A stretch of 55,492 nt of DNA, taken from positions 1 to 55,492 of the IMG/VR virus record IMGVR_UViG_3300045988_065224; one strand, written 5' to 3'. The notes beneath the pieces are model-generated. The model did not search any database. It was given only the letters and a program-made list of their open reading frames with translations, and was not told the DNA's origin. Every line of letters begins with the position of its first letter. Positions within the stretch are counted from its first letter, which is position 1. Of the stretch, positions 1 to 55,492 are shown one piece after another. This DNA is from a virus. The translations under genes were made by a program, and so were the position numbers.

Positions 1-55
1 CTTTCATAAATTCCTCCTATTTCTTATTAGTTAGCCAGATAATGGCAAGGATAAT
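1..55. repeat. 55-bp terminal direct repeat, identical to 55438..55492; consistent with the assembly overlap of a circular contig
   Basis: Bases 1-55 and 55438-55492 read identically (ctttcataaattcctcct...ggcaaggataat). Gene 55190..55444 and its RBS continue seamlessly across the junction. Confidence 0.9.
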
Positions 56-109
56 CCAACCAACAGGTGGTGTGCAAAGCAATACGAGAGTTCCGAGTGA
101 TTTTTTCAT
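17..109 (-). CDS. small hydrophobic peptide (30 aa), hypothetical
   Basis: ATG at 109, right after the stop of 111..245. Translates to MKKSLGTLVLLCTPPVGWIILAIIWLTNKK with one TM-like stretch. Below the ORF-track cutoff and partly inside the terminal overlap. Confidence 0.4.
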   Translation of the reverse strand: MKKSLGTLVLLCTPPVGWIILAIIWLTNKK

Positions 110-110
110 T

Positions 111-245
111 TTAGTTACATCCTTTCGCAAATTCTTCAATTACATTAACCCATTGTGGGGCAGCTGTTTCGTTTCCGTTTTTATCTACGGTGTATACCAT
201 ATCGCCATCTAGATCAATACCTAACATTAATAATGATTTTTCCAT
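111..245 (-). CDS. hypothetical small protein (44 aa)
   Basis: Internal ATG of ORF 111..425, preceded by GGAGGAAATTAAA. The longer form overlaps 265..951 out of frame, so the short form is preferred. Confidence 0.5.
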   Translation of the reverse strand: MEKSLLMLGIDLDGDMVYTVDKNGNETAAPQWVNVIEEFAKGCN

Positions 246-264
246 TTTAATTTCCTCCAAATAT

Positions 265-921
265 TTAAACCTCAACAGGTTGTGGGAAGTTGATTTTAAA
301 TCCACCTCCACGAGCAGCCACAATACGTGCACCAGCAAGTCCTTGACCTCCAGCGTTAATTGTCCAACCAAAGGATTGGTCAGTAAATTTAGCCGGTTGG
401 TCTGACAGTTCATAGAAATCCCCAACAGTCACAATACCATATGCGTCCAAATTTGCAAGCATAATATTAAACACTTCCTGCGCATCCTGACGGGTCTCGA
501 AAATGATTTCTTCGACCTGGTTAGACGCTCGTCGATTACGTTTTGCATATGACTGAGTGTAGTCATTTTGATATGCGTCCATCCGTGTAACATTCGTTAC
601 GCCACGCCCCCAGTACCCTGAAGAATTTCTACGAGCATGGATATAGTCTGGTCCGAAAATAGCACGCTGCACGGCTGTCATAGCCATATCCGCAATACCA
701 TTTTGTAAGCTAGGCACAATTACCTCATGGAACATGTGCGATGACCAACCACGGAATCCTTCTTCGCCGAAGAACACATTTCCCACCCATTTTGCAACCC
801 CGGCCTTTTTCACACGGCCTTTTGCCACTGGCTGGACATGCTTGTCAAGGATTTCATTTGCTTCATCCAAGGGATTAATTTTTCTAGGTACTTTGTTGTA
901 GTCTGTTTTTTGTTTTGTCAT
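265..921 (-). CDS. hypothetical protein (218 aa)
   Basis: ORF 265..951 trimmed to ATG 921 (MTKQKTDY), which sits behind GGAAGGAAACT and abuts the stop of 918..1163. Confidence 0.65.
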   Translation of the reverse strand: MTKQKTDYNKVPRKINPLDEANEILDKHVQPVAKGRVKKAGVAKWVGNVFFGEEGFRGWSSHMFHEVIVPSLQNGIADMAMTAVQRAIFGPDYIHARRNSSGYWGRGVTNVTRMDAYQNDYTQSYAKRNRRASNQVEEIIFETRQDAQEVFNIMLANLDAYGIVTVGDFYELSDQPAKFTDQSFGWTINAGGQGLAGARIVAARGGGFKINFPQPVEV

Positions 922-1163
922 AGTTTCCTTCCTTCTATCTCTGCCATCCAACTAGCATTAGATGGATTCATACGTTTTGTTACACCATCGATGTAATATT
1001 GCTCACCTTTATATGACGCAACGTCACGGTAAACGTTGATTTCGGTAGCTAAGTCAGCTAATAGTACATCTCTAGGTCCGTCTAGTGGAATATAGAACAT
1101 ACACGTTCCTCGAGTCAAACTATCAACCTTCACAGCCCCATAGTCTTCTAAACATAGTGCCAT
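918..1163 (-). CDS. hypothetical protein (81 aa)
   Basis: ORF-track ORF in the co-directional, tightly packed gene array. Confidence 0.6.
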   Translation of the reverse strand: MALCLEDYGAVKVDSLTRGTCMFYIPLDGPRDVLLADLATEINVYRDVASYKGEQYYIDGVTKRMNPSNASWMAEIEGRKL

Positions 1164-1170
1164 AATTTAT

Positions 1171-1353
1171 TTAGTCCGGCTTTTCATTATTTGTATACCC
1201 CCATGAATATGTCAATAATCCCACGGAACCTGCAGGAATAAGAGTTGACAATAAAGCGTCCAAATGGAACACGTAGATCAACGCTAAGTAAATCATCATA
1301 TACGTAGCGAATGATACACCAACAATGAATAATAGCCCTAATAAAGCTTTCAC
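1171..1353 (-). CDS. small membrane protein (60 aa, two hydrophobic segments)
   Basis: GTG start behind AAAGGAGGAAACCCG. Sequence LLGLLFIVGVSFATYMMIYLALIYVF plus a second hydrophobic stretch. Confidence 0.6.
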   Translation of the reverse strand: MKALLGLLFIVGVSFATYMMIYLALIYVFHLDALLSTLIPAGSVGLLTYSWGYTNNEKPD

Positions 1354-1378
1354 CGGGTTTCCTCCTTTAAATATAGAT

Positions 1379-1411
1379 AAAAAAGAATACCGAGAGTAAT
1401 TCTCAGTATTC
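1379..1411 (-). terminator. rho-independent terminator after 1421..1726
   Basis: Minus strand GAATACTGAGA-loop-TCTCGGTATTC (11-bp stem) followed by TTTTTT. Confidence 0.6.
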
Positions 1412-1420
1412 TAGTGAAAC

Positions 1421-1726
1421 TTAGTCTTCAGGTAGTGTAAAATCACCTTCCAACACTTCGCCATTTTCGGATGCTTCGGACGAGTTCTTAATGCGATCGC
1501 CAACAACTTTGACAACAACGCCACCAACGATAACACCCGCAGTTAACATCAAGAGACGCTTAACAACTGGTCTAACGGCAACGATTGTTTGTACAACCTT
1601 TTCCTTAGTAGTCAGTTCTTTAGCCACTTGAGTTTGTGGTGTTTCCTCGGTTTGTGTCACCAAGTTTTCAGTAACCTCGTTAAGTTCTTCCTTAACTTCT
1701 TCAATTTTTGAAACGTTTTCTGACAT
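1421..1726 (-). CDS. hypothetical protein with acidic N-terminus and C-proximal hydrophobic segment (101 aa)
   Basis: RBS AAAGGAGGA upstream of the ATG. Directly downstream of promoter-motif copy 1. Confidence 0.7.
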   Translation of the reverse strand: MSENVSKIEEVKEELNEVTENLVTQTEETPQTQVAKELTTKEKVVQTIVAVRPVVKRLLMLTAGVIVGGVVVKVVGDRIKNSSEASENGEVLEGDFTLPED

Positions 1727-1754
1727 GATAATGTCCTCCTTTAATTTTATTTTG

Positions 1755-1784
1755 TTTCATTATAGGCTATGTATTTTCTGCGAA
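1755..1784 (-). promoter_or_regulatory. conserved promoter-like motif, copy 1
   Basis: Minus strand TTCGCAGAAAATACATAGCCTATAATGAAA, with GCAG-11 nt-2 nt-TATAAT spacing. Fills the gap between the stop of 1785..1976 and the RBS of 1421..1726. Confidence 0.55.
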
Positions 1785-1976
1785 CTATCTACCATAATGT
1801 AGATCGCCATTGCTATCCTCATATTCAATCCAGTGATCCATCATGTCCGGACCTTCTTGTAACTCTCTACCAGTAGGAGTACAGAATTCCTCGTTCCCAT
1901 TAGATGTTTCGAACGCCTTTTGGAAAATACCATTTCTATCGATTTCAACAAAACGTGGATATGTTACTTCGCTCAT
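1785..1976 (-). CDS. hypothetical protein (63 aa)
   Basis: ORF-track ORF with GTGAGGTAAAAAT before the ATG. Confidence 0.6.
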   Translation of the reverse strand: MSEVTYPRFVEIDRNGIFQKAFETSNGNEEFCTPTGRELQEGPDMMDHWIEYEDSNGDLHYGR

Positions 1977-2001
1977 ATTTTTACCTCACTATTTTATCTA
2001 A

Positions 2002-2265
2002 TTACAATCCTTCAGTACACAAAGCTTCGCCAGAAAATAATGGAACCTCTGGTAGATTTTTCTTCGTACGAATATCGTTGATCAGTCTATAAATTTCATT
2101 GACCTTATATTTACAGAACTTCTTAACACCGGCTTTCTCTAAAGTCATAGCGTAAGAATATCTCGGACGATGAAATTCGTCATGGTATAATTCTTTTGAA
2201 TATACTGCAGCAGCTTTAGCAAGAGCCTCTACATATTTCTTAGGATTGTATGGAAATTTATTCAT
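2002..2265 (-). CDS. hypothetical protein (87 aa)
   Basis: ORF-track ORF. Its start overlaps the stop of the small upstream ORF. Confidence 0.6.
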   Translation of the reverse strand: MNKFPYNPKKYVEALAKAAAVYSKELYHDEFHRPRYSYAMTLEKAGVKKFCKYKVNEIYRLINDIRTKKNLPEVPLFSGEALCTEGL

Positions 2266-2404
2266 CAGCGTCGTCCCTTCTTAAATGAATTAGATAATGC
2301 GTGTTTGGAATTTCAATTTCCAATTCCTTCTCGCAATATTTGAATTGCTCTGCTAAGTGCATCATGTCATCATCCGACATTGTGATATGAATATGGTGTT
2401 TCAT
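2258..2404 (-). CDS. hypothetical small protein (48 aa)
   Basis: The ATG overlaps the stop of 2404..2907 (TAATG) and the stop overlaps the start of 2002..2265. Translates to MKHHIHITMSDDDMMHLAEQFKYCEKELEIEIPNTHYLIHLRRDDADE. Below the ORF-track cutoff. Confidence 0.45.
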   Translation of the reverse strand: MKHHIHITMSDDDMMHLAEQFKYCEKELEIEIPNTHYLIHLRRDDADE

Positions 2405-2907
2405 TACTTGAGATAATCCTTTCCCATAATTTTTCTGATTTGCTCCAATGTAGATTCTGTGTTGACATAATATCTATCATAAATTGTATCTACTATGTCG
2501 AAAAAATATAGAAGTCGGTCTTTGTCCATATCAATATAGTTTGCATATGGAGTGAACGGTATATTTTCTCCTATGATTGATAGTTTGTCATCATAGTAAA
2601 ATCCCTCCGCCAAACTAACGATAAGCTCATCTACCAAACATCTAGTTATTTTCCACATGTATAACTCACTGTCAAGTTTACCAACTTTATCGGATACCAT
2701 AAGTAATCCAAAGATATACTTTTTGTACTCCTCATCAAATTTAACCCTCGTCCAGCTTTTAATAAGACGATCAATATACCAATCCTCTATACAAAATATC
2801 TCTTGTAATGGAAGATTACGCAAGTTACCAACAACCGCGTCGTAAAAATCGTCCCTAGACAATATGAGGGTATATTGTCCCGTATGCCTCATCTGTTCAG
2901 CCCTCAC
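2404..2907 (-). CDS. hypothetical protein; tandem paralog of 2897..3403
   Basis: ORF-track ORF. Shares LPLxxxxxI...W(T)...EEYKxY...LYxxxIxR...YY pattern with its neighbour. The start could instead be the ATG at 2892. Confidence 0.65.
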   Translation of the reverse strand: MRAEQMRHTGQYTLILSRDDFYDAVVGNLRNLPLQEIFCIEDWYIDRLIKSWTRVKFDEEYKKYIFGLLMVSDKVGKLDSELYMWKITRCLVDELIVSLAEGFYYDDKLSIIGENIPFTPYANYIDMDKDRLLYFFDIVDTIYDRYYVNTESTLEQIRKIMGKDYLK

Positions 2908-3403
2908 TGTTTGTGTTATTGTCCAACACTTTTTGGTAGTATTTGTTGAACTCTTGTTTGAGTTCTTGTGCGCTCATATATGCTCGGCGATTATCAGGAT
3001 TATCCTCGATTTTATCGCCGGTTTGCTGAATTAGTTCGTAAAGCAATTGGTAGTTTTCGTAGTCAATATCTGCAGAACCAAATACTGTGTTATAATATTT
3101 GGTTTCCAGCAGTGCAATCATCATGTTTCCGATAATCTTGCGAGCGATACGAAAGTAATATAAATCCATATCTAAAATTTGCATGTCTGACGGAATAGTC
3201 ATAATGAACTGGAAGTACTGTTTGTACTCCTCATTAGCAGGCACAAACCCATTAGCATCGGGTTCGGTCCATGCGGAAATGTATTTGTCAAGTTCAGCCT
3301 GCGGAATAAGCAGAAAATCATCTAATGGCATTGCTCGTACCATATCAATGACCGTCTGTTTGAATTCTCCAGACGTCTTAACAATCGGTCTGTTGTGCGT
3401 CAT
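2897..3403 (-). CDS. hypothetical protein; tandem paralog of 2404..2907
   Basis: ORF-track ORF with AAAGGAGGTAAACA before the ATG. Confidence 0.65.
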   Translation of the reverse strand: MTHNRPIVKTSGEFKQTVIDMVRAMPLDDFLLIPQAELDKYISAWTEPDANGFVPANEEYKQYFQFIMTIPSDMQILDMDLYYFRIARKIIGNMMIALLETKYYNTVFGSADIDYENYQLLYELIQQTGDKIEDNPDNRRAYMSAQELKQEFNKYYQKVLDNNTNSEG

Positions 3404-3415
3404 TGTTTACCTCCT

Positions 3416-3640
3416 TTATAAATTTTCATAAATACTTACCATAATAAATAAGTAAATAAATAGAACGAATAGCATTAAACATGCTGCTATTAAGCATCCT
3501 AGAAAGCCCATAGTAATTGTCAAATGAATAAGAAGTTCCAAGCAGGATAACTCGATAGCTATAAAAATAAATGTTAGGGCGATCATCAAAAGTAAATCTG
3601 ACAAATTGTAATCAATTAATTCGACAAGCTTCTCTTTCAT
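3416..3640 (-). CDS. small multi-pass membrane protein (74 aa)
   Basis: Three hydrophobic stretches (LLLMIALTFIFIAI, MGFLGCLIAACLMLFVLFIYLFIMV). AAGGGGGTAGACG before the ATG. Confidence 0.6.
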   Translation of the reverse strand: MKEKLVELIDYNLSDLLLMIALTFIFIAIELSCLELLIHLTITMGFLGCLIAACLMLFVLFIYLFIMVSIYENL

Positions 3641-3983
3641 CGTCTACCCCCTTGTGTAAAAATTCTCGAAGAATCTTTTTGAGCATATCCATCTTAGAAT
3701 TCAATTCATCATTACCATAGCAATATAATGTAGTGAAATATAGATTTGTCTTGTCATCAAAAACAATAGGATCAATATCGATAATAAGGAAAGTATCCGG
3801 ATACTCATCAACAGCCTCTAGAAAATATTTTGTTTCCAGAAGTTCGACATTATTCCTAATAGTTCGATATCTTTCGATTGAATCTTTGATGATATTAAGA
3901 TTAGATGTCTCGATTCTTAAAATAAAAGCATTTTCGTCATTTGGACTTAGTTGTCCATTAACATTATAAATTGGTTCTCCCAT
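3612..3983 (-). CDS. hypothetical protein; member of a tandem paralog trio
   Basis: ORF 3612..4004 trimmed to ATG 3983 (MGEPIYNV) behind TAAGGAGGAACCATAAA. Confidence 0.6.
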   Translation of the reverse strand: MGEPIYNVNGQLSPNDENAFILRIETSNLNIIKDSIERYRTIRNNVELLETKYFLEAVDEYPDTFLIIDIDPIVFDDKTNLYFTTLYCYGNDELNSKMDMLKKILREFLHKGVDDEREACRIN

Positions 3984-3984
3984 T

Positions 3985-4320
3985 TTATGGTTCCTCCTTA
4001 TCAAAATAGTACTTTCTAACTATTTCTTTTGTTGTCATCTTTTCATTGTAAACACCATAACCAAATACTGTAAAAGTCCATCGGTCATCCCTAACATTAT
4101 ATGATAGAGGAGTAACTTCAGTGATTATGCCTGCTTTGAAAAAGTTTAATTCGTCGCATAGCATCTCGGGTTCGATTTTATGAATCGCGTCTGACATAGC
4201 AGAATATCTTATGTAATCTGCCTTTGCTTGATCGTCATGAGTATAACTAATAAATACTTGGAACTTATTATTACCAGGATATTTAACATGCTTTCTCACG
4301 ATTCTTGATGGTTCACACAT
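3985..4320 (-). CDS. hypothetical protein; member of a tandem paralog trio
   Basis: ORF-track ORF with GGAGGAGGTATAA before the ATG. Confidence 0.6.
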   Translation of the reverse strand: MCEPSRIVRKHVKYPGNNKFQVFISYTHDDQAKADYIRYSAMSDAIHKIEPEMLCDELNFFKAGIITEVTPLSYNVRDDRWTFTVFGYGVYNEKMTTKEIVRKYYFDKEEP

Positions 4321-4638
4321 TTATACCTCCTCCAAAATACTTTCAAGTTTATATTTTGCATACGATTCAACAAAATCTTTTCTTGTATGTAAATTTTCTT
4401 CTGTATATAGGACAATGCTAAATATCCATGTATTGGATACCTCAACATAGGTTATTGGTGAAACATCAACGACAATATACTTTTCAGCGTCTAACTCATT
4501 ACCTGAAAGTATTAAAAAATCACTTTGGCCCAATATTCGAATATCATTAATCATGTACGTATAATATTCATGAAAATATTCCACGGCCGATTGATCTTGA
4601 TAGCAATAGTTTAAAATTTTCTCTTTCCTATTTAACAT
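4321..4638 (-). CDS. hypothetical protein; member of a tandem paralog trio
   Basis: ORF-track ORF with GTGAGGTAGAAGA before the ATG. Confidence 0.6.
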   Translation of the reverse strand: MLNRKEKILNYCYQDQSAVEYFHEYYTYMINDIRILGQSDFLILSGNELDAEKYIVVDVSPITYVEVSNTWIFSIVLYTEENLHTRKDFVESYAKYKLESILEEV

Positions 4639-4679
4639 TCTTCTACCTCACAAAAAAAGAAAGGGATAAGTTAATCCCT

Positions 4680-4970
4680 TTATTTGAAAAATCGATTTGA
4701 CACAACCGACCACATCTTAGACGAGATGATATTGAATTGTTCAAAATTCAATACAGCAGCTAGTCCTAAGATATTCACAATAGCTTGGAACAATTGCTCA
4801 GGCTTCACTTTATATTTTTGCTGTTCATTACGAACCGCAACAAGTTTAGCAAGCTTGAGATTTAGATCCATGATCTCCGCGTTATCCTCGGACAGTGCCA
4901 TCTGAATTTTGATCTCTTCAATCTGCATGTCAAGACCGTCGTATAATATAGCCATCATAATTTTTCTCAT
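4680..4970 (-). CDS. hypothetical protein (96 aa) with C-terminal hydrophobic segment
   Basis: ORF 4680..5039 trimmed to ATG 4970 (MRKIMMAILY) behind GAAAGGAAGG. The discarded 5' part is promoter-motif copy 2. Confidence 0.6.
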   Translation of the reverse strand: MRKIMMAILYDGLDMQIEEIKIQMALSEDNAEIMDLNLKLAKLVAVRNEQQKYKVKPEQLFQAIVNILGLAAVLNFEQFNIISSKMWSVVSNRFFK

Positions 4971-4983
4971 ATGATTTACCTTC

Positions 4984-5013
4984 CTTTCATTATAGCATAG
5001 GGAAATCCTGCGG
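4984..5013 (-). promoter_or_regulatory. conserved promoter-like motif, copy 2
   Basis: Minus strand CCGCAGGATTTCCCTATGCTATAATGAAAG with the same invariant spacing. Overlaps the last codons and stop of 4990..5364. Confidence 0.5.
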
Positions 5014-5364
5014 AGAATATATACTACGTACTGGCTCAAATCGAGCTGGTGGTAGCATTGGGGGTTCTAGTAAGGGTCTCAGAATTAAAATATAGATTGG
5101 GGTATCAAATCCATCATGTTTCTCTTTCCTAATACTTACTAAAATATGTGGTTTTTCCAGAAAATCCACAATCATATAGTTCATCTTGATAAATGCTCCC
5201 GAAAGCTTATACCACCAATGAAATGATTTAATTATAGGATTTCCTATAAAACAAATTTTAACTTTGTCAGTATTATTAGAAGTAATATAATTATGTGTTT
5301 CATATGAATCGACAAGCGCCGAATATACCTTATTATCGAATTCAATTATAAGTCTACCTATCAT
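4990..5364 (-). CDS. hypothetical protein (124 aa); paralog of 5451..5699
   Basis: ORF 4990..5382 trimmed to ATG 5364 (MIGRLIIEF) behind GGTGG. The N-terminus resembles MAKIDRVIIEVNDNVYS of the upstream gene. Confidence 0.55.
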   Translation of the reverse strand: MIGRLIIEFDNKVYSALVDSYETHNYITSNNTDKVKICFIGNPIIKSFHWWYKLSGAFIKMNYMIVDFLEKPHILVSIRKEKHDGFDTPIYILILRPLLEPPMLPPARFEPVRSIYSPQDFPML

Positions 5365-5450
5365 TTTAACCACCATTAACAATATACGGAGCTTCTAAGT
5401 TAATAACTAAAAGACGGCTATCCATTTGTATGCCTCTCATAAAAAATACA

Positions 5451-5699
5451 TCAACTATTGGAACTCCTTGTAGTACCAATGTGCATTTTGATTTTTTTAA
5501 TTCCTCTAAAATTTGAACAAGATCTATCTACGACATCGTTAACAAAATTCTTATTATAAGGAATGATGACCGAAAGTTTAGTAACTGGCATTGGGTGATT
5601 TACATTATAGTAGTATTCTGTCTCGTCCCAAAATGTAGGATTTAAGAATGAATATACATTATCGTTAACTTCAATAATAACGCGATCAATTTTAGCCAT
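5451..5699 (-). CDS. hypothetical protein (82 aa); shorter paralog of 4990..5364
   Basis: ORF-track ORF. IDRVIIEVNDNVYSFL compares with IGRLIIEFDNKVYSAL in the neighbour. Confidence 0.5.
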   Translation of the reverse strand: MAKIDRVIIEVNDNVYSFLNPTFWDETEYYYNVNHPMPVTKLSVIIPYNKNFVNDVVDRSCSNFRGIKKIKMHIGTTRSSNS

Positions 5700-5989
5700 T
5701 ATTCATCTCCAAACATTTCTCGCAATTCATCATTTTGATCCTTGAGAAACATAGACTCGCCTAGTTTACCTTCTTCAGAAATAGCTTCGTTTAGGGAACG
5801 ATTGTATCTTGTGTTACGACGTCCCAAGATAAGATACCCAAGAGCAGTAACAGCTCCCGTTAGAAAAATACCCAACGCATTATTAATTTGTTCCTGAGAA
5901 CGTCCGTCGAGTTGTCCTCGGTAATATGCTTCTTGCATATCTTTGTCATCAAATTCAACTTCCTCAATTTTAAATAACTTTTTAAACAT
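5699..5989 (-). CDS. hypothetical protein with central hydrophobic segment (96 aa)
   Basis: ORF-track ORF with start/stop overlaps on both sides. Contains LGIFLTGAVTALGYLILG. Confidence 0.6.
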   Translation of the reverse strand: MFKKLFKIEEVEFDDKDMQEAYYRGQLDGRSQEQINNALGIFLTGAVTALGYLILGRRNTRYNRSLNEAISEEGKLGESMFLKDQNDELREMFGDE

Positions 5990-6330
5990 TATACTACCTC
6001 ACTAATAATTTTTTCGATTACTTTCATTATCACTTTGAGATCCAAGATTTCTTTAAAAGTAAGTCTACGATTACAATACCCATACTTAACTATAAGGTTC
6101 AATAGGGTTGTCATACCGTAAACAACCTCGGCTATTTTTAAAAACGAATTCAAATCACGTGCGGCATCCGCTTTTTCTTGTAAATATATAAGTTTGTCGA
6201 GATCTTCACGTAAAGTTTCGATACTACTTAAACATAGTTTACGCGTTGATTTATTGAAAAATAACCAAGTCAAAAACGTTGACCGAGTTTTAACAGTGTC
6301 ATTATTAAGAATATAGTTCATTTCTTGCAT
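5989..6330 (-). CDS. hypothetical protein
   Basis: ORF 5989..6411 trimmed to an ATG behind AAGGAGCTTG. The longer form overlaps 6305..6601 by more than 100 nt. Confidence 0.55.
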   Translation of the reverse strand: MQEMNYILNNDTVKTRSTFLTWLFFNKSTRKLCLSSIETLREDLDKLIYLQEKADAARDLNSFLKIAEVVYGMTTLLNLIVKYGYCNRRLTFKEILDLKVIMKVIEKIISEVV

Positions 6331-6601
6331 CATCAAGCTCCTTAAATAATTCTTGCAGTTCTTGGTCATTGTCCATGTTTTGATATACTTCTTTCGCTGC
6401 TTTGTGTGCAAGACCTCTTGTTAAAACACCAATCCCGCAAACAATAAAACTAGCCACGCTAAGGTAAACGGCCGATTTCACAATCTTTTGGCCAAAATCT
6501 TCTGCTGAGTCAATCATAGCCAAATCTTCCCCATAGTGCTCATCAACGTGTTTGATAACATTAAGTTCTTTTTCTAAAAAGTCTGTTTTAACTTCCAACA
6601 T
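6305..6601 (-). CDS. hypothetical membrane protein (98 aa)
   Basis: ORF-track ORF with hydrophobic stretch AVYLSVASFIVCGIGVL. Confidence 0.6.
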   Translation of the reverse strand: MLEVKTDFLEKELNVIKHVDEHYGEDLAMIDSAEDFGQKIVKSAVYLSVASFIVCGIGVLTRGLAHKAAKEVYQNMDNDQELQELFKELDDARNELYS

Positions 6602-6602
6602 A

Positions 6603-6767
6603 TTATTTACCTTCTTTCTTTTGTTTCAATGCTAGATATGCTCCAACGATAACCCCAGCAATAAGTCCGTGCTTCCAGCCAAGTTTAACGACGGCCTTTT
6701 TGATAGGCTTTACTGGAATTGGTTTGCGATGGTAGATCATTGTGATTTGGTTGTAGTTGTATTTCAT
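6603..6767 (-). CDS. small membrane protein (54 aa)
   Basis: ATG 6767 behind AGAAAGGAAC. Translates to MKYNYNQITMIYHRKPIPVKPIKKAVVKLGWKHGLIAGVIVGAYLALKQKKEGK. Below the ORF-track cutoff. Confidence 0.45.
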   Translation of the reverse strand: MKYNYNQITMIYHRKPIPVKPIKKAVVKLGWKHGLIAGVIVGAYLALKQKKEGK

Positions 6768-6790
6768 AGTAAGTTCCTTTCTAAATTTGA

Positions 6791-6817
6791 AAAAAGAAGA
6801 GGATAATCAAATCCTCT
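6791..6817 (-). terminator. rho-independent terminator
   Basis: Minus strand AGAGGAT-TTGATT-ATCCTCT followed by TCTTTTTT. Overlaps the stop of 6816..6914. Confidence 0.55.
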
Positions 6818-6914
6818 ATTTAAATAATTTTCCAACAAAGTTGAATAGTCCCGCGATAATATTCACGAAGAGCATTCCAAACAATGCTTTGAAAATATCT
6901 AAGATAGTTTTCAT
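6816..6914 (-). CDS. small hydrophobic peptide (32 aa)
   Basis: ATG 6914 behind AAAGGAGGATAAAAAAAA. Translates to MKTILDIFKALFGMLFVNIIAGLFNFVGKLFK. Confidence 0.4.
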   Translation of the reverse strand: MKTILDIFKALFGMLFVNIIAGLFNFVGKLFK

Positions 6915-6930
6915 TTTTTTTATCCTCCTT

Positions 6931-7113
6931 TTAAAAGCCTTCATTTCTAAGCTTGTTTAATACCTTTTGAACAGTAATTAGTCGTCTTTTATGGTATTCG
7001 CTATCTTCCGAAATATACCCTTGCTTTTCGAGTTTCTCTACATAAGACTCTTCAAGCACAGCGTATAACGCAAGTGTACGAAATCCAATTTCTCTAATAA
7101 TTCTTCTGAACAT
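6931..7113 (-). CDS. hypothetical protein (60 aa)
   Basis: ORF-track ORF with AAGGAGGACATACTT before the ATG. Downstream of promoter-motif copy 3. Confidence 0.6.
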   Translation of the reverse strand: MFRRIIREIGFRTLALYAVLEESYVEKLEKQGYISEDSEYHKRRLITVQKVLNKLRNEGF

Positions 7114-7140
7114 AAGTATGTCCTCCTTATAATAAATATT

Positions 7141-7169
7141 CTTTCATTATAGGATATGTAAAAGCTGCG
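7141..7169 (-). promoter_or_regulatory. conserved promoter-like motif, copy 3
   Basis: Minus strand CGCAGCTTTTACATATCCTATAATGAAAG, between the stop of 7172..7525 and the RBS of 6931..7113. Confidence 0.55.
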
Positions 7170-7171
7170 TG

Positions 7172-7525
7172 TTACGATGGGCTATTATGTTTAACTTCAA
7201 GTAACTCTTTCTTTAATACTTGTTGTTGAAGTTTAAGCATATCCAACGTTGTCATTTTGTTGTAGTTTTTTACAAAATCTACGAGTTCTTGTTTGGTATG
7301 AATATCCGTTTTAGTAAAATCTAGTATACAAATCTCATCATTATAATAATCCAAATAAGCAATAACCGCCTCAGATCTTGTTTCGGTAAATACACGAAAT
7401 ATAACATTATAACCGTTATTCAATTCATACAACCATACTTTTACTATATTCGGATAATTTAGAATTAATACAGGATTTTTACGATTTACTTGCGTTGGTT
7501 TTGTATGGAATTTTACTTCGCTCAT
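7172..7525 (-). CDS. hypothetical protein (117 aa)
   Basis: ORF-track ORF in the packed array. Confidence 0.65.
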   Translation of the reverse strand: MSEVKFHTKPTQVNRKNPVLILNYPNIVKVWLYELNNGYNVIFRVFTETRSEAVIAYLDYYNDEICILDFTKTDIHTKQELVDFVKNYNKMTTLDMLKLQQQVLKKELLEVKHNSPS

Positions 7526-7534
7526 TTTTCTACC

Positions 7535-7864
7535 TCACTTATCCAAATTCGCAATATTTTGTAATCGTGCAAATACTTCATCATTATGACTCATTACATA
7601 CATAATATCGTCGATCATTTCTAATGCAAATTTCTTTTTAAAATAGTCTCGAACATAATTAAGGTCTGCTCGAATATCTTCACTTTCAAATGTAAAAATA
7701 TTATCGTATTGATTAATCAATAACGTTGTAGCAGCTTTATCTACAGGATCTGTCAATCTAGGATAATCTACAATAGAAGATTTAATAGCATAGGATATAC
7801 CCATATCGCTCTTATATTTAGCAGCGATTGTCGGTACTGTAATGAAATTAATTGGTGTAGTCAT
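7535..7864 (-). CDS. hypothetical protein (109 aa)
   Basis: ORF-track ORF. Its ATG overlaps the stop of the upstream micro-ORF (ATGA). Confidence 0.65.
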   Translation of the reverse strand: MTTPINFITVPTIAAKYKSDMGISYAIKSSIVDYPRLTDPVDKAATTLLINQYDNIFTFESEDIRADLNYVRDYFKKKFALEMIDDIMYVMSHNDEVFARLQNIANLDK

Positions 7865-15600: not shown

Positions 15601-17036
15601 TTAAGCGTTACATCAACATCTAATTTAGGAACATAGATATCGATTGTATCACAAAGCATAACTCTATTGAGAGCATTTAGAATACCTCGTTCGTAAACAG
15701 TTGTGTCTGCTAAAGGTAACATATCGACCTCAATAGTAATATTAGGGATATCAACTTTGGGATTATCATCGAAATATGTTGCCGCTTCAGCATCGACCAT
15801 AGCTTTAGTAATGACAAATTTTGTCTCTTCTTTAATTTGAGCTTGTCTTTGAGCACGTCTAGCTTTTTCTTCTTCACGAGCGGCTTTCTCAATAGCACGT
15901 TGCCTCTTGGCATTATTACGCTTTTGTTGTTGCGCATTCCATTTAGCTTCCGCTTCTGATTCTCGTTTAGCATATGCCGCATCCGAAGCGTCGTAACGAG
16001 CTTGTTGTTCGGCCGCTCTTTGAGCTTTAGATTTTCGTCCGCCTCCAGAAGATTGTCCACGTTTTGCTATAGATGCCGCACGAGATGCCGCACGTTTACG
16101 TTTTTGTTCTTCATGATTACGAAGACGTTCACGTTCTCTAGCATCCTCAGCAGCTTGGCGCTCTTGTTCTTTACGTTGACGTTCAGCTCTATCAGCAGAT
16201 CGATTACTATTTTTCTCAGCCTCTAATTTCTCTTTACGAGCTTGTTTTTGTGAAGCTTTTTCATCATTGAATTTAGAAGTTAAATCAACAGCGATAATGC
16301 GTTTAACATAATAATCGTCGTAATGATCTGATCGAACAACATCACCATAGACGGTTACTTCCTTCTTATTTTCACCTTCAGGAGTGTATTTAGCATAAGG
16401 TAAAATACGAGTGTATTTCCCATGCATGTTTGTCTTGATTTTGATGTTCTTTAGATTCTTACGAGGACGAATGGTTGTGACATGTTCACGACCCCTTAGT
16501 GTAAAGAGATCTATACGGTTTTTACCATACTTAATCTCACCACCGATTTCCGAAACAATCGATTTCTCTGATCCGTTAAGAAAAGCCAAGAGATTTGTAA
16601 TTTTGTCGTTTTCGATAGGCGCTCGAGTTAAAATATTCGAACCTAGCTGATATTTGATTGGATCCATAGCGTATGATTGGATATTTCTCCAATGATCTCT
16701 AGGATCTCCCGAACTAAGAGCAAACGGTTTAACCAAATTACCAGAGAGTTCATCAGCTTTGGTAACGGCTTTGATCGTTAGATGTCCTGCTGCTAAATCA
16801 CTGGCTACTTCATAAATTCGAAATGGATGCGGAGCATCATAATCGTTAGGAGCAACATAAATATATCGATTTTCCTTCAGTTCAGTGGCGTATTCTCCCT
16901 GAATTGGATATTCCATTTCAAGTTCAAATTTACCATTACGAACCTCGGTCACGACACATTTTAAAACATCATCAAGAATACCCAACCCATTGGAGGTAAA
17001 TTCTTGTTCGTGTTGTTCGAAAAGAGTAATGCTCAT
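12678..17036 (-). CDS. tail-associated lysin-like (Tal) / tail fibre protein, about 1452 aa
   Basis: Start at ATG 17036 behind GGAGGACTCTTGT, with an ATGA overlap to Dit. The N-terminus ITLFEQHEQEFTSNGLGILDDVLKCVVTEVRNGKFELEMEYP is typical of Firmicute siphophage minor structural / prophage-tail endopeptidase N-terminal domains. Coiled-coil stretches and two CBM-like modules follow. Sits directly after Dit. Confidence 0.8.
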   Translation of the reverse strand: MSITLFEQHEQEFTSNGLGILDDVLKCVVTEVRNGKFELEMEYPIQGEYATELKENRYIYVAPNDYDAPHPFRIYEVASDLAAGHLTIKAVTKADELSGNLVKPFALSSGDPRDHWRNIQSYAMDPIKYQLGSNILTRAPIENDKITNLLAFLNGSEKSIVSEIGGEIKYGKNRIDLFTLRGREHVTTIRPRKNLKNIKIKTNMHGKYTRILPYAKYTPEGENKKEVTVYGDVVRSDHYDDYYVKRIIAVDLTSKFNDEKASQKQARKEKLEAEKNSNRSADRAERQRKEQERQAAEDARERERLRNHEEQKRKRAASRAASIAKRGQSSGGGRKSKAQRAAEQQARYDASDAAYAKRESEAEAKWNAQQQKRNNAKRQRAIEKAAREEEKARRAQRQAQIKEETKFVITKAMVDAEAATYFDDNPKVDIPNITIEVDMLPLADTTVYERGILNALNRVMLCDTIDIYVPKLDVDVTLKIVEIEYDCLAKRILKIVATSEDTLPSTLADSQRGEYKDAAKRAADEALGEYDAAINSVLTSANGNNRNFYGPDEPPAEGLKENDLWFKDVGEGKVDMYRYDGMQWILILPSDFGEVLQEQIDEQFAIVRDELDQYSLDMDLIFGELADITDDAFNFLAESKESIESELATAKSKLEHVENEFNSTRQYLNDRIVQIAQESLNSSRALITKVEKDIKDMERGVQKSFSQLRIGSTNILKGVMAMTDEYWIGGRLSTDIFSHYNRKIPARHLYNAEFTEYKSGLIDLKPNTTYTFSFYARLGNPGYSVINIIQIYPGAETLPIYSDGYNNSWRTETKDWNRYYVTFTTGTTNLDFIARIQVGGTSGVLISGVQLEESSVLSDWHPNSNDIEQSIAVYKEGIDGQLSVLKRTLGTLENGLTTVTNKVENIPGKITLEVNTAKEELKKFTISQIEISEDRISSSVTSNVNGIISSSVNQSSGIIRQAITSANDSTKSYAQSIVQQEANARQTSLTQINNKLTDYNIVKERVDLFSRTLGRTEGDLSTNIANMLMTNDSFQTMISNVDVRRQNLIKDTDTFKTMKPVGPNNISLTVLNTAGIQLASDSKNNSWGGFTLPLTINSLHPNKKYTISFEIVIWEFYPGETSIGVQLKNHNDNKGVTFYHVPSSETPKKQSRIRVKKTIDQKSYFSLYQGNIDLYPFYVWLNGRGRFSIYNIMLVEGDQISSVYSPNNSDAITTLVRQTSTQYAVNILSGSRELITEINASPDGVRIKGKNIELDGQALIHNAVIKNGMIADAAINKAKIANASIVDGHIVNLNANKLVGLEGEFRKITAVNGIFNNVFTAGLDIGNTRMTFSNGSLDILRKGGVTTDVTIRSNGRYSGPTQFNGRVTNSIDYVPVMTNLYQDYPLRPVSRRTDVSVYGVRGLFLITFRGQTNEYGSSAWLYVNDGSSQNHTWYVPMKKAQTQISWHGGFDS

Positions 17037-17812
17037 ACAAGAGTCCTCCAATTAGGTTTGATATACATTTTTTCTGGAATTGTAGATGTAGTATCCGCCG
17101 CCGGGCGTTGCCATTGGATGAAATTATTACCAGGCACCATCGTAAAGAATTCTTTACCAAGGGTTCTATCGTTTAAATTACGGTAACCATTAATATCTTT
17201 AGAAAACGTTGAAAATGTTTCACTATCGATAAATACAGTTTCGTTATTTAAATCTCTAAAACTAAGAGAAATATCATTCAACCGAATTGTAATACCACCT
17301 TTTACTCCAGAGAAACGAACTGTTGGTTTGGACGTATAATGGGTTTCATTAACAAAACGTCCATTATTTCCAACTTCAATTTCATTGTTGTCAACCAAAT
17401 ATTTATATGGCTGACATTTGAGTTTAATAATAACTTCCATACATCCTTCGTAATATGATTTATTAGAGAATTTTATTTCTGTCATTATAATGCTATATAC
17501 GTGTTTTTCATCGAAATATGGAACCAGAGACAACCAATCTCCACTACCGTGATTAAAGAACGTGTGTATAGCAGTTCTTGCTTCTGACAACTTTTCAAAG
17601 TTATCACCGTGAGAACTACCATCATAAAAACACTTAAGTTCAAATTCAGTTGGCTCGTATCCATCATCGTCGTATACCAGTTCCCCGTCGTAGGAAACTG
17701 GCGATACAAACGACAATCTTCGCTTAGGAGTTTGGATATCTGGTCTTTCTTCGATCAATAAATTTAGTCGTTCGGAACTAATTCCGTTGACTGTAAAATA
17801 TCCTGCTTTCAA
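17033..17812 (-). CDS. distal tail protein (Dit), 259 aa
   Basis: Located between the tape measure and Tal. Size and the N-terminus (FTVNGISSERLNLLIEERPDIQTPKRR) are typical of siphovirus tail-component (Sipho_tail-like) proteins. Confidence 0.7.
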   Translation of the reverse strand: MKAGYFTVNGISSERLNLLIEERPDIQTPKRRLSFVSPVSYDGELVYDDDGYEPTEFELKCFYDGSSHGDNFEKLSEARTAIHTFFNHGSGDWLSLVPYFDEKHVYSIIMTEIKFSNKSYYEGCMEVIIKLKCQPYKYLVDNNEIEVGNNGRFVNETHYTSKPTVRFSGVKGGITIRLNDISLSFRDLNNETVFIDSETFSTFSKDINGYRNLNDRTLGKEFFTMVPGNNFIQWQRPAADTTSTIPEKMYIKPNWRTLV

Positions 17813-20800
17813 TTACCAGAATACCTCCTCACCTTTACTTCTTCGATTTTGATCATCAAAATCTTTAATATGTTGTTGGATCTCTTTCGCAAGAGATTTC
17901 GCATTGACTGGTTGACCATTAGTATCAACTTTAACATTAACATTAAATTCTCTGTTAGAATTATCATTGTTAATTGTTGTTTGCTGGGTACCATTAGGAA
18001 CTCCAGAATATGATGGTTTTGGAAGAGACTTGTTCATCTCTCCAATATTTACATCATAATCTTTCAATTTGAATTTATCTAATTTGCTAGTGTCTACTAT
18101 TGGGGTAATCTTAGGTGAATATGACATGTCGTCAATAGCGACGTCAAGCATATCACCAACAGAATTCACAGCAGAAGAAACCGCTTCAGCAAAGATTTGT
18201 CCTTGTGAAACAGCTCCATCAGCAGCTTTAGAAAATCCAGATTTAAATGTATTGGTCATTTGCTTGATTGTAGATGGCATTTCATTTGCAATACCCATAG
18301 CAACCCCTTGAGGGATAAACTTACCTACATCTTTAGCAAATAACCTTGATGGTGAATGAATATCCGCAGCAGCACGAGCAGCTTCACGTGCTTTATAGAT
18401 AATTCTATTTGCAGCAGACTCAATTTCCCACATGTTTGCGTACATACCAGCAGCGATACCAGATGAAATATAGTAACCTACATTGTAACCTGAAGATCTA
18501 GCAGAACCGGTATATGACCCAACAGTACTAATAATTTGACTCATACCAGAATATACGTTATTTGCAGCAACACCCATACCATTTTGGATAGATGAGGACA
18601 TTACAGTCATCATGGATGAGATAATTTGAGATACTGTTGAACTCATTTTAGTGAATTGTGAGTTGATTTCAGTTACTCGAGAACTGATTGTTTGGGATAC
18701 TCCGCTCATTCCTTGTGACATATCTCTTGAGATTTGGGAGATACTTCCCGAAATAGATGTGGAGATTGTGCTGAATGATGCTTTAGCTTGATCCGCAACC
18801 GATGACATTGACGTTGAGATAGAATTTACAACACCAGTCATGCTAGTTTGTACTGCACCAATAACAGTTTCCATTGAACTAGATACTGCAGAAGATACAA
18901 GACCAAATCCAGCACCCACAGCAGATGCAAGAGCACCAATAGAGCTATCCATAGTGGTTTGGACATTAGCCATACCATTTTGTACAGCCATGACCATACC
19001 TTGCATACCTGTTTCAGTCGCAGCTGTTAGAATTGCGAAAGATTCGGTTGAGTTTGAGATAGAGGAGAAGAACTCGCCCATTTGTGTTTGTGCATTTAAG
19101 AGAGATGTCTTAAATGTTTCAACACTAGTGTTGATTAGGTTGAAGTTTTCCATTAGGAAAGTGATGCTATTTTGAATGTTGATGAATCCTAGGTTAACTG
19201 CTTCCATAGCGCCGACCATAGTTTGGAATTGACCTATAGCGGTTCCGAAAGAAGACAAGATAGCACTCATCATACCAATCAGAGTATTAACAGGTCCCGA
19301 CAAATTCAAGAATGCTGTAGAAGCAGACTCAGCTGATGTCGAAATGTTTGTAAATTCGGTTGATAATGTTTGGAACGCGGTTGCTGCAAGGGATCCTACG
19401 CCAGAAATAATCGTTAGAGATGAAGAAATAATAGTCAATGACGTAGATAACGTCAAGATATTACTTGCTGTATCTCCTAGAGTTGAACACGCTTTAGCAA
19501 GAGTTTCAATGTCAGTAGTAAATCCTTGTAAGTTACCAGCATATGCAGATGCTCCTAGTTTCGCAACTTCCACAGTTAGAGAAGCCAGCCCTGTAGCGGC
19601 AGTAGCTCCGTGTTCACCAACAAGTTTAACGCCTTCTCCGAAAGCTTTAAACCCTTTACCGAATGATTCTGCAGCATCGCCAACTGCTTTGATGATATCA
19701 GCAACACCGTCTAGAGCAGTCTTAATTCCTGTACCAATAGATTCGAAAATCTTACCTACTCCTTCAAGAGCAGTCTTAATACCAGTACCAAATGACTCAA
19801 CAACTTTACCAACACCTTCAAGAGCAGTTTTAACACCTTCACCAAATGACTTGAATACTTCTCCGACACTTGTTAAGACGCCGCTAATAGCTTCGCCAGC
19901 AGTCTTAATGACATTTGCCACGCCATCGATAATATTAATTACTCCAGTAATAACAGTATCAATAGCATCTGCCATAATTCTAAATACTTCGACGATGGCA
20001 TTAACGATTGTCTGAATAGTAGCATGCGTTGAAATAATAACGTCCGCAATAGAACGAATAATATCTTTGATAGCATTTACAGTAGCAATGATTGCTTCTG
20101 CCACAACTGTTATAATTGTAGCAATGCTCTCAAATAGAACCTTAAGTCCTTCCATAAGTGGAGTAAATATAGGTTCGATAGCACTTGCTAAGTTTGATAA
20201 GAATTCTGTTATCATTGTGCCTACAGGAGTTAAGATTTCAACAATCTTCTCTAGTAAAGGAGCCAATAACCCACCCAATACAGATAATAGGACGTCACTG
20301 ATAACCATAAATAAATTCTGCAAAGCAGGAATCAATCTATCTCGTACACCAATAAGAGCATTAGCCAAACTCTCTATGAATTTAACAGCTAACTCAATAG
20401 CCGTTTGGACAAGGATATCTATATTTTCAATAAGACCCTTAGCCAATTCAACAAGCATCTCAACAGCTGCTTTAACTAACTCGGGAGCGTTTTCTTTGAT
20501 GCCGTTTACTAACCCAATAACGAGTTTAAATGCAGCATCCACAATAAATGGTATTAAAACGACTAATCCATTAATAGATTCTTTAACAACAGAAACCCAT
20601 GCCTGAATTAATATAGGAGCACTTTCTGCAATTGCCTTAGAAAATGATACCATGCCTTCAGCAACAGTCTTAAATGCTTCTGGAGCGATCGCGGCTAGTT
20701 CTTTAATAGCAGTAACAAACGCTAAGAAACCAAGACCAGCAATAAGAACTGATGATGCCGCCAATATAGATGATATACCAAAGGTTATCAATGTTGAAGA

Positions 20801-23800
20801 CAATATCATAAGACCAGGAGCCACAACTTGAGCAAGTGCTCCGGCGGCAAGTAATATAGCTAAGTTACCAGCCAATGCTAATAACGCTACACCAACAGCA
20901 ACCAAGTTTAGAGTCGACAACAACATAATAGGAATTGCAAGCATATTCAATGCTACCGCCATACCCATTAATTGAAGAACACCACTAGTAGAACCAACTT
21001 TATCAACAATTGCCATAGCAGCAACCATTGCTCCGAGAGTAGCTATAATAGCTCCTGTAGCAGCAAGGATACCTGTCCATGGTTGTGCCGCAACACCAGA
21101 TAACGCAGAACCTACAGCATAAAGTACCGGAGCAAACGCAGCAATACCACCTAGAGTTGTTACATCAGGTTGAATATGATCAATAAGTGCGGTCATAGCA
21201 GTCAAAGCTCCTAATACAAGGACAATACCACCAAGACCAACTAACATTTGTTTCCAATCGAGTTTACCGATTTGGTCCATAGATGTTCCAATAGCAAGCA
21301 ATACTGATGCAAATGAATCAAACAATATTCGAAGTTGTCCAACCTCAGCGAAGTTTTTAACAGATCCGTTAATTATCTTAGCAGTGTACGCCATCGCTAA
21401 GAATACTGCAGAAATACCAGCAGAAGCAGCAAGTAAACTAGTCCAAGGCTTATCCGCAACTTTCATTAAATTATCAGCGACAGACGTTAACATTGCCGTT
21501 AGAATGATCATTGATAACGCTGCACCAGCATTAAATTTAACTTTCTTCATCAGTGCGGCCACGCCGACTAAAGAAAATAGCATTACTTCAACAGACGCAA
21601 TGCTTTTAACAAGTTGTTCTATAGAAAGTTGTGTCAGCGGCTCTATAGCTTTAGTTATAGCATATATTGCTAAACCAAATGCAACTAGGACCATAGCAGA
21701 TGCCATATTTACTTTGGCTTTCTTCATAAGGTGCGATACACCGACTAAAGAAAGAAGTAAAGCTTCTACTCCAGCCATACCAAGCAAAAGCATATCCCAT
21801 TCCATAGTACCTAAGTCGATAACAGATTGAGACAATAGCCAAATAGATATACCAAAAGCAATCATTCCGGCCATAGCACTCTTATCGATCTTGACTTTGG
21901 TCATAATTCTACTAGCAATAGCTAAAGATTCTAGGAGTGTAACAACCGAAGCTGTGGCTGCTAGAATGCTATCCCAGCTTAATGCAGCGATTTTGATTAC
22001 TGACGAAGTAAGGATTCTTATTGCGATAGAGAAGACTATTAGATTGGCTAATGCGCTCTTAGCTACGTGAACTTTACTCATTACTCTAGACGCTATAGCC
22101 ATAGCAGCCATAAGAGTAATTACTGAGCCGACGGCGGCCAATAATTGAGGCCATTCTATCTTCGCAAGAGCTTTAACCGACCAAACAAGTATTCGAATGG
22201 AGATTGCAAATGTTATAAGATTAGCAATAGCACTCTTAGTAATATGAACTTTATCCAAATACTTAGTAACTTTAGCTAAACTGAAAATAAGAGTTCCCAC
22301 CGCAGGTAATGCGTATAACAACTTCTCAGGTTCTAGTTTTGCAATAGCCTTAATAGACCAAACTAAAATACGAACGGCAAAAGCAATACCAATCAATTGC
22401 ATGATTTTTGCTTCTGAGCCTTCTAGTTTATCAATATATTTCAATGCTCGGACAAGTCCATAAATAGCAGCGTATGTGCCACTGATTGCTTCCATAAGTT
22501 TATCTGTAGGAATTTCTGCCATCTTAACCATTGCTGAAGCCAAGATGCGAATAGCGAATGCAATACCAATTAATTGCATCGCAGACCCTTTAGGAATTTC
22601 AGTAGCGCTCATTACTTTAATGAGTTTCAATAAAATACCCAAAGCACTTCCCAACCCAAGCATACCTTTAGATAAATCTTTCATTTCGATTTTAGAAAGT
22701 CTATCGATAGACAATGCCAAAATACCCAAAGCAATTGCAATCATTAACAATGATCCTATTTTTATACTTTGTGTAAATGAGTTGATTGTTCCTTGTAGAG
22801 ATGTAAATACTCCTTTAACTTCGTCTATAATGCTTGTTCCAGACTCTTTAGCTCCAGAGAACATTTCTTTGAATTTCTCAATGACCATGTCAATGACGCT
22901 ACCTTTAGCGTTCTTGAATTTAAGCCATTTATCTAAAGCGAATAAACCAATAATGGCTTTAATTATACTCCCGATGTTAAATGATGTATAAGCGTCTTTA
23001 AGACCCTCGTATCCGGATTTGAAACTATCAACAATAGCAGTCCAAGCTTGTGAAGTTACTTCACCTATTTTATTCAAAGCCGATGAAAGTTTCTCACCAG
23101 CGTTTGCAAAAATATTAGATGCTCCTGAGAATATTGCCTCAGCGTTTCCAAAAGGATTGGCTAAGGTTTTTAATTTAGAGAAAACGGCACTAAAAGCAGA
23201 ACCTATCTTGCTAGAAACTTTTCCAAGCACATTGCCTATTTGCTCAAATTTATTTGATGATAGGACGAACTTTTCAATAGCTCTAACAAATGTCAATACT
23301 TTTCCGGTAACATCCGATAGAGTTGTTGCAAATGTAACAAGACCCTTACTGTCACCAAACTTAGAAAATCCTCGAAGGATATCTTTTATAATAAATATAG
23401 CGATACGACCAAGAGTCACAATTATATTAAATACATTGGCTAGAGTTTTACCAAGATGATAAAATACAACGTGAGCATTTGTGTTTGATCGCAAAGACTC
23501 CATGAATCTAGCTATAGAATCTGCAGCAGTTCTTATAGGTAATAATATACTTCCAGAAGCGTCGCCAACGGCTTTCATACCAGAAAATACCGTCTTTAGA
23601 GCCCATCCAAGCGTAACAAATGTTTGACCTACCATTTTACCAATACTATTTAAAGTGTTGAAAAATAGTTGATTCTTTTTGATACCTTCGGTTATAGACT
23701 CTAACGCTTTGGTAAAATTATAAAATGTTTTTGCAGATTGTTTGTAATCACCAATAACTGATCTGAAACCTTCACGGAATTTGGTCATCGCATTGAACAC

Positions 23801-25216
23801 AATTTCAAAACTATTTTTAATAGAATTGAATAATGATTGTTGACCACCTAAATCTTTCCATGTTTTAAGCATAGCATTTCGGTAGTTACCGAGACTTCGT
23901 TCAATACCTAAGACTTCATCCCAGTATTTACCTTGGTCATCATTAATAAATGGGTTAACGATATCGCCGATACTTGTCCACATTTCTTTGGCTTCTTCAA
24001 ATCCACCTAGGAAATATTCCCAAGTTTGTGCCCATCCGGAACCAATAGCTTCCTGAACGGTATCTACCAATTGTCCGAATGATTTAACCTTAGTTGCAGC
24101 ATCGAGCATTGACTGGTCTTCGGAGAATTCTCTCAAAGTTTCCAGCAAGACTTCGGAAGTCAACCAACCGTCTTTCAATGAGTCACGGAATGATTTACTC
24201 ATATCACGAGCATGACCCATCTTCTCGGCCATTTGAGTAAGTCTATCTTGGAATAGTTTACCACCCATACCTGCGTTTACTACTGAGTTCCAGTCCTGAA
24301 GACCTACACGACCAGCAGCAAGTGCTTGAGACAACTGATACATTGCCGTAGAAGCTTGTTCCGTACTTGATCCAGAAGCGGCAGCCAAGTTGGAAATACC
24401 TTTAATAGCTGTTGCGGATTTGTCTAGACTAACACCCGCAGCAGTAAATGTACCAATGTTTTTGGTCATATCTGCAAATGAGTAAATAGTCTTATCCGCA
24501 TAGTCATTAAGTTGTTCCAAGGCTCCAGATACTCGACGCATACGAGTAGAAGAGTCTGGAATTTCCCATTCGGTATTGGTCATGATTGTTTGGATTGATC
24601 CGAGTTTGTTTTTATACTCAGCCAAACCATCGCCATAACCTCTAAAGAATTGTCCTGTAAATGACATTGCTTTCTGAAGCATGTTGCCCAAAACATTACC
24701 AACCGCAATATCCATAACAGATAATGAGTTTTGTACTGAGGAAGCTGCTTTAGAAAATGCATTAGCTAGAGGACTTGCATCGAAGCCTCCGATTTTAGAA
24801 TTCAACCCATCAATAGATTTAATTGAATTGGGAAATCCTTCGTGATTATCTGCCTTTTGGAAAATACCCTTGAGACGGGATAGAATCGAAGATGTGTTAG
24901 CAGTCTTGCTAGCAATATCAGTATTCATTCTATCAATAGACCGTCCTCCTCCAGACATATCGATGTCTTGAGTGCTTCGTGAGAAAATTCCTTTAAGGCG
25001 AGATAGTAGTCCCTCAGATTTTTGCGTCGATTTTGAAATTGTGTCATTCATGGTCGACATATCTGAGGCTATGTTTCTAGTAGCATCTTTACCGTTGACT
25101 TTAGCAAAAGCTTCTTTCAATCTGTTGATCGCGGCAATCGCTTCATCAGCATTCTTAGAAAAGCCTTTATTATCTAAGGTGACTTTGGCTACTTTTTCGT
25201 CTACATATCCTGCCAT
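17813..25216 (-). CDS. tail tape measure protein, 2467 aa
   Basis: TP901-type TMP core (ADKTIYSFADMTKNIGTFTAAGVSL...STAMYQLSQALAAGRVGLQDWNSVVNAGMG). C-terminal IHSPSRLFAKDVGKFIPQGVAMGI motif. Long internal hydrophobic and Gly/Ser/Thr-rich repeats. Confidence 0.9.
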   Translation of the reverse strand: MAGYVDEKVAKVTLDNKGFSKNADEAIAAINRLKEAFAKVNGKDATRNIASDMSTMNDTISKSTQKSEGLLSRLKGIFSRSTQDIDMSGGGRSIDRMNTDIASKTANTSSILSRLKGIFQKADNHEGFPNSIKSIDGLNSKIGGFDASPLANAFSKAASSVQNSLSVMDIAVGNVLGNMLQKAMSFTGQFFRGYGDGLAEYKNKLGSIQTIMTNTEWEIPDSSTRMRRVSGALEQLNDYADKTIYSFADMTKNIGTFTAAGVSLDKSATAIKGISNLAAASGSSTEQASTAMYQLSQALAAGRVGLQDWNSVVNAGMGGKLFQDRLTQMAEKMGHARDMSKSFRDSLKDGWLTSEVLLETLREFSEDQSMLDAATKVKSFGQLVDTVQEAIGSGWAQTWEYFLGGFEEAKEMWTSIGDIVNPFINDDQGKYWDEVLGIERSLGNYRNAMLKTWKDLGGQQSLFNSIKNSFEIVFNAMTKFREGFRSVIGDYKQSAKTFYNFTKALESITEGIKKNQLFFNTLNSIGKMVGQTFVTLGWALKTVFSGMKAVGDASGSILLPIRTAADSIARFMESLRSNTNAHVVFYHLGKTLANVFNIIVTLGRIAIFIIKDILRGFSKFGDSKGLVTFATTLSDVTGKVLTFVRAIEKFVLSSNKFEQIGNVLGKVSSKIGSAFSAVFSKLKTLANPFGNAEAIFSGASNIFANAGEKLSSALNKIGEVTSQAWTAIVDSFKSGYEGLKDAYTSFNIGSIIKAIIGLFALDKWLKFKNAKGSVIDMVIEKFKEMFSGAKESGTSIIDEVKGVFTSLQGTINSFTQSIKIGSLLMIAIALGILALSIDRLSKIEMKDLSKGMLGLGSALGILLKLIKVMSATEIPKGSAMQLIGIAFAIRILASAMVKMAEIPTDKLMEAISGTYAAIYGLVRALKYIDKLEGSEAKIMQLIGIAFAVRILVWSIKAIAKLEPEKLLYALPAVGTLIFSLAKVTKYLDKVHITKSAIANLITFAISIRILVWSVKALAKIEWPQLLAAVGSVITLMAAMAIASRVMSKVHVAKSALANLIVFSIAIRILTSSVIKIAALSWDSILAATASVVTLLESLAIASRIMTKVKIDKSAMAGMIAFGISIWLLSQSVIDLGTMEWDMLLLGMAGVEALLLSLVGVSHLMKKAKVNMASAMVLVAFGLAIYAITKAIEPLTQLSIEQLVKSIASVEVMLFSLVGVAALMKKVKFNAGAALSMIILTAMLTSVADNLMKVADKPWTSLLAASAGISAVFLAMAYTAKIINGSVKNFAEVGQLRILFDSFASVLLAIGTSMDQIGKLDWKQMLVGLGGIVLVLGALTAMTALIDHIQPDVTTLGGIAAFAPVLYAVGSALSGVAAQPWTGILAATGAIIATLGAMVAAMAIVDKVGSTSGVLQLMGMAVALNMLAIPIMLLSTLNLVAVGVALLALAGNLAILLAAGALAQVVAPGLMILSSTLITFGISSILAASSVLIAGLGFLAFVTAIKELAAIAPEAFKTVAEGMVSFSKAIAESAPILIQAWVSVVKESINGLVVLIPFIVDAAFKLVIGLVNGIKENAPELVKAAVEMLVELAKGLIENIDILVQTAIELAVKFIESLANALIGVRDRLIPALQNLFMVISDVLLSVLGGLLAPLLEKIVEILTPVGTMITEFLSNLASAIEPIFTPLMEGLKVLFESIATIITVVAEAIIATVNAIKDIIRSIADVIISTHATIQTIVNAIVEVFRIMADAIDTVITGVINIIDGVANVIKTAGEAISGVLTSVGEVFKSFGEGVKTALEGVGKVVESFGTGIKTALEGVGKIFESIGTGIKTALDGVADIIKAVGDAAESFGKGFKAFGEGVKLVGEHGATAATGLASLTVEVAKLGASAYAGNLQGFTTDIETLAKACSTLGDTASNILTLSTSLTIISSSLTIISGVGSLAATAFQTLSTEFTNISTSAESASTAFLNLSGPVNTLIGMMSAILSSFGTAIGQFQTMVGAMEAVNLGFINIQNSITFLMENFNLINTSVETFKTSLLNAQTQMGEFFSSISNSTESFAILTAATETGMQGMVMAVQNGMANVQTTMDSSIGALASAVGAGFGLVSSAVSSSMETVIGAVQTSMTGVVNSISTSMSSVADQAKASFSTISTSISGSISQISRDMSQGMSGVSQTISSRVTEINSQFTKMSSTVSQIISSMMTVMSSSIQNGMGVAANNVYSGMSQIISTVGSYTGSARSSGYNVGYYISSGIAAGMYANMWEIESAANRIIYKAREAARAAADIHSPSRLFAKDVGKFIPQGVAMGIANEMPSTIKQMTNTFKSGFSKAADGAVSQGQIFAEAVSSAVNSVGDMLDVAIDDMSYSPKITPIVDTSKLDKFKLKDYDVNIGEMNKSLPKPSYSGVPNGTQQTTINNDNSNREFNVNVKVDTNGQPVNAKSLAKEIQQHIKDFDDQNRRSKGEEVFW
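19622..19894 (-). repeat. tandem 57-bp (19-aa) repeats inside the tape measure gene
   Basis: The DNA repeats ccttcaagagcagt(c/t)tta... The protein reads FGEGVKTALEGVGKVVES / FGTGIKTALEGVGKIFES / IGTGIKTALDGVADIIKA. Confidence 0.8.
20897..22588 (-). repeat. about ten tandem repeats of roughly 58 aa (hydrophobic) inside the tape measure gene
   Basis: Repeat units begin near aa 877, 936, 994, 1052, 1111, 1171, 1230, 1289, 1354 and 1412. The pattern is K-SA-ANLIxFxIxIRILxxSVxxIAxxxWxxLLAAxxSVxxLxxxLAIASRxMxKV. Confidence 0.75.
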
Positions 25217-25223
25217 AGGTTAC

Positions 25224-25904
25224 CTACCTTTTCTGCATCAATTTTTTAACAGTTTCTAAAGCTTGAGTATCAATTGAATCAATGGTTTTACCTGTAGAAT
25301 TCATTTGACGTTTAGCTTTTGCGAAATTATCAGCAATTGTTGAAATCTTACGTTTCGTATCTGCTATAGATTCTGGTTTTCTTCGTCCAAGAATTCCAGG
25401 TTTTTGTTGAGCAATTTTCAGAATATTATCCGCATAAGAATCTGCGTTTGATTTAGAAGCCTGTTTAGCGGCTTTCTTTAAAATTGCTTCGTCCATTTGT
25501 TTTGTAAAACGCTCGGTATCTTTACGATGAGCTTCTTTTACAACATCCTTAATTTTTCCGCCAAAACCTTTGATTTTTGAGTTTTTACCAGATTTTATCT
25601 GTTCGTTAGTTTTACGGATTTTATTAAGCTGTTCTGCGGCTTTTTGCAATCTCTTTTGATCAAGATAACGAGAAACACCCTTGTATCCTTTATATCCTAG
25701 ATATGTACCAAGCGCTGCACCTCCTACGATAGCTGCAGTTTTAGCAGCTTTTTCGATTTTTAATCGCTTTTCAGTTTTAGCGGCAGCACTATTCATATCA
25801 TACCCTTTGGATAGGTATTTATTCATAAGATGTTCTCGACGATTTCTTCGACCCCACTTCATGCCTTTTATTCCGAAGTGTTGGATCGTGTCATTATATT
25901 TCAT
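25224..25904 (-). CDS. basic protein with N-terminal HFGIKGMKWG motif (226 aa); paralog family member c
   Basis: ATG 25904 behind AGGTGATTCAT. Starts MKYNDTIQHFGIKGMKWGRRNRR. Contains the Gly/hydrophobic patch TAAIVGGAALGTYLGY and a Lys-rich tail. Lies immediately upstream of the tape measure. Confidence 0.65.
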   Translation of the reverse strand: MKYNDTIQHFGIKGMKWGRRNRREHLMNKYLSKGYDMNSAAAKTEKRLKIEKAAKTAAIVGGAALGTYLGYKGYKGVSRYLDQKRLQKAAEQLNKIRKTNEQIKSGKNSKIKGFGGKIKDVVKEAHRKDTERFTKQMDEAILKKAAKQASKSNADSYADNILKIAQQKPGILGRRKPESIADTKRKISTIADNFAKAKRQMNSTGKTIDSIDTQALETVKKLMQKR

Positions 25905-25913
25905 ATGAATCAC

Positions 25914-26273
25914 CTATTTGAAATAATCTTCAAGTATCTTTTCGATAGTTTTCTTATAAACAGAATTAATTGCTTTATCAATATATGGTCTTGGTGGAAC
26001 ATACCCTCCTGTTCCGGTACCGTGGCCATAGTGAATTAACATTGCAACATTAACCCCGTTATTTAAATGACTATTGTATATCTCCAAATCAATCCCTCTA
26101 GATGTAGGTATTAATCTGTACCCCCATGATTCGGCGGTTTCGCCAGACTCTTTTGGCGTCGCATCTTTTAAGGCCTTTACAATAGCCTTGCCTAAAATAT
26201 CCATATTGGTTGTTCTAGGTCTTGTTAAAAATTTTTCCAAATGTCCGAAATCTCCAGAAACTGATATAGCCAT
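25914..26273 (-). CDS. HK97 gp10-like head-tail/tail-completion family protein (119 aa)
   Basis: The pattern ...KESGETAESWGY...NVAMLIHYGHGTGTGGYVPPRPYIDKAI matches my recollection of the HK97 gp10 family. Confidence 0.6.
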   Translation of the reverse strand: MAISVSGDFGHLEKFLTRPRTTNMDILGKAIVKALKDATPKESGETAESWGYRLIPTSRGIDLEIYNSHLNNGVNVAMLIHYGHGTGTGGYVPPRPYIDKAINSVYKKTIEKILEDYFK

Positions 26274-26779
26274 TAGTTACCAATCCTTTCTGCGATTTTT
26301 CGTAGTTGTTTCTCTTTATCAACATCACTTAGTTTGGAACTTGATGCAACTTTGAGAACCTTATTTGTTAACAAATCATTGTCCCTATTATTTTTAAGGA
26401 GTCGTTTTGTTTCTTTATAAGAATTTCTCAAACTTCGTTTTTCATTTCGATAAACTCTTCTAGCAGAATCTGCTCCAGTAGCAATATCGTAGGTCTTTGC
26501 TCCTAAAACACCAGACATTCCATAATTAAGAAAATCTTTATTCCTAGTAAGTACACCTAAACCAAGAGAAACAATTCCAGAATTTTTTAGAGATCTAGAA
26601 AACCTACCCGGACGATTTTTCTTATATCGACGTTTAGCTTCTTTTAAACGTTTCTTATAATATCTTCTGTTTCTGATTCTATCTAATGTATATCGGGTTC
26701 TTACACCCCATTTCATACCTTTGACGCCGAAATGTTCAATAGTATCAGAAAAGGAGACTGCAATATAATTATTTTCCAT
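26273..26779 (-). CDS. basic protein with N-terminal HFGVKGMKWG motif (168 aa); paralog family member b
   Basis: ORF 26273..26899 trimmed to ATG 26779 behind AAGGAGTAGAATGC. Starts MENNYIAVSFSDTIEHFGVKGMKWGVRTRY, followed by an Arg/Lys-rich remainder. Confidence 0.65.
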   Translation of the reverse strand: MENNYIAVSFSDTIEHFGVKGMKWGVRTRYTLDRIRNRRYYKKRLKEAKRRYKKNRPGRFSRSLKNSGIVSLGLGVLTRNKDFLNYGMSGVLGAKTYDIATGADSARRVYRNEKRSLRNSYKETKRLLKNNRDNDLLTNKVLKVASSSKLSDVDKEKQLRKIAERIGN

Positions 26780-27344
26780 GCATTCTACTCCTTGCGGCAG
26801 CTTCTTGTTTTCTTCGATTAGCAAGAACGGTCTTGCGGTGTTCTTCCATAACTTCAGCTTGAGACATTTTCTTGGGAGGTTCTTGTAATGATCCAACACA
26901 GTTTAGAAGCATGATTAATTTATTTAGATTTCGGTCTTCCCATTCAAAAGGAATATGGTTTAAGGCCATGTATCCATAAATTATTTCAGATGTGTAAATT
27001 TTCTTACGATGATATCCTCCTCCAGAATTTTTAGACTCTGGCAATACTGTAGCTGACGGTGTATGTTTTAGATACTTTATGATTTCTTCCATATTCTCTT
27101 GAGAAATCGAGTCGACATCAAATTCTTCATCACAAATAATTTTAATAAAGTCCAGCATTTCTTCTGGAGAAATATCTTTATCATTATCTATAAATCGTTT
27201 CTCATGTTTACTTTCCCACTTATCCAAATTCTTAAGAGTATATCTAAAAGTCAACTCTTTACCAGGAGAAGAAATAAATTCTTCTTTTTCGTCGTCCCAA
27301 TATTCAGTATCATCGAGTCGCAAAGTTAGAAATTCTTGCGCCAT
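26769..27344 (-). CDS. structural-module protein, possibly a second tail assembly chaperone (191 aa)
   Basis: ATG 27344 behind GAGGTGTGAAA. Acidic N-terminal half, located between the tail tube and the tape measure. The function is a guess from position. Confidence 0.5.
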   Translation of the reverse strand: MAQEFLTLRLDDTEYWDDEKEEFISSPGKELTFRYTLKNLDKWESKHEKRFIDNDKDISPEEMLDFIKIICDEEFDVDSISQENMEEIIKYLKHTPSATVLPESKNSGGGYHRKKIYTSEIIYGYMALNHIPFEWEDRNLNKLIMLLNCVGSLQEPPKKMSQAEVMEEHRKTVLANRRKQEAAARSRMHGK

Positions 27345-27361
27345 TTTCACACCTCAAAAAA

Positions 27362-27397
27362 TTTAAAAATAAAAGGGATATGCAATATGCACATCCC
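27362..27397 (-). terminator. strong rho-independent terminator inside the tail module
   Basis: Minus strand GGGATGTGCA-TAT-TGCATATCCC (10-bp stem) followed by TTTTATTTTTAAATTTTTT. Confidence 0.65.
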
Positions 27398-27409
27398 CCT
27401 TACAGCTTT

Positions 27410-27817
27410 TTACTGAACAGCGCTCACAGCATTTTCAGCTTTGTTGATTCCACGAATATGAGCAGTAATTCCTGTAATGAATGTTTCAAGAACTTTGCGG
27501 CTTTCATCATGGAAGTCTTCGATCAAAGCATCATATGCAAGAGATTGTTTGAATTCTTCCCGAATCTGATCGTTTTTGATAAAACGTTTACCGTCTTCAG
27601 AACGAACACCATAAGCGCTAATGACAATGTCATTAAGAATGGCATATACTTTTTCGATGTCCTTGTCTTCAACAAGTTTTTCGATGTGTTTAGCCATGTC
27701 TTCTTTACCATAGCGAGCTTGAAGATCGATCAATTCCATACGGTTAAGGTTGAAAAAAAGAGTTTCGACTTGAGTTGCACCATCAAAGTCTTCGTATTGA
27801 ACTTTCTGTTTTAGCAT
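27410..27817 (-). CDS. tail assembly chaperone (gpG-like), 135 aa
   Basis: Immediately downstream of the major tail protein. Acidic, with the N-terminus ...ETLFFNLNRMELIDLQ typical of TAC proteins. No overlapping frameshift partner seen. Confidence 0.5.
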   Translation of the reverse strand: MLKQKVQYEDFDGATQVETLFFNLNRMELIDLQARYGKEDMAKHIEKLVEDKDIEKVYAILNDIVISAYGVRSEDGKRFIKNDQIREEFKQSLAYDALIEDFHDESRKVLETFITGITAHIRGINKAENAVSAVQ

Positions 27818-27839
27818 GTATGAATACCTCCTTTGTTAA

Positions 27840-28490
27840 TTAAGACAACAATTCTTTAACTTTGTCTGGAAGCGGCAAGTACGCTTGTTCAGTTTCAGTA
27901 CCGTACAAAGCGTCTTCCAACTTCTTAAGTTTTTCTGATTCAACATCTGTTGAAACGATTGTCAAAGTTGAAACAGGTTTGTGTCCTGTGAATTTAGCAG
28001 GAGTAGATTTAACACTCCATGATGGGTTTTGTGGTTCTGGTGACTCATTCACCGTGCTGTATGAACGCTCAGATGGAGCGGCCTTACAGCCGTACCACAA
28101 GTGGATCTTGTATCCAAAGTTTTCGCCTTTTACGTCGTTACCAAGAATAGATTTGAATGCAAATCCAAATGGTTGACGAGCTTGGCCATGCGCACGAAGA
28201 CCTTTAACAGGTTCTGCCATACCGTCACAAGCATCAAATTCTTTTGGTGAGCTGAATGCTTCAATAGTACCTTCAAATTTTTCAGGTCCTGTGATTGAGA
28301 AGAATAGCATGTTATCGGCGTAGTGTTCACTAGCTTCGGCACCAGTAGGATTTTCGTTAGCAGCAGTGATACCGTTCCAAGCTACACCTTTAGGGTAGTT
28401 ACCAGTTTCATCTTGTGGATAAAGAACCGCTTCAGAGACACCGGTTTCGTAGAAACGTTTTCCAATTTCATCGAATACGAGTTTTGCCAT
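27840..28490 (-). CDS. major tail (tube) protein, 216 aa
   Basis: The N-terminus MAKLVFDEIGKRFYETGVSEAVLYPQD resembles Firmicute siphophage major tail proteins. Located after the connector genes and before the chaperone. Confidence 0.7.
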   Translation of the reverse strand: MAKLVFDEIGKRFYETGVSEAVLYPQDETGNYPKGVAWNGITAANENPTGAEASEHYADNMLFFSITGPEKFEGTIEAFSSPKEFDACDGMAEPVKGLRAHGQARQPFGFAFKSILGNDVKGENFGYKIHLWYGCKAAPSERSYSTVNESPEPQNPSWSVKSTPAKFTGHKPVSTLTIVSTDVESEKLKKLEDALYGTETEQAYLPLPDKVKELLS

Positions 28491-28819
28491 TAGGCTTTAC
28501 CTCCAGTTGTAATTTCTAAGATTGTATGGTTCATGTTGTCAACAATGAACTCGTGTTGATATCGACAATGGGGATTGTCCAATAATACATCAATTATCGG
28601 AGAATCCACACGTTTGTCAATAATTGTCAATTGATAAGTTTCATGCGAATAATATCTGGTATTGTCCGCATGTCGCTTATCAATACCATGTCGTCTATAT
28701 AGAATACATGGATATGTTAGTTTGCTACTTGGGTTTGGATTATAGATGATTTTATAAGATTCCCCAAGTTTAGTTACTGCTTTCTCCAGCAAGTCCTGGA
28801 TATGCATTCGCTTGCTCAT
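28490..28819 (-). CDS. tail completion / tail terminator-like protein (109 aa)
   Basis: AGGAGGATTATATA before the ATG. Called from position directly before the tail tube gene and from size. Confidence 0.45.
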   Translation of the reverse strand: MSKRMHIQDLLEKAVTKLGESYKIIYNPNPSSKLTYPCILYRRHGIDKRHADNTRYYSHETYQLTIIDKRVDSPIIDVLLDNPHCRYQHEFIVDNMNHTILEITTGGKA

Positions 28820-29132
28820 TATATAATCCTCCTAAATCCAAAATAATTCGTGGAGATTTAATAGCATAACGCTCAACCTTCCACTTCTGTCCCATGAATG
28901 TAACATATAACAAATTTGTGATGTGCTTCATTAAGAATGGATGGGCAACGATTGAAAGACGATTGGTGATTTGAACATTGTCTATTGTAGATTTGCTGTT
29001 ATTTTGATTACGAAACGTAGTGTCGTTAATCAAGTCACCTTTGATAGGTTTGACAACAATCTTTGGTTCATAGACACCAGGTTCTACTTCGACATCCTCC
29101 AATCGAAAACCTGCATTACCCGAATACTTCAT
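28770..29132 (-). CDS. head-tail adaptor / head closure-like protein (120 aa)
   Basis: Directly after the capsid gene. The C-terminal half ...LYVTFMGQKWKVERYAIKSPRIILDLGG resembles the head-tail joining family pattern. Overlaps the next gene by 50 nt. Confidence 0.45.
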   Translation of the reverse strand: MKYSGNAGFRLEDVEVEPGVYEPKIVVKPIKGDLINDTTFRNQNNSKSTIDNVQITNRLSIVAHPFLMKHITNLLYVTFMGQKWKVERYAIKSPRIILDLGGLYNEQANAYPGLAGESSN

Positions 29133-29134
29133 TC

Positions 29135-31042
29135 TTATCCTCCAGGAACTCCTGCACGAGCAGCTTGAGCTCCGGCAGCTTGAGATTGAACATCGGCTTG
29201 GTGAGCACGAGGAGCAACAGATGCATCTGGAGTAAAGTATACAGCAGCTTTAGCGCGAACAAGAGCACCAGACAAGCGAGTTTCGATAAGATATTTGTGT
29301 TTGTTGAAGTCGATATCGAAGTCTTCGAATGTGTTAACTTCTCCACCTTTGTTTGTACCGATTTGGTAGTCAGCAAGGTTAACCATGATCATTTCTTGTT
29401 CTTTGATAAAGTTACTTTCAACAATATCAGCAACACCCATCAATGACGCGAGGTATTCTTTGGTAGCGGGTTGTTGTCCACCAAATACCCAGTTACCGTT
29501 CTTATTGCGCAAGAAGCGAAGTTTAGTAAGGAACAATGGGTTTACATACAATGTAGGTGTTCCAGAACCAAGCATCTTAGTCTTTTGCTCAGCAACGATT
29601 TCGAATACGTCCAACATAGCGTTTGGATTGTATTTAGCTTTGATTGTATAGAAGTCATCATCTTTAGAGATAGGACGAATCTTATCTTCTTTGATTTTGT
29701 CTTCCGAACCAGTTTCACGTCCGTCAGAAACCATGATCGCTTGCGCAATTTCATCATTGAGTTTGATACGCATTTCTTGACGGAAGAAAGCAGCTACGTC
29801 CAATTGTTGGCTGATGTCAATAAGGTCGTCACGGTCAATCGATTGTTTTTTATAGATTGTTTGAGGGTCAGTTTTACGAGAAAGGAATCCAATGATTTGT
29901 TCTTTCTTTTCTTTACCCTTGATGTAACCTTTAGCACGAAGTTGTTCGTCAGTAAGGTTTGTAAGGTCAGTCATAAGAGACTTAACGAAAGCAGTGGGTA
30001 CTTTTGTAACGCGGCTAAGAATATGTTCTGTAGCAGTGTTAGGTGAGTAAAGTACTTGAATACCGCCTTGTAGGGCATGATCTGGGAACAACAAATCGAG
30101 GTTGTTCATTGAGTGTTTCAAAGTGTCACCGTGTTCAAATTCGGTCAACACTTGACTTAGTTTGCGGCCTGAATCTTTAGCAGTAGCAAGAGCATCTTCA
30201 AGTGAGTGACGGAGTTCGTCAGTGTTGTTTGACACGTTTTGGAACGCGTTGTAGTGCATAGTGTTTCCTCCTAGGGCTGATTGTTCAATTTCTTCTTCAT
30301 CGTCGCTATTAGCAAGTTCTTCAAGAATACTATCAACTTGATCTTCAACAGCAGCGTCAAAGTTTTCGGCTACTTGATTTTCAAAGTTTTCCAAAGCAGA
30401 ATCAGTAGATGCTTCGACCAAGATAGCAACAGCTTCTTGTTGGTCTGGGGTTAGTGTTGACAATACGCCATCAACAATATCAGTAGCTTCACCTTCATCT
30501 GCGTGTTGGATACGGTCAAACAAGCTGATGCGTTCTTGACCTACCAATACATCTTGTGATGAGTGAATAAGTTCATTACTTTCCATAATGATTGTTTCTC
30601 CTTCTTCGGGATTTTGTGAGTGTTGTAGGACTTCGGTAATAACCGCTCCTGGATTTGCTCCAGCTACAACGAGAGATACTTCATAGATATTTCCATGAAT
30701 AACGTCATTACTTGGGGTACGTTTAATACGATTAGCCCCAATAGACATGGACCAGATGTCACCATGTTGAACAAGTTCTTTAGCTTGCTTCGCTGATGGC
30801 GTACCATTAAAGAATCCTTGTCCATAAACTCCATCGTTTGCATTATGCAATAACACATGGCCAATAATGTTGTCTGGGTTACTATGATCGTGAGACCATA
30901 CCAGAGGAACTTTTTGACCATCATTACCAGCAAAAGCACCATGTCGGATAATAACACCATCGGTACAACGGGTGTCGTTGCGAGTTACGTAACCCGCGAA
31001 GTCATACTCGGGATGTTTGCTCATTCCATGATTTTCCTCCAT
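29135..31042 (-). CDS. prohead protease (HK97/S78-like) fused to a scaffold-like acidic linker and an HK97-fold major capsid protein, 635 aa
   Basis: The N-terminus VPLVWSHDHSNPDNIIGHV...WSMSIGAN...YEVSLVVAGANPGAVI is S78-protease-like. Residues 150-260 are acidic and helical, like a delta domain. The C-terminal 350 aa or so have capsid size and position. The start could be ATG 31024. Confidence 0.75.
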   Translation of the reverse strand: MEENHGMSKHPEYDFAGYVTRNDTRCTDGVIIRHGAFAGNDGQKVPLVWSHDHSNPDNIIGHVLLHNANDGVYGQGFFNGTPSAKQAKELVQHGDIWSMSIGANRIKRTPSNDVIHGNIYEVSLVVAGANPGAVITEVLQHSQNPEEGETIIMESNELIHSSQDVLVGQERISLFDRIQHADEGEATDIVDGVLSTLTPDQQEAVAILVEASTDSALENFENQVAENFDAAVEDQVDSILEELANSDDEEEIEQSALGGNTMHYNAFQNVSNNTDELRHSLEDALATAKDSGRKLSQVLTEFEHGDTLKHSMNNLDLLFPDHALQGGIQVLYSPNTATEHILSRVTKVPTAFVKSLMTDLTNLTDEQLRAKGYIKGKEKKEQIIGFLSRKTDPQTIYKKQSIDRDDLIDISQQLDVAAFFRQEMRIKLNDEIAQAIMVSDGRETGSEDKIKEDKIRPISKDDDFYTIKAKYNPNAMLDVFEIVAEQKTKMLGSGTPTLYVNPLFLTKLRFLRNKNGNWVFGGQQPATKEYLASLMGVADIVESNFIKEQEMIMVNLADYQIGTNKGGEVNTFEDFDIDFNKHKYLIETRLSGALVRAKAAVYFTPDASVAPRAHQADVQSQAAGAQAARAGVPGG

Positions 31043-31044
31043 TA

Positions 31045-32352
31045 TTATTTGCCGCCATTTTGAAGATCTTCTTCGCTGTACTCAGGAGGGTAATCAGAGT
31101 AAGCTTCCTCTTCAGGGGACCCGACAGACCCAGGTATAGAAACATCTTGTCTTGCATCTGAGATGTTCGGATTGTACAATTGATCAGCCATAGGATCTTC
31201 GATAGGTCCATAACCAATAATAGCACGAAATTCGTTTGATGTAAGAATTCTGTTTCGCAATAATGAATCGCCAATTGTAGCCAATTGACCAGTAGGTACA
31301 AGTTTGAAAGGATTACTATATGTATCAATTCTATGTCCTTGTGTATACCCAGTTTTAGTGATGAATTTACGTTGGAATTCTTCTTTAATTCTGGTGACAA
31401 TAGGATCAATAGTTCGAGTATAGTAATTTTGCATTTGATCGGCACTAGCGGTTCCATCTAAAATAGCTTTAGTTAGACCTAGTTGTCCCAACAATTCTTC
31501 GGTTAAGTACTTAACCTCATCCATAAGATTGGAATTGATTTGTCGGTTAAGCTGAGTAATTTTCTCATCAGCCCCAATATATGCAATACCCATTTTAGAG
31601 TCTTTCAACTGTCCTTCAATATCCCCAATACGAGCATTCGCTTCATTTCGTTTGAGATCATTTCGAACCGGATTAGGTAGTTGTAGAATGATATTCCATT
31701 TGTTAGAAATCAACTCCAAATCTTGCTTATCCAAAATCGAAAGTTTTTGAATCAAACGAGTCATAGTAGGATTCTCGGTTCCAAGGATATTAGCCAAAGG
31801 GTTCTCGATAATAGCGCACATTTTCTTAGGCACAATTATCTCGGAGAATTCTCCCTTAGCCTCATTATAAATTTTTACCCGGATTTTAGTTGGAAACCAT
31901 TCCATTATTTTTCCGACACGCATTGCTTTGATATCATACGAATCGGACTCCATAGGATTAATTGTTGCCTCTAGAGGGACAGCAGCAACTACTCCTTCGT
32001 CAAATAATGAATAAACCAAATCATGGAAGAAATCTGTGCTAGATTGATCCACGTTCATTTCTACTTCAAACAATCGTTGAAGAGAAGAAGACCTTTGAAC
32101 CACTTGATTTTCTTTTTCCATATCAATCTTTACATGTTGAAATTTAACCATAGATGCATCAATAGCAATACGGTTAAAAATCATGGAGGAAATTGCTGAT
32201 CTAGAAAACGTTCGAGTGGGTATTGAATTGTTTGGATTCAATGCCCTAGGTTCGTTAGGAATCTGGAATACTTTTTCGGTTTCCACAAATGATGCGGAAT
32301 CAGTTTTAAACATAGACCAAGCATGCTTTAGTCCATCGGTAAAAGTGCCCAT
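31045..32352 (-). CDS. portal protein (435 aa)
   Basis: ORF 31045..32412 trimmed to ATG 32352 behind GAAAGGCATATTTAGTT, just after the TerL stop. Called from position between TerL and protease-capsid and from size. Confidence 0.65.
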   Translation of the reverse strand: MGTFTDGLKHAWSMFKTDSASFVETEKVFQIPNEPRALNPNNSIPTRTFSRSAISSMIFNRIAIDASMVKFQHVKIDMEKENQVVQRSSSLQRLFEVEMNVDQSSTDFFHDLVYSLFDEGVVAAVPLEATINPMESDSYDIKAMRVGKIMEWFPTKIRVKIYNEAKGEFSEIIVPKKMCAIIENPLANILGTENPTMTRLIQKLSILDKQDLELISNKWNIILQLPNPVRNDLKRNEANARIGDIEGQLKDSKMGIAYIGADEKITQLNRQINSNLMDEVKYLTEELLGQLGLTKAILDGTASADQMQNYYTRTIDPIVTRIKEEFQRKFITKTGYTQGHRIDTYSNPFKLVPTGQLATIGDSLLRNRILTSNEFRAIIGYGPIEDPMADQLYNPNISDARQDVSIPGSVGSPEEEAYSDYPPEYSEEDLQNGGK

Positions 32353-32368
32353 AACTAAATATGCCTTT

Positions 32369-34096
32369 CTATCCAAATAAATCTTGGTTACGCTTGTACG
32401 CAACCCAAGCATCGATTAACGCAGCAACGTTATCGATTTTCTCATCAGAACGACGTTTAGATAACTTGTAGTTACCGTTGTTGTCCTGAATTGCAACAGT
32501 ATTACCCATTGCAAATTTCATTAATTCTTCGTCAAATATTAACATGCGTTCCATAGCCAAATTCTTTAATTCGCCCATCGGTACAGATTCGGTTTTAGCA
32601 CCCTGAATAACTTTTTCTACACCGTATTCACCATTGTCTCGAATCCATCTTTCGACGAATTCTCTAGCATTATACGGGTCATATCCAAATGCGTAAACAG
32701 TATATTTGTGTTGGTATACGAAGTTGTATACATCGTCATATACTCGTTCCATATCAAGAATAACTCCTGGCATAACAACAAGTGTACCCTCAGAAATCAA
32801 TTCATCATACTTATTGCGCATTGCGGAAGTTAGTTTTCTTAATTTAGACTCACAAACATACGATCTAGTTTTAACACCAAATCGTCCATGGCCAAGAGGA
32901 AATAGAAATGTGAACGCACAGAAATCATCACCTTGTGATAAGTCAGCACCCAAGGCGCATTCCAAGCCATCGAAGTTTTGAGGTCTGTGTGGAATTGTCT
33001 CTTCATAGACGAAGAAGTAAGTATAACCCTCAACAGGTATTCCGAAACGTTTAGCGAGCGTATCTGAACGAGTTGCCGGTTGATTTTCAGCACGTTCGAC
33101 TTCATCTCGATATGTTTCATAAGTTACAGTAGCTCCAAGATTAGGATTTGCTTTCATCCATAACTCGGGATTAGCAACTTCTCGTACATCATCCAGTCGA
33201 TAATACCAAATAGATACATGAGGGTTAAAATATCGACCTTCCAAAATATCCATAAGCTCCATCTTGATAGTATCTCCGACACCATCACGAGCAGTCCCTT
33301 CGGAAGATGTAGCGATTATGAGATAATTGTCATTTTTGCTAGCACCCTGTTGAATAGCTCCGATTACGTCTTCTTTGACTTCACCAGAAAGCCACTCATC
33401 AACGGATGCATACTTACAACGAAGACCTTGAAGTTTGTCTCTAGACATTGGACGAATTTCCAATAGACTGTTCGTTGCAAAGTTCTCAACACCCTTCTTA
33501 GTAGACGCTAATAATTGCTTTTTGGTTAGATTTCCGGTCATTTTAGAACCTTGTGTCATATAACCAATTAGTGGACCTTTAGCCCTACTCAACGCAGTCC
33601 TAAAAGGACCCATAATTTCCTCCGCCTGTTTCATTGTAGGCGCAGTAACTATTTGGTGAGTTGTAGCAGTGTCAATTAGAAGCATGTACGCTTGCATGAA
33701 TGTTGAGTATAGTGATTTTGCAGCACCACGTCCGACAATAAGATACTGTCTGTTCGTGAGTCGCTTGAATTTCTTTCGGATCTCCCACTTTCCAAGTTTT
33801 GGATTGTAGACATTATCCTCAGAAATGTAAAACCACGCTAGGGCACATTCTGCCCATAATCTAAAAGACGGCAAGAGAGTTACATCTCCTCCGTCGGTAA
33901 GGGTCATTTCGTTTTCACAAAATCTAATAAACCCTTGAATCGCTTTGTCGTCATAGTAATAATCCGGAGACTCAATTAAGAAGTCAATTCGGTTCATTTC
34001 CAGAGAGACCGTGCGATTAACCGGAATTTCACCTCTCAGAACTGCTTCTTTGAACTTCATATATTCTTCCGGATAAGCTTTATTAGATAATACCAT
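32369..34096 (-). CDS. terL: terminase large subunit (Terminase_1-like), 575 aa
   Basis: Walker A LIVGRGAAKSLYS, Walker B-like YASVDEW, and nuclease-domain pattern ALGADLSQGDDFCAFTFLF. Confidence 0.85.
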   Translation of the reverse strand: MVLSNKAYPEEYMKFKEAVLRGEIPVNRTVSLEMNRIDFLIESPDYYYDDKAIQGFIRFCENEMTLTDGGDVTLLPSFRLWAECALAWFYISEDNVYNPKLGKWEIRKKFKRLTNRQYLIVGRGAAKSLYSTFMQAYMLLIDTATTHQIVTAPTMKQAEEIMGPFRTALSRAKGPLIGYMTQGSKMTGNLTKKQLLASTKKGVENFATNSLLEIRPMSRDKLQGLRCKYASVDEWLSGEVKEDVIGAIQQGASKNDNYLIIATSSEGTARDGVGDTIKMELMDILEGRYFNPHVSIWYYRLDDVREVANPELWMKANPNLGATVTYETYRDEVERAENQPATRSDTLAKRFGIPVEGYTYFFVYEETIPHRPQNFDGLECALGADLSQGDDFCAFTFLFPLGHGRFGVKTRSYVCESKLRKLTSAMRNKYDELISEGTLVVMPGVILDMERVYDDVYNFVYQHKYTVYAFGYDPYNAREFVERWIRDNGEYGVEKVIQGAKTESVPMGELKNLAMERMLIFDEELMKFAMGNTVAIQDNNGNYKLSKRRSDEKIDNVAALIDAWVAYKRNQDLFG

Positions 34097-34115
34097 AAAA
34101 GAAAAATGCCCCTAA

Positions 34116-34637
34116 CTAAAAGCCCCAAATACCTCGAACTTTATTAATAGCCCCTTGATTTTCTTCTTTCAATTTTCGGAACTGATCTAAAGTAACATTA
34201 GTTATAGGAGAATACTTATTCGTTTTGTTCTTCATAAGATCTCCAACAATAGTCTTGACACCAGTATCAATAACTGAATTAGTCACTGATCGTCCAATGT
34301 CTTTAGCAAACTTACCATGTTCTTTCTTAGGTTTACGGGTATCAGCAATTTGGTTTGCACGCCGTACTTGTTCGGCGAAATCATTCTCCATACGGAGTCG
34401 TCTTGTTGCTGCTTGAAGATCATGTTCTGTCATCGAATGACGTTTATGGTACTTCATGTTCCAAGCTTTACGAGCAGCTTTACTTTCTTTTCGAGCTTGC
34501 CTCGTCTTAGAATGCAGCCATTTTGAAGGACTTCGTCTGAAACCCCATTTCATTCCTTTAACTCCGAAATGTTCAAGTATGTCATCGGAACTAGCGGTTT
34601 CAATTGCGTGGAGAAGATCTTTATCTACATCATTCAT
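34116..34637 (-). CDS. basic protein with N-terminal HFGVKGMKWG motif (173 aa); paralog family member a
   Basis: Starts MNDVDKDLLHAIETASSDDILEHFGVKGMKWGFRRSPSKW, followed by a Lys/Arg-rich remainder. Lies immediately upstream of terL. Confidence 0.65.
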   Translation of the reverse strand: MNDVDKDLLHAIETASSDDILEHFGVKGMKWGFRRSPSKWLHSKTRQARKESKAARKAWNMKYHKRHSMTEHDLQAATRRLRMENDFAEQVRRANQIADTRKPKKEHGKFAKDIGRSVTNSVIDTGVKTIVGDLMKNKTNKYSPITNVTLDQFRKLKEENQGAINKVRGIWGF

Positions 34638-34980
34638 TAGACCCCTCCCTAGTTTGTAAGATTATTCGATGTGCCGTCGATTGTAAGGATCTTTCTAAAG
34701 AAGTTAGAATACTACCTACAGGAGGATCGAACTTCAAACGAATTGATACAAGCACATATTGCTTAACCAATCGAACAAGATTCGGATCTTTATTAGGAAT
34801 CAATGATTCCCAAGTAGTATCTTTCTTAGCTTCGAAAGTTAATTGGACATTTGTAAGTTGAGATAACTCACCGACAATTCCATCCAATTCCAATAACAAT
34901 CTATCGTCATAACCAGTATCTTCTTCGGAAGCGAAATCTACAGATGTCTTAATATCATTAAGAATCGTCATATAGTTCAC
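34630..34980 (-). CDS. possible gp6-like head-tail connector / DNA-packaging protein (116 aa)
   Basis: The N-terminus ILNDIKTSVDFASEEDTGYDDRLLLELDGIVGEL resembles the Phage_connect_1 pattern. The position upstream of terL is unusual. Confidence 0.4.
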   Translation of the reverse strand: MNYMTILNDIKTSVDFASEEDTGYDDRLLLELDGIVGELSQLTNVQLTFEAKKDTTWESLIPNKDPNLVRLVKQYVLVSIRLKFDPPVGSILTSLERSLQSTAHRIILQTREGSNE

Positions 34981-35412
34981 CTACCATAATTTAGTATCAC
35001 CCGGAGATCTTTCTACGTAGTTCATTGATTGAACTCTACCAAATCCGTAATGGATTATATTATGCGTATTATATGATGTTGTGATTAATAGATCTGGGTT
35101 TAGGATAATGTCTTCGCGCCATTCTAATATGTCTTCTTCAATTAGAGGAATCATATGGTGGACTAGAGGCGGGCCTTCTATTTCGACATCCTTTACGCCC
35201 AAATCGTATCCAAGATCACGAGCAATAATATAATCACGCATATCTCTCCAAATTCTGGATTTGTAGAAAGCGTTAGAAATTTCTCTAGGCGATTTGTATC
35301 CCCTATTCATAAGGGATAGGAAATTCAGTCTATCTCCGAAATTATCAAAAGTCAAAAGTTTTTTATAGCTGAGATCACGTAAGTTTTCTCGGTTGTAATC
35401 ATTTTGAATCAT
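34981..35412 (-). CDS. HNH endonuclease (143 aa)
   Basis: VHHMIPLIEEDILEW...NPDLLITTSYNTHNIIHYG gives an H-H...N...H motif. Lies next to the terminase genes, as in HNH-dependent cos packaging systems. Confidence 0.75.
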   Translation of the reverse strand: MIQNDYNRENLRDLSYKKLLTFDNFGDRLNFLSLMNRGYKSPREISNAFYKSRIWRDMRDYIIARDLGYDLGVKDVEIEGPPLVHHMIPLIEEDILEWREDIILNPDLLITTSYNTHNIIHYGFGRVQSMNYVERSPGDTKLW

Positions 35413-35414
35413 TT

Positions 35415-35729
35415 TTATAGTTCTTCAGATGGAGCATAGCCGCGAATAGCTGCTATGACTGCCTCGCTGTCGCCCTTTCCTTTAACTTCACTTTCGATTA
35501 ATTCGATTTTAGAATCTGATAATTTCTTGTTGGATCGCATAGCTTCAAGTTGTAATTCACGCTCTGCTGTACCAAATCGCAACAAGGCATTCAAAGTACT
35601 TGGAGCTATTGATCCGTCATCAAGCTGTTTATTTGCAAGATTGAAAGCTTTCATAGTTAGCTTATCAAGCATACCTTCCGGAGTAAGTCCGGGAGGTAAA
35701 GGTTTTGCATCACTTTTCTTCCGTGCCAT
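35415..35729 (-). CDS. possible terminase small subunit (104 aa)
   Basis: Called only from position at the head of the packaging cluster and from size. Basic N-terminus MARKKSDAKPLPPGLTPEG. Confidence 0.35.
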   Translation of the reverse strand: MARKKSDAKPLPPGLTPEGMLDKLTMKAFNLANKQLDDGSIAPSTLNALLRFGTAERELQLEAMRSNKKLSDSKIELIESEVKGKGDSEAVIAAIRGYAPSEEL

Positions 35730-36060
35730 ACTCAGTCACCTCTTTTGGTTGAGATTGCTGAAGACGGCGAAGTTCTTGAACGGCATGTTCAATATAGTCA
35801 GATGCTTGTTCAGATGTAAGTTTCACACCTGTTTCTGATGCGTAAGACAATAGCTTATCCAAAGCTTCTTTTTTCTTAGAAGTGTTTTCAATTAGCATAT
35901 TGTCTAATGCTGTTACAATAATTAGAGCTCGCTCAGCGAGTGTGATTACTGCTTTGTTGTGCGTTGCTGCCCCGAGGTACTTAACTAGGTTCAATACTAC
36001 CGGTGCAAATACGATAACTAAAGTTACCAATGTGATAATATCATCTACTGCAATTGTCAT
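35710..36060 (-). CDS. holin-like protein (LL-H / Phage_holin_6-like pattern), 116 aa
   Basis: N-terminal TM stretch IITLVTLVIVFAPVVLNLV, then ...KKKEALDKLLSYASETGVKLTSEQASDYIEHAVQEL. This matches the G-x-K-L-T-x-E-Q...IE-x-AV signature I recall for LL-H family holins. Confidence 0.5.
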   Translation of the reverse strand: MTIAVDDIITLVTLVIVFAPVVLNLVKYLGAATHNKAVITLAERALIIVTALDNMLIENTSKKKEALDKLLSYASETGVKLTSEQASDYIEHAVQELRRLQQSQPKEVTEYGTEEK

Positions 36061-36473
36061 TTTTCTTTCTCCTTATTCGAAGCTCGGAGTTCCTCCACAT
36101 AGTCGTCAACAACACGAGAGACATACGAGTTGTAGCCTTTCTCTTTGTATTGATCGTACAGGTAGAGAATCTCGCTCTCAGATAATCTACCGGAATGAAT
36201 GCCAGTAATTATCTGTAGTCTAAGAAAATCTCTTTCTTGATTTCTATGAAGTTCTTGAAAGCTGACTGTGAGAGCATTGATAGAGTTTTTAATGCTATCA
36301 ATCTCATCATTCTGTTTCGCTTCAAGGCTGATCCATAACTTTTTAAAAGCTTTGATGCCAACCCCATAGATAGATGCGCCGACACCAATGTAAACACCAA
36401 TTTGACTAAGTACCTCAGGAGATATCAACCACATTAGTAGTGCTTTGATATGCTCTTGCATTTCATTGCTCAT
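36057..36473 (-). CDS. membrane protein with coiled-coil C-terminus (138 aa)
   Basis: AAAGGAGGATAAACC before the ATG. Hydrophobic stretch QIGVYIGVGASIYGVGI. First gene after terminator 36572..36613. Confidence 0.55.
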   Translation of the reverse strand: MSNEMQEHIKALLMWLISPEVLSQIGVYIGVGASIYGVGIKAFKKLWISLEAKQNDEIDSIKNSINALTVSFQELHRNQERDFLRLQIITGIHSGRLSESEILYLYDQYKEKGYNSYVSRVVDDYVEELRASNKEKEK

Positions 36474-36515
36474 GGTTTATCCTCCTTTTGATCATACATC
36501 CACCCTAGATAGTAA

Positions 36516-36528
36516 TCCCAAATTGGGA
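36516..36528. promoter_or_regulatory. 13-bp palindrome TCCCAAATTGGGA in the leader of the late gene string; candidate operator
   Basis: Perfect palindrome lying between the terminator and the RBS of 36057..36473. The minus strand has TTGAAA just upstream. Confidence 0.3.
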
Positions 36529-36571
36529 CTTTCAACCACTCCGGAGAAATTTTGGAGAGGTGGGGCGATGC

Positions 36572-36613
36572 AAAAGGGTCGAAAAATTTTGCGACCCTCC
36601 CCCTATGGGGGTG
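36572..36613 (-). terminator. tandem-hairpin rho-independent terminator after 36619..36939
   Basis: Minus strand CCCCC-ATA-GGGGG, then GGGTCG-CAAAATTTTT-CGACCC followed by TTTT. Confidence 0.65.
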
Positions 36614-36618
36614 TGAAT

Positions 36619-36939
36619 TTATTCTTCTGATTTTTCATTTTCAGAAGTTGGTAGACGAATCGGTGTTTGTGTATCTGTACGACAAACAGTCCAAACATCT
36701 TCAATTGGACCTTCATCAATGATTAGGTTGATGGCCATAGCATGACGTTGAGCTTCTTCAACTTCATCTAACACATCATCAGTGTTACCAATGACAGCTG
36801 CTAGTAGTTCTGATGTGAAGTAACCATTGTCTTCATCCCACTTCTTCCATGAATCAAAGTCAGAGAAAGGATTGTATGGATTGTCGAATGTAGTTAACAT
36901 TGTATCAACTACTGTTGTTGCTTGCAAGTAATCTTCCAT
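36619..36939 (-). CDS. strongly acidic hypothetical protein (106 aa)
   Basis: ORF-track ORF. Rich in Asp/Glu and contains FDNPYNPFSDFDSWKKWDEDNGYFTSELLA. Confidence 0.6.
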   Translation of the reverse strand: MEDYLQATTVVDTMLTTFDNPYNPFSDFDSWKKWDEDNGYFTSELLAAVIGNTDDVLDEVEEAQRHAMAINLIIDEGPIEDVWTVCRTDTQTPIRLPTSENEKSEE

Positions 36940-36960
36940 AACAGTTGTCTCTCCTTTCTA

Positions 36961-39594
36961 CTAGACTAGGTTCTGGATTGTAGAGATGCTTACGCCTAAA
37001 GCTTCAGCTACTTCAGCATAGCTGTGTCCGTTACGAATCATGGACTTAGCTCTAGATGCATTAGATAGACTAAGGGACTTCTCTTCTCTAGGTGTAGCTA
37101 ACTGTTTGACTCTATCGGTGTTAGCAAAGCGTAAGATGTCTGTAAGCATCTTAGTACTAACAGCACCAGATTGAATAGCTTTCCATTCATCATCTTCAAT
37201 GTTGATACGAGTCTTAGCGCCATCAGCACCAGTCTGAAGACGGGCAGCAGCAATAGCTTGTTGTTTAAGCTTCTTGAGTTGGTCCTTCTGCATGTCAGGA
37301 TCTCTCTTCTCAGCTATAACTTTGTTAGCAATGAGCTGTGCTTGACGTTCTCTAGGTGAGTTAGCTAAAGCAGTATTAAGCTTGTGTTGTAGAGACTCTA
37401 CTTGGTCTCGATACTTCAGTTTAGCTTCCTTGTTAACGACTAGGTTAGGCGAAGACTCAACAACCTTGTTGGCTTTGTCACGCATCTTACCAAGGGCATT
37501 GATATAATCCCCATACATGTTTTCGATAGGGGTACCAGAACCAAGGGTCTTAGCATCCTTAACCATTTCCACAACATGATCAGTTGAAATAGTTTTAGTT
37601 TTCTTGATCTTAGGAGCAAGTCTAGGATTAGCTGCTAGCTCTTCAGGAGTTCGATCCTTATACCATGTCTCTAGAGTACGGTGCTCTGTTTTAGATCTAG
37701 AAATAAGAGTGGAGGCTCCATTTTTTATAGTACCAGAAATAACATCGTAGTGATCTTGGTACTTCTTTTTTAGAGCGGGGATATCATTTTCCCTTTCAGA
37801 TCTTTTATAATCTAGATTATGTTTTTCAGCATCAATAACAACCATTGAATGTTTTACTGCACGAGCAATCTCAGATTGACTAGCACCTTTAAGAGTCATG
37901 TCAGTAATAAGGTTTGATACTTCACCCATTGTCTTCTGCTTGATTGTCCAGTTACCTTTTGAATCACGCTTAAGAATATTCTTGTCTGGAGAATAATACT
38001 GATTAGTATCAAAGTTCTTAAGTTCTTTCAAAGAACGACTTGTCTTAATACCGTTTTTATTATTAGGAATAACCATAACAGTATCACCATCAAAGTCTGC
38101 ACCTGACAATTTGCTAGCTACGGATGAATCAATACCGACCGCATCTTTAGCGCCCTTCATAAATTTAGCAGGACCATTACCAAGCTTGTTGTTTACAGTA
38201 AGTTCGGGCAGTTCGAATATTCCTCCATGAGGATAACGAACAAGAACAACCTTCTCACCATTCTTAAAGTTCGGTGCATAGATTTCATTAGCTTTGATAC
38301 CTGATAAAGGTAACAGAACTTGACCACGCATTCGATCAAAACCTGTGAGTTTCAAATTATGACGTTTGGTGGTTAAACCATTTGCAAAATCTGCCATCAT
38401 AATTCTACGGACTACAGGATTATTTAAATTGGCTATTTCATCAAACTCTTTTTGGAGTTTCTCATATGTCTTTTGAATACGACCTTTAACCAATATAGGT
38501 GGTTGCTTGGAAACAAACTGAGAAGATAAGGTTTTTGACCAAGTTCCCCAGTCACCTTCTTCATTAACTTTATTGATAGCACCTTTTTGTCCATTAGGTT
38601 TAATTTGTGCACCGAATGGATTATCAGGGTCATCTTTAAGTTTCTTAAGAACATCTTCTTTAGGTGTTCCTTGTTTCTTGTTGGTGTTGAATATGACATC
38701 TACGCCTTTAGGGAAATCTTTTGGATCTCCATAAACAGCCATACCTTTAAGATAATGTGTTCCTCCAACACCAATACGAACTTGGGCATACTTGGAATTT
38801 CCTAAGTCAAGGTCTTTAACGCCAGGACGTAATTCCATGACACCATCTTTGTCGGTTCCTCCTTGTTCATCATAACGAATACCAACGCGTTTCCAATCAA
38901 GATGTTCAATTGGTTTTAATCCTAATTTAGTTGTTCCGTCTTCAGTCTTATATAAATTAGGAGGTTTGATTTCGTGTTTGTGTTCTCTGACAATATCCGG
39001 ATTAGACTCTTTTGTTAAAACTTTCATTTCAACCCAATGGTCGTCGTTTGTGGCATTCTTCACATACACTTTATGCATGTGGTAGCCATCAGCTTCAAGT
39101 TGTTGTACTGCACGTTTAAGCATATTTTCGTTTATACCTAATTGTTGCGCAGCTCCGAGACCGACATCAAGATATGGGTTTTCTTTAATTAAATCTTTTA
39201 AATCCGATTTAACTTGTTCCATACGATTAACATTATTCCTAACTTGTTCGTTAAGATTCATTCGAACAGTTGATTCCGGTAAACCAGTTCTACGAGATAT
39301 TTCAGTAGGACCATAACCTTTCTCATGAAGCTCCATAACCATAGATTGATTTCTTAAACGAACAGTTTGATTAGCAATGGTATTTCTAGCTCGAAACTCG
39401 GTTGTAGTAATGCCGATCTTTGCAGCAATCTGAGTGTCAGTTAAACCGTTTTTACGATATTTTGCAACAGTGTCTGACCACGAGGTTGCACGCTGATATG
39501 AATTTTCACCAGAACCCCAGGCATAGCGTCCACTATGAGGAGTGTTACCTTGGTGGGGTGTACCTTTATGAATTAAGTATTCTTCAAGATCCAT
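36961..39594 (-). CDS. candidate single-polypeptide two-barrel (DPBB) RNA polymerase, YonO / RdRP-like, with HTH modules (877 aa)
   Basis: Residues 449-510, VVLVRYPHGGIFELPELTV...SKLSGADFDGDTVMVIP (DFDGD at nt 38083..38097), align with the beta-prime VLLNRAPTLHRLGIQAFEP...NADFDGDQMAVH segment and with the LSGGDxDGD signature of QDE-1/RDR. A beta-like segment GGTHYLKGMAV (compare GRHGNKG) lies at aa 277-287. HTH-like segments lie at aa 50-70, 93-113 and 855-877. Confidence 0.55.
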   Translation of the reverse strand: MDLEEYLIHKGTPHQGNTPHSGRYAWGSGENSYQRATSWSDTVAKYRKNGLTDTQIAAKIGITTTEFRARNTIANQTVRLRNQSMVMELHEKGYGPTEISRRTGLPESTVRMNLNEQVRNNVNRMEQVKSDLKDLIKENPYLDVGLGAAQQLGINENMLKRAVQQLEADGYHMHKVYVKNATNDDHWVEMKVLTKESNPDIVREHKHEIKPPNLYKTEDGTTKLGLKPIEHLDWKRVGIRYDEQGGTDKDGVMELRPGVKDLDLGNSKYAQVRIGVGGTHYLKGMAVYGDPKDFPKGVDVIFNTNKKQGTPKEDVLKKLKDDPDNPFGAQIKPNGQKGAINKVNEEGDWGTWSKTLSSQFVSKQPPILVKGRIQKTYEKLQKEFDEIANLNNPVVRRIMMADFANGLTTKRHNLKLTGFDRMRGQVLLPLSGIKANEIYAPNFKNGEKVVLVRYPHGGIFELPELTVNNKLGNGPAKFMKGAKDAVGIDSSVASKLSGADFDGDTVMVIPNNKNGIKTSRSLKELKNFDTNQYYSPDKNILKRDSKGNWTIKQKTMGEVSNLITDMTLKGASQSEIARAVKHSMVVIDAEKHNLDYKRSERENDIPALKKKYQDHYDVISGTIKNGASTLISRSKTEHRTLETWYKDRTPEELAANPRLAPKIKKTKTISTDHVVEMVKDAKTLGSGTPIENMYGDYINALGKMRDKANKVVESSPNLVVNKEAKLKYRDQVESLQHKLNTALANSPRERQAQLIANKVIAEKRDPDMQKDQLKKLKQQAIAAARLQTGADGAKTRINIEDDEWKAIQSGAVSTKMLTDILRFANTDRVKQLATPREEKSLSLSNASRAKSMIRNGHSYAEVAEALGVSISTIQNLV

Positions 39595-39605
39595 ACTATG
39601 CCTTT

Positions 39606-40181
39606 CTATTCGGGTTTCCGTTCAAGAATCGCCGAAAATTCTTTGATTGTATTATAAACATCGTACACATCTTCCGCTTCAGGAATATATGTATCGATTT
39701 TGTTACCTTGGTAAATACGCAATTCGAAATCTACTCTTTCTGGTTTCTGACCATACTCCAAGCAGAAATAAGCAGCGTAAACAAGAAGTTGTTCCATTTT
39801 TGGCTTGGTCTTACCAGTTTTCAAATCATGAATCCTAAGAAATCCACGAGGATTATCTTTTGTTGGTGGATCATAACGAATTGCATCGGCAGTGCCAAAA
39901 GCATAAGGACTGTAAAATAACAAGACTTCGCTATCCATACGATATCCGATTGCATCATTAACAAAATTTGCAACTGCGGGATGTGTATGGCCTGGCTCTA
40001 ATCTAATTCTATGTTGAATAGATAAGCTAGCGAACTCGTGAAGTTCTGTTCCTCTTTGTTTAGCCTTCTCATTTTCAAAGCGTTCAACGAGTTTTTCCGG
40101 ATCATAATTAAGCCAATGACATTGACTGGCACTAAGGAAACTATGATGTCCTTCGTACTCGGGATGTTTGTTCCATCTCAT
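39606..40181 (-). CDS. PD-(D/E)XK (RecB/Cas4-like) exonuclease, 191 aa
   Basis: FGTADAIRYD...FLRIHDLKTGKTKPKMEQLLVYAAYFCLEY gives the D...D-x-K core typical of the phage PDDEXK_1 exonuclease. Confidence 0.55.
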   Translation of the reverse strand: MRWNKHPEYEGHHSFLSASQCHWLNYDPEKLVERFENEKAKQRGTELHEFASLSIQHRIRLEPGHTHPAVANFVNDAIGYRMDSEVLLFYSPYAFGTADAIRYDPPTKDNPRGFLRIHDLKTGKTKPKMEQLLVYAAYFCLEYGQKPERVDFELRIYQGNKIDTYIPEAEDVYDVYNTIKEFSAILERKPE

Positions 40182-40452
40182 TCAATATAGCCTCCTTATT
40201 TTCAGGATAAATGGTTCTTGCCCAACCGCCTGTCAAATTATACTTGTTTAAGTAATATTCTTGATTAGGACGATACGGTGCAGTTCCACTACGTTTGACT
40301 TCTAAATGATAGGAATATGGACCAAGGTCTACTGATAAGTCAGGTATTCCTTGAATATAGCTAGAGTCATTCTTTTTAACTATAGCATCAGGAAAACGAC
40401 TTTTAATATCCTTGATTAGTTCTCTTTGGAAATCGCGCTCCAATCTGGACAT
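40141..40452 (-). CDS. VRR-NUC-like nuclease (103 aa)
   Basis: ATG 40452 behind GGGTGACAAATAT. ...FQRELIKDIKSRFPDAIVKKNDSSYIQGIPDLSV...YHLEVKRSG gives a PD...E-x-K motif. Confidence 0.55.
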   Translation of the reverse strand: MSRLERDFQRELIKDIKSRFPDAIVKKNDSSYIQGIPDLSVDLGPYSYHLEVKRSGTAPYRPNQEYYLNKYNLTGGWARTIYPENKEAILNEMEQTSRVRRTS

Positions 40453-41600
40453 ATATTTGTCACCCAATTCCTTTCATTGAATTTCTTTTTAGATTTTATA
40501 GACCTAGATATTGCGTCATCAATTGAAGCCGGGCTTTTGAAATATACATAATAAAGATTTTCAAAGGAGGTATTCACGCGATTGATTCGACCTTCTGACT
40601 GGTCCATTATCCTGTATGAATAGTTTAGGGAAAAGAATAGAATGCTATCAGTAGTTATGCAATTCCATGCCTCGGCTCCTGCGGTGTACTGCACTAAATA
40701 TATCCACGAGTCACTGTTTGGTATAGTTTCGTGCTTACTGCCGTTGTATTGATAATACGCTCTATTTAATTCTCGACAAATATCTTTCAAGATGTCGAGC
40801 TCATAGATATAGTTGTAAAACACAATTACTTTGTCTCTTGTCATGATTTCATTCTTGACGGCTTCTTTTCTACGGTCGGAGGAATTAACGATTCTTCTCA
40901 ACACTTGTGTAAATTCCGAAGCGCTGGTAATAGGTTCTTCCGTATATGGGTTAACCCTTGACTTCATTACCTGAGAATATAAATCTTTATCAAAAGATGT
41001 ATTAATTGTGAGTCGGTTAACTTTAGTTTTTCTAAAGTCTTCCATAGCCACCACCAAACTTCTACGGAGCCTATCTAATCGGTCCACTCCATGATATCGT
41101 TTGATCTGTGGGAATTTTGAATATGGATTGTATTCAACATGCATATCAACAAACTGAGATTTGTTTTTGTAAAATCCGTTTGCAATAAATAAACACATCC
41201 AATCTATCCATACATCACCAGGCGTTGCTGTTAGCATTATCCATTTATTTTTTCGGGCAATCTTAATAAAAGACATACCCCACGAACCATAACCGATTGC
41301 TCGTTGTTCGTCGAATAAAAAGAATGCGTTTTCAACATCAGTGTATTTGGTAATATTATTCCAAGAATCAACAGTCCCATTTATACCTAGAGCTTCCATA
41401 TCTCTATGCCACTCTTTATCGTTTCGCTTTTTAGCTACTGTGATAATATACAATGGTAAGTCTTTGTGATTCTTCAAATAATAAAATAGGCCGGTAAAGG
41501 ATTTACCAGAACCGACCTTCCCTAACAATACGGAACCATTATTCAATCTATCAACTGCCTGACGTTGATAGTCGTATAATTCAATTTTATTAGAAGCCAT
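40416..41600 (-). CDS. SF2 (SNF2/DEAD-like) helicase, 394 aa
   Basis: Motif I GKVGSGKS, motif II LFDEQ, motif III LTATPG, motif VI QSEGRINR. Confidence 0.7.
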   Translation of the reverse strand: MASNKIELYDYQRQAVDRLNNGSVLLGKVGSGKSFTGLFYYLKNHKDLPLYIITVAKKRNDKEWHRDMEALGINGTVDSWNNITKYTDVENAFFLFDEQRAIGYGSWGMSFIKIARKNKWIMLTATPGDVWIDWMCLFIANGFYKNKSQFVDMHVEYNPYSKFPQIKRYHGVDRLDRLRRSLVVAMEDFRKTKVNRLTINTSFDKDLYSQVMKSRVNPYTEEPITSASEFTQVLRRIVNSSDRRKEAVKNEIMTRDKVIVFYNYIYELDILKDICRELNRAYYQYNGSKHETIPNSDSWIYLVQYTAGAEAWNCITTDSILFFSLNYSYRIMDQSEGRINRVNTSFENLYYVYFKSPASIDDAISRSIKSKKKFNERNWVTNICPDWSAISKEN

Positions 41601-42129
41601 ATTTACGACGGAGTGGGTTGTCCGCTACACGAATATAAGCATTCTTAAGGTTGAGACGAGCATACTGTCCATCTGGACTTGGGTCTCGTCGAGCAATAGT
41701 CATATCACAAATTGAGATTTCTAAGTCATCAATAAGTGATAGTTGACTTTCTTCTGTAAGATACATGCGATCACGTGGATCAATATCAGCATCAACCGGA
41801 GTATTACCATTATCATAAATAATTGCAATACTTGGTAGGTTGAATTGTGTATATACACGGACCTTGAAGAAATAAGCAGGTTCAAACATGTCTGGATTTT
41901 CTTCCATCTTAGCTGCGAGATCATCTGGAACATCTTTAGGTTCGTATTTCTTAATGTTTACACCGTAAGATAAGAGCAAGTCAACATCTTCTGGGTTTAC
42001 CTTAACGTTAAAATAACGATCTCCTGCGCGGTTGTATTTTTCTTGACGCCCTGTGAAGTTACGAGCGAAGAGAAAATCCACTTCTTCCAGAATAATCTGG
42101 GAATCTGAAATTTGTGAAATCTTTGTCAT
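41590..42129 (-). CDS. hypothetical replication-module protein, possibly an ssDNA-binding protein (179 aa)
   Basis: Called from position between polymerase and helicase and from the acidic C-terminal half. No firm motif. Confidence 0.35.
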   Translation of the reverse strand: MTKISQISDSQIILEEVDFLFARNFTGRQEKYNRAGDRYFNVKVNPEDVDLLLSYGVNIKKYEPKDVPDDLAAKMEENPDMFEPAYFFKVRVYTQFNLPSIAIIYDNGNTPVDADIDPRDRMYLTEESQLSLIDDLEISICDMTIARRDPSPDGQYARLNLKNAYIRVADNPLRRKYGF

Positions 42130-42172
42130 TAGTATGTCCTTTCTATTCTGACGTTAGTCTGACATTGTTTTC

Positions 42173-42220
42173 AAAAAAGAAGAGAAGAGAACAAATCAGC
42201 AGAATTTTGTTCTTCCTCTC
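42173..42220 (-). terminator. hairpin plus T-run located downstream of promoter-like motif copy 9; terminator or attenuator
   Basis: Minus strand GAGAGGAAGAACAAA-ATTCTGCTGA-TTTGTTCTCTTCTCTTC followed by TTTTTT. Confidence 0.5.
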
Positions 42221-42248
42221 TATTATGTGCCATGTAAATCCTGCGAAG
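42215..42248 (-). promoter_or_regulatory. conserved promoter-like motif, copy 9 (CATAAT variant)
   Basis: Minus strand CTTCGCAGGATTTACATGGCACATAATAGAGAGG with the same GCAG-11-2-hexamer spacing. Lies between the polymerase stop and the hairpin. Confidence 0.45.
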
Positions 42249-42276
42249 CCTAAAATCAACCTGCGGGAAAATTCAA

Positions 42277-45200
42277 TCACGAGTTCTCAGATGTTTTGAT
42301 TTTGAGAGTTCCGTGATCGATAGAAATGGTTTGTGTGCTTGGATATTTGTCTTGAAGTTCAAGATCGTCAACATAGTCCTTAGGCATGTCGTCAACAATA
42401 TCTTTGATATCGCCAACCTTCATGATTTTCTTAAGACCATCGACAGCAATCTTATCGTAGAAGCTGAAATCAACATCTTCAATATCAAACTTATCTGTTT
42501 GTTTGAACAAATATCCTTTCGTTCCAGTAATGGACTTGAAGTTTTCATTATCTTCTGTCCACATACATTCCGCACCAGTCTTAGATGCATAAATAGAGCC
42601 AACCTTACCAACGAATTCGTCACCGAGATAAATATGACCTTTCGATTGTTTGGTGATGAAGAAATCTTTATCAACCAATTCCTCTTTTGTCCATACTCGT
42701 TTCAACAAATATGTATTGGCGTACTCTGCTCCAGTTGGCGACCAAGCATCATTTTCAAGTTGAGCAATATAAACAGCGTTGTTGATTAGAGCCATACGTT
42801 TATAAGTATGCTCATGTTCAAATCGATATCTATACTTCTCTTGAGCTCCGAAGTCTTCAACAAATTTAATAATCTTCTCATCTGCATTTGGAATCTTAAC
42901 AGAGTCAGTCTTAATATGACAAACCTGATATCCTTGCTCTTCTATAGCAAATTTCAAATCGACCATAAATAATGCTCCACGTTTTGCAACGATGTTGTCA
43001 ATATTATCTGGGTGTTTGAACTTGTTATCAAATTTAGCAGAGGTCATTCCGTAAACAGAGTTGATTACGATCTTCAATGCGGTTACCAAAGGTTTGAGAT
43101 ATTCTGGATTATCCAAGAACGGAGCCAAGACACCATCAAACATTTGTTTAACTTCATCAATCTTGTTGTGTTTCAACAATACACGTACCTTCAACAAGTC
43201 AGCATATCGTTGAGTATATGGACCGAAGTAGTTCATATTTACAAGAGAGTTAGGATGCATTGACTCAACGTCAAGCAAAGCGATATTCTTGTATACACCA
43301 GGTTCGGCATATACAAATCCTCCTTCACCAGTTTCAAAGCCACGGTAATATGACTTACCGAACTCATACTTGTATCCTGGGAATATGGTCGCGAGGTTGA
43401 CATAATTAAATTTGTCTTGTGGACGTGGGTCATCACCAAAGATAAATTTAGCTGTCAATTGGTTGTTAGTTGCATTCATCGAACCTTTAGCAATTGTAGC
43501 CAAGATTTCACGCGCAACATAGTCTGCATAAATAGCGTCGAACAATTTCTCAGTTGCATCAACGTCGTTAACACAGTAATCAACAACAACAGGAATTAAC
43601 TCATCAGGAACAGGTTGGTCCCAAGGAATTTCCATCTCGACGTGTTTGATACCAAGATCAACTTCCCAACGTTTAAGCGATTGTTTCTTCTGAGCGTACT
43701 CGTAAATATCGGTATAGCTTAATTCGTAAGCCGCCGCATACATTCCACTCTTCGCATTTTTTTCGTTGACAATTCTATATGACTGACGGAATAACTCAAG
43801 ATTGTTACATCCAAGTAATCGAGCATAGAGAATATGGTTATCGTATCGTCGGTTATTAAATCCAACGATAGGGAAACTCAACAAATATTCAATCTGATCT
43901 GGAGTTGGGTTAATCCATTTTGTAAATTCGTCATCATGGTATTTCTTCCAGACGACTACAAACAGATTAGGATATACCTCAATATCGAAGAACACCAATT
44001 CTTCTTTTGGATATATCTTCGTGAAGTTTGTAAGCTTATTTTCAGTAGCTCCCTCATCATCTCGAATAGACGACCAAGGAATCTTTTGAAATACTGCAAC
44101 ACAATATTCTTTGTTGTTCGTTGAACGCAACGCTCGAAGAAATACATCATGCTTCAAATCAGTCAAGTCATATTCAAGACCCATGTCAAAAGCTTTCTGA
44201 ATTTCACTAGCAATAAAATCAATAGTTGGCTTTGTATTTGGGTGACTGGGTTCTTTACCCTCAATCTGTCCCAATTGCCTCTTGACGAAATTACGCAACG
44301 TCTTTTCTGTATATGTGATTTCTTTCACATGCTCATACATCGTCTTATCCTTTCTCTCTTTCAACGGCAAGCCCGATGAAATATGAGATGGTTGTAAGTT
44401 GTTGGATGCTTTGTCAATCCGTCTCAGAGAGGCGTTGCCTTTATACACTTTGATTTCAATATGCTTGTCAACCAAATTATTTAACTCATTGACATTACCG
44501 TCGTAGATATAATGCAAATGAATACCGTGACCCGATTTTGAGACCTCCGCATAAGTCGGTGGAAATTTTGAAGCTGCCTCAATATTTAAATCAAGACTTT
44601 TATTCCCTTCCTCGTCTTTCAAATCAAAATCAATGATAATATGATTAAGTGGAACCTTAACCCAATGCAACTTGCTTGTTTTGATATCGGATAAAGTAGT
44701 CACGACATTATCCCATTTTTCAGATGGATTACCATTTCGTAAAGCCAGCTGCGCAGGATATTCAGCTGCTAGTTTATTAAACACCTCGTTGTGATAATTG
44801 AAATCTAACCAGTCGTCTGGAATAACAGTATCATTTGCCTCAGTTGTACCTACGACACCTTCAGGGAATGCAACATTCCATCTGAACCCTTTGAAATAAT
44901 TGTTAACACGCATACCATCGATATGACTATCTTTAAGCATTGTGTCAAAATATCTAAGAGCCTCTCTCTTGATGGTTGCTTTGTATCCGTCCGTCTTCCA
45001 CCCCATATCTTCCAGATACTCACGATATAACTCACTGATTTGTTTAAGAGTTATACCATGTTGCATATGAATCGCATTGGTTCGCATGAAGTCAAAGATA
45101 TGGTCGGTCTGTTCTGCCATGTCGACATCAAAATAATCATCGTAGTAATCAAAACCCAATTCTTCAAATCTTTGAATTGCCATGTTAGCAATATATGGTA

Positions 45201-46155
45201 GTTCGTATTTGATTTGGCTCATGAGTTGATTATATTTCGTATGACTTACTTTCTGTCCACTCGGGTTAACAACAATAGCACGTCGAGTAATACCCGAGTC
45301 TACGTTTCGAACTTTATAGCGTTGGTTGGAGGCCGTGATTAACAAACCAATAAATTTAACATCATAAGGTTCTTTAAATTTCTTGTTGACAGAAATAGTT
45401 TCGTGACTTGTCAGTTTCAATAACGGAGTGTCGTTATAAATATGACTGATGTCAGTATCCTCGTCAATCAACAATGGAACTTCCTGAATTTGTCCCGTTG
45501 CAAATTGGTCCGAACTAGTCAGCAATTTCAAATCAATGGTTCCACAATATTCCTGAAACAGCATTCGGAATATTTTTAAGACAGTACCTTTACCGCTACC
45601 TTTTGAACCATACAAATACATGAACTTCTCAATCTTGTACATGTTGTTCGTAAATAACGCTCCCATGAACCACAATATCTTGTCAAGTTCTTTAGGAAGA
45701 TATAAGGTACCAATCAATTCTTTAAATGCAACTGCATCTCCTTCTTGTGGAGAATAAGTCAATTGCGTTGTGGCGTAATCTCTTCTCTGCATCTTATGAC
45801 CCGCGAATAACACTTTCTGGTTGAAAGAAATCTCACTAGCTTCACAAGCTTTACAGAAATCTGCAAATAAACGAAACTTCCCGGCAGAGGCTTTTCGAAT
45901 CTCTTTAACATCAATTCTCAGACCCGGACGTCCGTCTTCTAATTCTCTTGCCTTACGCCAAAGCAGAGAGTCAATATCATAAAATAGGTTTTTCTGTTTA
46001 GTGTCCCAGAAACTTCCATTCCAATATGCATAAAACTTGGAACCTTTAACAACCAAGTCTTTAGCATCGCCAAATATAAAGTCAGGAGAAACCTCATAAT
46101 CAACGGTACGATTGTTGGAAGTGAACTTTTTCACAGACACATCTAAAAAATCCAC
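42277..46155 (-). CDS. fused SF3 (P4/D5-type) helicase, archaeo-eukaryotic primase (prim-pol) and family B DNA polymerase, 1292 aa
   Basis: GTG start behind GAGGAGGTAAAAATTA. Walker A LYGSKGSGKGT with a P4-primase C-terminal pattern (aa 160-300). AEP motifs IIIDFDLKD and SKSGHGIHLHY (aa 505-550). Exonuclease motifs FFDIEVYP, GFNNRRYDNHIL and VDYCVNDVDA. PolB motifs LLDVESMHPNS, KIVINSVYGMTS and HIKTDSV. Confidence 0.8.
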   Translation of the reverse strand: MDFLDVSVKKFTSNNRTVDYEVSPDFIFGDAKDLVVKGSKFYAYWNGSFWDTKQKNLFYDIDSLLWRKARELEDGRPGLRIDVKEIRKASAGKFRLFADFCKACEASEISFNQKVLFAGHKMQRRDYATTQLTYSPQEGDAVAFKELIGTLYLPKELDKILWFMGALFTNNMYKIEKFMYLYGSKGSGKGTVLKIFRMLFQEYCGTIDLKLLTSSDQFATGQIQEVPLLIDEDTDISHIYNDTPLLKLTSHETISVNKKFKEPYDVKFIGLLITASNQRYKVRNVDSGITRRAIVVNPSGQKVSHTKYNQLMSQIKYELPYIANMAIQRFEELGFDYYDDYFDVDMAEQTDHIFDFMRTNAIHMQHGITLKQISELYREYLEDMGWKTDGYKATIKREALRYFDTMLKDSHIDGMRVNNYFKGFRWNVAFPEGVVGTTEANDTVIPDDWLDFNYHNEVFNKLAAEYPAQLALRNGNPSEKWDNVVTTLSDIKTSKLHWVKVPLNHIIIDFDLKDEEGNKSLDLNIEAASKFPPTYAEVSKSGHGIHLHYIYDGNVNELNNLVDKHIEIKVYKGNASLRRIDKASNNLQPSHISSGLPLKERKDKTMYEHVKEITYTEKTLRNFVKRQLGQIEGKEPSHPNTKPTIDFIASEIQKAFDMGLEYDLTDLKHDVFLRALRSTNNKEYCVAVFQKIPWSSIRDDEGATENKLTNFTKIYPKEELVFFDIEVYPNLFVVVWKKYHDDEFTKWINPTPDQIEYLLSFPIVGFNNRRYDNHILYARLLGCNNLELFRQSYRIVNEKNAKSGMYAAAYELSYTDIYEYAQKKQSLKRWEVDLGIKHVEMEIPWDQPVPDELIPVVVDYCVNDVDATEKLFDAIYADYVAREILATIAKGSMNATNNQLTAKFIFGDDPRPQDKFNYVNLATIFPGYKYEFGKSYYRGFETGEGGFVYAEPGVYKNIALLDVESMHPNSLVNMNYFGPYTQRYADLLKVRVLLKHNKIDEVKQMFDGVLAPFLDNPEYLKPLVTALKIVINSVYGMTSAKFDNKFKHPDNIDNIVAKRGALFMVDLKFAIEEQGYQVCHIKTDSVKIPNADEKIIKFVEDFGAQEKYRYRFEHEHTYKRMALINNAVYIAQLENDAWSPTGAEYANTYLLKRVWTKEELVDKDFFITKQSKGHIYLGDEFVGKVGSIYASKTGAECMWTEDNENFKSITGTKGYLFKQTDKFDIEDVDFSFYDKIAVDGLKKIMKVGDIKDIVDDMPKDYVDDLELQDKYPSTQTISIDHGTLKIKTSENS

Positions 46156-46321
46156 TAATTTTTACCTCCTCGTGCCTCACACATGTTTTTGCCCGCATTT
46201 CCCTATTGTTATTATATACAGTACACTTTTTAACTCATTCCTATATACAATAGAAAATGTGAGATTTTCCTGTGTATTTTCGGTTTTTTTATGTTTTCCC
46301 CATGTTTTTTCGTGCAGTTAC

Positions 46322-46353
46322 CTCAAATATTATAGCAAAAATTCGTGCTGCCC
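46322..46353 (-). promoter_or_regulatory. promoter-like motif, copy 10 (divergent middle, same spacing)
   Basis: Minus strand GGCAGCACGAATTTTTGCTATAATATTTGAGG, that is GCAG-11 nt-GC-TATAAT exactly as in copy 6. Lies about 170 nt upstream of the polymerase start. Confidence 0.45.
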
Positions 46354-46368
46354 GTAAAATTTTCATGT

Positions 46369-46392
46369 GCTGCACAAAAAAAAACGTGCAGC
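46369..46392. repeat. 7-bp inverted repeat GCTGCAC / GTGCAGC separated by A9C
   Basis: Read directly from the sequence: gctgcacaaaaaaaaacgtgcagc. Confidence 0.8.
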
Positions 46393-46517
46393 TAAACACC
46401 CAAATTTGACCAATTTTATGCCAAAATCCATCAGTTTTCCTAAAATATCGATGTAATTTCGAGTCGTTTCAACCCTAAAATCCACCCAATTTCCCACAAT
46501 ATTATAGTAAAATACCA

Positions 46518-46769
46518 CTATTTAGACCTCTTAATCCACGAAATTTCGACCCGATTTACCAGATTATTGTCCGTTTGATACCTGTCAGCGACCCTAACAA
46601 GGTACTCAAAACCGCTAATTTTAGCCCGAATAACCTCTCCATAAAGCGTGGTAAGGACCGGATTTCGGCTCAATACAAGCTTCCATCCAGTCACTAAACC
46701 CTGCTTATCATGAATATAAACCGCGTCAAATGCGTCGAGGACTATAGGATTTGTGTTCTTTTTACCCAT
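46518..46769 (-). CDS. hypothetical protein (83 aa)
   Basis: ORF-track ORF. Last gene before the control region. Confidence 0.55.
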   Translation of the reverse strand: MGKKNTNPIVLDAFDAVYIHDKQGLVTGWKLVLSRNPVLTTLYGEVIRAKISGFEYLVRVADRYQTDNNLVNRVEISWIKRSK

Positions 46770-46780
46770 AGTCCCACCAA

Positions 46781-47686
46781 CTATTTACGTGTATTTTCAG
46801 TATCTGTGGTAATCTTACCATCAGGCTCAACAGTAAATGCTGGCTTAGTATCAAGACGTCCATCAGGAAGTAGCTTATACCAACCATCGTTGTAGCGAAT
46901 GAAATGATCGCTGAGCATATTTCCATCTTTTGGATCAAGATAGAACCAGTCGTCGAAATATTTCACCCAACCGGTTTGCATAGCGCCGTCACGGTTGAAG
47001 TAGTACCAATATCCTTTGATCTTCTTCCAAGACGTAGCCATGTAGCCGTCTTTGTCAAAGTAATACCAATGACCATCAGTGTGTTTCACCCAATCTTCAG
47101 CAACCATATATCCTTCAGAATTGAAGTAGAACCATGAGCGATTTTCTTCAATATACTCGAAGCGAGAAGCAGGATATGTACCGTTACCACGCGCCCACCA
47201 GAAGCCCTTAGAGTCTTCTTGCCAGCCTTTCTTAACAGGCGCAGGAGCAGCGTCGTTGTTTGTCAAGCGGTAGATGTAATAATATGGTTTACCAGCATAA
47301 GCCCAGCGTTCATCGTGGTCATTGATTGAGATGCCATCGTAAGGATAATTACAGTGGATGATGTTGTCTCCATCGATAAACATACCAGTGTGTCCGCCAG
47401 CTCCTGAAGAATATCCCTTACGTCCCCAGATGAAGATATCGCCACGTTTAGCAGTGAAGGGTGTGTTCTCGGAAATCAATTCGTATCCGTTGTCGATGAG
47501 CCATTGGTGCTCGTATTCAGTATTTACGGCCCAACCCGCAGACGCAGCTCCTGCGCTGCGTAGTGCATAATATACTGATGATGAACAGTCGTAAGAGTCA
47601 TCACCATCGCGAGATGTCATACTGTAGGATACTTGTCCCTTGCGTGCTTGCATCCAGTCAATTGCTGTGTCAATGTTAATTGTCAT
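46781..47686 (-). CDS. endolysin: Amidase_5-type N-acetylmuramoyl-L-alanine amidase with choline-binding (CW_binding_1) repeats, 301 aa; Pal-like
   Basis: [17 protein letters not shown]...GDIFIWG...[17 protein letters not shown] in the catalytic domain. The C-terminus has repeats of the GWxK..G.WYYF..DG.M type ([45 protein letters not shown]). Confidence 0.9.
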
Positions 47687-47963
47687 TTTGTTTCTCCTTT
47701 AGTTTTATAATGTCTCCTGAATGTTTGTAATCAGGAATATAGTGAGGTGGAATTTTCTCAAAGCGTTCAATGACCTCATACATCGAGTTACTTTCAATCC
47801 TTTCTTCCACCAGACCCATTTGTTCTCGGATATTTTTCCAAGTGTCTGAGTCTACGACGTGAATATGTTTAGTGACACCATTGTTAGTAACCTTTCTATA
47901 GCTAGGTTTACCAACCCTTATTTCCCCGTGGTATCCGGAGTCAAGTTTAAGAGCTTTTGCCAT
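47676..47963 (-). CDS. hypothetical protein (95 aa, no TM segment)
   Basis: ORF-track ORF with AAAGGAAG upstream of the ATG. Confidence 0.6.
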
Positions 47964-48283
47964 TTCTTTAGAACTTCCTTTTCTTTGTTTATACGAATAT
48001 ATGCCATACCCTTAACCATGAAATGAATATTTAGTTCTACTGTCTTGATTATAATAGAGCACATATTGTTATCAATTCCTGTATGGTCTAAACAGTATTT
48101 GAATTCTTCTAATTTATCCGTTTCATAGATATATTGAGAAAGAAATTCAATTTGATTTTTAACCAAGGTCAGATAATGTAAATAATGATCAAAATCTTTA
48201 GATTTCTTCATAAGTTCGTAGTAATTCTCAATTTCATTGAGATATCCTCGTATAGACCTCTCACCGCTATAAAATTTACTCAT
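47918..48283 (-). CDS. hypothetical protein (121 aa)
   Basis: ORF 47918..48289 trimmed to ATG 48283 behind AAGGATTTTGATC. Confidence 0.6.
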   Translation of the reverse strand: MSKFYSGERSIRGYLNEIENYYELMKKSKDFDHYLHYLTLVKNQIEFLSQYIYETDKLEEFKYCLDHTGIDNNMCSIIIKTVELNIHFMVKGMAYIRINKEKEVLKKWQKLLNLTPDTTGK

Positions 48284-48557
48284 GATCAAAATCCTTCAGT
48301 TTCAATACATTATTTGCAACATCAATAAAATGTTCCAATACTTCTTTACTTAAATTGGGAATAAGACAATCTAAAGCTACCATGAGATCATACCCATTAA
48401 CCGATTCAGATGTTTTGTTCTTATAATCCAATATAGCCAATGGCGTAATATCAGTCTTACCGGCACCACTAGTTAGAAGAACTTTGATATGCTCATTCTT
48501 TTTAACGAACAACTCCTCCAGTTCCTCATAGATATTTTTAGGTTCTTCCTGAGGCAT
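48276..48557 (-). CDS. hypothetical protein (93 aa; start uncertain)
   Basis: ORF 48276..48602 trimmed to the internal ATG (MPQEEPKN) to limit overlap with 48538..48912. Confidence 0.5.
   Translation of the reverse strand: MPQEEPKNIYEELEELFVKKNEHIKVLLTSGAGKTDITPLAILDYKNKTSESVNGYDLMVALDCLIPNLSKEVLEHFIDVANNVLKLKDFDHE

Positions 48558-55492: not shown

Follow-up and report, generated by a model that had tools for sequence, protein, structure and literature searches.

Short peptides that direct cargo into capsid-like shells have been described in several systems. The C-terminal targeting signal of the HK97 protease and the cargo-loading peptides of encapsulins are short peptides carried by cargo for an HK97-fold shell; as a rule one such peptide sits at the C-terminus, does not serve as a protease site and fits a binding pocket that is known. 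Assemblin-clan proteases, including phage families S77 and S78, typically recognize a hydrophobic residue at P3 and a fixed residue at P1, as in the herpesvirus site (V/L/I)-x-A↓S and the T4 site (L/I)-x-E↓ (the arrow marks the known or putative scissile position throughout). In phage T4, capsid targeting sequences of 10-20 aa head the internal proteins IPI-III and Alt and are cut by gp21 (PMC5694885). In phiKZ, 201phi2-1 and SPN3US, many head and ejection proteins are cut at one consensus motif, (A/S)-x-E; the paralogs gp53 and gp54 have identical N-termini and diverged bodies, extra propeptide sites are thought to help fragment clearance, one ejected protein has a transmembrane segment, and the virion RNA polymerase enters the head, its N-terminal propeptide being lost in one phage (PMC5694885). 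Polyvalent proteins of phages and conjugative elements combine at least two effector or enzymatic domains in one polypeptide, and fusions of 2H domains to MuF or portal have been described with them (Iyer et al. 2017).

The window, which is the whole 55,492-nucleotide stretch of IMG/VR record IMGVR_UViG_3300045988_065224, encodes on its minus strand four proteins with the common motif H-[FH]-G-[VI]-K-G-M-K-W-G, as the original prediction had it. These are protein A (25224..25904; 226 aa, net charge +33, tag at aa 9-18, nt 25880-25851), protein B (26273..26779; 168 aa, net charge +27, tag at nt 26734-26705), protein C (34116..34637; 173 aa, net charge +16, tag at nt 34571-34542) and protein D (10637..11260; 207 aa, net charge +32, tag at nt 11200-11171). 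The core G[VI]KGMKWG had four exact occurrences in a six-frame scan of the whole window. Shine-Dalgarno-like sequences precede the ATG codons at 26779 (AAGGAG), 34637 (GGGAGG) and 11260 (AGGAGG), and a weaker one, AGGTGA, precedes that of protein A at 25904. The original prediction had assigned the motif to no named family; it is Pfam family PF23847 (DUF7211), matched by proteins A to D with 34.6, 38.1, 41.8 and 39.0 bits, respectively. Because all four scores lie above the gathering threshold of 27, the tag is not a product of chance, and an origin in low-complexity sequence was excluded by the same scores and by the invariance of His, Gly and Trp in the motif. A WXG/type VII secretion signal was rejected because the motif contains W-G, not W-x-G.

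Each tag is preceded by a leader of 8-22 aa, the predicted length, with a net charge between zero and -6, and all four proteins are strongly basic (pI 10.2-10.7, K+R 21-26%, net charge +16 to +33). A Gly/Ala-rich hydrophobic patch had been predicted for all of them; it was found in three of the four, including TAAIVGGAALGTYLGY in protein A and IAGAIGLAAVGLPSLI in protein D, two passed the formal filter, and protein C has no such patch. Beyond the tag the bodies are barely similar, and the sole BLASTP match, between A and D, was weak (E=0.002). The proteins had been proposed as a paralog family; the common tag stands, but with bodies so little alike "four carriers of one tag" is a more apt description than "close paralogs". 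Proteins A and B flank, as predicted, the gene for an HK97 gp10-like tail-completion/neck protein (25914-26273, minus strand; phrog_5). This group lies directly upstream of the gene for the 2467-aa tape measure, which the protein A gene immediately adjoins. The protein D gene lies at the distal end of the tail gene block.

The arrangement resembles T4 capsid targeting in that the window proteins carry a short N-terminal leader peptide on otherwise unrelated basic bodies. Further points of likeness are a hydrophobic-x-fixed residue pattern, here hydrophobic-x-His, a putative acidic scaffold partner and the length of the leaders, which in the family had a median of 12 aa and, among 217 unique N-terminal tags, a minimum of 5 (M-x-x-hydrophobic-x-H), and mostly fell at 5-22 aa, against 10-20 aa in T4 (PMC5694885). 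Unlike in T4, the G-V-K-G-M-K-W-G stretch lies downstream of the putative cut and may therefore stay on the mature protein; the DUF7211 tag is in addition found at internal positions, several times over, in polyproteins, and protease and capsid protein form one fusion. The phiKZ-like phages are myoviruses of >200 kb whose polymerase is multisubunit and whose motif differs; the present phage is a siphovirus of 55 kb, and its YonO-like polymerase is a single chain. With the HK97 and encapsulin peptides the tag has in common that a short conserved peptide sits on diverse cargo, its own binding partner being putative. Relatives of the window proteins string 2H and GNAT modules together beside terminase and portal genes, and elsewhere these 2H domains form fusions with MuF or portal, in line with the polyvalent proteins of Iyer et al. 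(2017). That work proposes a zincin-like metallopeptidase as the processing enzyme and makes no mention of Arthrobacter, Gordonia, Rhodococcus or Lactococcus, host genera of the present lineage. The window proteins differ in being single modules, each a single tag followed by a basic tail; relatives with 2-5 modules and a 2H or GNAT domain approach the polyvalent definition.

The PF23847 model spans 25 positions, exactly the motif and a short leader, and Pfam gives the family no function. A search of the full library of public data with the N-terminal profile, the kind of search that the original prediction had proposed, matched 6,557 clusters at 50% identity, and the best 150 of these were used for figures on layout. 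In these 150 the proteins were mostly 270-1569 aa long with 2-5 tags each, mostly spaced 150-250 aa apart, giving a median module of 177 aa. The interval between tags in multi-tag proteins equals the size of the separate genes of the window, a polyprotein-like layout. Of 438 modules, 92% were net basic, and 19% contained uncharged Gly/Ala-rich stretches of at least 15 aa. A Pfam search of 149 tagged proteins gave 2H phosphoesterase domains in 26, GNAT domains in 11, CW_7 cell-wall-binding repeats in two and a glutamine-deamidase toxin domain in one. The 2H domain lies N-terminal to the first tag, and in Microbacterium and Arthrobacter phages homologs of it form part of genes whose annotation is capsid maturation protease, MuF-like fusion or portal. 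Matches of a 50-aa tag profile were all <90 aa, similar in length to the query, and were uninformative on architecture; a full-length alignment search returned almost only near-identical relatives. NCBIfam gave no match, and sequence and profile searches of solved structures returned nothing related to the tag, to the C-type module or to the capsid fusion. The best structure match, the 80alpha scaffolding protein, was non-significant (E=2.7) and was treated as compositional. In the literature searched, no relevant paper on DUF7211, PF23847 or the motif was found, nor any mention of a link between DUF7211 and the capsid protease; the multi-copy layout, the recurrence of the tag inside polyproteins, the confinement to one lineage among cultured phages and the sister motif of the polymerase do not appear to have been described there.

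In cultured phages, the genera with the tag all belonged to the known lineage with a YonO-like polymerase and a protease-capsid fusion, which comprises actinophages and Lactococcus 1706-like phages; each genome has 3-8 copies. A tblastn search of 50,697 phage records with the consensus tag gave 623 places in 184 records, with 1-8 places per record among those listed, and all tag-positive genera also carry the YonO-like polymerase. Since tag, polymerase and protease-capsid fusion all occur in one lineage, their co-occurrence cannot tell which partner the tag serves. At every locus inspected the tagged genes were in the virion block, beside TerL, portal or tape measure. The literature searched (on ReqiPepy6/Poco6, 1706, Arthrobacter phages, Oengus and YonO packaging) contained no virion proteomics for tagged proteins or the polymerase, and no structural or genetic results that would place them in a virion.

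The two window copies directly upstream of the tape measure, and three tagged copies in the same place in the close relative D_HF5_2C, would suit tagged proteins that ride in the tail with the tape measure or enter the host membrane (as a channel, in superinfection exclusion or in lysis timing), the tag then serving tail assembly. The Gly/Ala-rich stretches in 19% of modules, the annotation of some homologs as membrane proteins and the two proteins with CW_7 repeats agree with this. In most lineage members, however, the tagged copies flank TerL and portal and not the tape measure, the hydrophobic patches are short and missing from most modules, and a tail-lumen role does not fit tags borne by a polymerase of 877 aa and by cytoplasmic enzymes. 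We consider a role in the tail lumen or membrane very unlikely as an explanation of the tag; membrane activity after ejection would fit the loading of tagged proteins into the capsid and does not compete with it.

Protein C occupies a conserved slot between the gene for a connector-like virion protein (34630..34980, minus strand; Phage_connect_2/phrog_4247), directly upstream and forming the conserved left border of the slot, and that of the large terminase, TerL (32369..34096, minus strand), directly downstream. The slot holds protein C in the window; in actinophages its occupants are 2H-plus-tag proteins, and in L132 it is filled by a polyprotein with four tags. The protein C gene ends 20 nt before TerL, and in all genomes inspected a C-type gene was found that follows an HNH endonuclease and directly precedes TerL. 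A second motif of protein C, (M/L)(S/T)xx(D/E)Lxxxxx-R-L-x-(L/M)-E, elsewhere marks the last module of polyproteins. The AlphaFold model of protein C, made from a shallow alignment of 24 orthologs, is all-helical and of low confidence (pLDDT 54.5), with an unstructured tag core and two moderately confident consecutive helices (aa 37-67 and 71-100).

At 173 aa, protein C has the size (100-200 aa) and, across the lineage, the classical place of a small terminase (TerS), which was neither recognizable in the window nor annotated in the relatives inspected. Protein C is basic, and its two consecutive model helices are compatible with TerS. The tag might accordingly dock on the terminase/portal machine, protein C and the C-type last module being the missing small terminase and the other tagged proteins accessory DNA-binding packaging factors. 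Yet protein C matched no TerS family or structure in Pfam, PHROGs, NCBIfam or a PDB profile search, and the slot can also accommodate proteins of 500-1500 aa in which 2H or other modules precede the C-type module, which would be odd for TerS. A packaging function also leaves unexplained the tags on GNAT and 2H enzymes, those on genes beside the tape measure or after the tail genes, and the x-His motif that the tagged proteins have in common with the capsid linker. We regard it as unlikely.

The prohead protease (S78, aa ~15-138), an acidic linker and the major capsid protein are encoded in the window as one gene of 635 aa (29135..31042, minus strand). The linker (30113..30637, minus strand; aa 136-310) has a net charge of -34 and contains six hydrophobic-x-His-small sites: LQH↓S, LIH↓S, IQH↓A, LRH↓S, FEH↓G and LKH↓SMNNLDLLFPD. 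It is a putative scaffold-like region bearing putative protease cleavage sites. In 10 diverse fusions, whose linkers had net charges of -24 to -59, the pattern [LIVMFA]-x-H-[STAGDN] occurred 2.98 times per 100 aa in the linker against 0.03 in the capsid part, an enrichment of ~100-fold, and each fusion had one site ~6-13 aa before the conserved LFP[DES] N-arm. The x-His element was also present near the N-terminus of two portals; the window portal (31045..32352, minus strand), which likely starts at its second Met, begins MGTFTDGLKH↓AWS.

The same element recurs in the tagged proteins. The tag itself starts with L-x-H, and the leaders of proteins C and D contain DLLH↓A and ELLH↓T. Upstream of internal tags it lies mostly at a distance of 9-13 aa, with a hydrophobic residue at -2 in 89%, Ser at +1 in 44% and Asp or Glu at +2 in 47%. 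From this conservation and distribution we infer that hydrophobic-x-His↓small is a site of the prohead protease. Among 342 internal tags, 219 had no [LIVMF]-x-H-[STAG] within 40 aa upstream and 124 had no His at all at -30 to -6; cutting before each tag cannot be a general rule unless it takes place at the L-x-H of the tag. In proteins A and B no x-His site precedes the tag, an observation that speaks against the loading reading. Self-cleavage by an N-O acyl shift at H-S was rejected because many sites have Ala, Gly or Asp in place of Ser.

Several independent results at the sequence level point toward the original prediction of a targeting or cleavage signal parallel to that of T4, and support it in part. 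The polyprotein layout, the x-His element, the enzyme fusions and the sister motif of the polymerase agree with it; the notion of a removable decapeptide fares less well, as the decapeptide is probably retained by the mature protein or located on the prime side of the cut. Our preferred reading, to which we assign a probability of about one half, is that the tag is a capsid-loading and processing signal for ejected internal proteins, and that DUF7211 is a portable address-and-processing tag of one large siphophage lineage on Gram-positive hosts. Tagged proteins, laid out as an acidic leader, hydrophobic-L-x-H, [YFH]-G-V-K-G-M-K-W-G and a basic body, would be drawn into the assembling procapsid, both by docking of the tag on the protease, the linker or the capsid interior and by attraction between the acidic linker (-34 per subunit) and their basic bodies (+16 to +33). 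The capsid-borne protease would then cut hydrophobic-x-His↓small sites, so that the linker would be destroyed and the portal trimmed; in the window the mature capsid protein would be freed after His310 (SMNNLDLLFPD...). The same protease would remove the short leaders from proteins C and D and split the multi-tag polyproteins of relatives into modules of ~180 aa. The released basic modules would remain with the DNA in the head and leave with it at infection, some of them with Gly/Ala-rich membrane-like segments and, in relatives, some with 2H phosphoesterase or GNAT enzymes. The position of the 2H domain before the first tag counts against loading, since 2H would be released untagged.

The RNA polymerase may share this route. 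The polymerase candidate of the original prediction is an RNA polymerase of the YonO or two-barrel kind, not a DNA polymerase (36961..39594, minus strand; 877 aa). It has N- and C-terminal HTH domains and, at aa 500-504, the catalytic loop DFDGD, which conforms to DxDGD. It matched phrog_4291 with E=5.5e-303 and Pfam RdRP with 22.8 bits, just under the cut-off of 23.8. The assignment of a YonO-like polymerase to the lineage has likewise been made by others (bioRxiv 10.1101/842583). The protein starts with MDLEEYLIHKGTPHQGNTPHSGRYAWGSGEN, and its N-terminal tag is EEYLIHKGTPHQGNTPHSGRYAWGSG (nt ~39585-39508). No DUF7211 match was found on the polymerase by Pfam at E≤0.01, nor was there a Pfam match for three proteins with a tag of the GRYPWGSG type; hhalign aligned the polymerase tag with DUF7211 at 94% probability (E=1.2e-7) over 15 columns, the first half. 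The N-terminus is by these profiles a sister motif and not a member of DUF7211, which bears out the predicted kinship of the two strings. The motif heads ~100 orthologs: it is conserved in those of Gordonia, Arthrobacter and Streptomyces, and lies at aa 5-64 in most of ~120 viral-contig ORFs, most of which are 850-1040 aa long. It also heads small GNAT proteins in L058.

The polymerase gene adjoins the replication genes, with an 11-nt gap after the exonuclease gene, a location that speaks against the loading reading. In a promoter and terminator scan near the gene the sites did not exceed those in shuffled controls, and expression timing was not informed by them. YonO, the best-studied relative, acts as a late-gene transcriptase and is not known to be packaged. 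Packaging of the polymerase would follow solely by extension from its sister tag.

Co-occurrence of tag and polymerase in the same phage genera, together with the sister tag on the polymerase, would also be expected if the tag bound an intracellular partner (the phage RNA polymerase, DNA or a host hub protein) and the basic proteins were DNA-binding or transcription factors outside the virion. The proteins are very basic and predicted to be helical, like nucleic-acid binders, and the Gly/Lys/Arg/Trp-rich core could conceivably touch nucleic acid. On the other hand, a protein-binding or protease site rather than a DNA hook is suggested by the acidic leader and by the invariance of His, Gly and Trp. 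No tagged gene lay in an early or replication region at the loci inspected, all being in the virion block, and neither the enzyme cargo nor the polyprotein layout nor the x-His element in capsid linker and portal is explained by such a partner. An intracellular role is, in our view, rather unlikely.

The capsid-loading reading can be carried further, though tentatively: we regard it as doubtful, but possible, that tag-borne loading leads to injection of the YonO-like polymerase, of basic DNA-associated proteins and of enzymes of anti-defense type (2H, GNAT), that early transcription is thereby independent of the host polymerase, and that the capsid-fused protease doubles as the cargo receptor. 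The lineage concerned, widespread siphophages of Actinobacteria and Firmicutes, includes hundreds of cultured SEA-PHAGES isolates, the Lactococcus 1706-like dairy phages and abundant phages of the human mouth and gut. Even if loading into the head proved wrong, the confinement of the tag to one lineage among cultured phages, its recurrence inside polyproteins and the sister motif of the polymerase would stand. If the reading is right, the capsid-fused prohead protease would have a new cleavage specificity (hydrophobic-x-His), a virion-borne RNA polymerase would be predicted in ordinary 55-kb siphophages, and these phages would carry pre-loaded enzymes of kinds known to counter nucleotide-signaling defenses. 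The tag would offer a natural means of loading foreign proteins into capsids. Thousands of "hypothetical" genes in structural operons would gain functions, and one 10-residue peptide would reveal from sequence the injected cargo of a very large phage lineage.

The first 55 nt of the window (1-55) were repeated at 55438-55492, and the assembly was therefore taken to be circularly closed and the genome complete at about 55.4 kb. Its GC content was 37%, and nearly all long ORFs were carried by the minus strand. The genes identified on this strand were an HNH endonuclease (34981-35412), a Phage_connect_2 connector (34630-34980), the DUF7211 gene of protein C (34116-34637), TerL (32369-34096), the portal (31045-32352; ORF listed to 32412), a fusion of S78 protease, acidic linker and capsid protein (29135-31042), tail genes including a 2467-aa tape measure (17813-25216), and a primase-helicase/DNA polymerase fusion (42277-46155). 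The last, of 1292 aa, joined a DUF5906/primase-helicase region to a DNA polymerase region (phrog_4210, E=0). The endolysin (46781-47686, minus strand; amidase plus cell-wall-binding region) was about 11 kb from a holin-like gene (35710-36060, minus strand), which had the polymerase gene on one side and the HNH/terminase block on the other. The tape measure contained tandem hydrophobic repeats of ~59 aa with the motif AxxLIxFAIxIRIL at aa 889, 1007 and 1066, plus further copies that have diverged; the repeats resemble a series of membrane-like helices. Next to the tape measure, and not ahead of the major tail protein, lay an HK97 gp10-like tail-completion/neck gene (25914-26273, minus strand), a placement also seen in Lactococcus phage P078 (P078_0017).

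The 877-aa product of 36961-39594 (minus strand) matched phrog_4291 (E=5.5e-303) and had a DFDGD loop at aa 500-504, HTH domains at either end and a near-threshold Pfam RdRP match. It is a YonO-like two-barrel RNA polymerase, the signature gene of the actinophage/Lactococcus 1706/Faecalibacterium lineage; such proteins are often annotated merely as "HTH DNA-binding protein" or "RNA-dependent RNA polymerase". Together with this polymerase, the gene content is the signature of an already described lineage, comprising Streptomyces BI, Gordonia, Arthrobacter and Rhodococcus phages, the Lactococcus 1706-like phages and one Faecalibacterium phage, which have their blocks of structural and of replication genes in common, along with a putative YonO-like RNA polymerase (bioRxiv 10.1101/842583). 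The closest cultured-collection record was Caudovirus D_HF5_2C from human saliva (76% nucleotide identity to the window), and near-identical proteins were encoded by many metagenomic contigs of 54-57 kb.

Four genes had been proposed as a paralog family with the N-terminal tag H-[FH]-G-[VI]-K-G-M-K-W-G. All four proved to be genuine minus-strand ORFs at the positions claimed: A (25224-25904), B (26273-26779), C (34116-34637) and D (10637-11260). Shine-Dalgarno-like sequences preceded each ATG start, the weakest at 25904. A six-frame scan of the 55.5-kb window gave exactly four occurrences of the G[VI]KGMKWG core, on the minus strand at 25880-25851, 26734-26705, 34571-34542 and 11200-11171. Proteins A-D all scored above the gathering threshold of Pfam PF23847 (DUF7211), a 25-position model labelled "family of unknown function", so that the motif has a name, yet no known function. 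The proteins were strongly basic (pI 10.2-10.7, net charge +16 to +33) with neutral to acidic leaders. Beyond the tag the bodies were little alike; the sole BLASTP match was a weak one between 25224 and 10637 (E=0.002). In PHROGs the four fell into more than 12 "unknown function" families, with one weak match to a "virion structural protein" family.

An N-terminal profile searched with HMMER against 1.84 billion representative proteins returned 6,557 clusters at E<=0.001. The best 150 of these were mostly long proteins with 2-5 tags apiece, mostly 150-250 aa apart. Cut at the tags, these 150 proteins yielded 438 modules whose median length, 177 aa, matches the size of the single tagged genes in the window; 92% were net basic, and 19% had a Gly/Ala-rich uncharged stretch. 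A second motif, L-S-x-x-E-L-x5-R-L-x-L-E, occurred in 73 of 150 last modules versus 2 of 288 others, and is carried by protein C. Pfam domains in 149 of these proteins were 2H phosphoesterase (26), GNAT (11), CW_7 (2) and a glutamine-deamidase toxin domain (1). The 2H domain sits N-terminal to the first tag and is homologous to 2H domains in head genes of other actinophages, annotated as capsid maturation protease, MuF-like fusion or portal; 2H fusion with such head proteins has been discussed for polyvalent proteins (PMC5512222).

By tblastn the consensus tag matched 184 of 50,697 phage records at 623 places (1-8 per record among the matches listed). Matched records were only phages of Arthrobacter, Gordonia, Streptomyces, Rhodococcus, Curtobacterium, Microbacterium and Bifidobacterium, a "Bacteriophage" record and D_HF5_2C; Lactococcus 1706-like phages were reached with a window protein as query. 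These genera are those in which the YonO-like polymerase was found. Tagged genes lay within the virion block at every locus inspected: gp6 (2H plus tag) and gp8 in CricKo, gp12 (2H plus tag) and gp14-16 in the TerL-portal interval of Avazak, genes 007 and 008 ahead of TerL in P078, genes ahead of TerL in BitterVaud1 and Camille, and five copies around TerL in a 325-kb metagenomic contig. D_HF5_2C had three copies ahead of the tape measure and one ahead of TerL. A tail or membrane role for the tagged proteins is improbable. On the 325-kb contig (locus L008, 8850-10135), a 44-aa DUF7211 fragment adjoined a 356-aa gene that runs against an otherwise co-oriented block, as if an inserted element had interrupted a tagged gene. 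Near the polymerase gene of this locus was a Tad2-like gene (Pfam PF11195).

The order HNH endonuclease, connector-like gene, protein C, TerL was conserved across the lineage, as was the slot connector-X-TerL, where X was protein C, a 2H-plus-tag protein or a 760-aa four-tag polyprotein. No small terminase was recognisable in 34116-35412 (minus strand), and TerS function may be supplied by protein C or by a small unknown gene at 35415-36939. That the C-type module has a terminase or TerS role is improbable. Neither the tag nor the C-type module nor the capsid fusion occurred in any solved structure. The AlphaFold model of protein C was all-helical with low confidence (pLDDT 54.5) and an unstructured tag core; it fits an extended scaffold-like or internal protein and does not tell the rival readings apart.

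In the fusion gene (29135-31042, minus strand) the prohead protease is joined to the major capsid protein through a linker of 175 aa (net charge -34), and no separate scaffold gene was found in the window. Hydrophobic-x-His-small sites numbered six in the linker and zero in the capsid part. In aligned fusions, repeated, partly invariant L-x-H-[S/G/A] elements were confined to the protease-capsid linker; across 10 diverse fusions (linker charge -24 to -59), [LIVMFA]-x-H-[STAGDN] occurred 2.98 times per 100 aa in linkers versus 0.03 in capsid parts. One site lay ~6-13 aa ahead of the conserved LFP[DES] N-arm in 10/10 fusions (LKH|SMNNLDLLFPD in the window). The element also occurred upstream of internal tags, in most cases by 9-13 aa, in the leaders of proteins C (DLLH|A) and D (ELLH|T), and near the portal N-terminus of the window and P078. 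The tag itself opens L-x-H (His 100%, Leu 86% at -2), and the shortest N-terminal leader was M-x-x-hydrophobic-x-H. Assemblin-clan proteases, including phage prohead proteases, recognise a hydrophobic residue at P3 and a fixed one at P1, as in herpesvirus (V/L/I)-x-A|S and T4 (L/I)-x-E|. From this distribution and specificity we infer that hydrophobic-x-His|small is the site of the capsid-fused protease and that tagged proteins are its substrates, which would place them inside the procapsid. A gap is left by 219 of 342 internal tags, which had no such site within 40 aa upstream.

The original prediction also related an N-terminal string of the polymerase to the tag, and this was supported. Profile-profile comparison with DUF7211 gave 94% probability (E=1.2e-7) over the first 15 columns; the first halves aligned as acidic, then L-x-H-Y-G-hydrophobic, and the second halves differed by an indel (G-M-K-W-G in DUF7211 versus G-R-Y-P-W-G). 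The N-terminus was kept in the orthologs of Conley (DEEDYLAHYGILRRSGRYPWGSG), KeaneyLin (ELNELMHYGTPRKSGRYPWGSG) and RosaAsantewaa (EENYIAHYGILRKSGRYPYGSG). A DNA-pattern scan of IMG/VR located G-R-Y-P-W-G-S-G at 120 loci, in most of them at aa 5-64 of 850-1040-aa ORFs. Exceptions included three tandem small genes of one locus (L058, 154-3798), two of them GNAT acetyltransferases, each starting with a polymerase-type tag (MNDLYIMHYGVGHDKGGHSGRYPWGSG); the sister tag is thus also used on non-polymerase cargo. The polymerase may itself be packaged; its gene abuts replication genes, and a promoter/terminator scan around the gene was uninformative. That the tag is an intracellular partner-binding peptide is unlikely.

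We put at about one half the probability that the tag is a capsid-loading and processing signal carried by basic proteins that are internal or ejected and, among relatives, by enzyme cargo. The tag would act jointly with the capsid-fused protease and the acidic linker of the fusion, in a role with analogues in the capsid targeting sequences of T4 and in the processing of head proteins by phiKZ-like phages (PMC5694885). DUF7211 is already catalogued as a family without known function; in the literature searched, no account was found of its lineage restriction or polyprotein layout, or of the tag-protease motif link or the polymerase sister tag. The proposed capsid-loading role is directly testable on cultured phages.

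Follow-up and report, generated by a model that had tools for sequence, protein, structure and literature searches.

A predicted two-barrel (RdRP-like) RNA polymerase with fused helix-turn-helix modules in an oral phage, and the promoter-like motif that accompanies it

The polymerase gene and its neighbourhood

The window, the whole stretch of 55,492 nucleotides of viral DNA that was analysed, carries on its minus strand the genes and features collected in Table 1, at the centre of which lies a gene for a predicted single-chain RNA polymerase. All features of this open reading frame listed in a sequence-only reading of the same DNA were found again. Residues 449-510 read VVLVRYPHGGIFELPELTV...GIDSSVASKLSGADFDGDTVMVIP, and GVGGTHYLKGMAV occupies aa 275-287, which places K283 217 residues upstream of D500. 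AlphaFold modelled the whole protein with a pLDDT of 79.1 and a pTM of 0.71, and the core alone with values of 88.7 and 0.82, respectively.

Both ends of the protein carry fused helix-turn-helix (HTH) DNA-binding modules. The three HTH-like segments that had been proposed (aa 51-71, 93-114, and 857-877) are backed by Pfam HTH models and by helix pairs in the AlphaFold model. HTH_23 matched the polymerase with an E value of 4.4e-11, HTH_IclR matched at aa 91-112, and HTH_40 at aa 85-161. The C-terminal module matched Sigma70_r4_2 at 37.7 bits against a cutoff of 25.7, in addition to HTH_23, HTH_38, and HTH_24. In the model, the N-terminal module consists of helices (39-168) followed by a beta-hairpin (172-194). 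It is preceded by a conserved box, found also in the orthologs from 1706, ReqiPoco6, HotFries, and FP_oengus, in which G11, S21, G22, R23, and G27 are invariant in the homolog alignments and H9, Y24, S28, G29, and Q34 (alignment A1) and W26 (alignment A2) are at least 90% conserved. A relationship of this box to Pfam DUF7211 is only suggestive: hhalign gave 85.7% probability over 13 columns, and HMM scores overlapped those of shuffled sequences.

Table 1 Features of the polymerase locus and copies of the promoter-like motif in the window
Feature	Position	Strand	Details
RNA polymerase gene, HTH-fused two-barrel (RdRP-like), predicted	36961..39594	-	877 aa, ATG start
N-terminal conserved box, disordered, DUF7211-resembling	39493..39582	-	aa 5-34; consensus LxHYGTxRxSGRYPWGSGxxPYQR; pLDDT <50
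N-terminal DNA-binding module	39013..39480	-	aa 39-194; HTH aa 51-71 and 93-114, then helical/winged-helix-like unit
First barrel, DPBB-B, beta-subunit-like	38560..38886	-	aa ~237-345; invariant D250, R273, K283; beta-strands 237-345 in model
Second barrel, DPBB-A, beta-prime-like	38065..38328	-	aa ~423-510; invariant R453-x-P455; metal-binding loop S497-GADFDGD-504
Long helix pair past catalytic loop	37819..37947	-	aa 550-592; helices 550-568 and 573-592 in model
C-terminal DNA-binding module	36964..37194	-	aa 801-877; six short helices 801-876; ends in sigma-70 region-4-like HTH aa 855-876
Small acidic gene	36619..36939	-	106 aa; always next after polymerase; PHROG 4303 (E 1.4e-20), function unassigned there
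Terminator-like end of polymerase operon	36571..36611	-	hairpins CCCCC-ATA-GGGGG and GGGTCG-N10-CGACCC, then TTTT
Predicted cos junction	36540..36570	-	…TGCATCGCCCCACCT / CTCCAAAATTTCTCCGG…; genome predicted to end about 36557/36558
Motif copy, right-end operon	42214..42247	-	PWM score 28.2; operon of ssDNA-binding protein, helicase-like ORF, VRR-Nuc-like ORF, nuclease, polymerase, small gene
Motif copy (TTCGCATATTTTACATATCCTATAATGAAAAG) upstream of ORF 9941-10366	10391..10424	-	score 35.2; terminator hairpin 10474-10492 just upstream
Motif copy upstream of ORF 9467-9856	9877..9910	-	score 25.2; terminator hairpin 9918-9936 just upstream
Motif copy, non-coding unit with tRNA-like element	9392..9425	-	score 35.2; terminator hairpin 9436-9454 just upstream; element 9317-9396, tRNA model 21.9 bits
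Motif copy upstream of ORF 8341-8718	8720..8753	-	score 28.2
Motif copy upstream of small ORF starting near 8233	8270..8303	-	score 32.9; terminator hairpin 8318-8332 just upstream
Motif copy upstream of small ORF starting near 7096	7138..7171	-	score 30.5
Motif copy upstream of small ORF starting near 4965	4981..5014	-	score 28.5
Motif copy upstream of ORF 1421-1726	1751..1784	-	score 34.3; last before replication genes, which cross the circular junction

The polymerase gene was said to close the replication block, and identification of the preceding genes bears this out. They encode a primase-polymerase (DUF5906), an ssDNA-binding protein, a 394-aa and a 108-aa product, and a putative nuclease with a sub-threshold match to DUF2800. 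The 394-aa ORF is collinear with the annotated DNA helicase of relatives and the 108-aa ORF with their VRR-Nuc gene; neither window copy has a Pfam match. The order small gene, terminator, and late genes after the polymerase was likewise confirmed by the sequence. A small gene occupies the same position in 1706 (orf76), HotFries (gp57), ReqiPoco6 (gp107), FP_oengus (gp56), and D_HF5_2C, and a matching hairpin arrangement lies at the right ends of 1706, HotFries, and ReqiPoco6. The window's hairpins were found by direct reading and were not listed by a simple terminator scan. Just beyond them, the predicted cos junction matches both the right termini (TGCATCGCC…T) and the left termini (C(T/C)C(T/C)AAAAT(T/A)TC…CCG) of the linear 1706, HotFries, ReqiPoco6, and KeaneyLin records, of which the ReqiPoco6 record has an annotated 3' cos overhang. 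Among 80 related contigs, 46 end less than 700 nt past the polymerase stop codon, and the placement of the polymerase as the last large gene ahead of the cos end is conserved. No sigma factor, second RNA polymerase, or other transcription protein was found by Pfam or PHROGs among the 49 other ORFs scanned, in agreement with the sequence-only reading.

Family membership, fold, and phage placement

The polymerase matches PHROG 4291 over its full length (E 5.5e-303), a family named "RNA-dependent RNA polymerase" in PHROGs and in RefSeq. The Pfam RdRP model PF05183 aligned with aa 489-616, comprising the DFDGD region and the downstream helices, at E 4.3e-5 and 22.8 bits, 1 bit below its gathering score of 23.8. 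This alignment includes the helix pair at aa 550-592, whose invariant residues are M556, G557, N561, L562, D565, I587, D588, K591, and H592, and which may be bridge-helix-like. In 86 homologs with 39-67% identity, D250, Q271, R273, K283, G284, R453, P455, H456, S497-G498-A499-D500, and D502-G503-D504 are invariant; all three aspartates of the catalytic loop (D500, D502, and D504) are thus retained throughout. Eight of these residues (D250, R273, K283, R453, P455, D500, D502, and D504) correspond to those common to all two-barrel RNA polymerases (PMC2919709).

Structural comparison led to the same group of enzymes. With the whole model, the top Foldseek matches were QDE-1, RDR2, and P74 gp62, and the probability was 1.00 for QDE-1, RDR2, and the Thermus-phage two-barrel RNA polymerases. 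The core alone matched QDE-1 (E 1.6e-10, TM 0.55), P74 gp62 and P23-45 gp64 (E about 2e-9), RDR2 (1.6e-7), the virion RNA polymerase gp96 (1.3e-5), AR9 beta-prime (6.5e-4), and the p97 N-domain, which has the DPBB fold (5.7e-3). The beta-prime-like second barrel (aa ~423-510) gave weak profile matches to the P23-45 TMP-RNAP and AR9 beta-prime. The PHROG and Pfam RdRP matches, the invariant catalytic residues, and the fold together support the proposal of a single-polypeptide, two-barrel, RdRP-like RNA polymerase with HTH modules. The family is large, with 763 clusters (50% identity, E<=1e-30) and members in 250 phage genomes, and is under purifying selection. Its range includes Streptomyces BI, Arthrobacter, Gordonia, Rhodococcus Pepy6/Poco6, Microbacterium EL, and Faecalibacterium FP_oengus phages.

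The suggestion that no such enzyme had been described does not hold, as the family had been predicted in two papers. Ruprich-Robert & Thuriaux (2010) named five YonO-like families, one of them being the protein of phage 1706 (PMC2919709), and Koert et al. (2021) described the DxDGD motif together with N- and C-terminal HTH domains in exactly the 1706 ORF75 / PHROG 4291 family (10.1101/842583). In the latter study, the 1706 ORF75-type protein is the sole ortholog of DNA-binding or transcription type common to the whole supercluster. We found no experimental work on this family in the literature, where its polymerase role is a prediction. The description of the phage as Dp-1-like also had to be abandoned: Dp-1 differs in gene content, has a sigma-28-like gene, and lacks a polymerase homolog, and the only resemblance is a Pal-like endolysin. 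The phage is a human oral member of the Lactococcus 1706/actinophage supercluster, probably with a Streptococcus as its host.

A promoter-like motif and the possible role of the enzyme

A motif of about 30 nt, CGCA-N14-TATAAT-GAAA (ttCGCanaatTTACAtgnnCTATAATGaAA), heads nine non-structural transcription units of the window, including the polymerase operon. The nine copies score 25-35 bits, compared with 12.4 for the next-best site; every one of them lies on the coding strand, 10-35 nt ahead of a ribosome-binding site or start codon, and several directly follow a terminator hairpin. The pattern CGC[A/G]-N14-hexamer also occurs in Lactococcus 1706, Streptomyces HotFries, Arthrobacter KeaneyLin, ReqiPoco6 (Rhodococcus), and Faecalibacterium FP_oengus. 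Across 80 further loci we counted 92 coding-strand matches, 6 non-coding matches, and 10 in shuffled sequences, and matches in the SPbeta and Dp-1 control genomes were at chance level. In 43 related loci, the polymerase gene is preceded by a copy at a fixed distance of ~0.9 kb (867-1128 nt). The TTCGCA and TATAAT elements are 14 nt apart, and TTTACA and TATAAT 5 nt, a spacing that is not sigma-70-like. Sigma-70-type sites are at chance level. In many variants (FP_oengus type), TTTATG replaces TATAAT and lacks the A and T needed by sigma-70-family proteins.

We favor, with a probability of roughly 0.55 for the explanation as a whole, a single-chain two-double-psi-beta-barrel nucleotide polymerase of the QDE-1/RDR (cellular 'RdRP') branch, within the phage 1706 ORF75 / PHROG 4291 family, that would act as a DNA-dependent, promoter-specific phage transcriptase with the ~30-nt motif as its promoter. 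The fused HTH modules would take the role of a sigma factor by recognising the motif's upstream half (CGCA…TTTACA), the two-barrel active site would be set over the AT-rich element (TATAAT/TTTATG) at which the DNA would melt, and RNA synthesis would begin a few bases downstream of it. Expression of early and replication genes would thereby be freed from host promoter specificity. There is precedent in the phage enzymes nearest in structure, P23-45 gp64 and gp96, which transcribe early and pre-early genes from specific promoters (PMC10770324). Promoter recognition by the HTH modules is indirectly supported, because motif and protein have been conserved jointly in phages of different host phyla, a conservation that also makes the function of the polymerase directly testable; motif and polymerase are co-inherited in one phage lineage, so that their co-occurrence is no proof of recognition. 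The nearest solved relatives, QDE-1 and RDR2, are mainly RNA-templated, which counts against a promoter-specific transcriptase, and the proposal gives the late genes no identified promoter.

Since the motif also heads the operon of the polymerase gene, an enzyme that is not packaged would face a chicken-and-egg problem. More speculatively, the first polymerase molecules may arrive with the virion, because 1706 ORF75 is labeled 'structural protein' and the N-terminal box resembles DUF7211, a type of box common to small proteins encoded beside terminase and portal genes. The idea that the polymerase is present in virions traces to this one GenBank label; that of ReqiPoco6 was copied by similarity. 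Without packaging, a trickle of host transcription would have to seed a self-amplifying loop. A further point against the proposed role is that the Firmicutes and Arthrobacter variants of the motif hold a perfect TATAAT, so that host sigma-A could use them, at least weakly.

It is conceivable, if rather doubtful, that the host sigma-A RNA polymerase reads the motif as an early/middle promoter of unusually high conservation, producing the two-barrel enzyme with the replication proteins, and that the enzyme, as a YonO-like late-gene transcriptase, then transcribes the ~24-kb late block after circularisation or concatemer formation, starting at an unrecognised site just past cos or by readthrough of its own operon's terminator. 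On the circular map the polymerase gene is directly upstream of the late block, as in YonO, and the late blocks of all genomes examined contain no motif copy and no enrichment of sigma-70-like sites; therefore, something other than the motif reader must transcribe the late genes. The motif holds a perfect TATAAT in several lineages, and a packaged enzyme would be unnecessary. However, the upstream conserved block is not positioned as a -35 element, most copies are not called sigma-70-like, and the TTTATG variants lack key -10 positions. That a 30-nt element is kept across two host phyla, in phages of 31% to 61% GC, would be hard to explain by host sigma specificity alone. In addition, the gap after cos yielded no conserved candidate for a late promoter, and YonO has no sequence similarity to the family and apparently lacks fused HTH modules.

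Two further readings depart from general transcription altogether. The polymerase might make short RNAs, for example to prime or activate replication at HTH-bound sites, or copy RNA or ssDNA like QDE-1, for example in anti-defence, which we consider improbable. Its gene closes the replication module, in synteny with primase-polymerase, helicase, VRR-Nuc, and exonuclease genes, the closest solved structures (QDE-1 and RDR2) copy RNA or ssDNA, and QDE-1 has DNA- plus RNA-templated activity (PMC9508822). The phage, however, already has a primase-polymerase, and the motif copies are co-oriented and placed right before many separate genes and ribosome-binding sites, a pattern of promoters rather than origins; moreover, every characterised single-chain two-barrel phage enzyme (YonO, crAss gp66, P23-45 gp64, and gp96) is a transcriptase. 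Least probable by far is a dead polymerase fold that merely serves as a DNA-binding or structural protein, as labels such as 'helix-turn-helix DNA-binding domain protein', 'structural protein', and 'transcription factor' would have it. Most GenBank records do say HTH DNA-binding protein, 1706 says structural, and the above-threshold Pfam matches are to HTH families only. Yet hundreds of divergent clusters keep all the metal-binding aspartates and the basic NTP- and RNA-contacting residues unchanged, which is not expected of an inactive relic, and no other part of the protein is modelled as confidently or conserved as well as the core.

Comparison with known two-barrel polymerases

QDE-1 of Neurospora and plant RDR2 are the best structural matches and share the eight catalytic residues and the order of barrels, beta-like first and beta-prime-like second, although sequence identity is only 12-15%. 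They differ from the present enzyme, a phage protein with fused HTH modules encoded in a dsDNA phage with promoter-like motifs around its gene, a context that suggests DNA-templated synthesis from specific promoters rather than RNA silencing.

Thermus phage P23-45 gp64 / P74-26 gp62 (non-virion) and gp96 (virion) are likewise single-chain two-barrel phage RNA polymerases, and gp64 and gp96 have their own promoter motifs before early and pre-early genes (PMC10770324), the logic proposed here. There is no significant sequence similarity to them (profile against PDB sequences, E 0.59), and the term 'helix-turn-helix' does not occur in PMC10770324, suggesting that gp64 and gp96 lack fused HTH modules. 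Their genomic context also differs, gp96 being fused into the tape measure protein; delivery with the virion is proven for gp96 and only hinted at for the present polymerase.

YonO of the Bacillus prophage SPbeta is a single-chain two-barrel RNA polymerase of a Firmicutes siphophage, with a DxDGD catalytic loop and a gene that is also immediately upstream of the late genes. The YonO-type match that had been proposed stands at the level of superfamily and fold, but not of sequence: hhalign found nothing, and BLASTP aligned only the DNDGD loop (E ~1). These comparisons showed no HTH modules in YonO, and SPbeta is without the motif. N4 vRNAP and crAss-like phi14:2 gp66 may be functional analogues, as packaged polymerases with which early transcription begins. 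N4 vRNAP has a T7-like fold and is unrelated to the two-barrel enzymes. The gp66 protein, which was not among the Foldseek matches listed, is a two-barrel enzyme related to QDE-1.

The closest known system is the 1706 ORF75 / PHROG 4291 family itself, with full-length homology at 38-48% identity, the same HTH-core-HTH layout and catalytic residues, a shared upstream motif, and shared synteny (VRR-Nuc, exonuclease, polymerase, small gene, and cos). The ortholog of the saliva phage D_HF5_2C is 86% identical to the polymerase. Within the window's clade (14 loci), the motif copy closest to the polymerase gene lies ~2.48-2.66 kb (about 2.6 kb) upstream of it, not ~0.9 kb as in the 43 related loci. 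Nothing essential distinguishes the polymerase from this family, of which it is a new member; the enzyme family was already known, and what is new here is the promoter-like motif that accompanies the polymerase.

Fold, active site and family of the polymerase

The polymerase ORF and the segments recognized in its product are listed below with the other features of the window. The segments lie where the sequence-only reading had placed them, and Pfam confirmed helix-turn-helix (HTH) modules at both ends of the protein: HTH_23 was matched with an E-value of 4.4e-11, HTH_IclR and HTH_40 were matched in the N-terminal part (aa 91-112 and 85-161, respectively), and Sigma70_r4_2 was matched at the C-terminus (aa 855-876; 37.7 bits versus a cutoff of 25.7). 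HTH modules flanking the DxDGD core on both sides are kept in the A1 and A2 family consensus sequences. Membership in the sigma-70 family was considered and rejected, the resemblance being confined to the C-terminal region-4-like HTH, with no Pfam match to region 2 or 3; TIGR02937 scored 19 bits, far under its cutoff of 42.9.

Positions of the polymerase, its segments and further features (nucleotide positions in the window; aa, residues of the polymerase)
Feature	Position	Strand	Remarks
Polymerase ORF	36961-39594	-	ATG start, 877 aa
Catalytic segment	aa 449-510		VVLVRYPHGG… to …SGADFDGDTVMVIP
Conserved-Lys segment	aa 275-287		GVGGTHYLKGMAV
HTH-like stretches	aa 51-71, 93-114, 857-877
Promoter-like motif, nine copies	10424, 9910, 9425, 8753, 8303, 7171, 5014, 1784, 42247	coding	TTCGCAGnnnTTTACATAnnCTATAATGAAAG
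DUF7211 box proteins	34116-34637, 26273-26899, 25224-25913, 10637-11299	-	small, very basic
Small acidic protein	36619-36939	-	PHROG 4303
Cos-like junction and preceding hairpins	36540-36611		homologous to termini of 1706, HotFries, ReqiPoco6 and KeaneyLin
Holin-like gene	35710-36060
Endolysin	46781-47686	-	Amidase_5 and choline-binding repeats, Pal-like
tRNA-like element	9317-9396	-	oversized anticodon loop
DUF1599 protein	49622-50380	-	'nucleotide modification associated domain 1'
DUF6353 protein	54315-55190	-
Presumed tape measure gene	17813-25216		2467-aa ORF
Repeats in presumed tape measure gene	19680-19949, 22360-22579		in-frame 54-nt tandem repeats and a 177-nt-spaced repeat
Exact direct repeat	1-55, 55438-55492		55 nt

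The PHROG 4291 profile ('RNA-dependent RNA polymerase') was matched over nearly the whole protein (E 5.5e-303), with aa 14-875 aligned to positions 14-903 of the 909-column profile. The Pfam RdRP model PF05183, which covers QDE-1 and RDR1/2/6, aligned with aa 489-616 (E 4.3e-5) at 22.8 bits, below its gathering cutoff of 23.8; a precomputed PF05183 match exists for two homologs 88% identical to the polymerase, and Koert et al. (2021; 10.1101/842583) obtained an HHpred value of 95.7% to PF05183 for the family. The enzyme had been proposed to be YonO- or RdRP-like from the sequence alone; the RdRP part of that proposal stood in the profile searches, through PHROG 4291 and, one bit under the gathering score, PF05183, and the YonO part did not. 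An hhalign comparison of the family profile with YonO gave no meaningful match, and BLASTP with YonO aligned the DxDGD loop alone (E 0.96), so that the polymerase is 'YonO-like' at the superfamily level only. In NCBIfam the core is not represented by any model. HMMER, run exhaustively against 1.84 billion cluster representatives, yielded at least 763 clusters at 50% identity with E≤1e-30, and 249 of the 250 phage matches were full length.

Conservation was assessed in 86 representatives with 39-67% identity and in a second set of 103 sequences. Eight of eight residues, D250, R273, K283, R453, P455, D500, D502 and D504, were invariant in both sets, including the aspartate triad whose conservation the sequence-only reading had made a test of its proposal. 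Eight residues are common to all two-barrel RNA polymerases (QDE-1 D709, R738, K743, R962, P964, D1007, D1009 and D1011), the active site being formed by D, R/K and K from the beta-like barrel and by R-x-P and DxDxD from the beta-prime-like barrel (PMC2919709). Judged from the alignments, the invariant residues of the polymerase correspond to this set, D250, R273 and K283 being assigned by their order and invariance. A conserved helix pair that follows the catalytic loop (aa 550-592), a candidate bridge-helix/trigger-loop region, carries nine further invariant residues and falls within the Pfam RdRP alignment.

When PDB sequences were compared with the single polymerase sequence and with the 86-sequence profile, only HTH matches were significant; in the profile search, alignments to P23-45 TMP-RNAP (E 0.59) and to AR9 beta-prime (E 1.7) extended onto the DFDGD segment. 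Since sequence comparison with solved structures was indecisive, a structure-based test was needed. The full-length AlphaFold model (pLDDT 79.1, pTM 0.71) matched QDE-1 (E 1.9e-8), maize RDR2 (6.5e-7) and Thermus phage P74 gp62 (1.9e-6) in Foldseek, each with a probability of 1.00. With the HTH arms flexible, its TM scores of about 0.3 carried no useful information, and the search was therefore repeated with the core alone (aa 225-640; pLDDT 88.7, pTM 0.82). The core matched QDE-1 with E 1.6e-10 and a query TM score of 0.55, P74 gp62 and P23-45 gp64 with E about 2e-9 (0.43-0.46), RDR2 with E 1.6e-7 (about 0.5) and the P23-45 virion RNAP gp96 with E 1.3e-5 (0.28). Weaker matches were AR9 beta-prime (E 6.5e-4; 0.19), Pol IV, Pol II (Rpb1) and bacterial beta-prime (E 2.6e-4 to 1e-2; at most 0.2) and the p97 N-domain (E 5.7e-3; 0.17), a textbook double-psi beta-barrel (DPBB). 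The predicted structure thus has two DPBB domains making one active site, in line with the two barrels suspected earlier. Profiles, conservation and fold are three independent lines of evidence and agree, so that the central reading of a two-barrel, RdRP-like polymerase with built-in HTH modules is supported and the enzyme is placed in the QDE-1/RDR branch.

The sequence-only reading knew of no description of such an enzyme from a Dp-1-like streptococcal siphophage; the family is already annotated and discussed in print. Ruprich-Robert and Thuriaux (2010; PMC2919709) listed five 'YonO-like' families, one of them that of the Lactococcus phage 1706 protein, and took the invariant residues as evidence for genuine polymerases; Koert et al. 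(2021) described the family, with its DxDGD loop and HTH at both ends, as the signature gene of an actinophage-Firmicutes supercluster. The present polymerase is a further member of this predicted family. RefSeq names several members 'RNA-dependent RNA polymerase' and most SEA-PHAGES records use 'helix-turn-helix DNA-binding domain protein'; other public names are 'HTH DNA-binding protein', 'structural protein', 'transcription factor D5', 'excise' and 'hypothetical', and these inconsistent annotations could now be unified. No experimental study of any family member was found in the literature.

Gene neighbourhood and genome ends

Every gene of the window is on the minus strand. The polymerase gene is preceded by genes for a primase-polymerase and an ssDNA-binding protein. 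Next come two ORFs that are collinear with genes annotated as helicase and VRR-Nuc in the relatives and match no Pfam model themselves, and then a putative nuclease gene whose DUF2800 match is sub-threshold. Downstream, one small gene and two hairpins with a T-run are followed by a holin gene, an ORF at the position of the relatives' HNH endonuclease (collinear, no Pfam match), and the connector, terminase, portal and remaining structural genes. The order of replication genes, polymerase gene, small gene, terminator and late genes is as described from the sequence alone, and no other transcription regulator was found among the scanned ORFs of the window (49, Pfam or PHROGs). In the examined relatives, too, the gene for the small acidic protein follows the polymerase gene, and its product could be an accessory factor of the polymerase.

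The closest record, Caudovirus D_HF5_2C from human saliva, has 86% amino acid identity in the polymerase. Beyond it, full-length homologs with 38-44% identity were found in 249 phage records from Arthrobacter, Gordonia, Streptomyces, Rhodococcus, Microbacterium, Curtobacterium, Lactococcus (1706 group) and Faecalibacterium, and the gene order of the window is collinear with these phages. The assignment to Dp-1-like phages was not borne out: Dp-1, with genes on both strands, carries queuosine, clamp-loader and sigma-28-like genes, lacks a polymerase homolog, and shares a resemblance with the window in the endolysin alone. The choline-binding endolysin suggests a host whose cell wall contains choline, a mitis-group Streptococcus; the endolysin gene lies inside the replication region, about 11 kb from the holin-like gene. 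Faecalibacterium phage FP_oengus encodes an integrase and a recombination directionality factor (146-1387), so the polymerase family is not restricted to strictly lytic phages; its small-gene region also holds three DUF6353 paralogs.

The terminal direct repeat identifies the window as a circularly closed assembly of a genome of about 55,437 bp, in which the natural ends are not displayed. The gap after the small gene (…TGCATCGCCCCACCT joined to CTCCAAAATTTCTCCGG…) corresponds in sequence to the right end joined to the left end of 1706, HotFries, ReqiPoco6 and KeaneyLin, whose linear genomes have cos termini, so that the polymerase gene is placed about 400 bp from the right physical end. As in the rest of the family, the VRR-Nuc and exonuclease genes precede the polymerase gene, and no further large gene separates it from the right cos end; 46 of 80 related metagenomic contigs end less than 700 nt past the polymerase gene, consistent with this position. 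In all four phages the loop of the terminal hairpin holds TCGCA(A), the pentamer of the 5' half of the promoter-like motif described below (GGGTCGCAAAA / GGTTCGCAAAA / GTCTCGCAAC / GTCTCGCGAT); it could conceivably be bound by the HTH protein at the end of the DNA.

A promoter-like motif co-conserved with the polymerase gene

The window copies of an approximately 30-nt element (CGCA-N14-TATAAT-GAAA) score 25-35 bits with a pooled position weight matrix (PWM), versus 12.4 for the next-best site, and lie 10-35 nt ahead of a ribosome-binding site or start codon. The operon ending in the polymerase gene has the copy at 42247 at its head. Several copies are directly preceded by a terminator hairpin, giving terminator-promoter-gene units. 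Positions 1-12700 contain 15 terminator-like hairpins where 5.9±2.6 would be expected; almost all are on the coding strand, and many sit just upstream of a motif copy. This enrichment indicates that the small-gene block is a chain of separate units of this type, like those of 1706 and FP_oengus. The tRNA-like element directly follows a motif copy, within an ORF-free stretch of about 230 nt; a permissive search gave it 21.9 bits with the Rfam tRNA model (E 0.027), under the gathering score of 29, and neither ARAGORN, which did not call this element, nor Rfam at gathering thresholds found any RNA gene.

The relatives share the architecture of the motif with identical spacing (CGC[A/G]-N14-hexamer, TTTAC/ATACA at a fixed offset). 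At least 10 copies were found in Lactococcus phage 1706, 7 each in Streptomyces phage HotFries and Arthrobacter phage KeaneyLin, 1 in the ReqiPoco6 fragment and 14 in FP_oengus, where the hexamer is TTTATG; they are always on the coding strand and in the small-gene and replication regions, with none in the late block. A strict regular expression missed the variants of 1706 and FP_oengus, and the pooled PWM was used instead; a PWM built from the window copies alone recovers those of 1706 and KeaneyLin. Scans of SPbeta and Dp-1 stayed at chance level. A further set of 80 polymerase-encoding IMG/VR loci (polymerase identity 41-96%, GC 31-55%) gave 92 coding-strand matches, compared with 6 on the opposite strand and 10 in shuffled sequences, 91 of the 92 being upstream of the polymerase gene. 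Among the 52 loci of more than 12 kb, 45 gave a match, and 43 of the 80 loci carry a copy 867-1128 nt upstream of the polymerase gene, ahead of the VRR-Nuc/exonuclease/polymerase operon. The motif is not reported in the cluster papers on these phages.

A canonical sigma-70/sigma-A promoter was considered and rejected, as the conserved upstream blocks lie 14 and 5 nt from the hexamer; the TTTATG variants lack two key -10 positions. Sigma-70-type sites are not in excess over chance (61 versus 57±8; 54 versus 43±6). The motif cores of 1706 (CTATAGTAGAAAG; 24030-42931) and HotFries (TTATAGTGAGACC; 22691-39411) resemble the initiation regions of T7 and SP6 promoters (…CACTATAGGGAGA and …ACACTATAGAAG). 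The T7 and SP6 enzymes are single-subunit polymerases unrelated to the two-barrel polymerase, so the likeness probably reflects convergence on one layout, an AT-rich melting box with purines after it.

Proposed function and rival readings

Conservation of a 30-nt element across two host phyla requires that its reader travel with the phage. The polymerase is the only DNA-binding or transcription-type ortholog common to the whole supercluster (Koert et al., 2021), and with no other regulator found we infer that it reads the motif. A precedent is offered by the nearest phage structural relatives, P23-45 gp64 and gp96, which are promoter-specific and act on early genes (PMC10770324). The dsDNA phage, the HTH modules and the promoter-like motifs argue for DNA templates, and the polymerase would be a DNA-dependent, promoter-specific transcriptase. 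The HTH modules, including the sigma-region-4-like one, may read the upstream half of the motif and so place the active site at its AT-rich element; the regulon would then be the non-structural part of the genome, including the polymerase's own operon.

A possible alternative, to which we give a substantial minority of the weight, is that the host RNAP uses the motif and the polymerase then transcribes the late block. This follows the precedent of YonO, which transcribes the SPbeta late operon, and agrees with the location of the polymerase gene ahead of the late block; on the circular map the late block starts right after the polymerase operon, it lacks both the motif and an excess of sigma-70-like sites, and no packaged enzyme is required. 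The non-sigma spacing of the motif, its TTTATG variants and its cross-phylum conservation are left unexplained by this alternative. A priming or RNA-templated role is improbable and a dead polymerase fold still more so, both fitting the evidence less well.

Virion-packaged RNA polymerases (N4 vRNAP, crAss gp66, P23-45 gp96 and phiKZ vRNAP) are marked by presence in purified virions and by promoters of their own ahead of the earliest genes. In the window, candidate promoters head small-gene and replication units, which may or may not be the earliest. We consider its delivery in the virion a hypothesis with about one chance in three. 1706 ORF75 is labelled 'structural protein', the ReqiPoco6 label having been assigned by similarity; literature searches for virion or proteome data yielded nothing of use. 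The N-terminus of the polymerase (LxHYGTxRxSGRYPWGSG) is invariant in the family, disordered, and resembles the DUF7211 box (LxH[FY]G[VI]KGMKWGxR), which occurs near the N-terminus of the four small basic proteins of the window (…IEHFGVKGMKWGxR…; their DNA forms repeat family D4) and, in relatives, on proteins adjoining the terminase and portal genes, among them the 'structural' 1706 ORF7. The profile-profile probability is 86% over 13 columns only, and a DUF7211 HMM matched 86% of real polymerase N-termini versus 15% of shuffles, with overlapping scores. No literature on the box was found; it may be a virion-targeting or processing signal. The fullest version of our proposal is a self-contained machine carried in the virion, in which HTH modules replace sigma and directly read the approximately 30-nt promoter, still recognizable in phages from Streptomyces to Streptococcus, the DUF7211-like box targets the enzyme, and infection starts without host RNAP. 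It is doubtful, at roughly one in five; if true, such a machine would also start the polymerase's own synthesis and would explain a lineage that crosses phyla and differs widely from its hosts in G+C content.

The single-chain two-barrel enzymes are viewed as extant models of the polymerase from which all cellular RNA polymerases descend. A handful has been studied so far (YonO, crAss gp66, P23-45 gp64 and gp96, and QDE-1), and promoter recognition by YonO is still unexplained. The present family is large (250 sequenced phages, many cultivable through SEA-PHAGES), is abundant in human oral and gut viromes, and has its presumed specificity modules in the same polypeptide. What is new is its pairing with a testable candidate promoter conserved across two host phyla and a defined candidate regulon. 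Were this pairing real, it would offer biochemistry and structural work a minimal, sigma-independent, two-barrel system of promoter-specific transcription, a possible orthogonal expression tool for Gram-positive bacteria, and a mechanistic account of the inter-phylum spread of the lineage.
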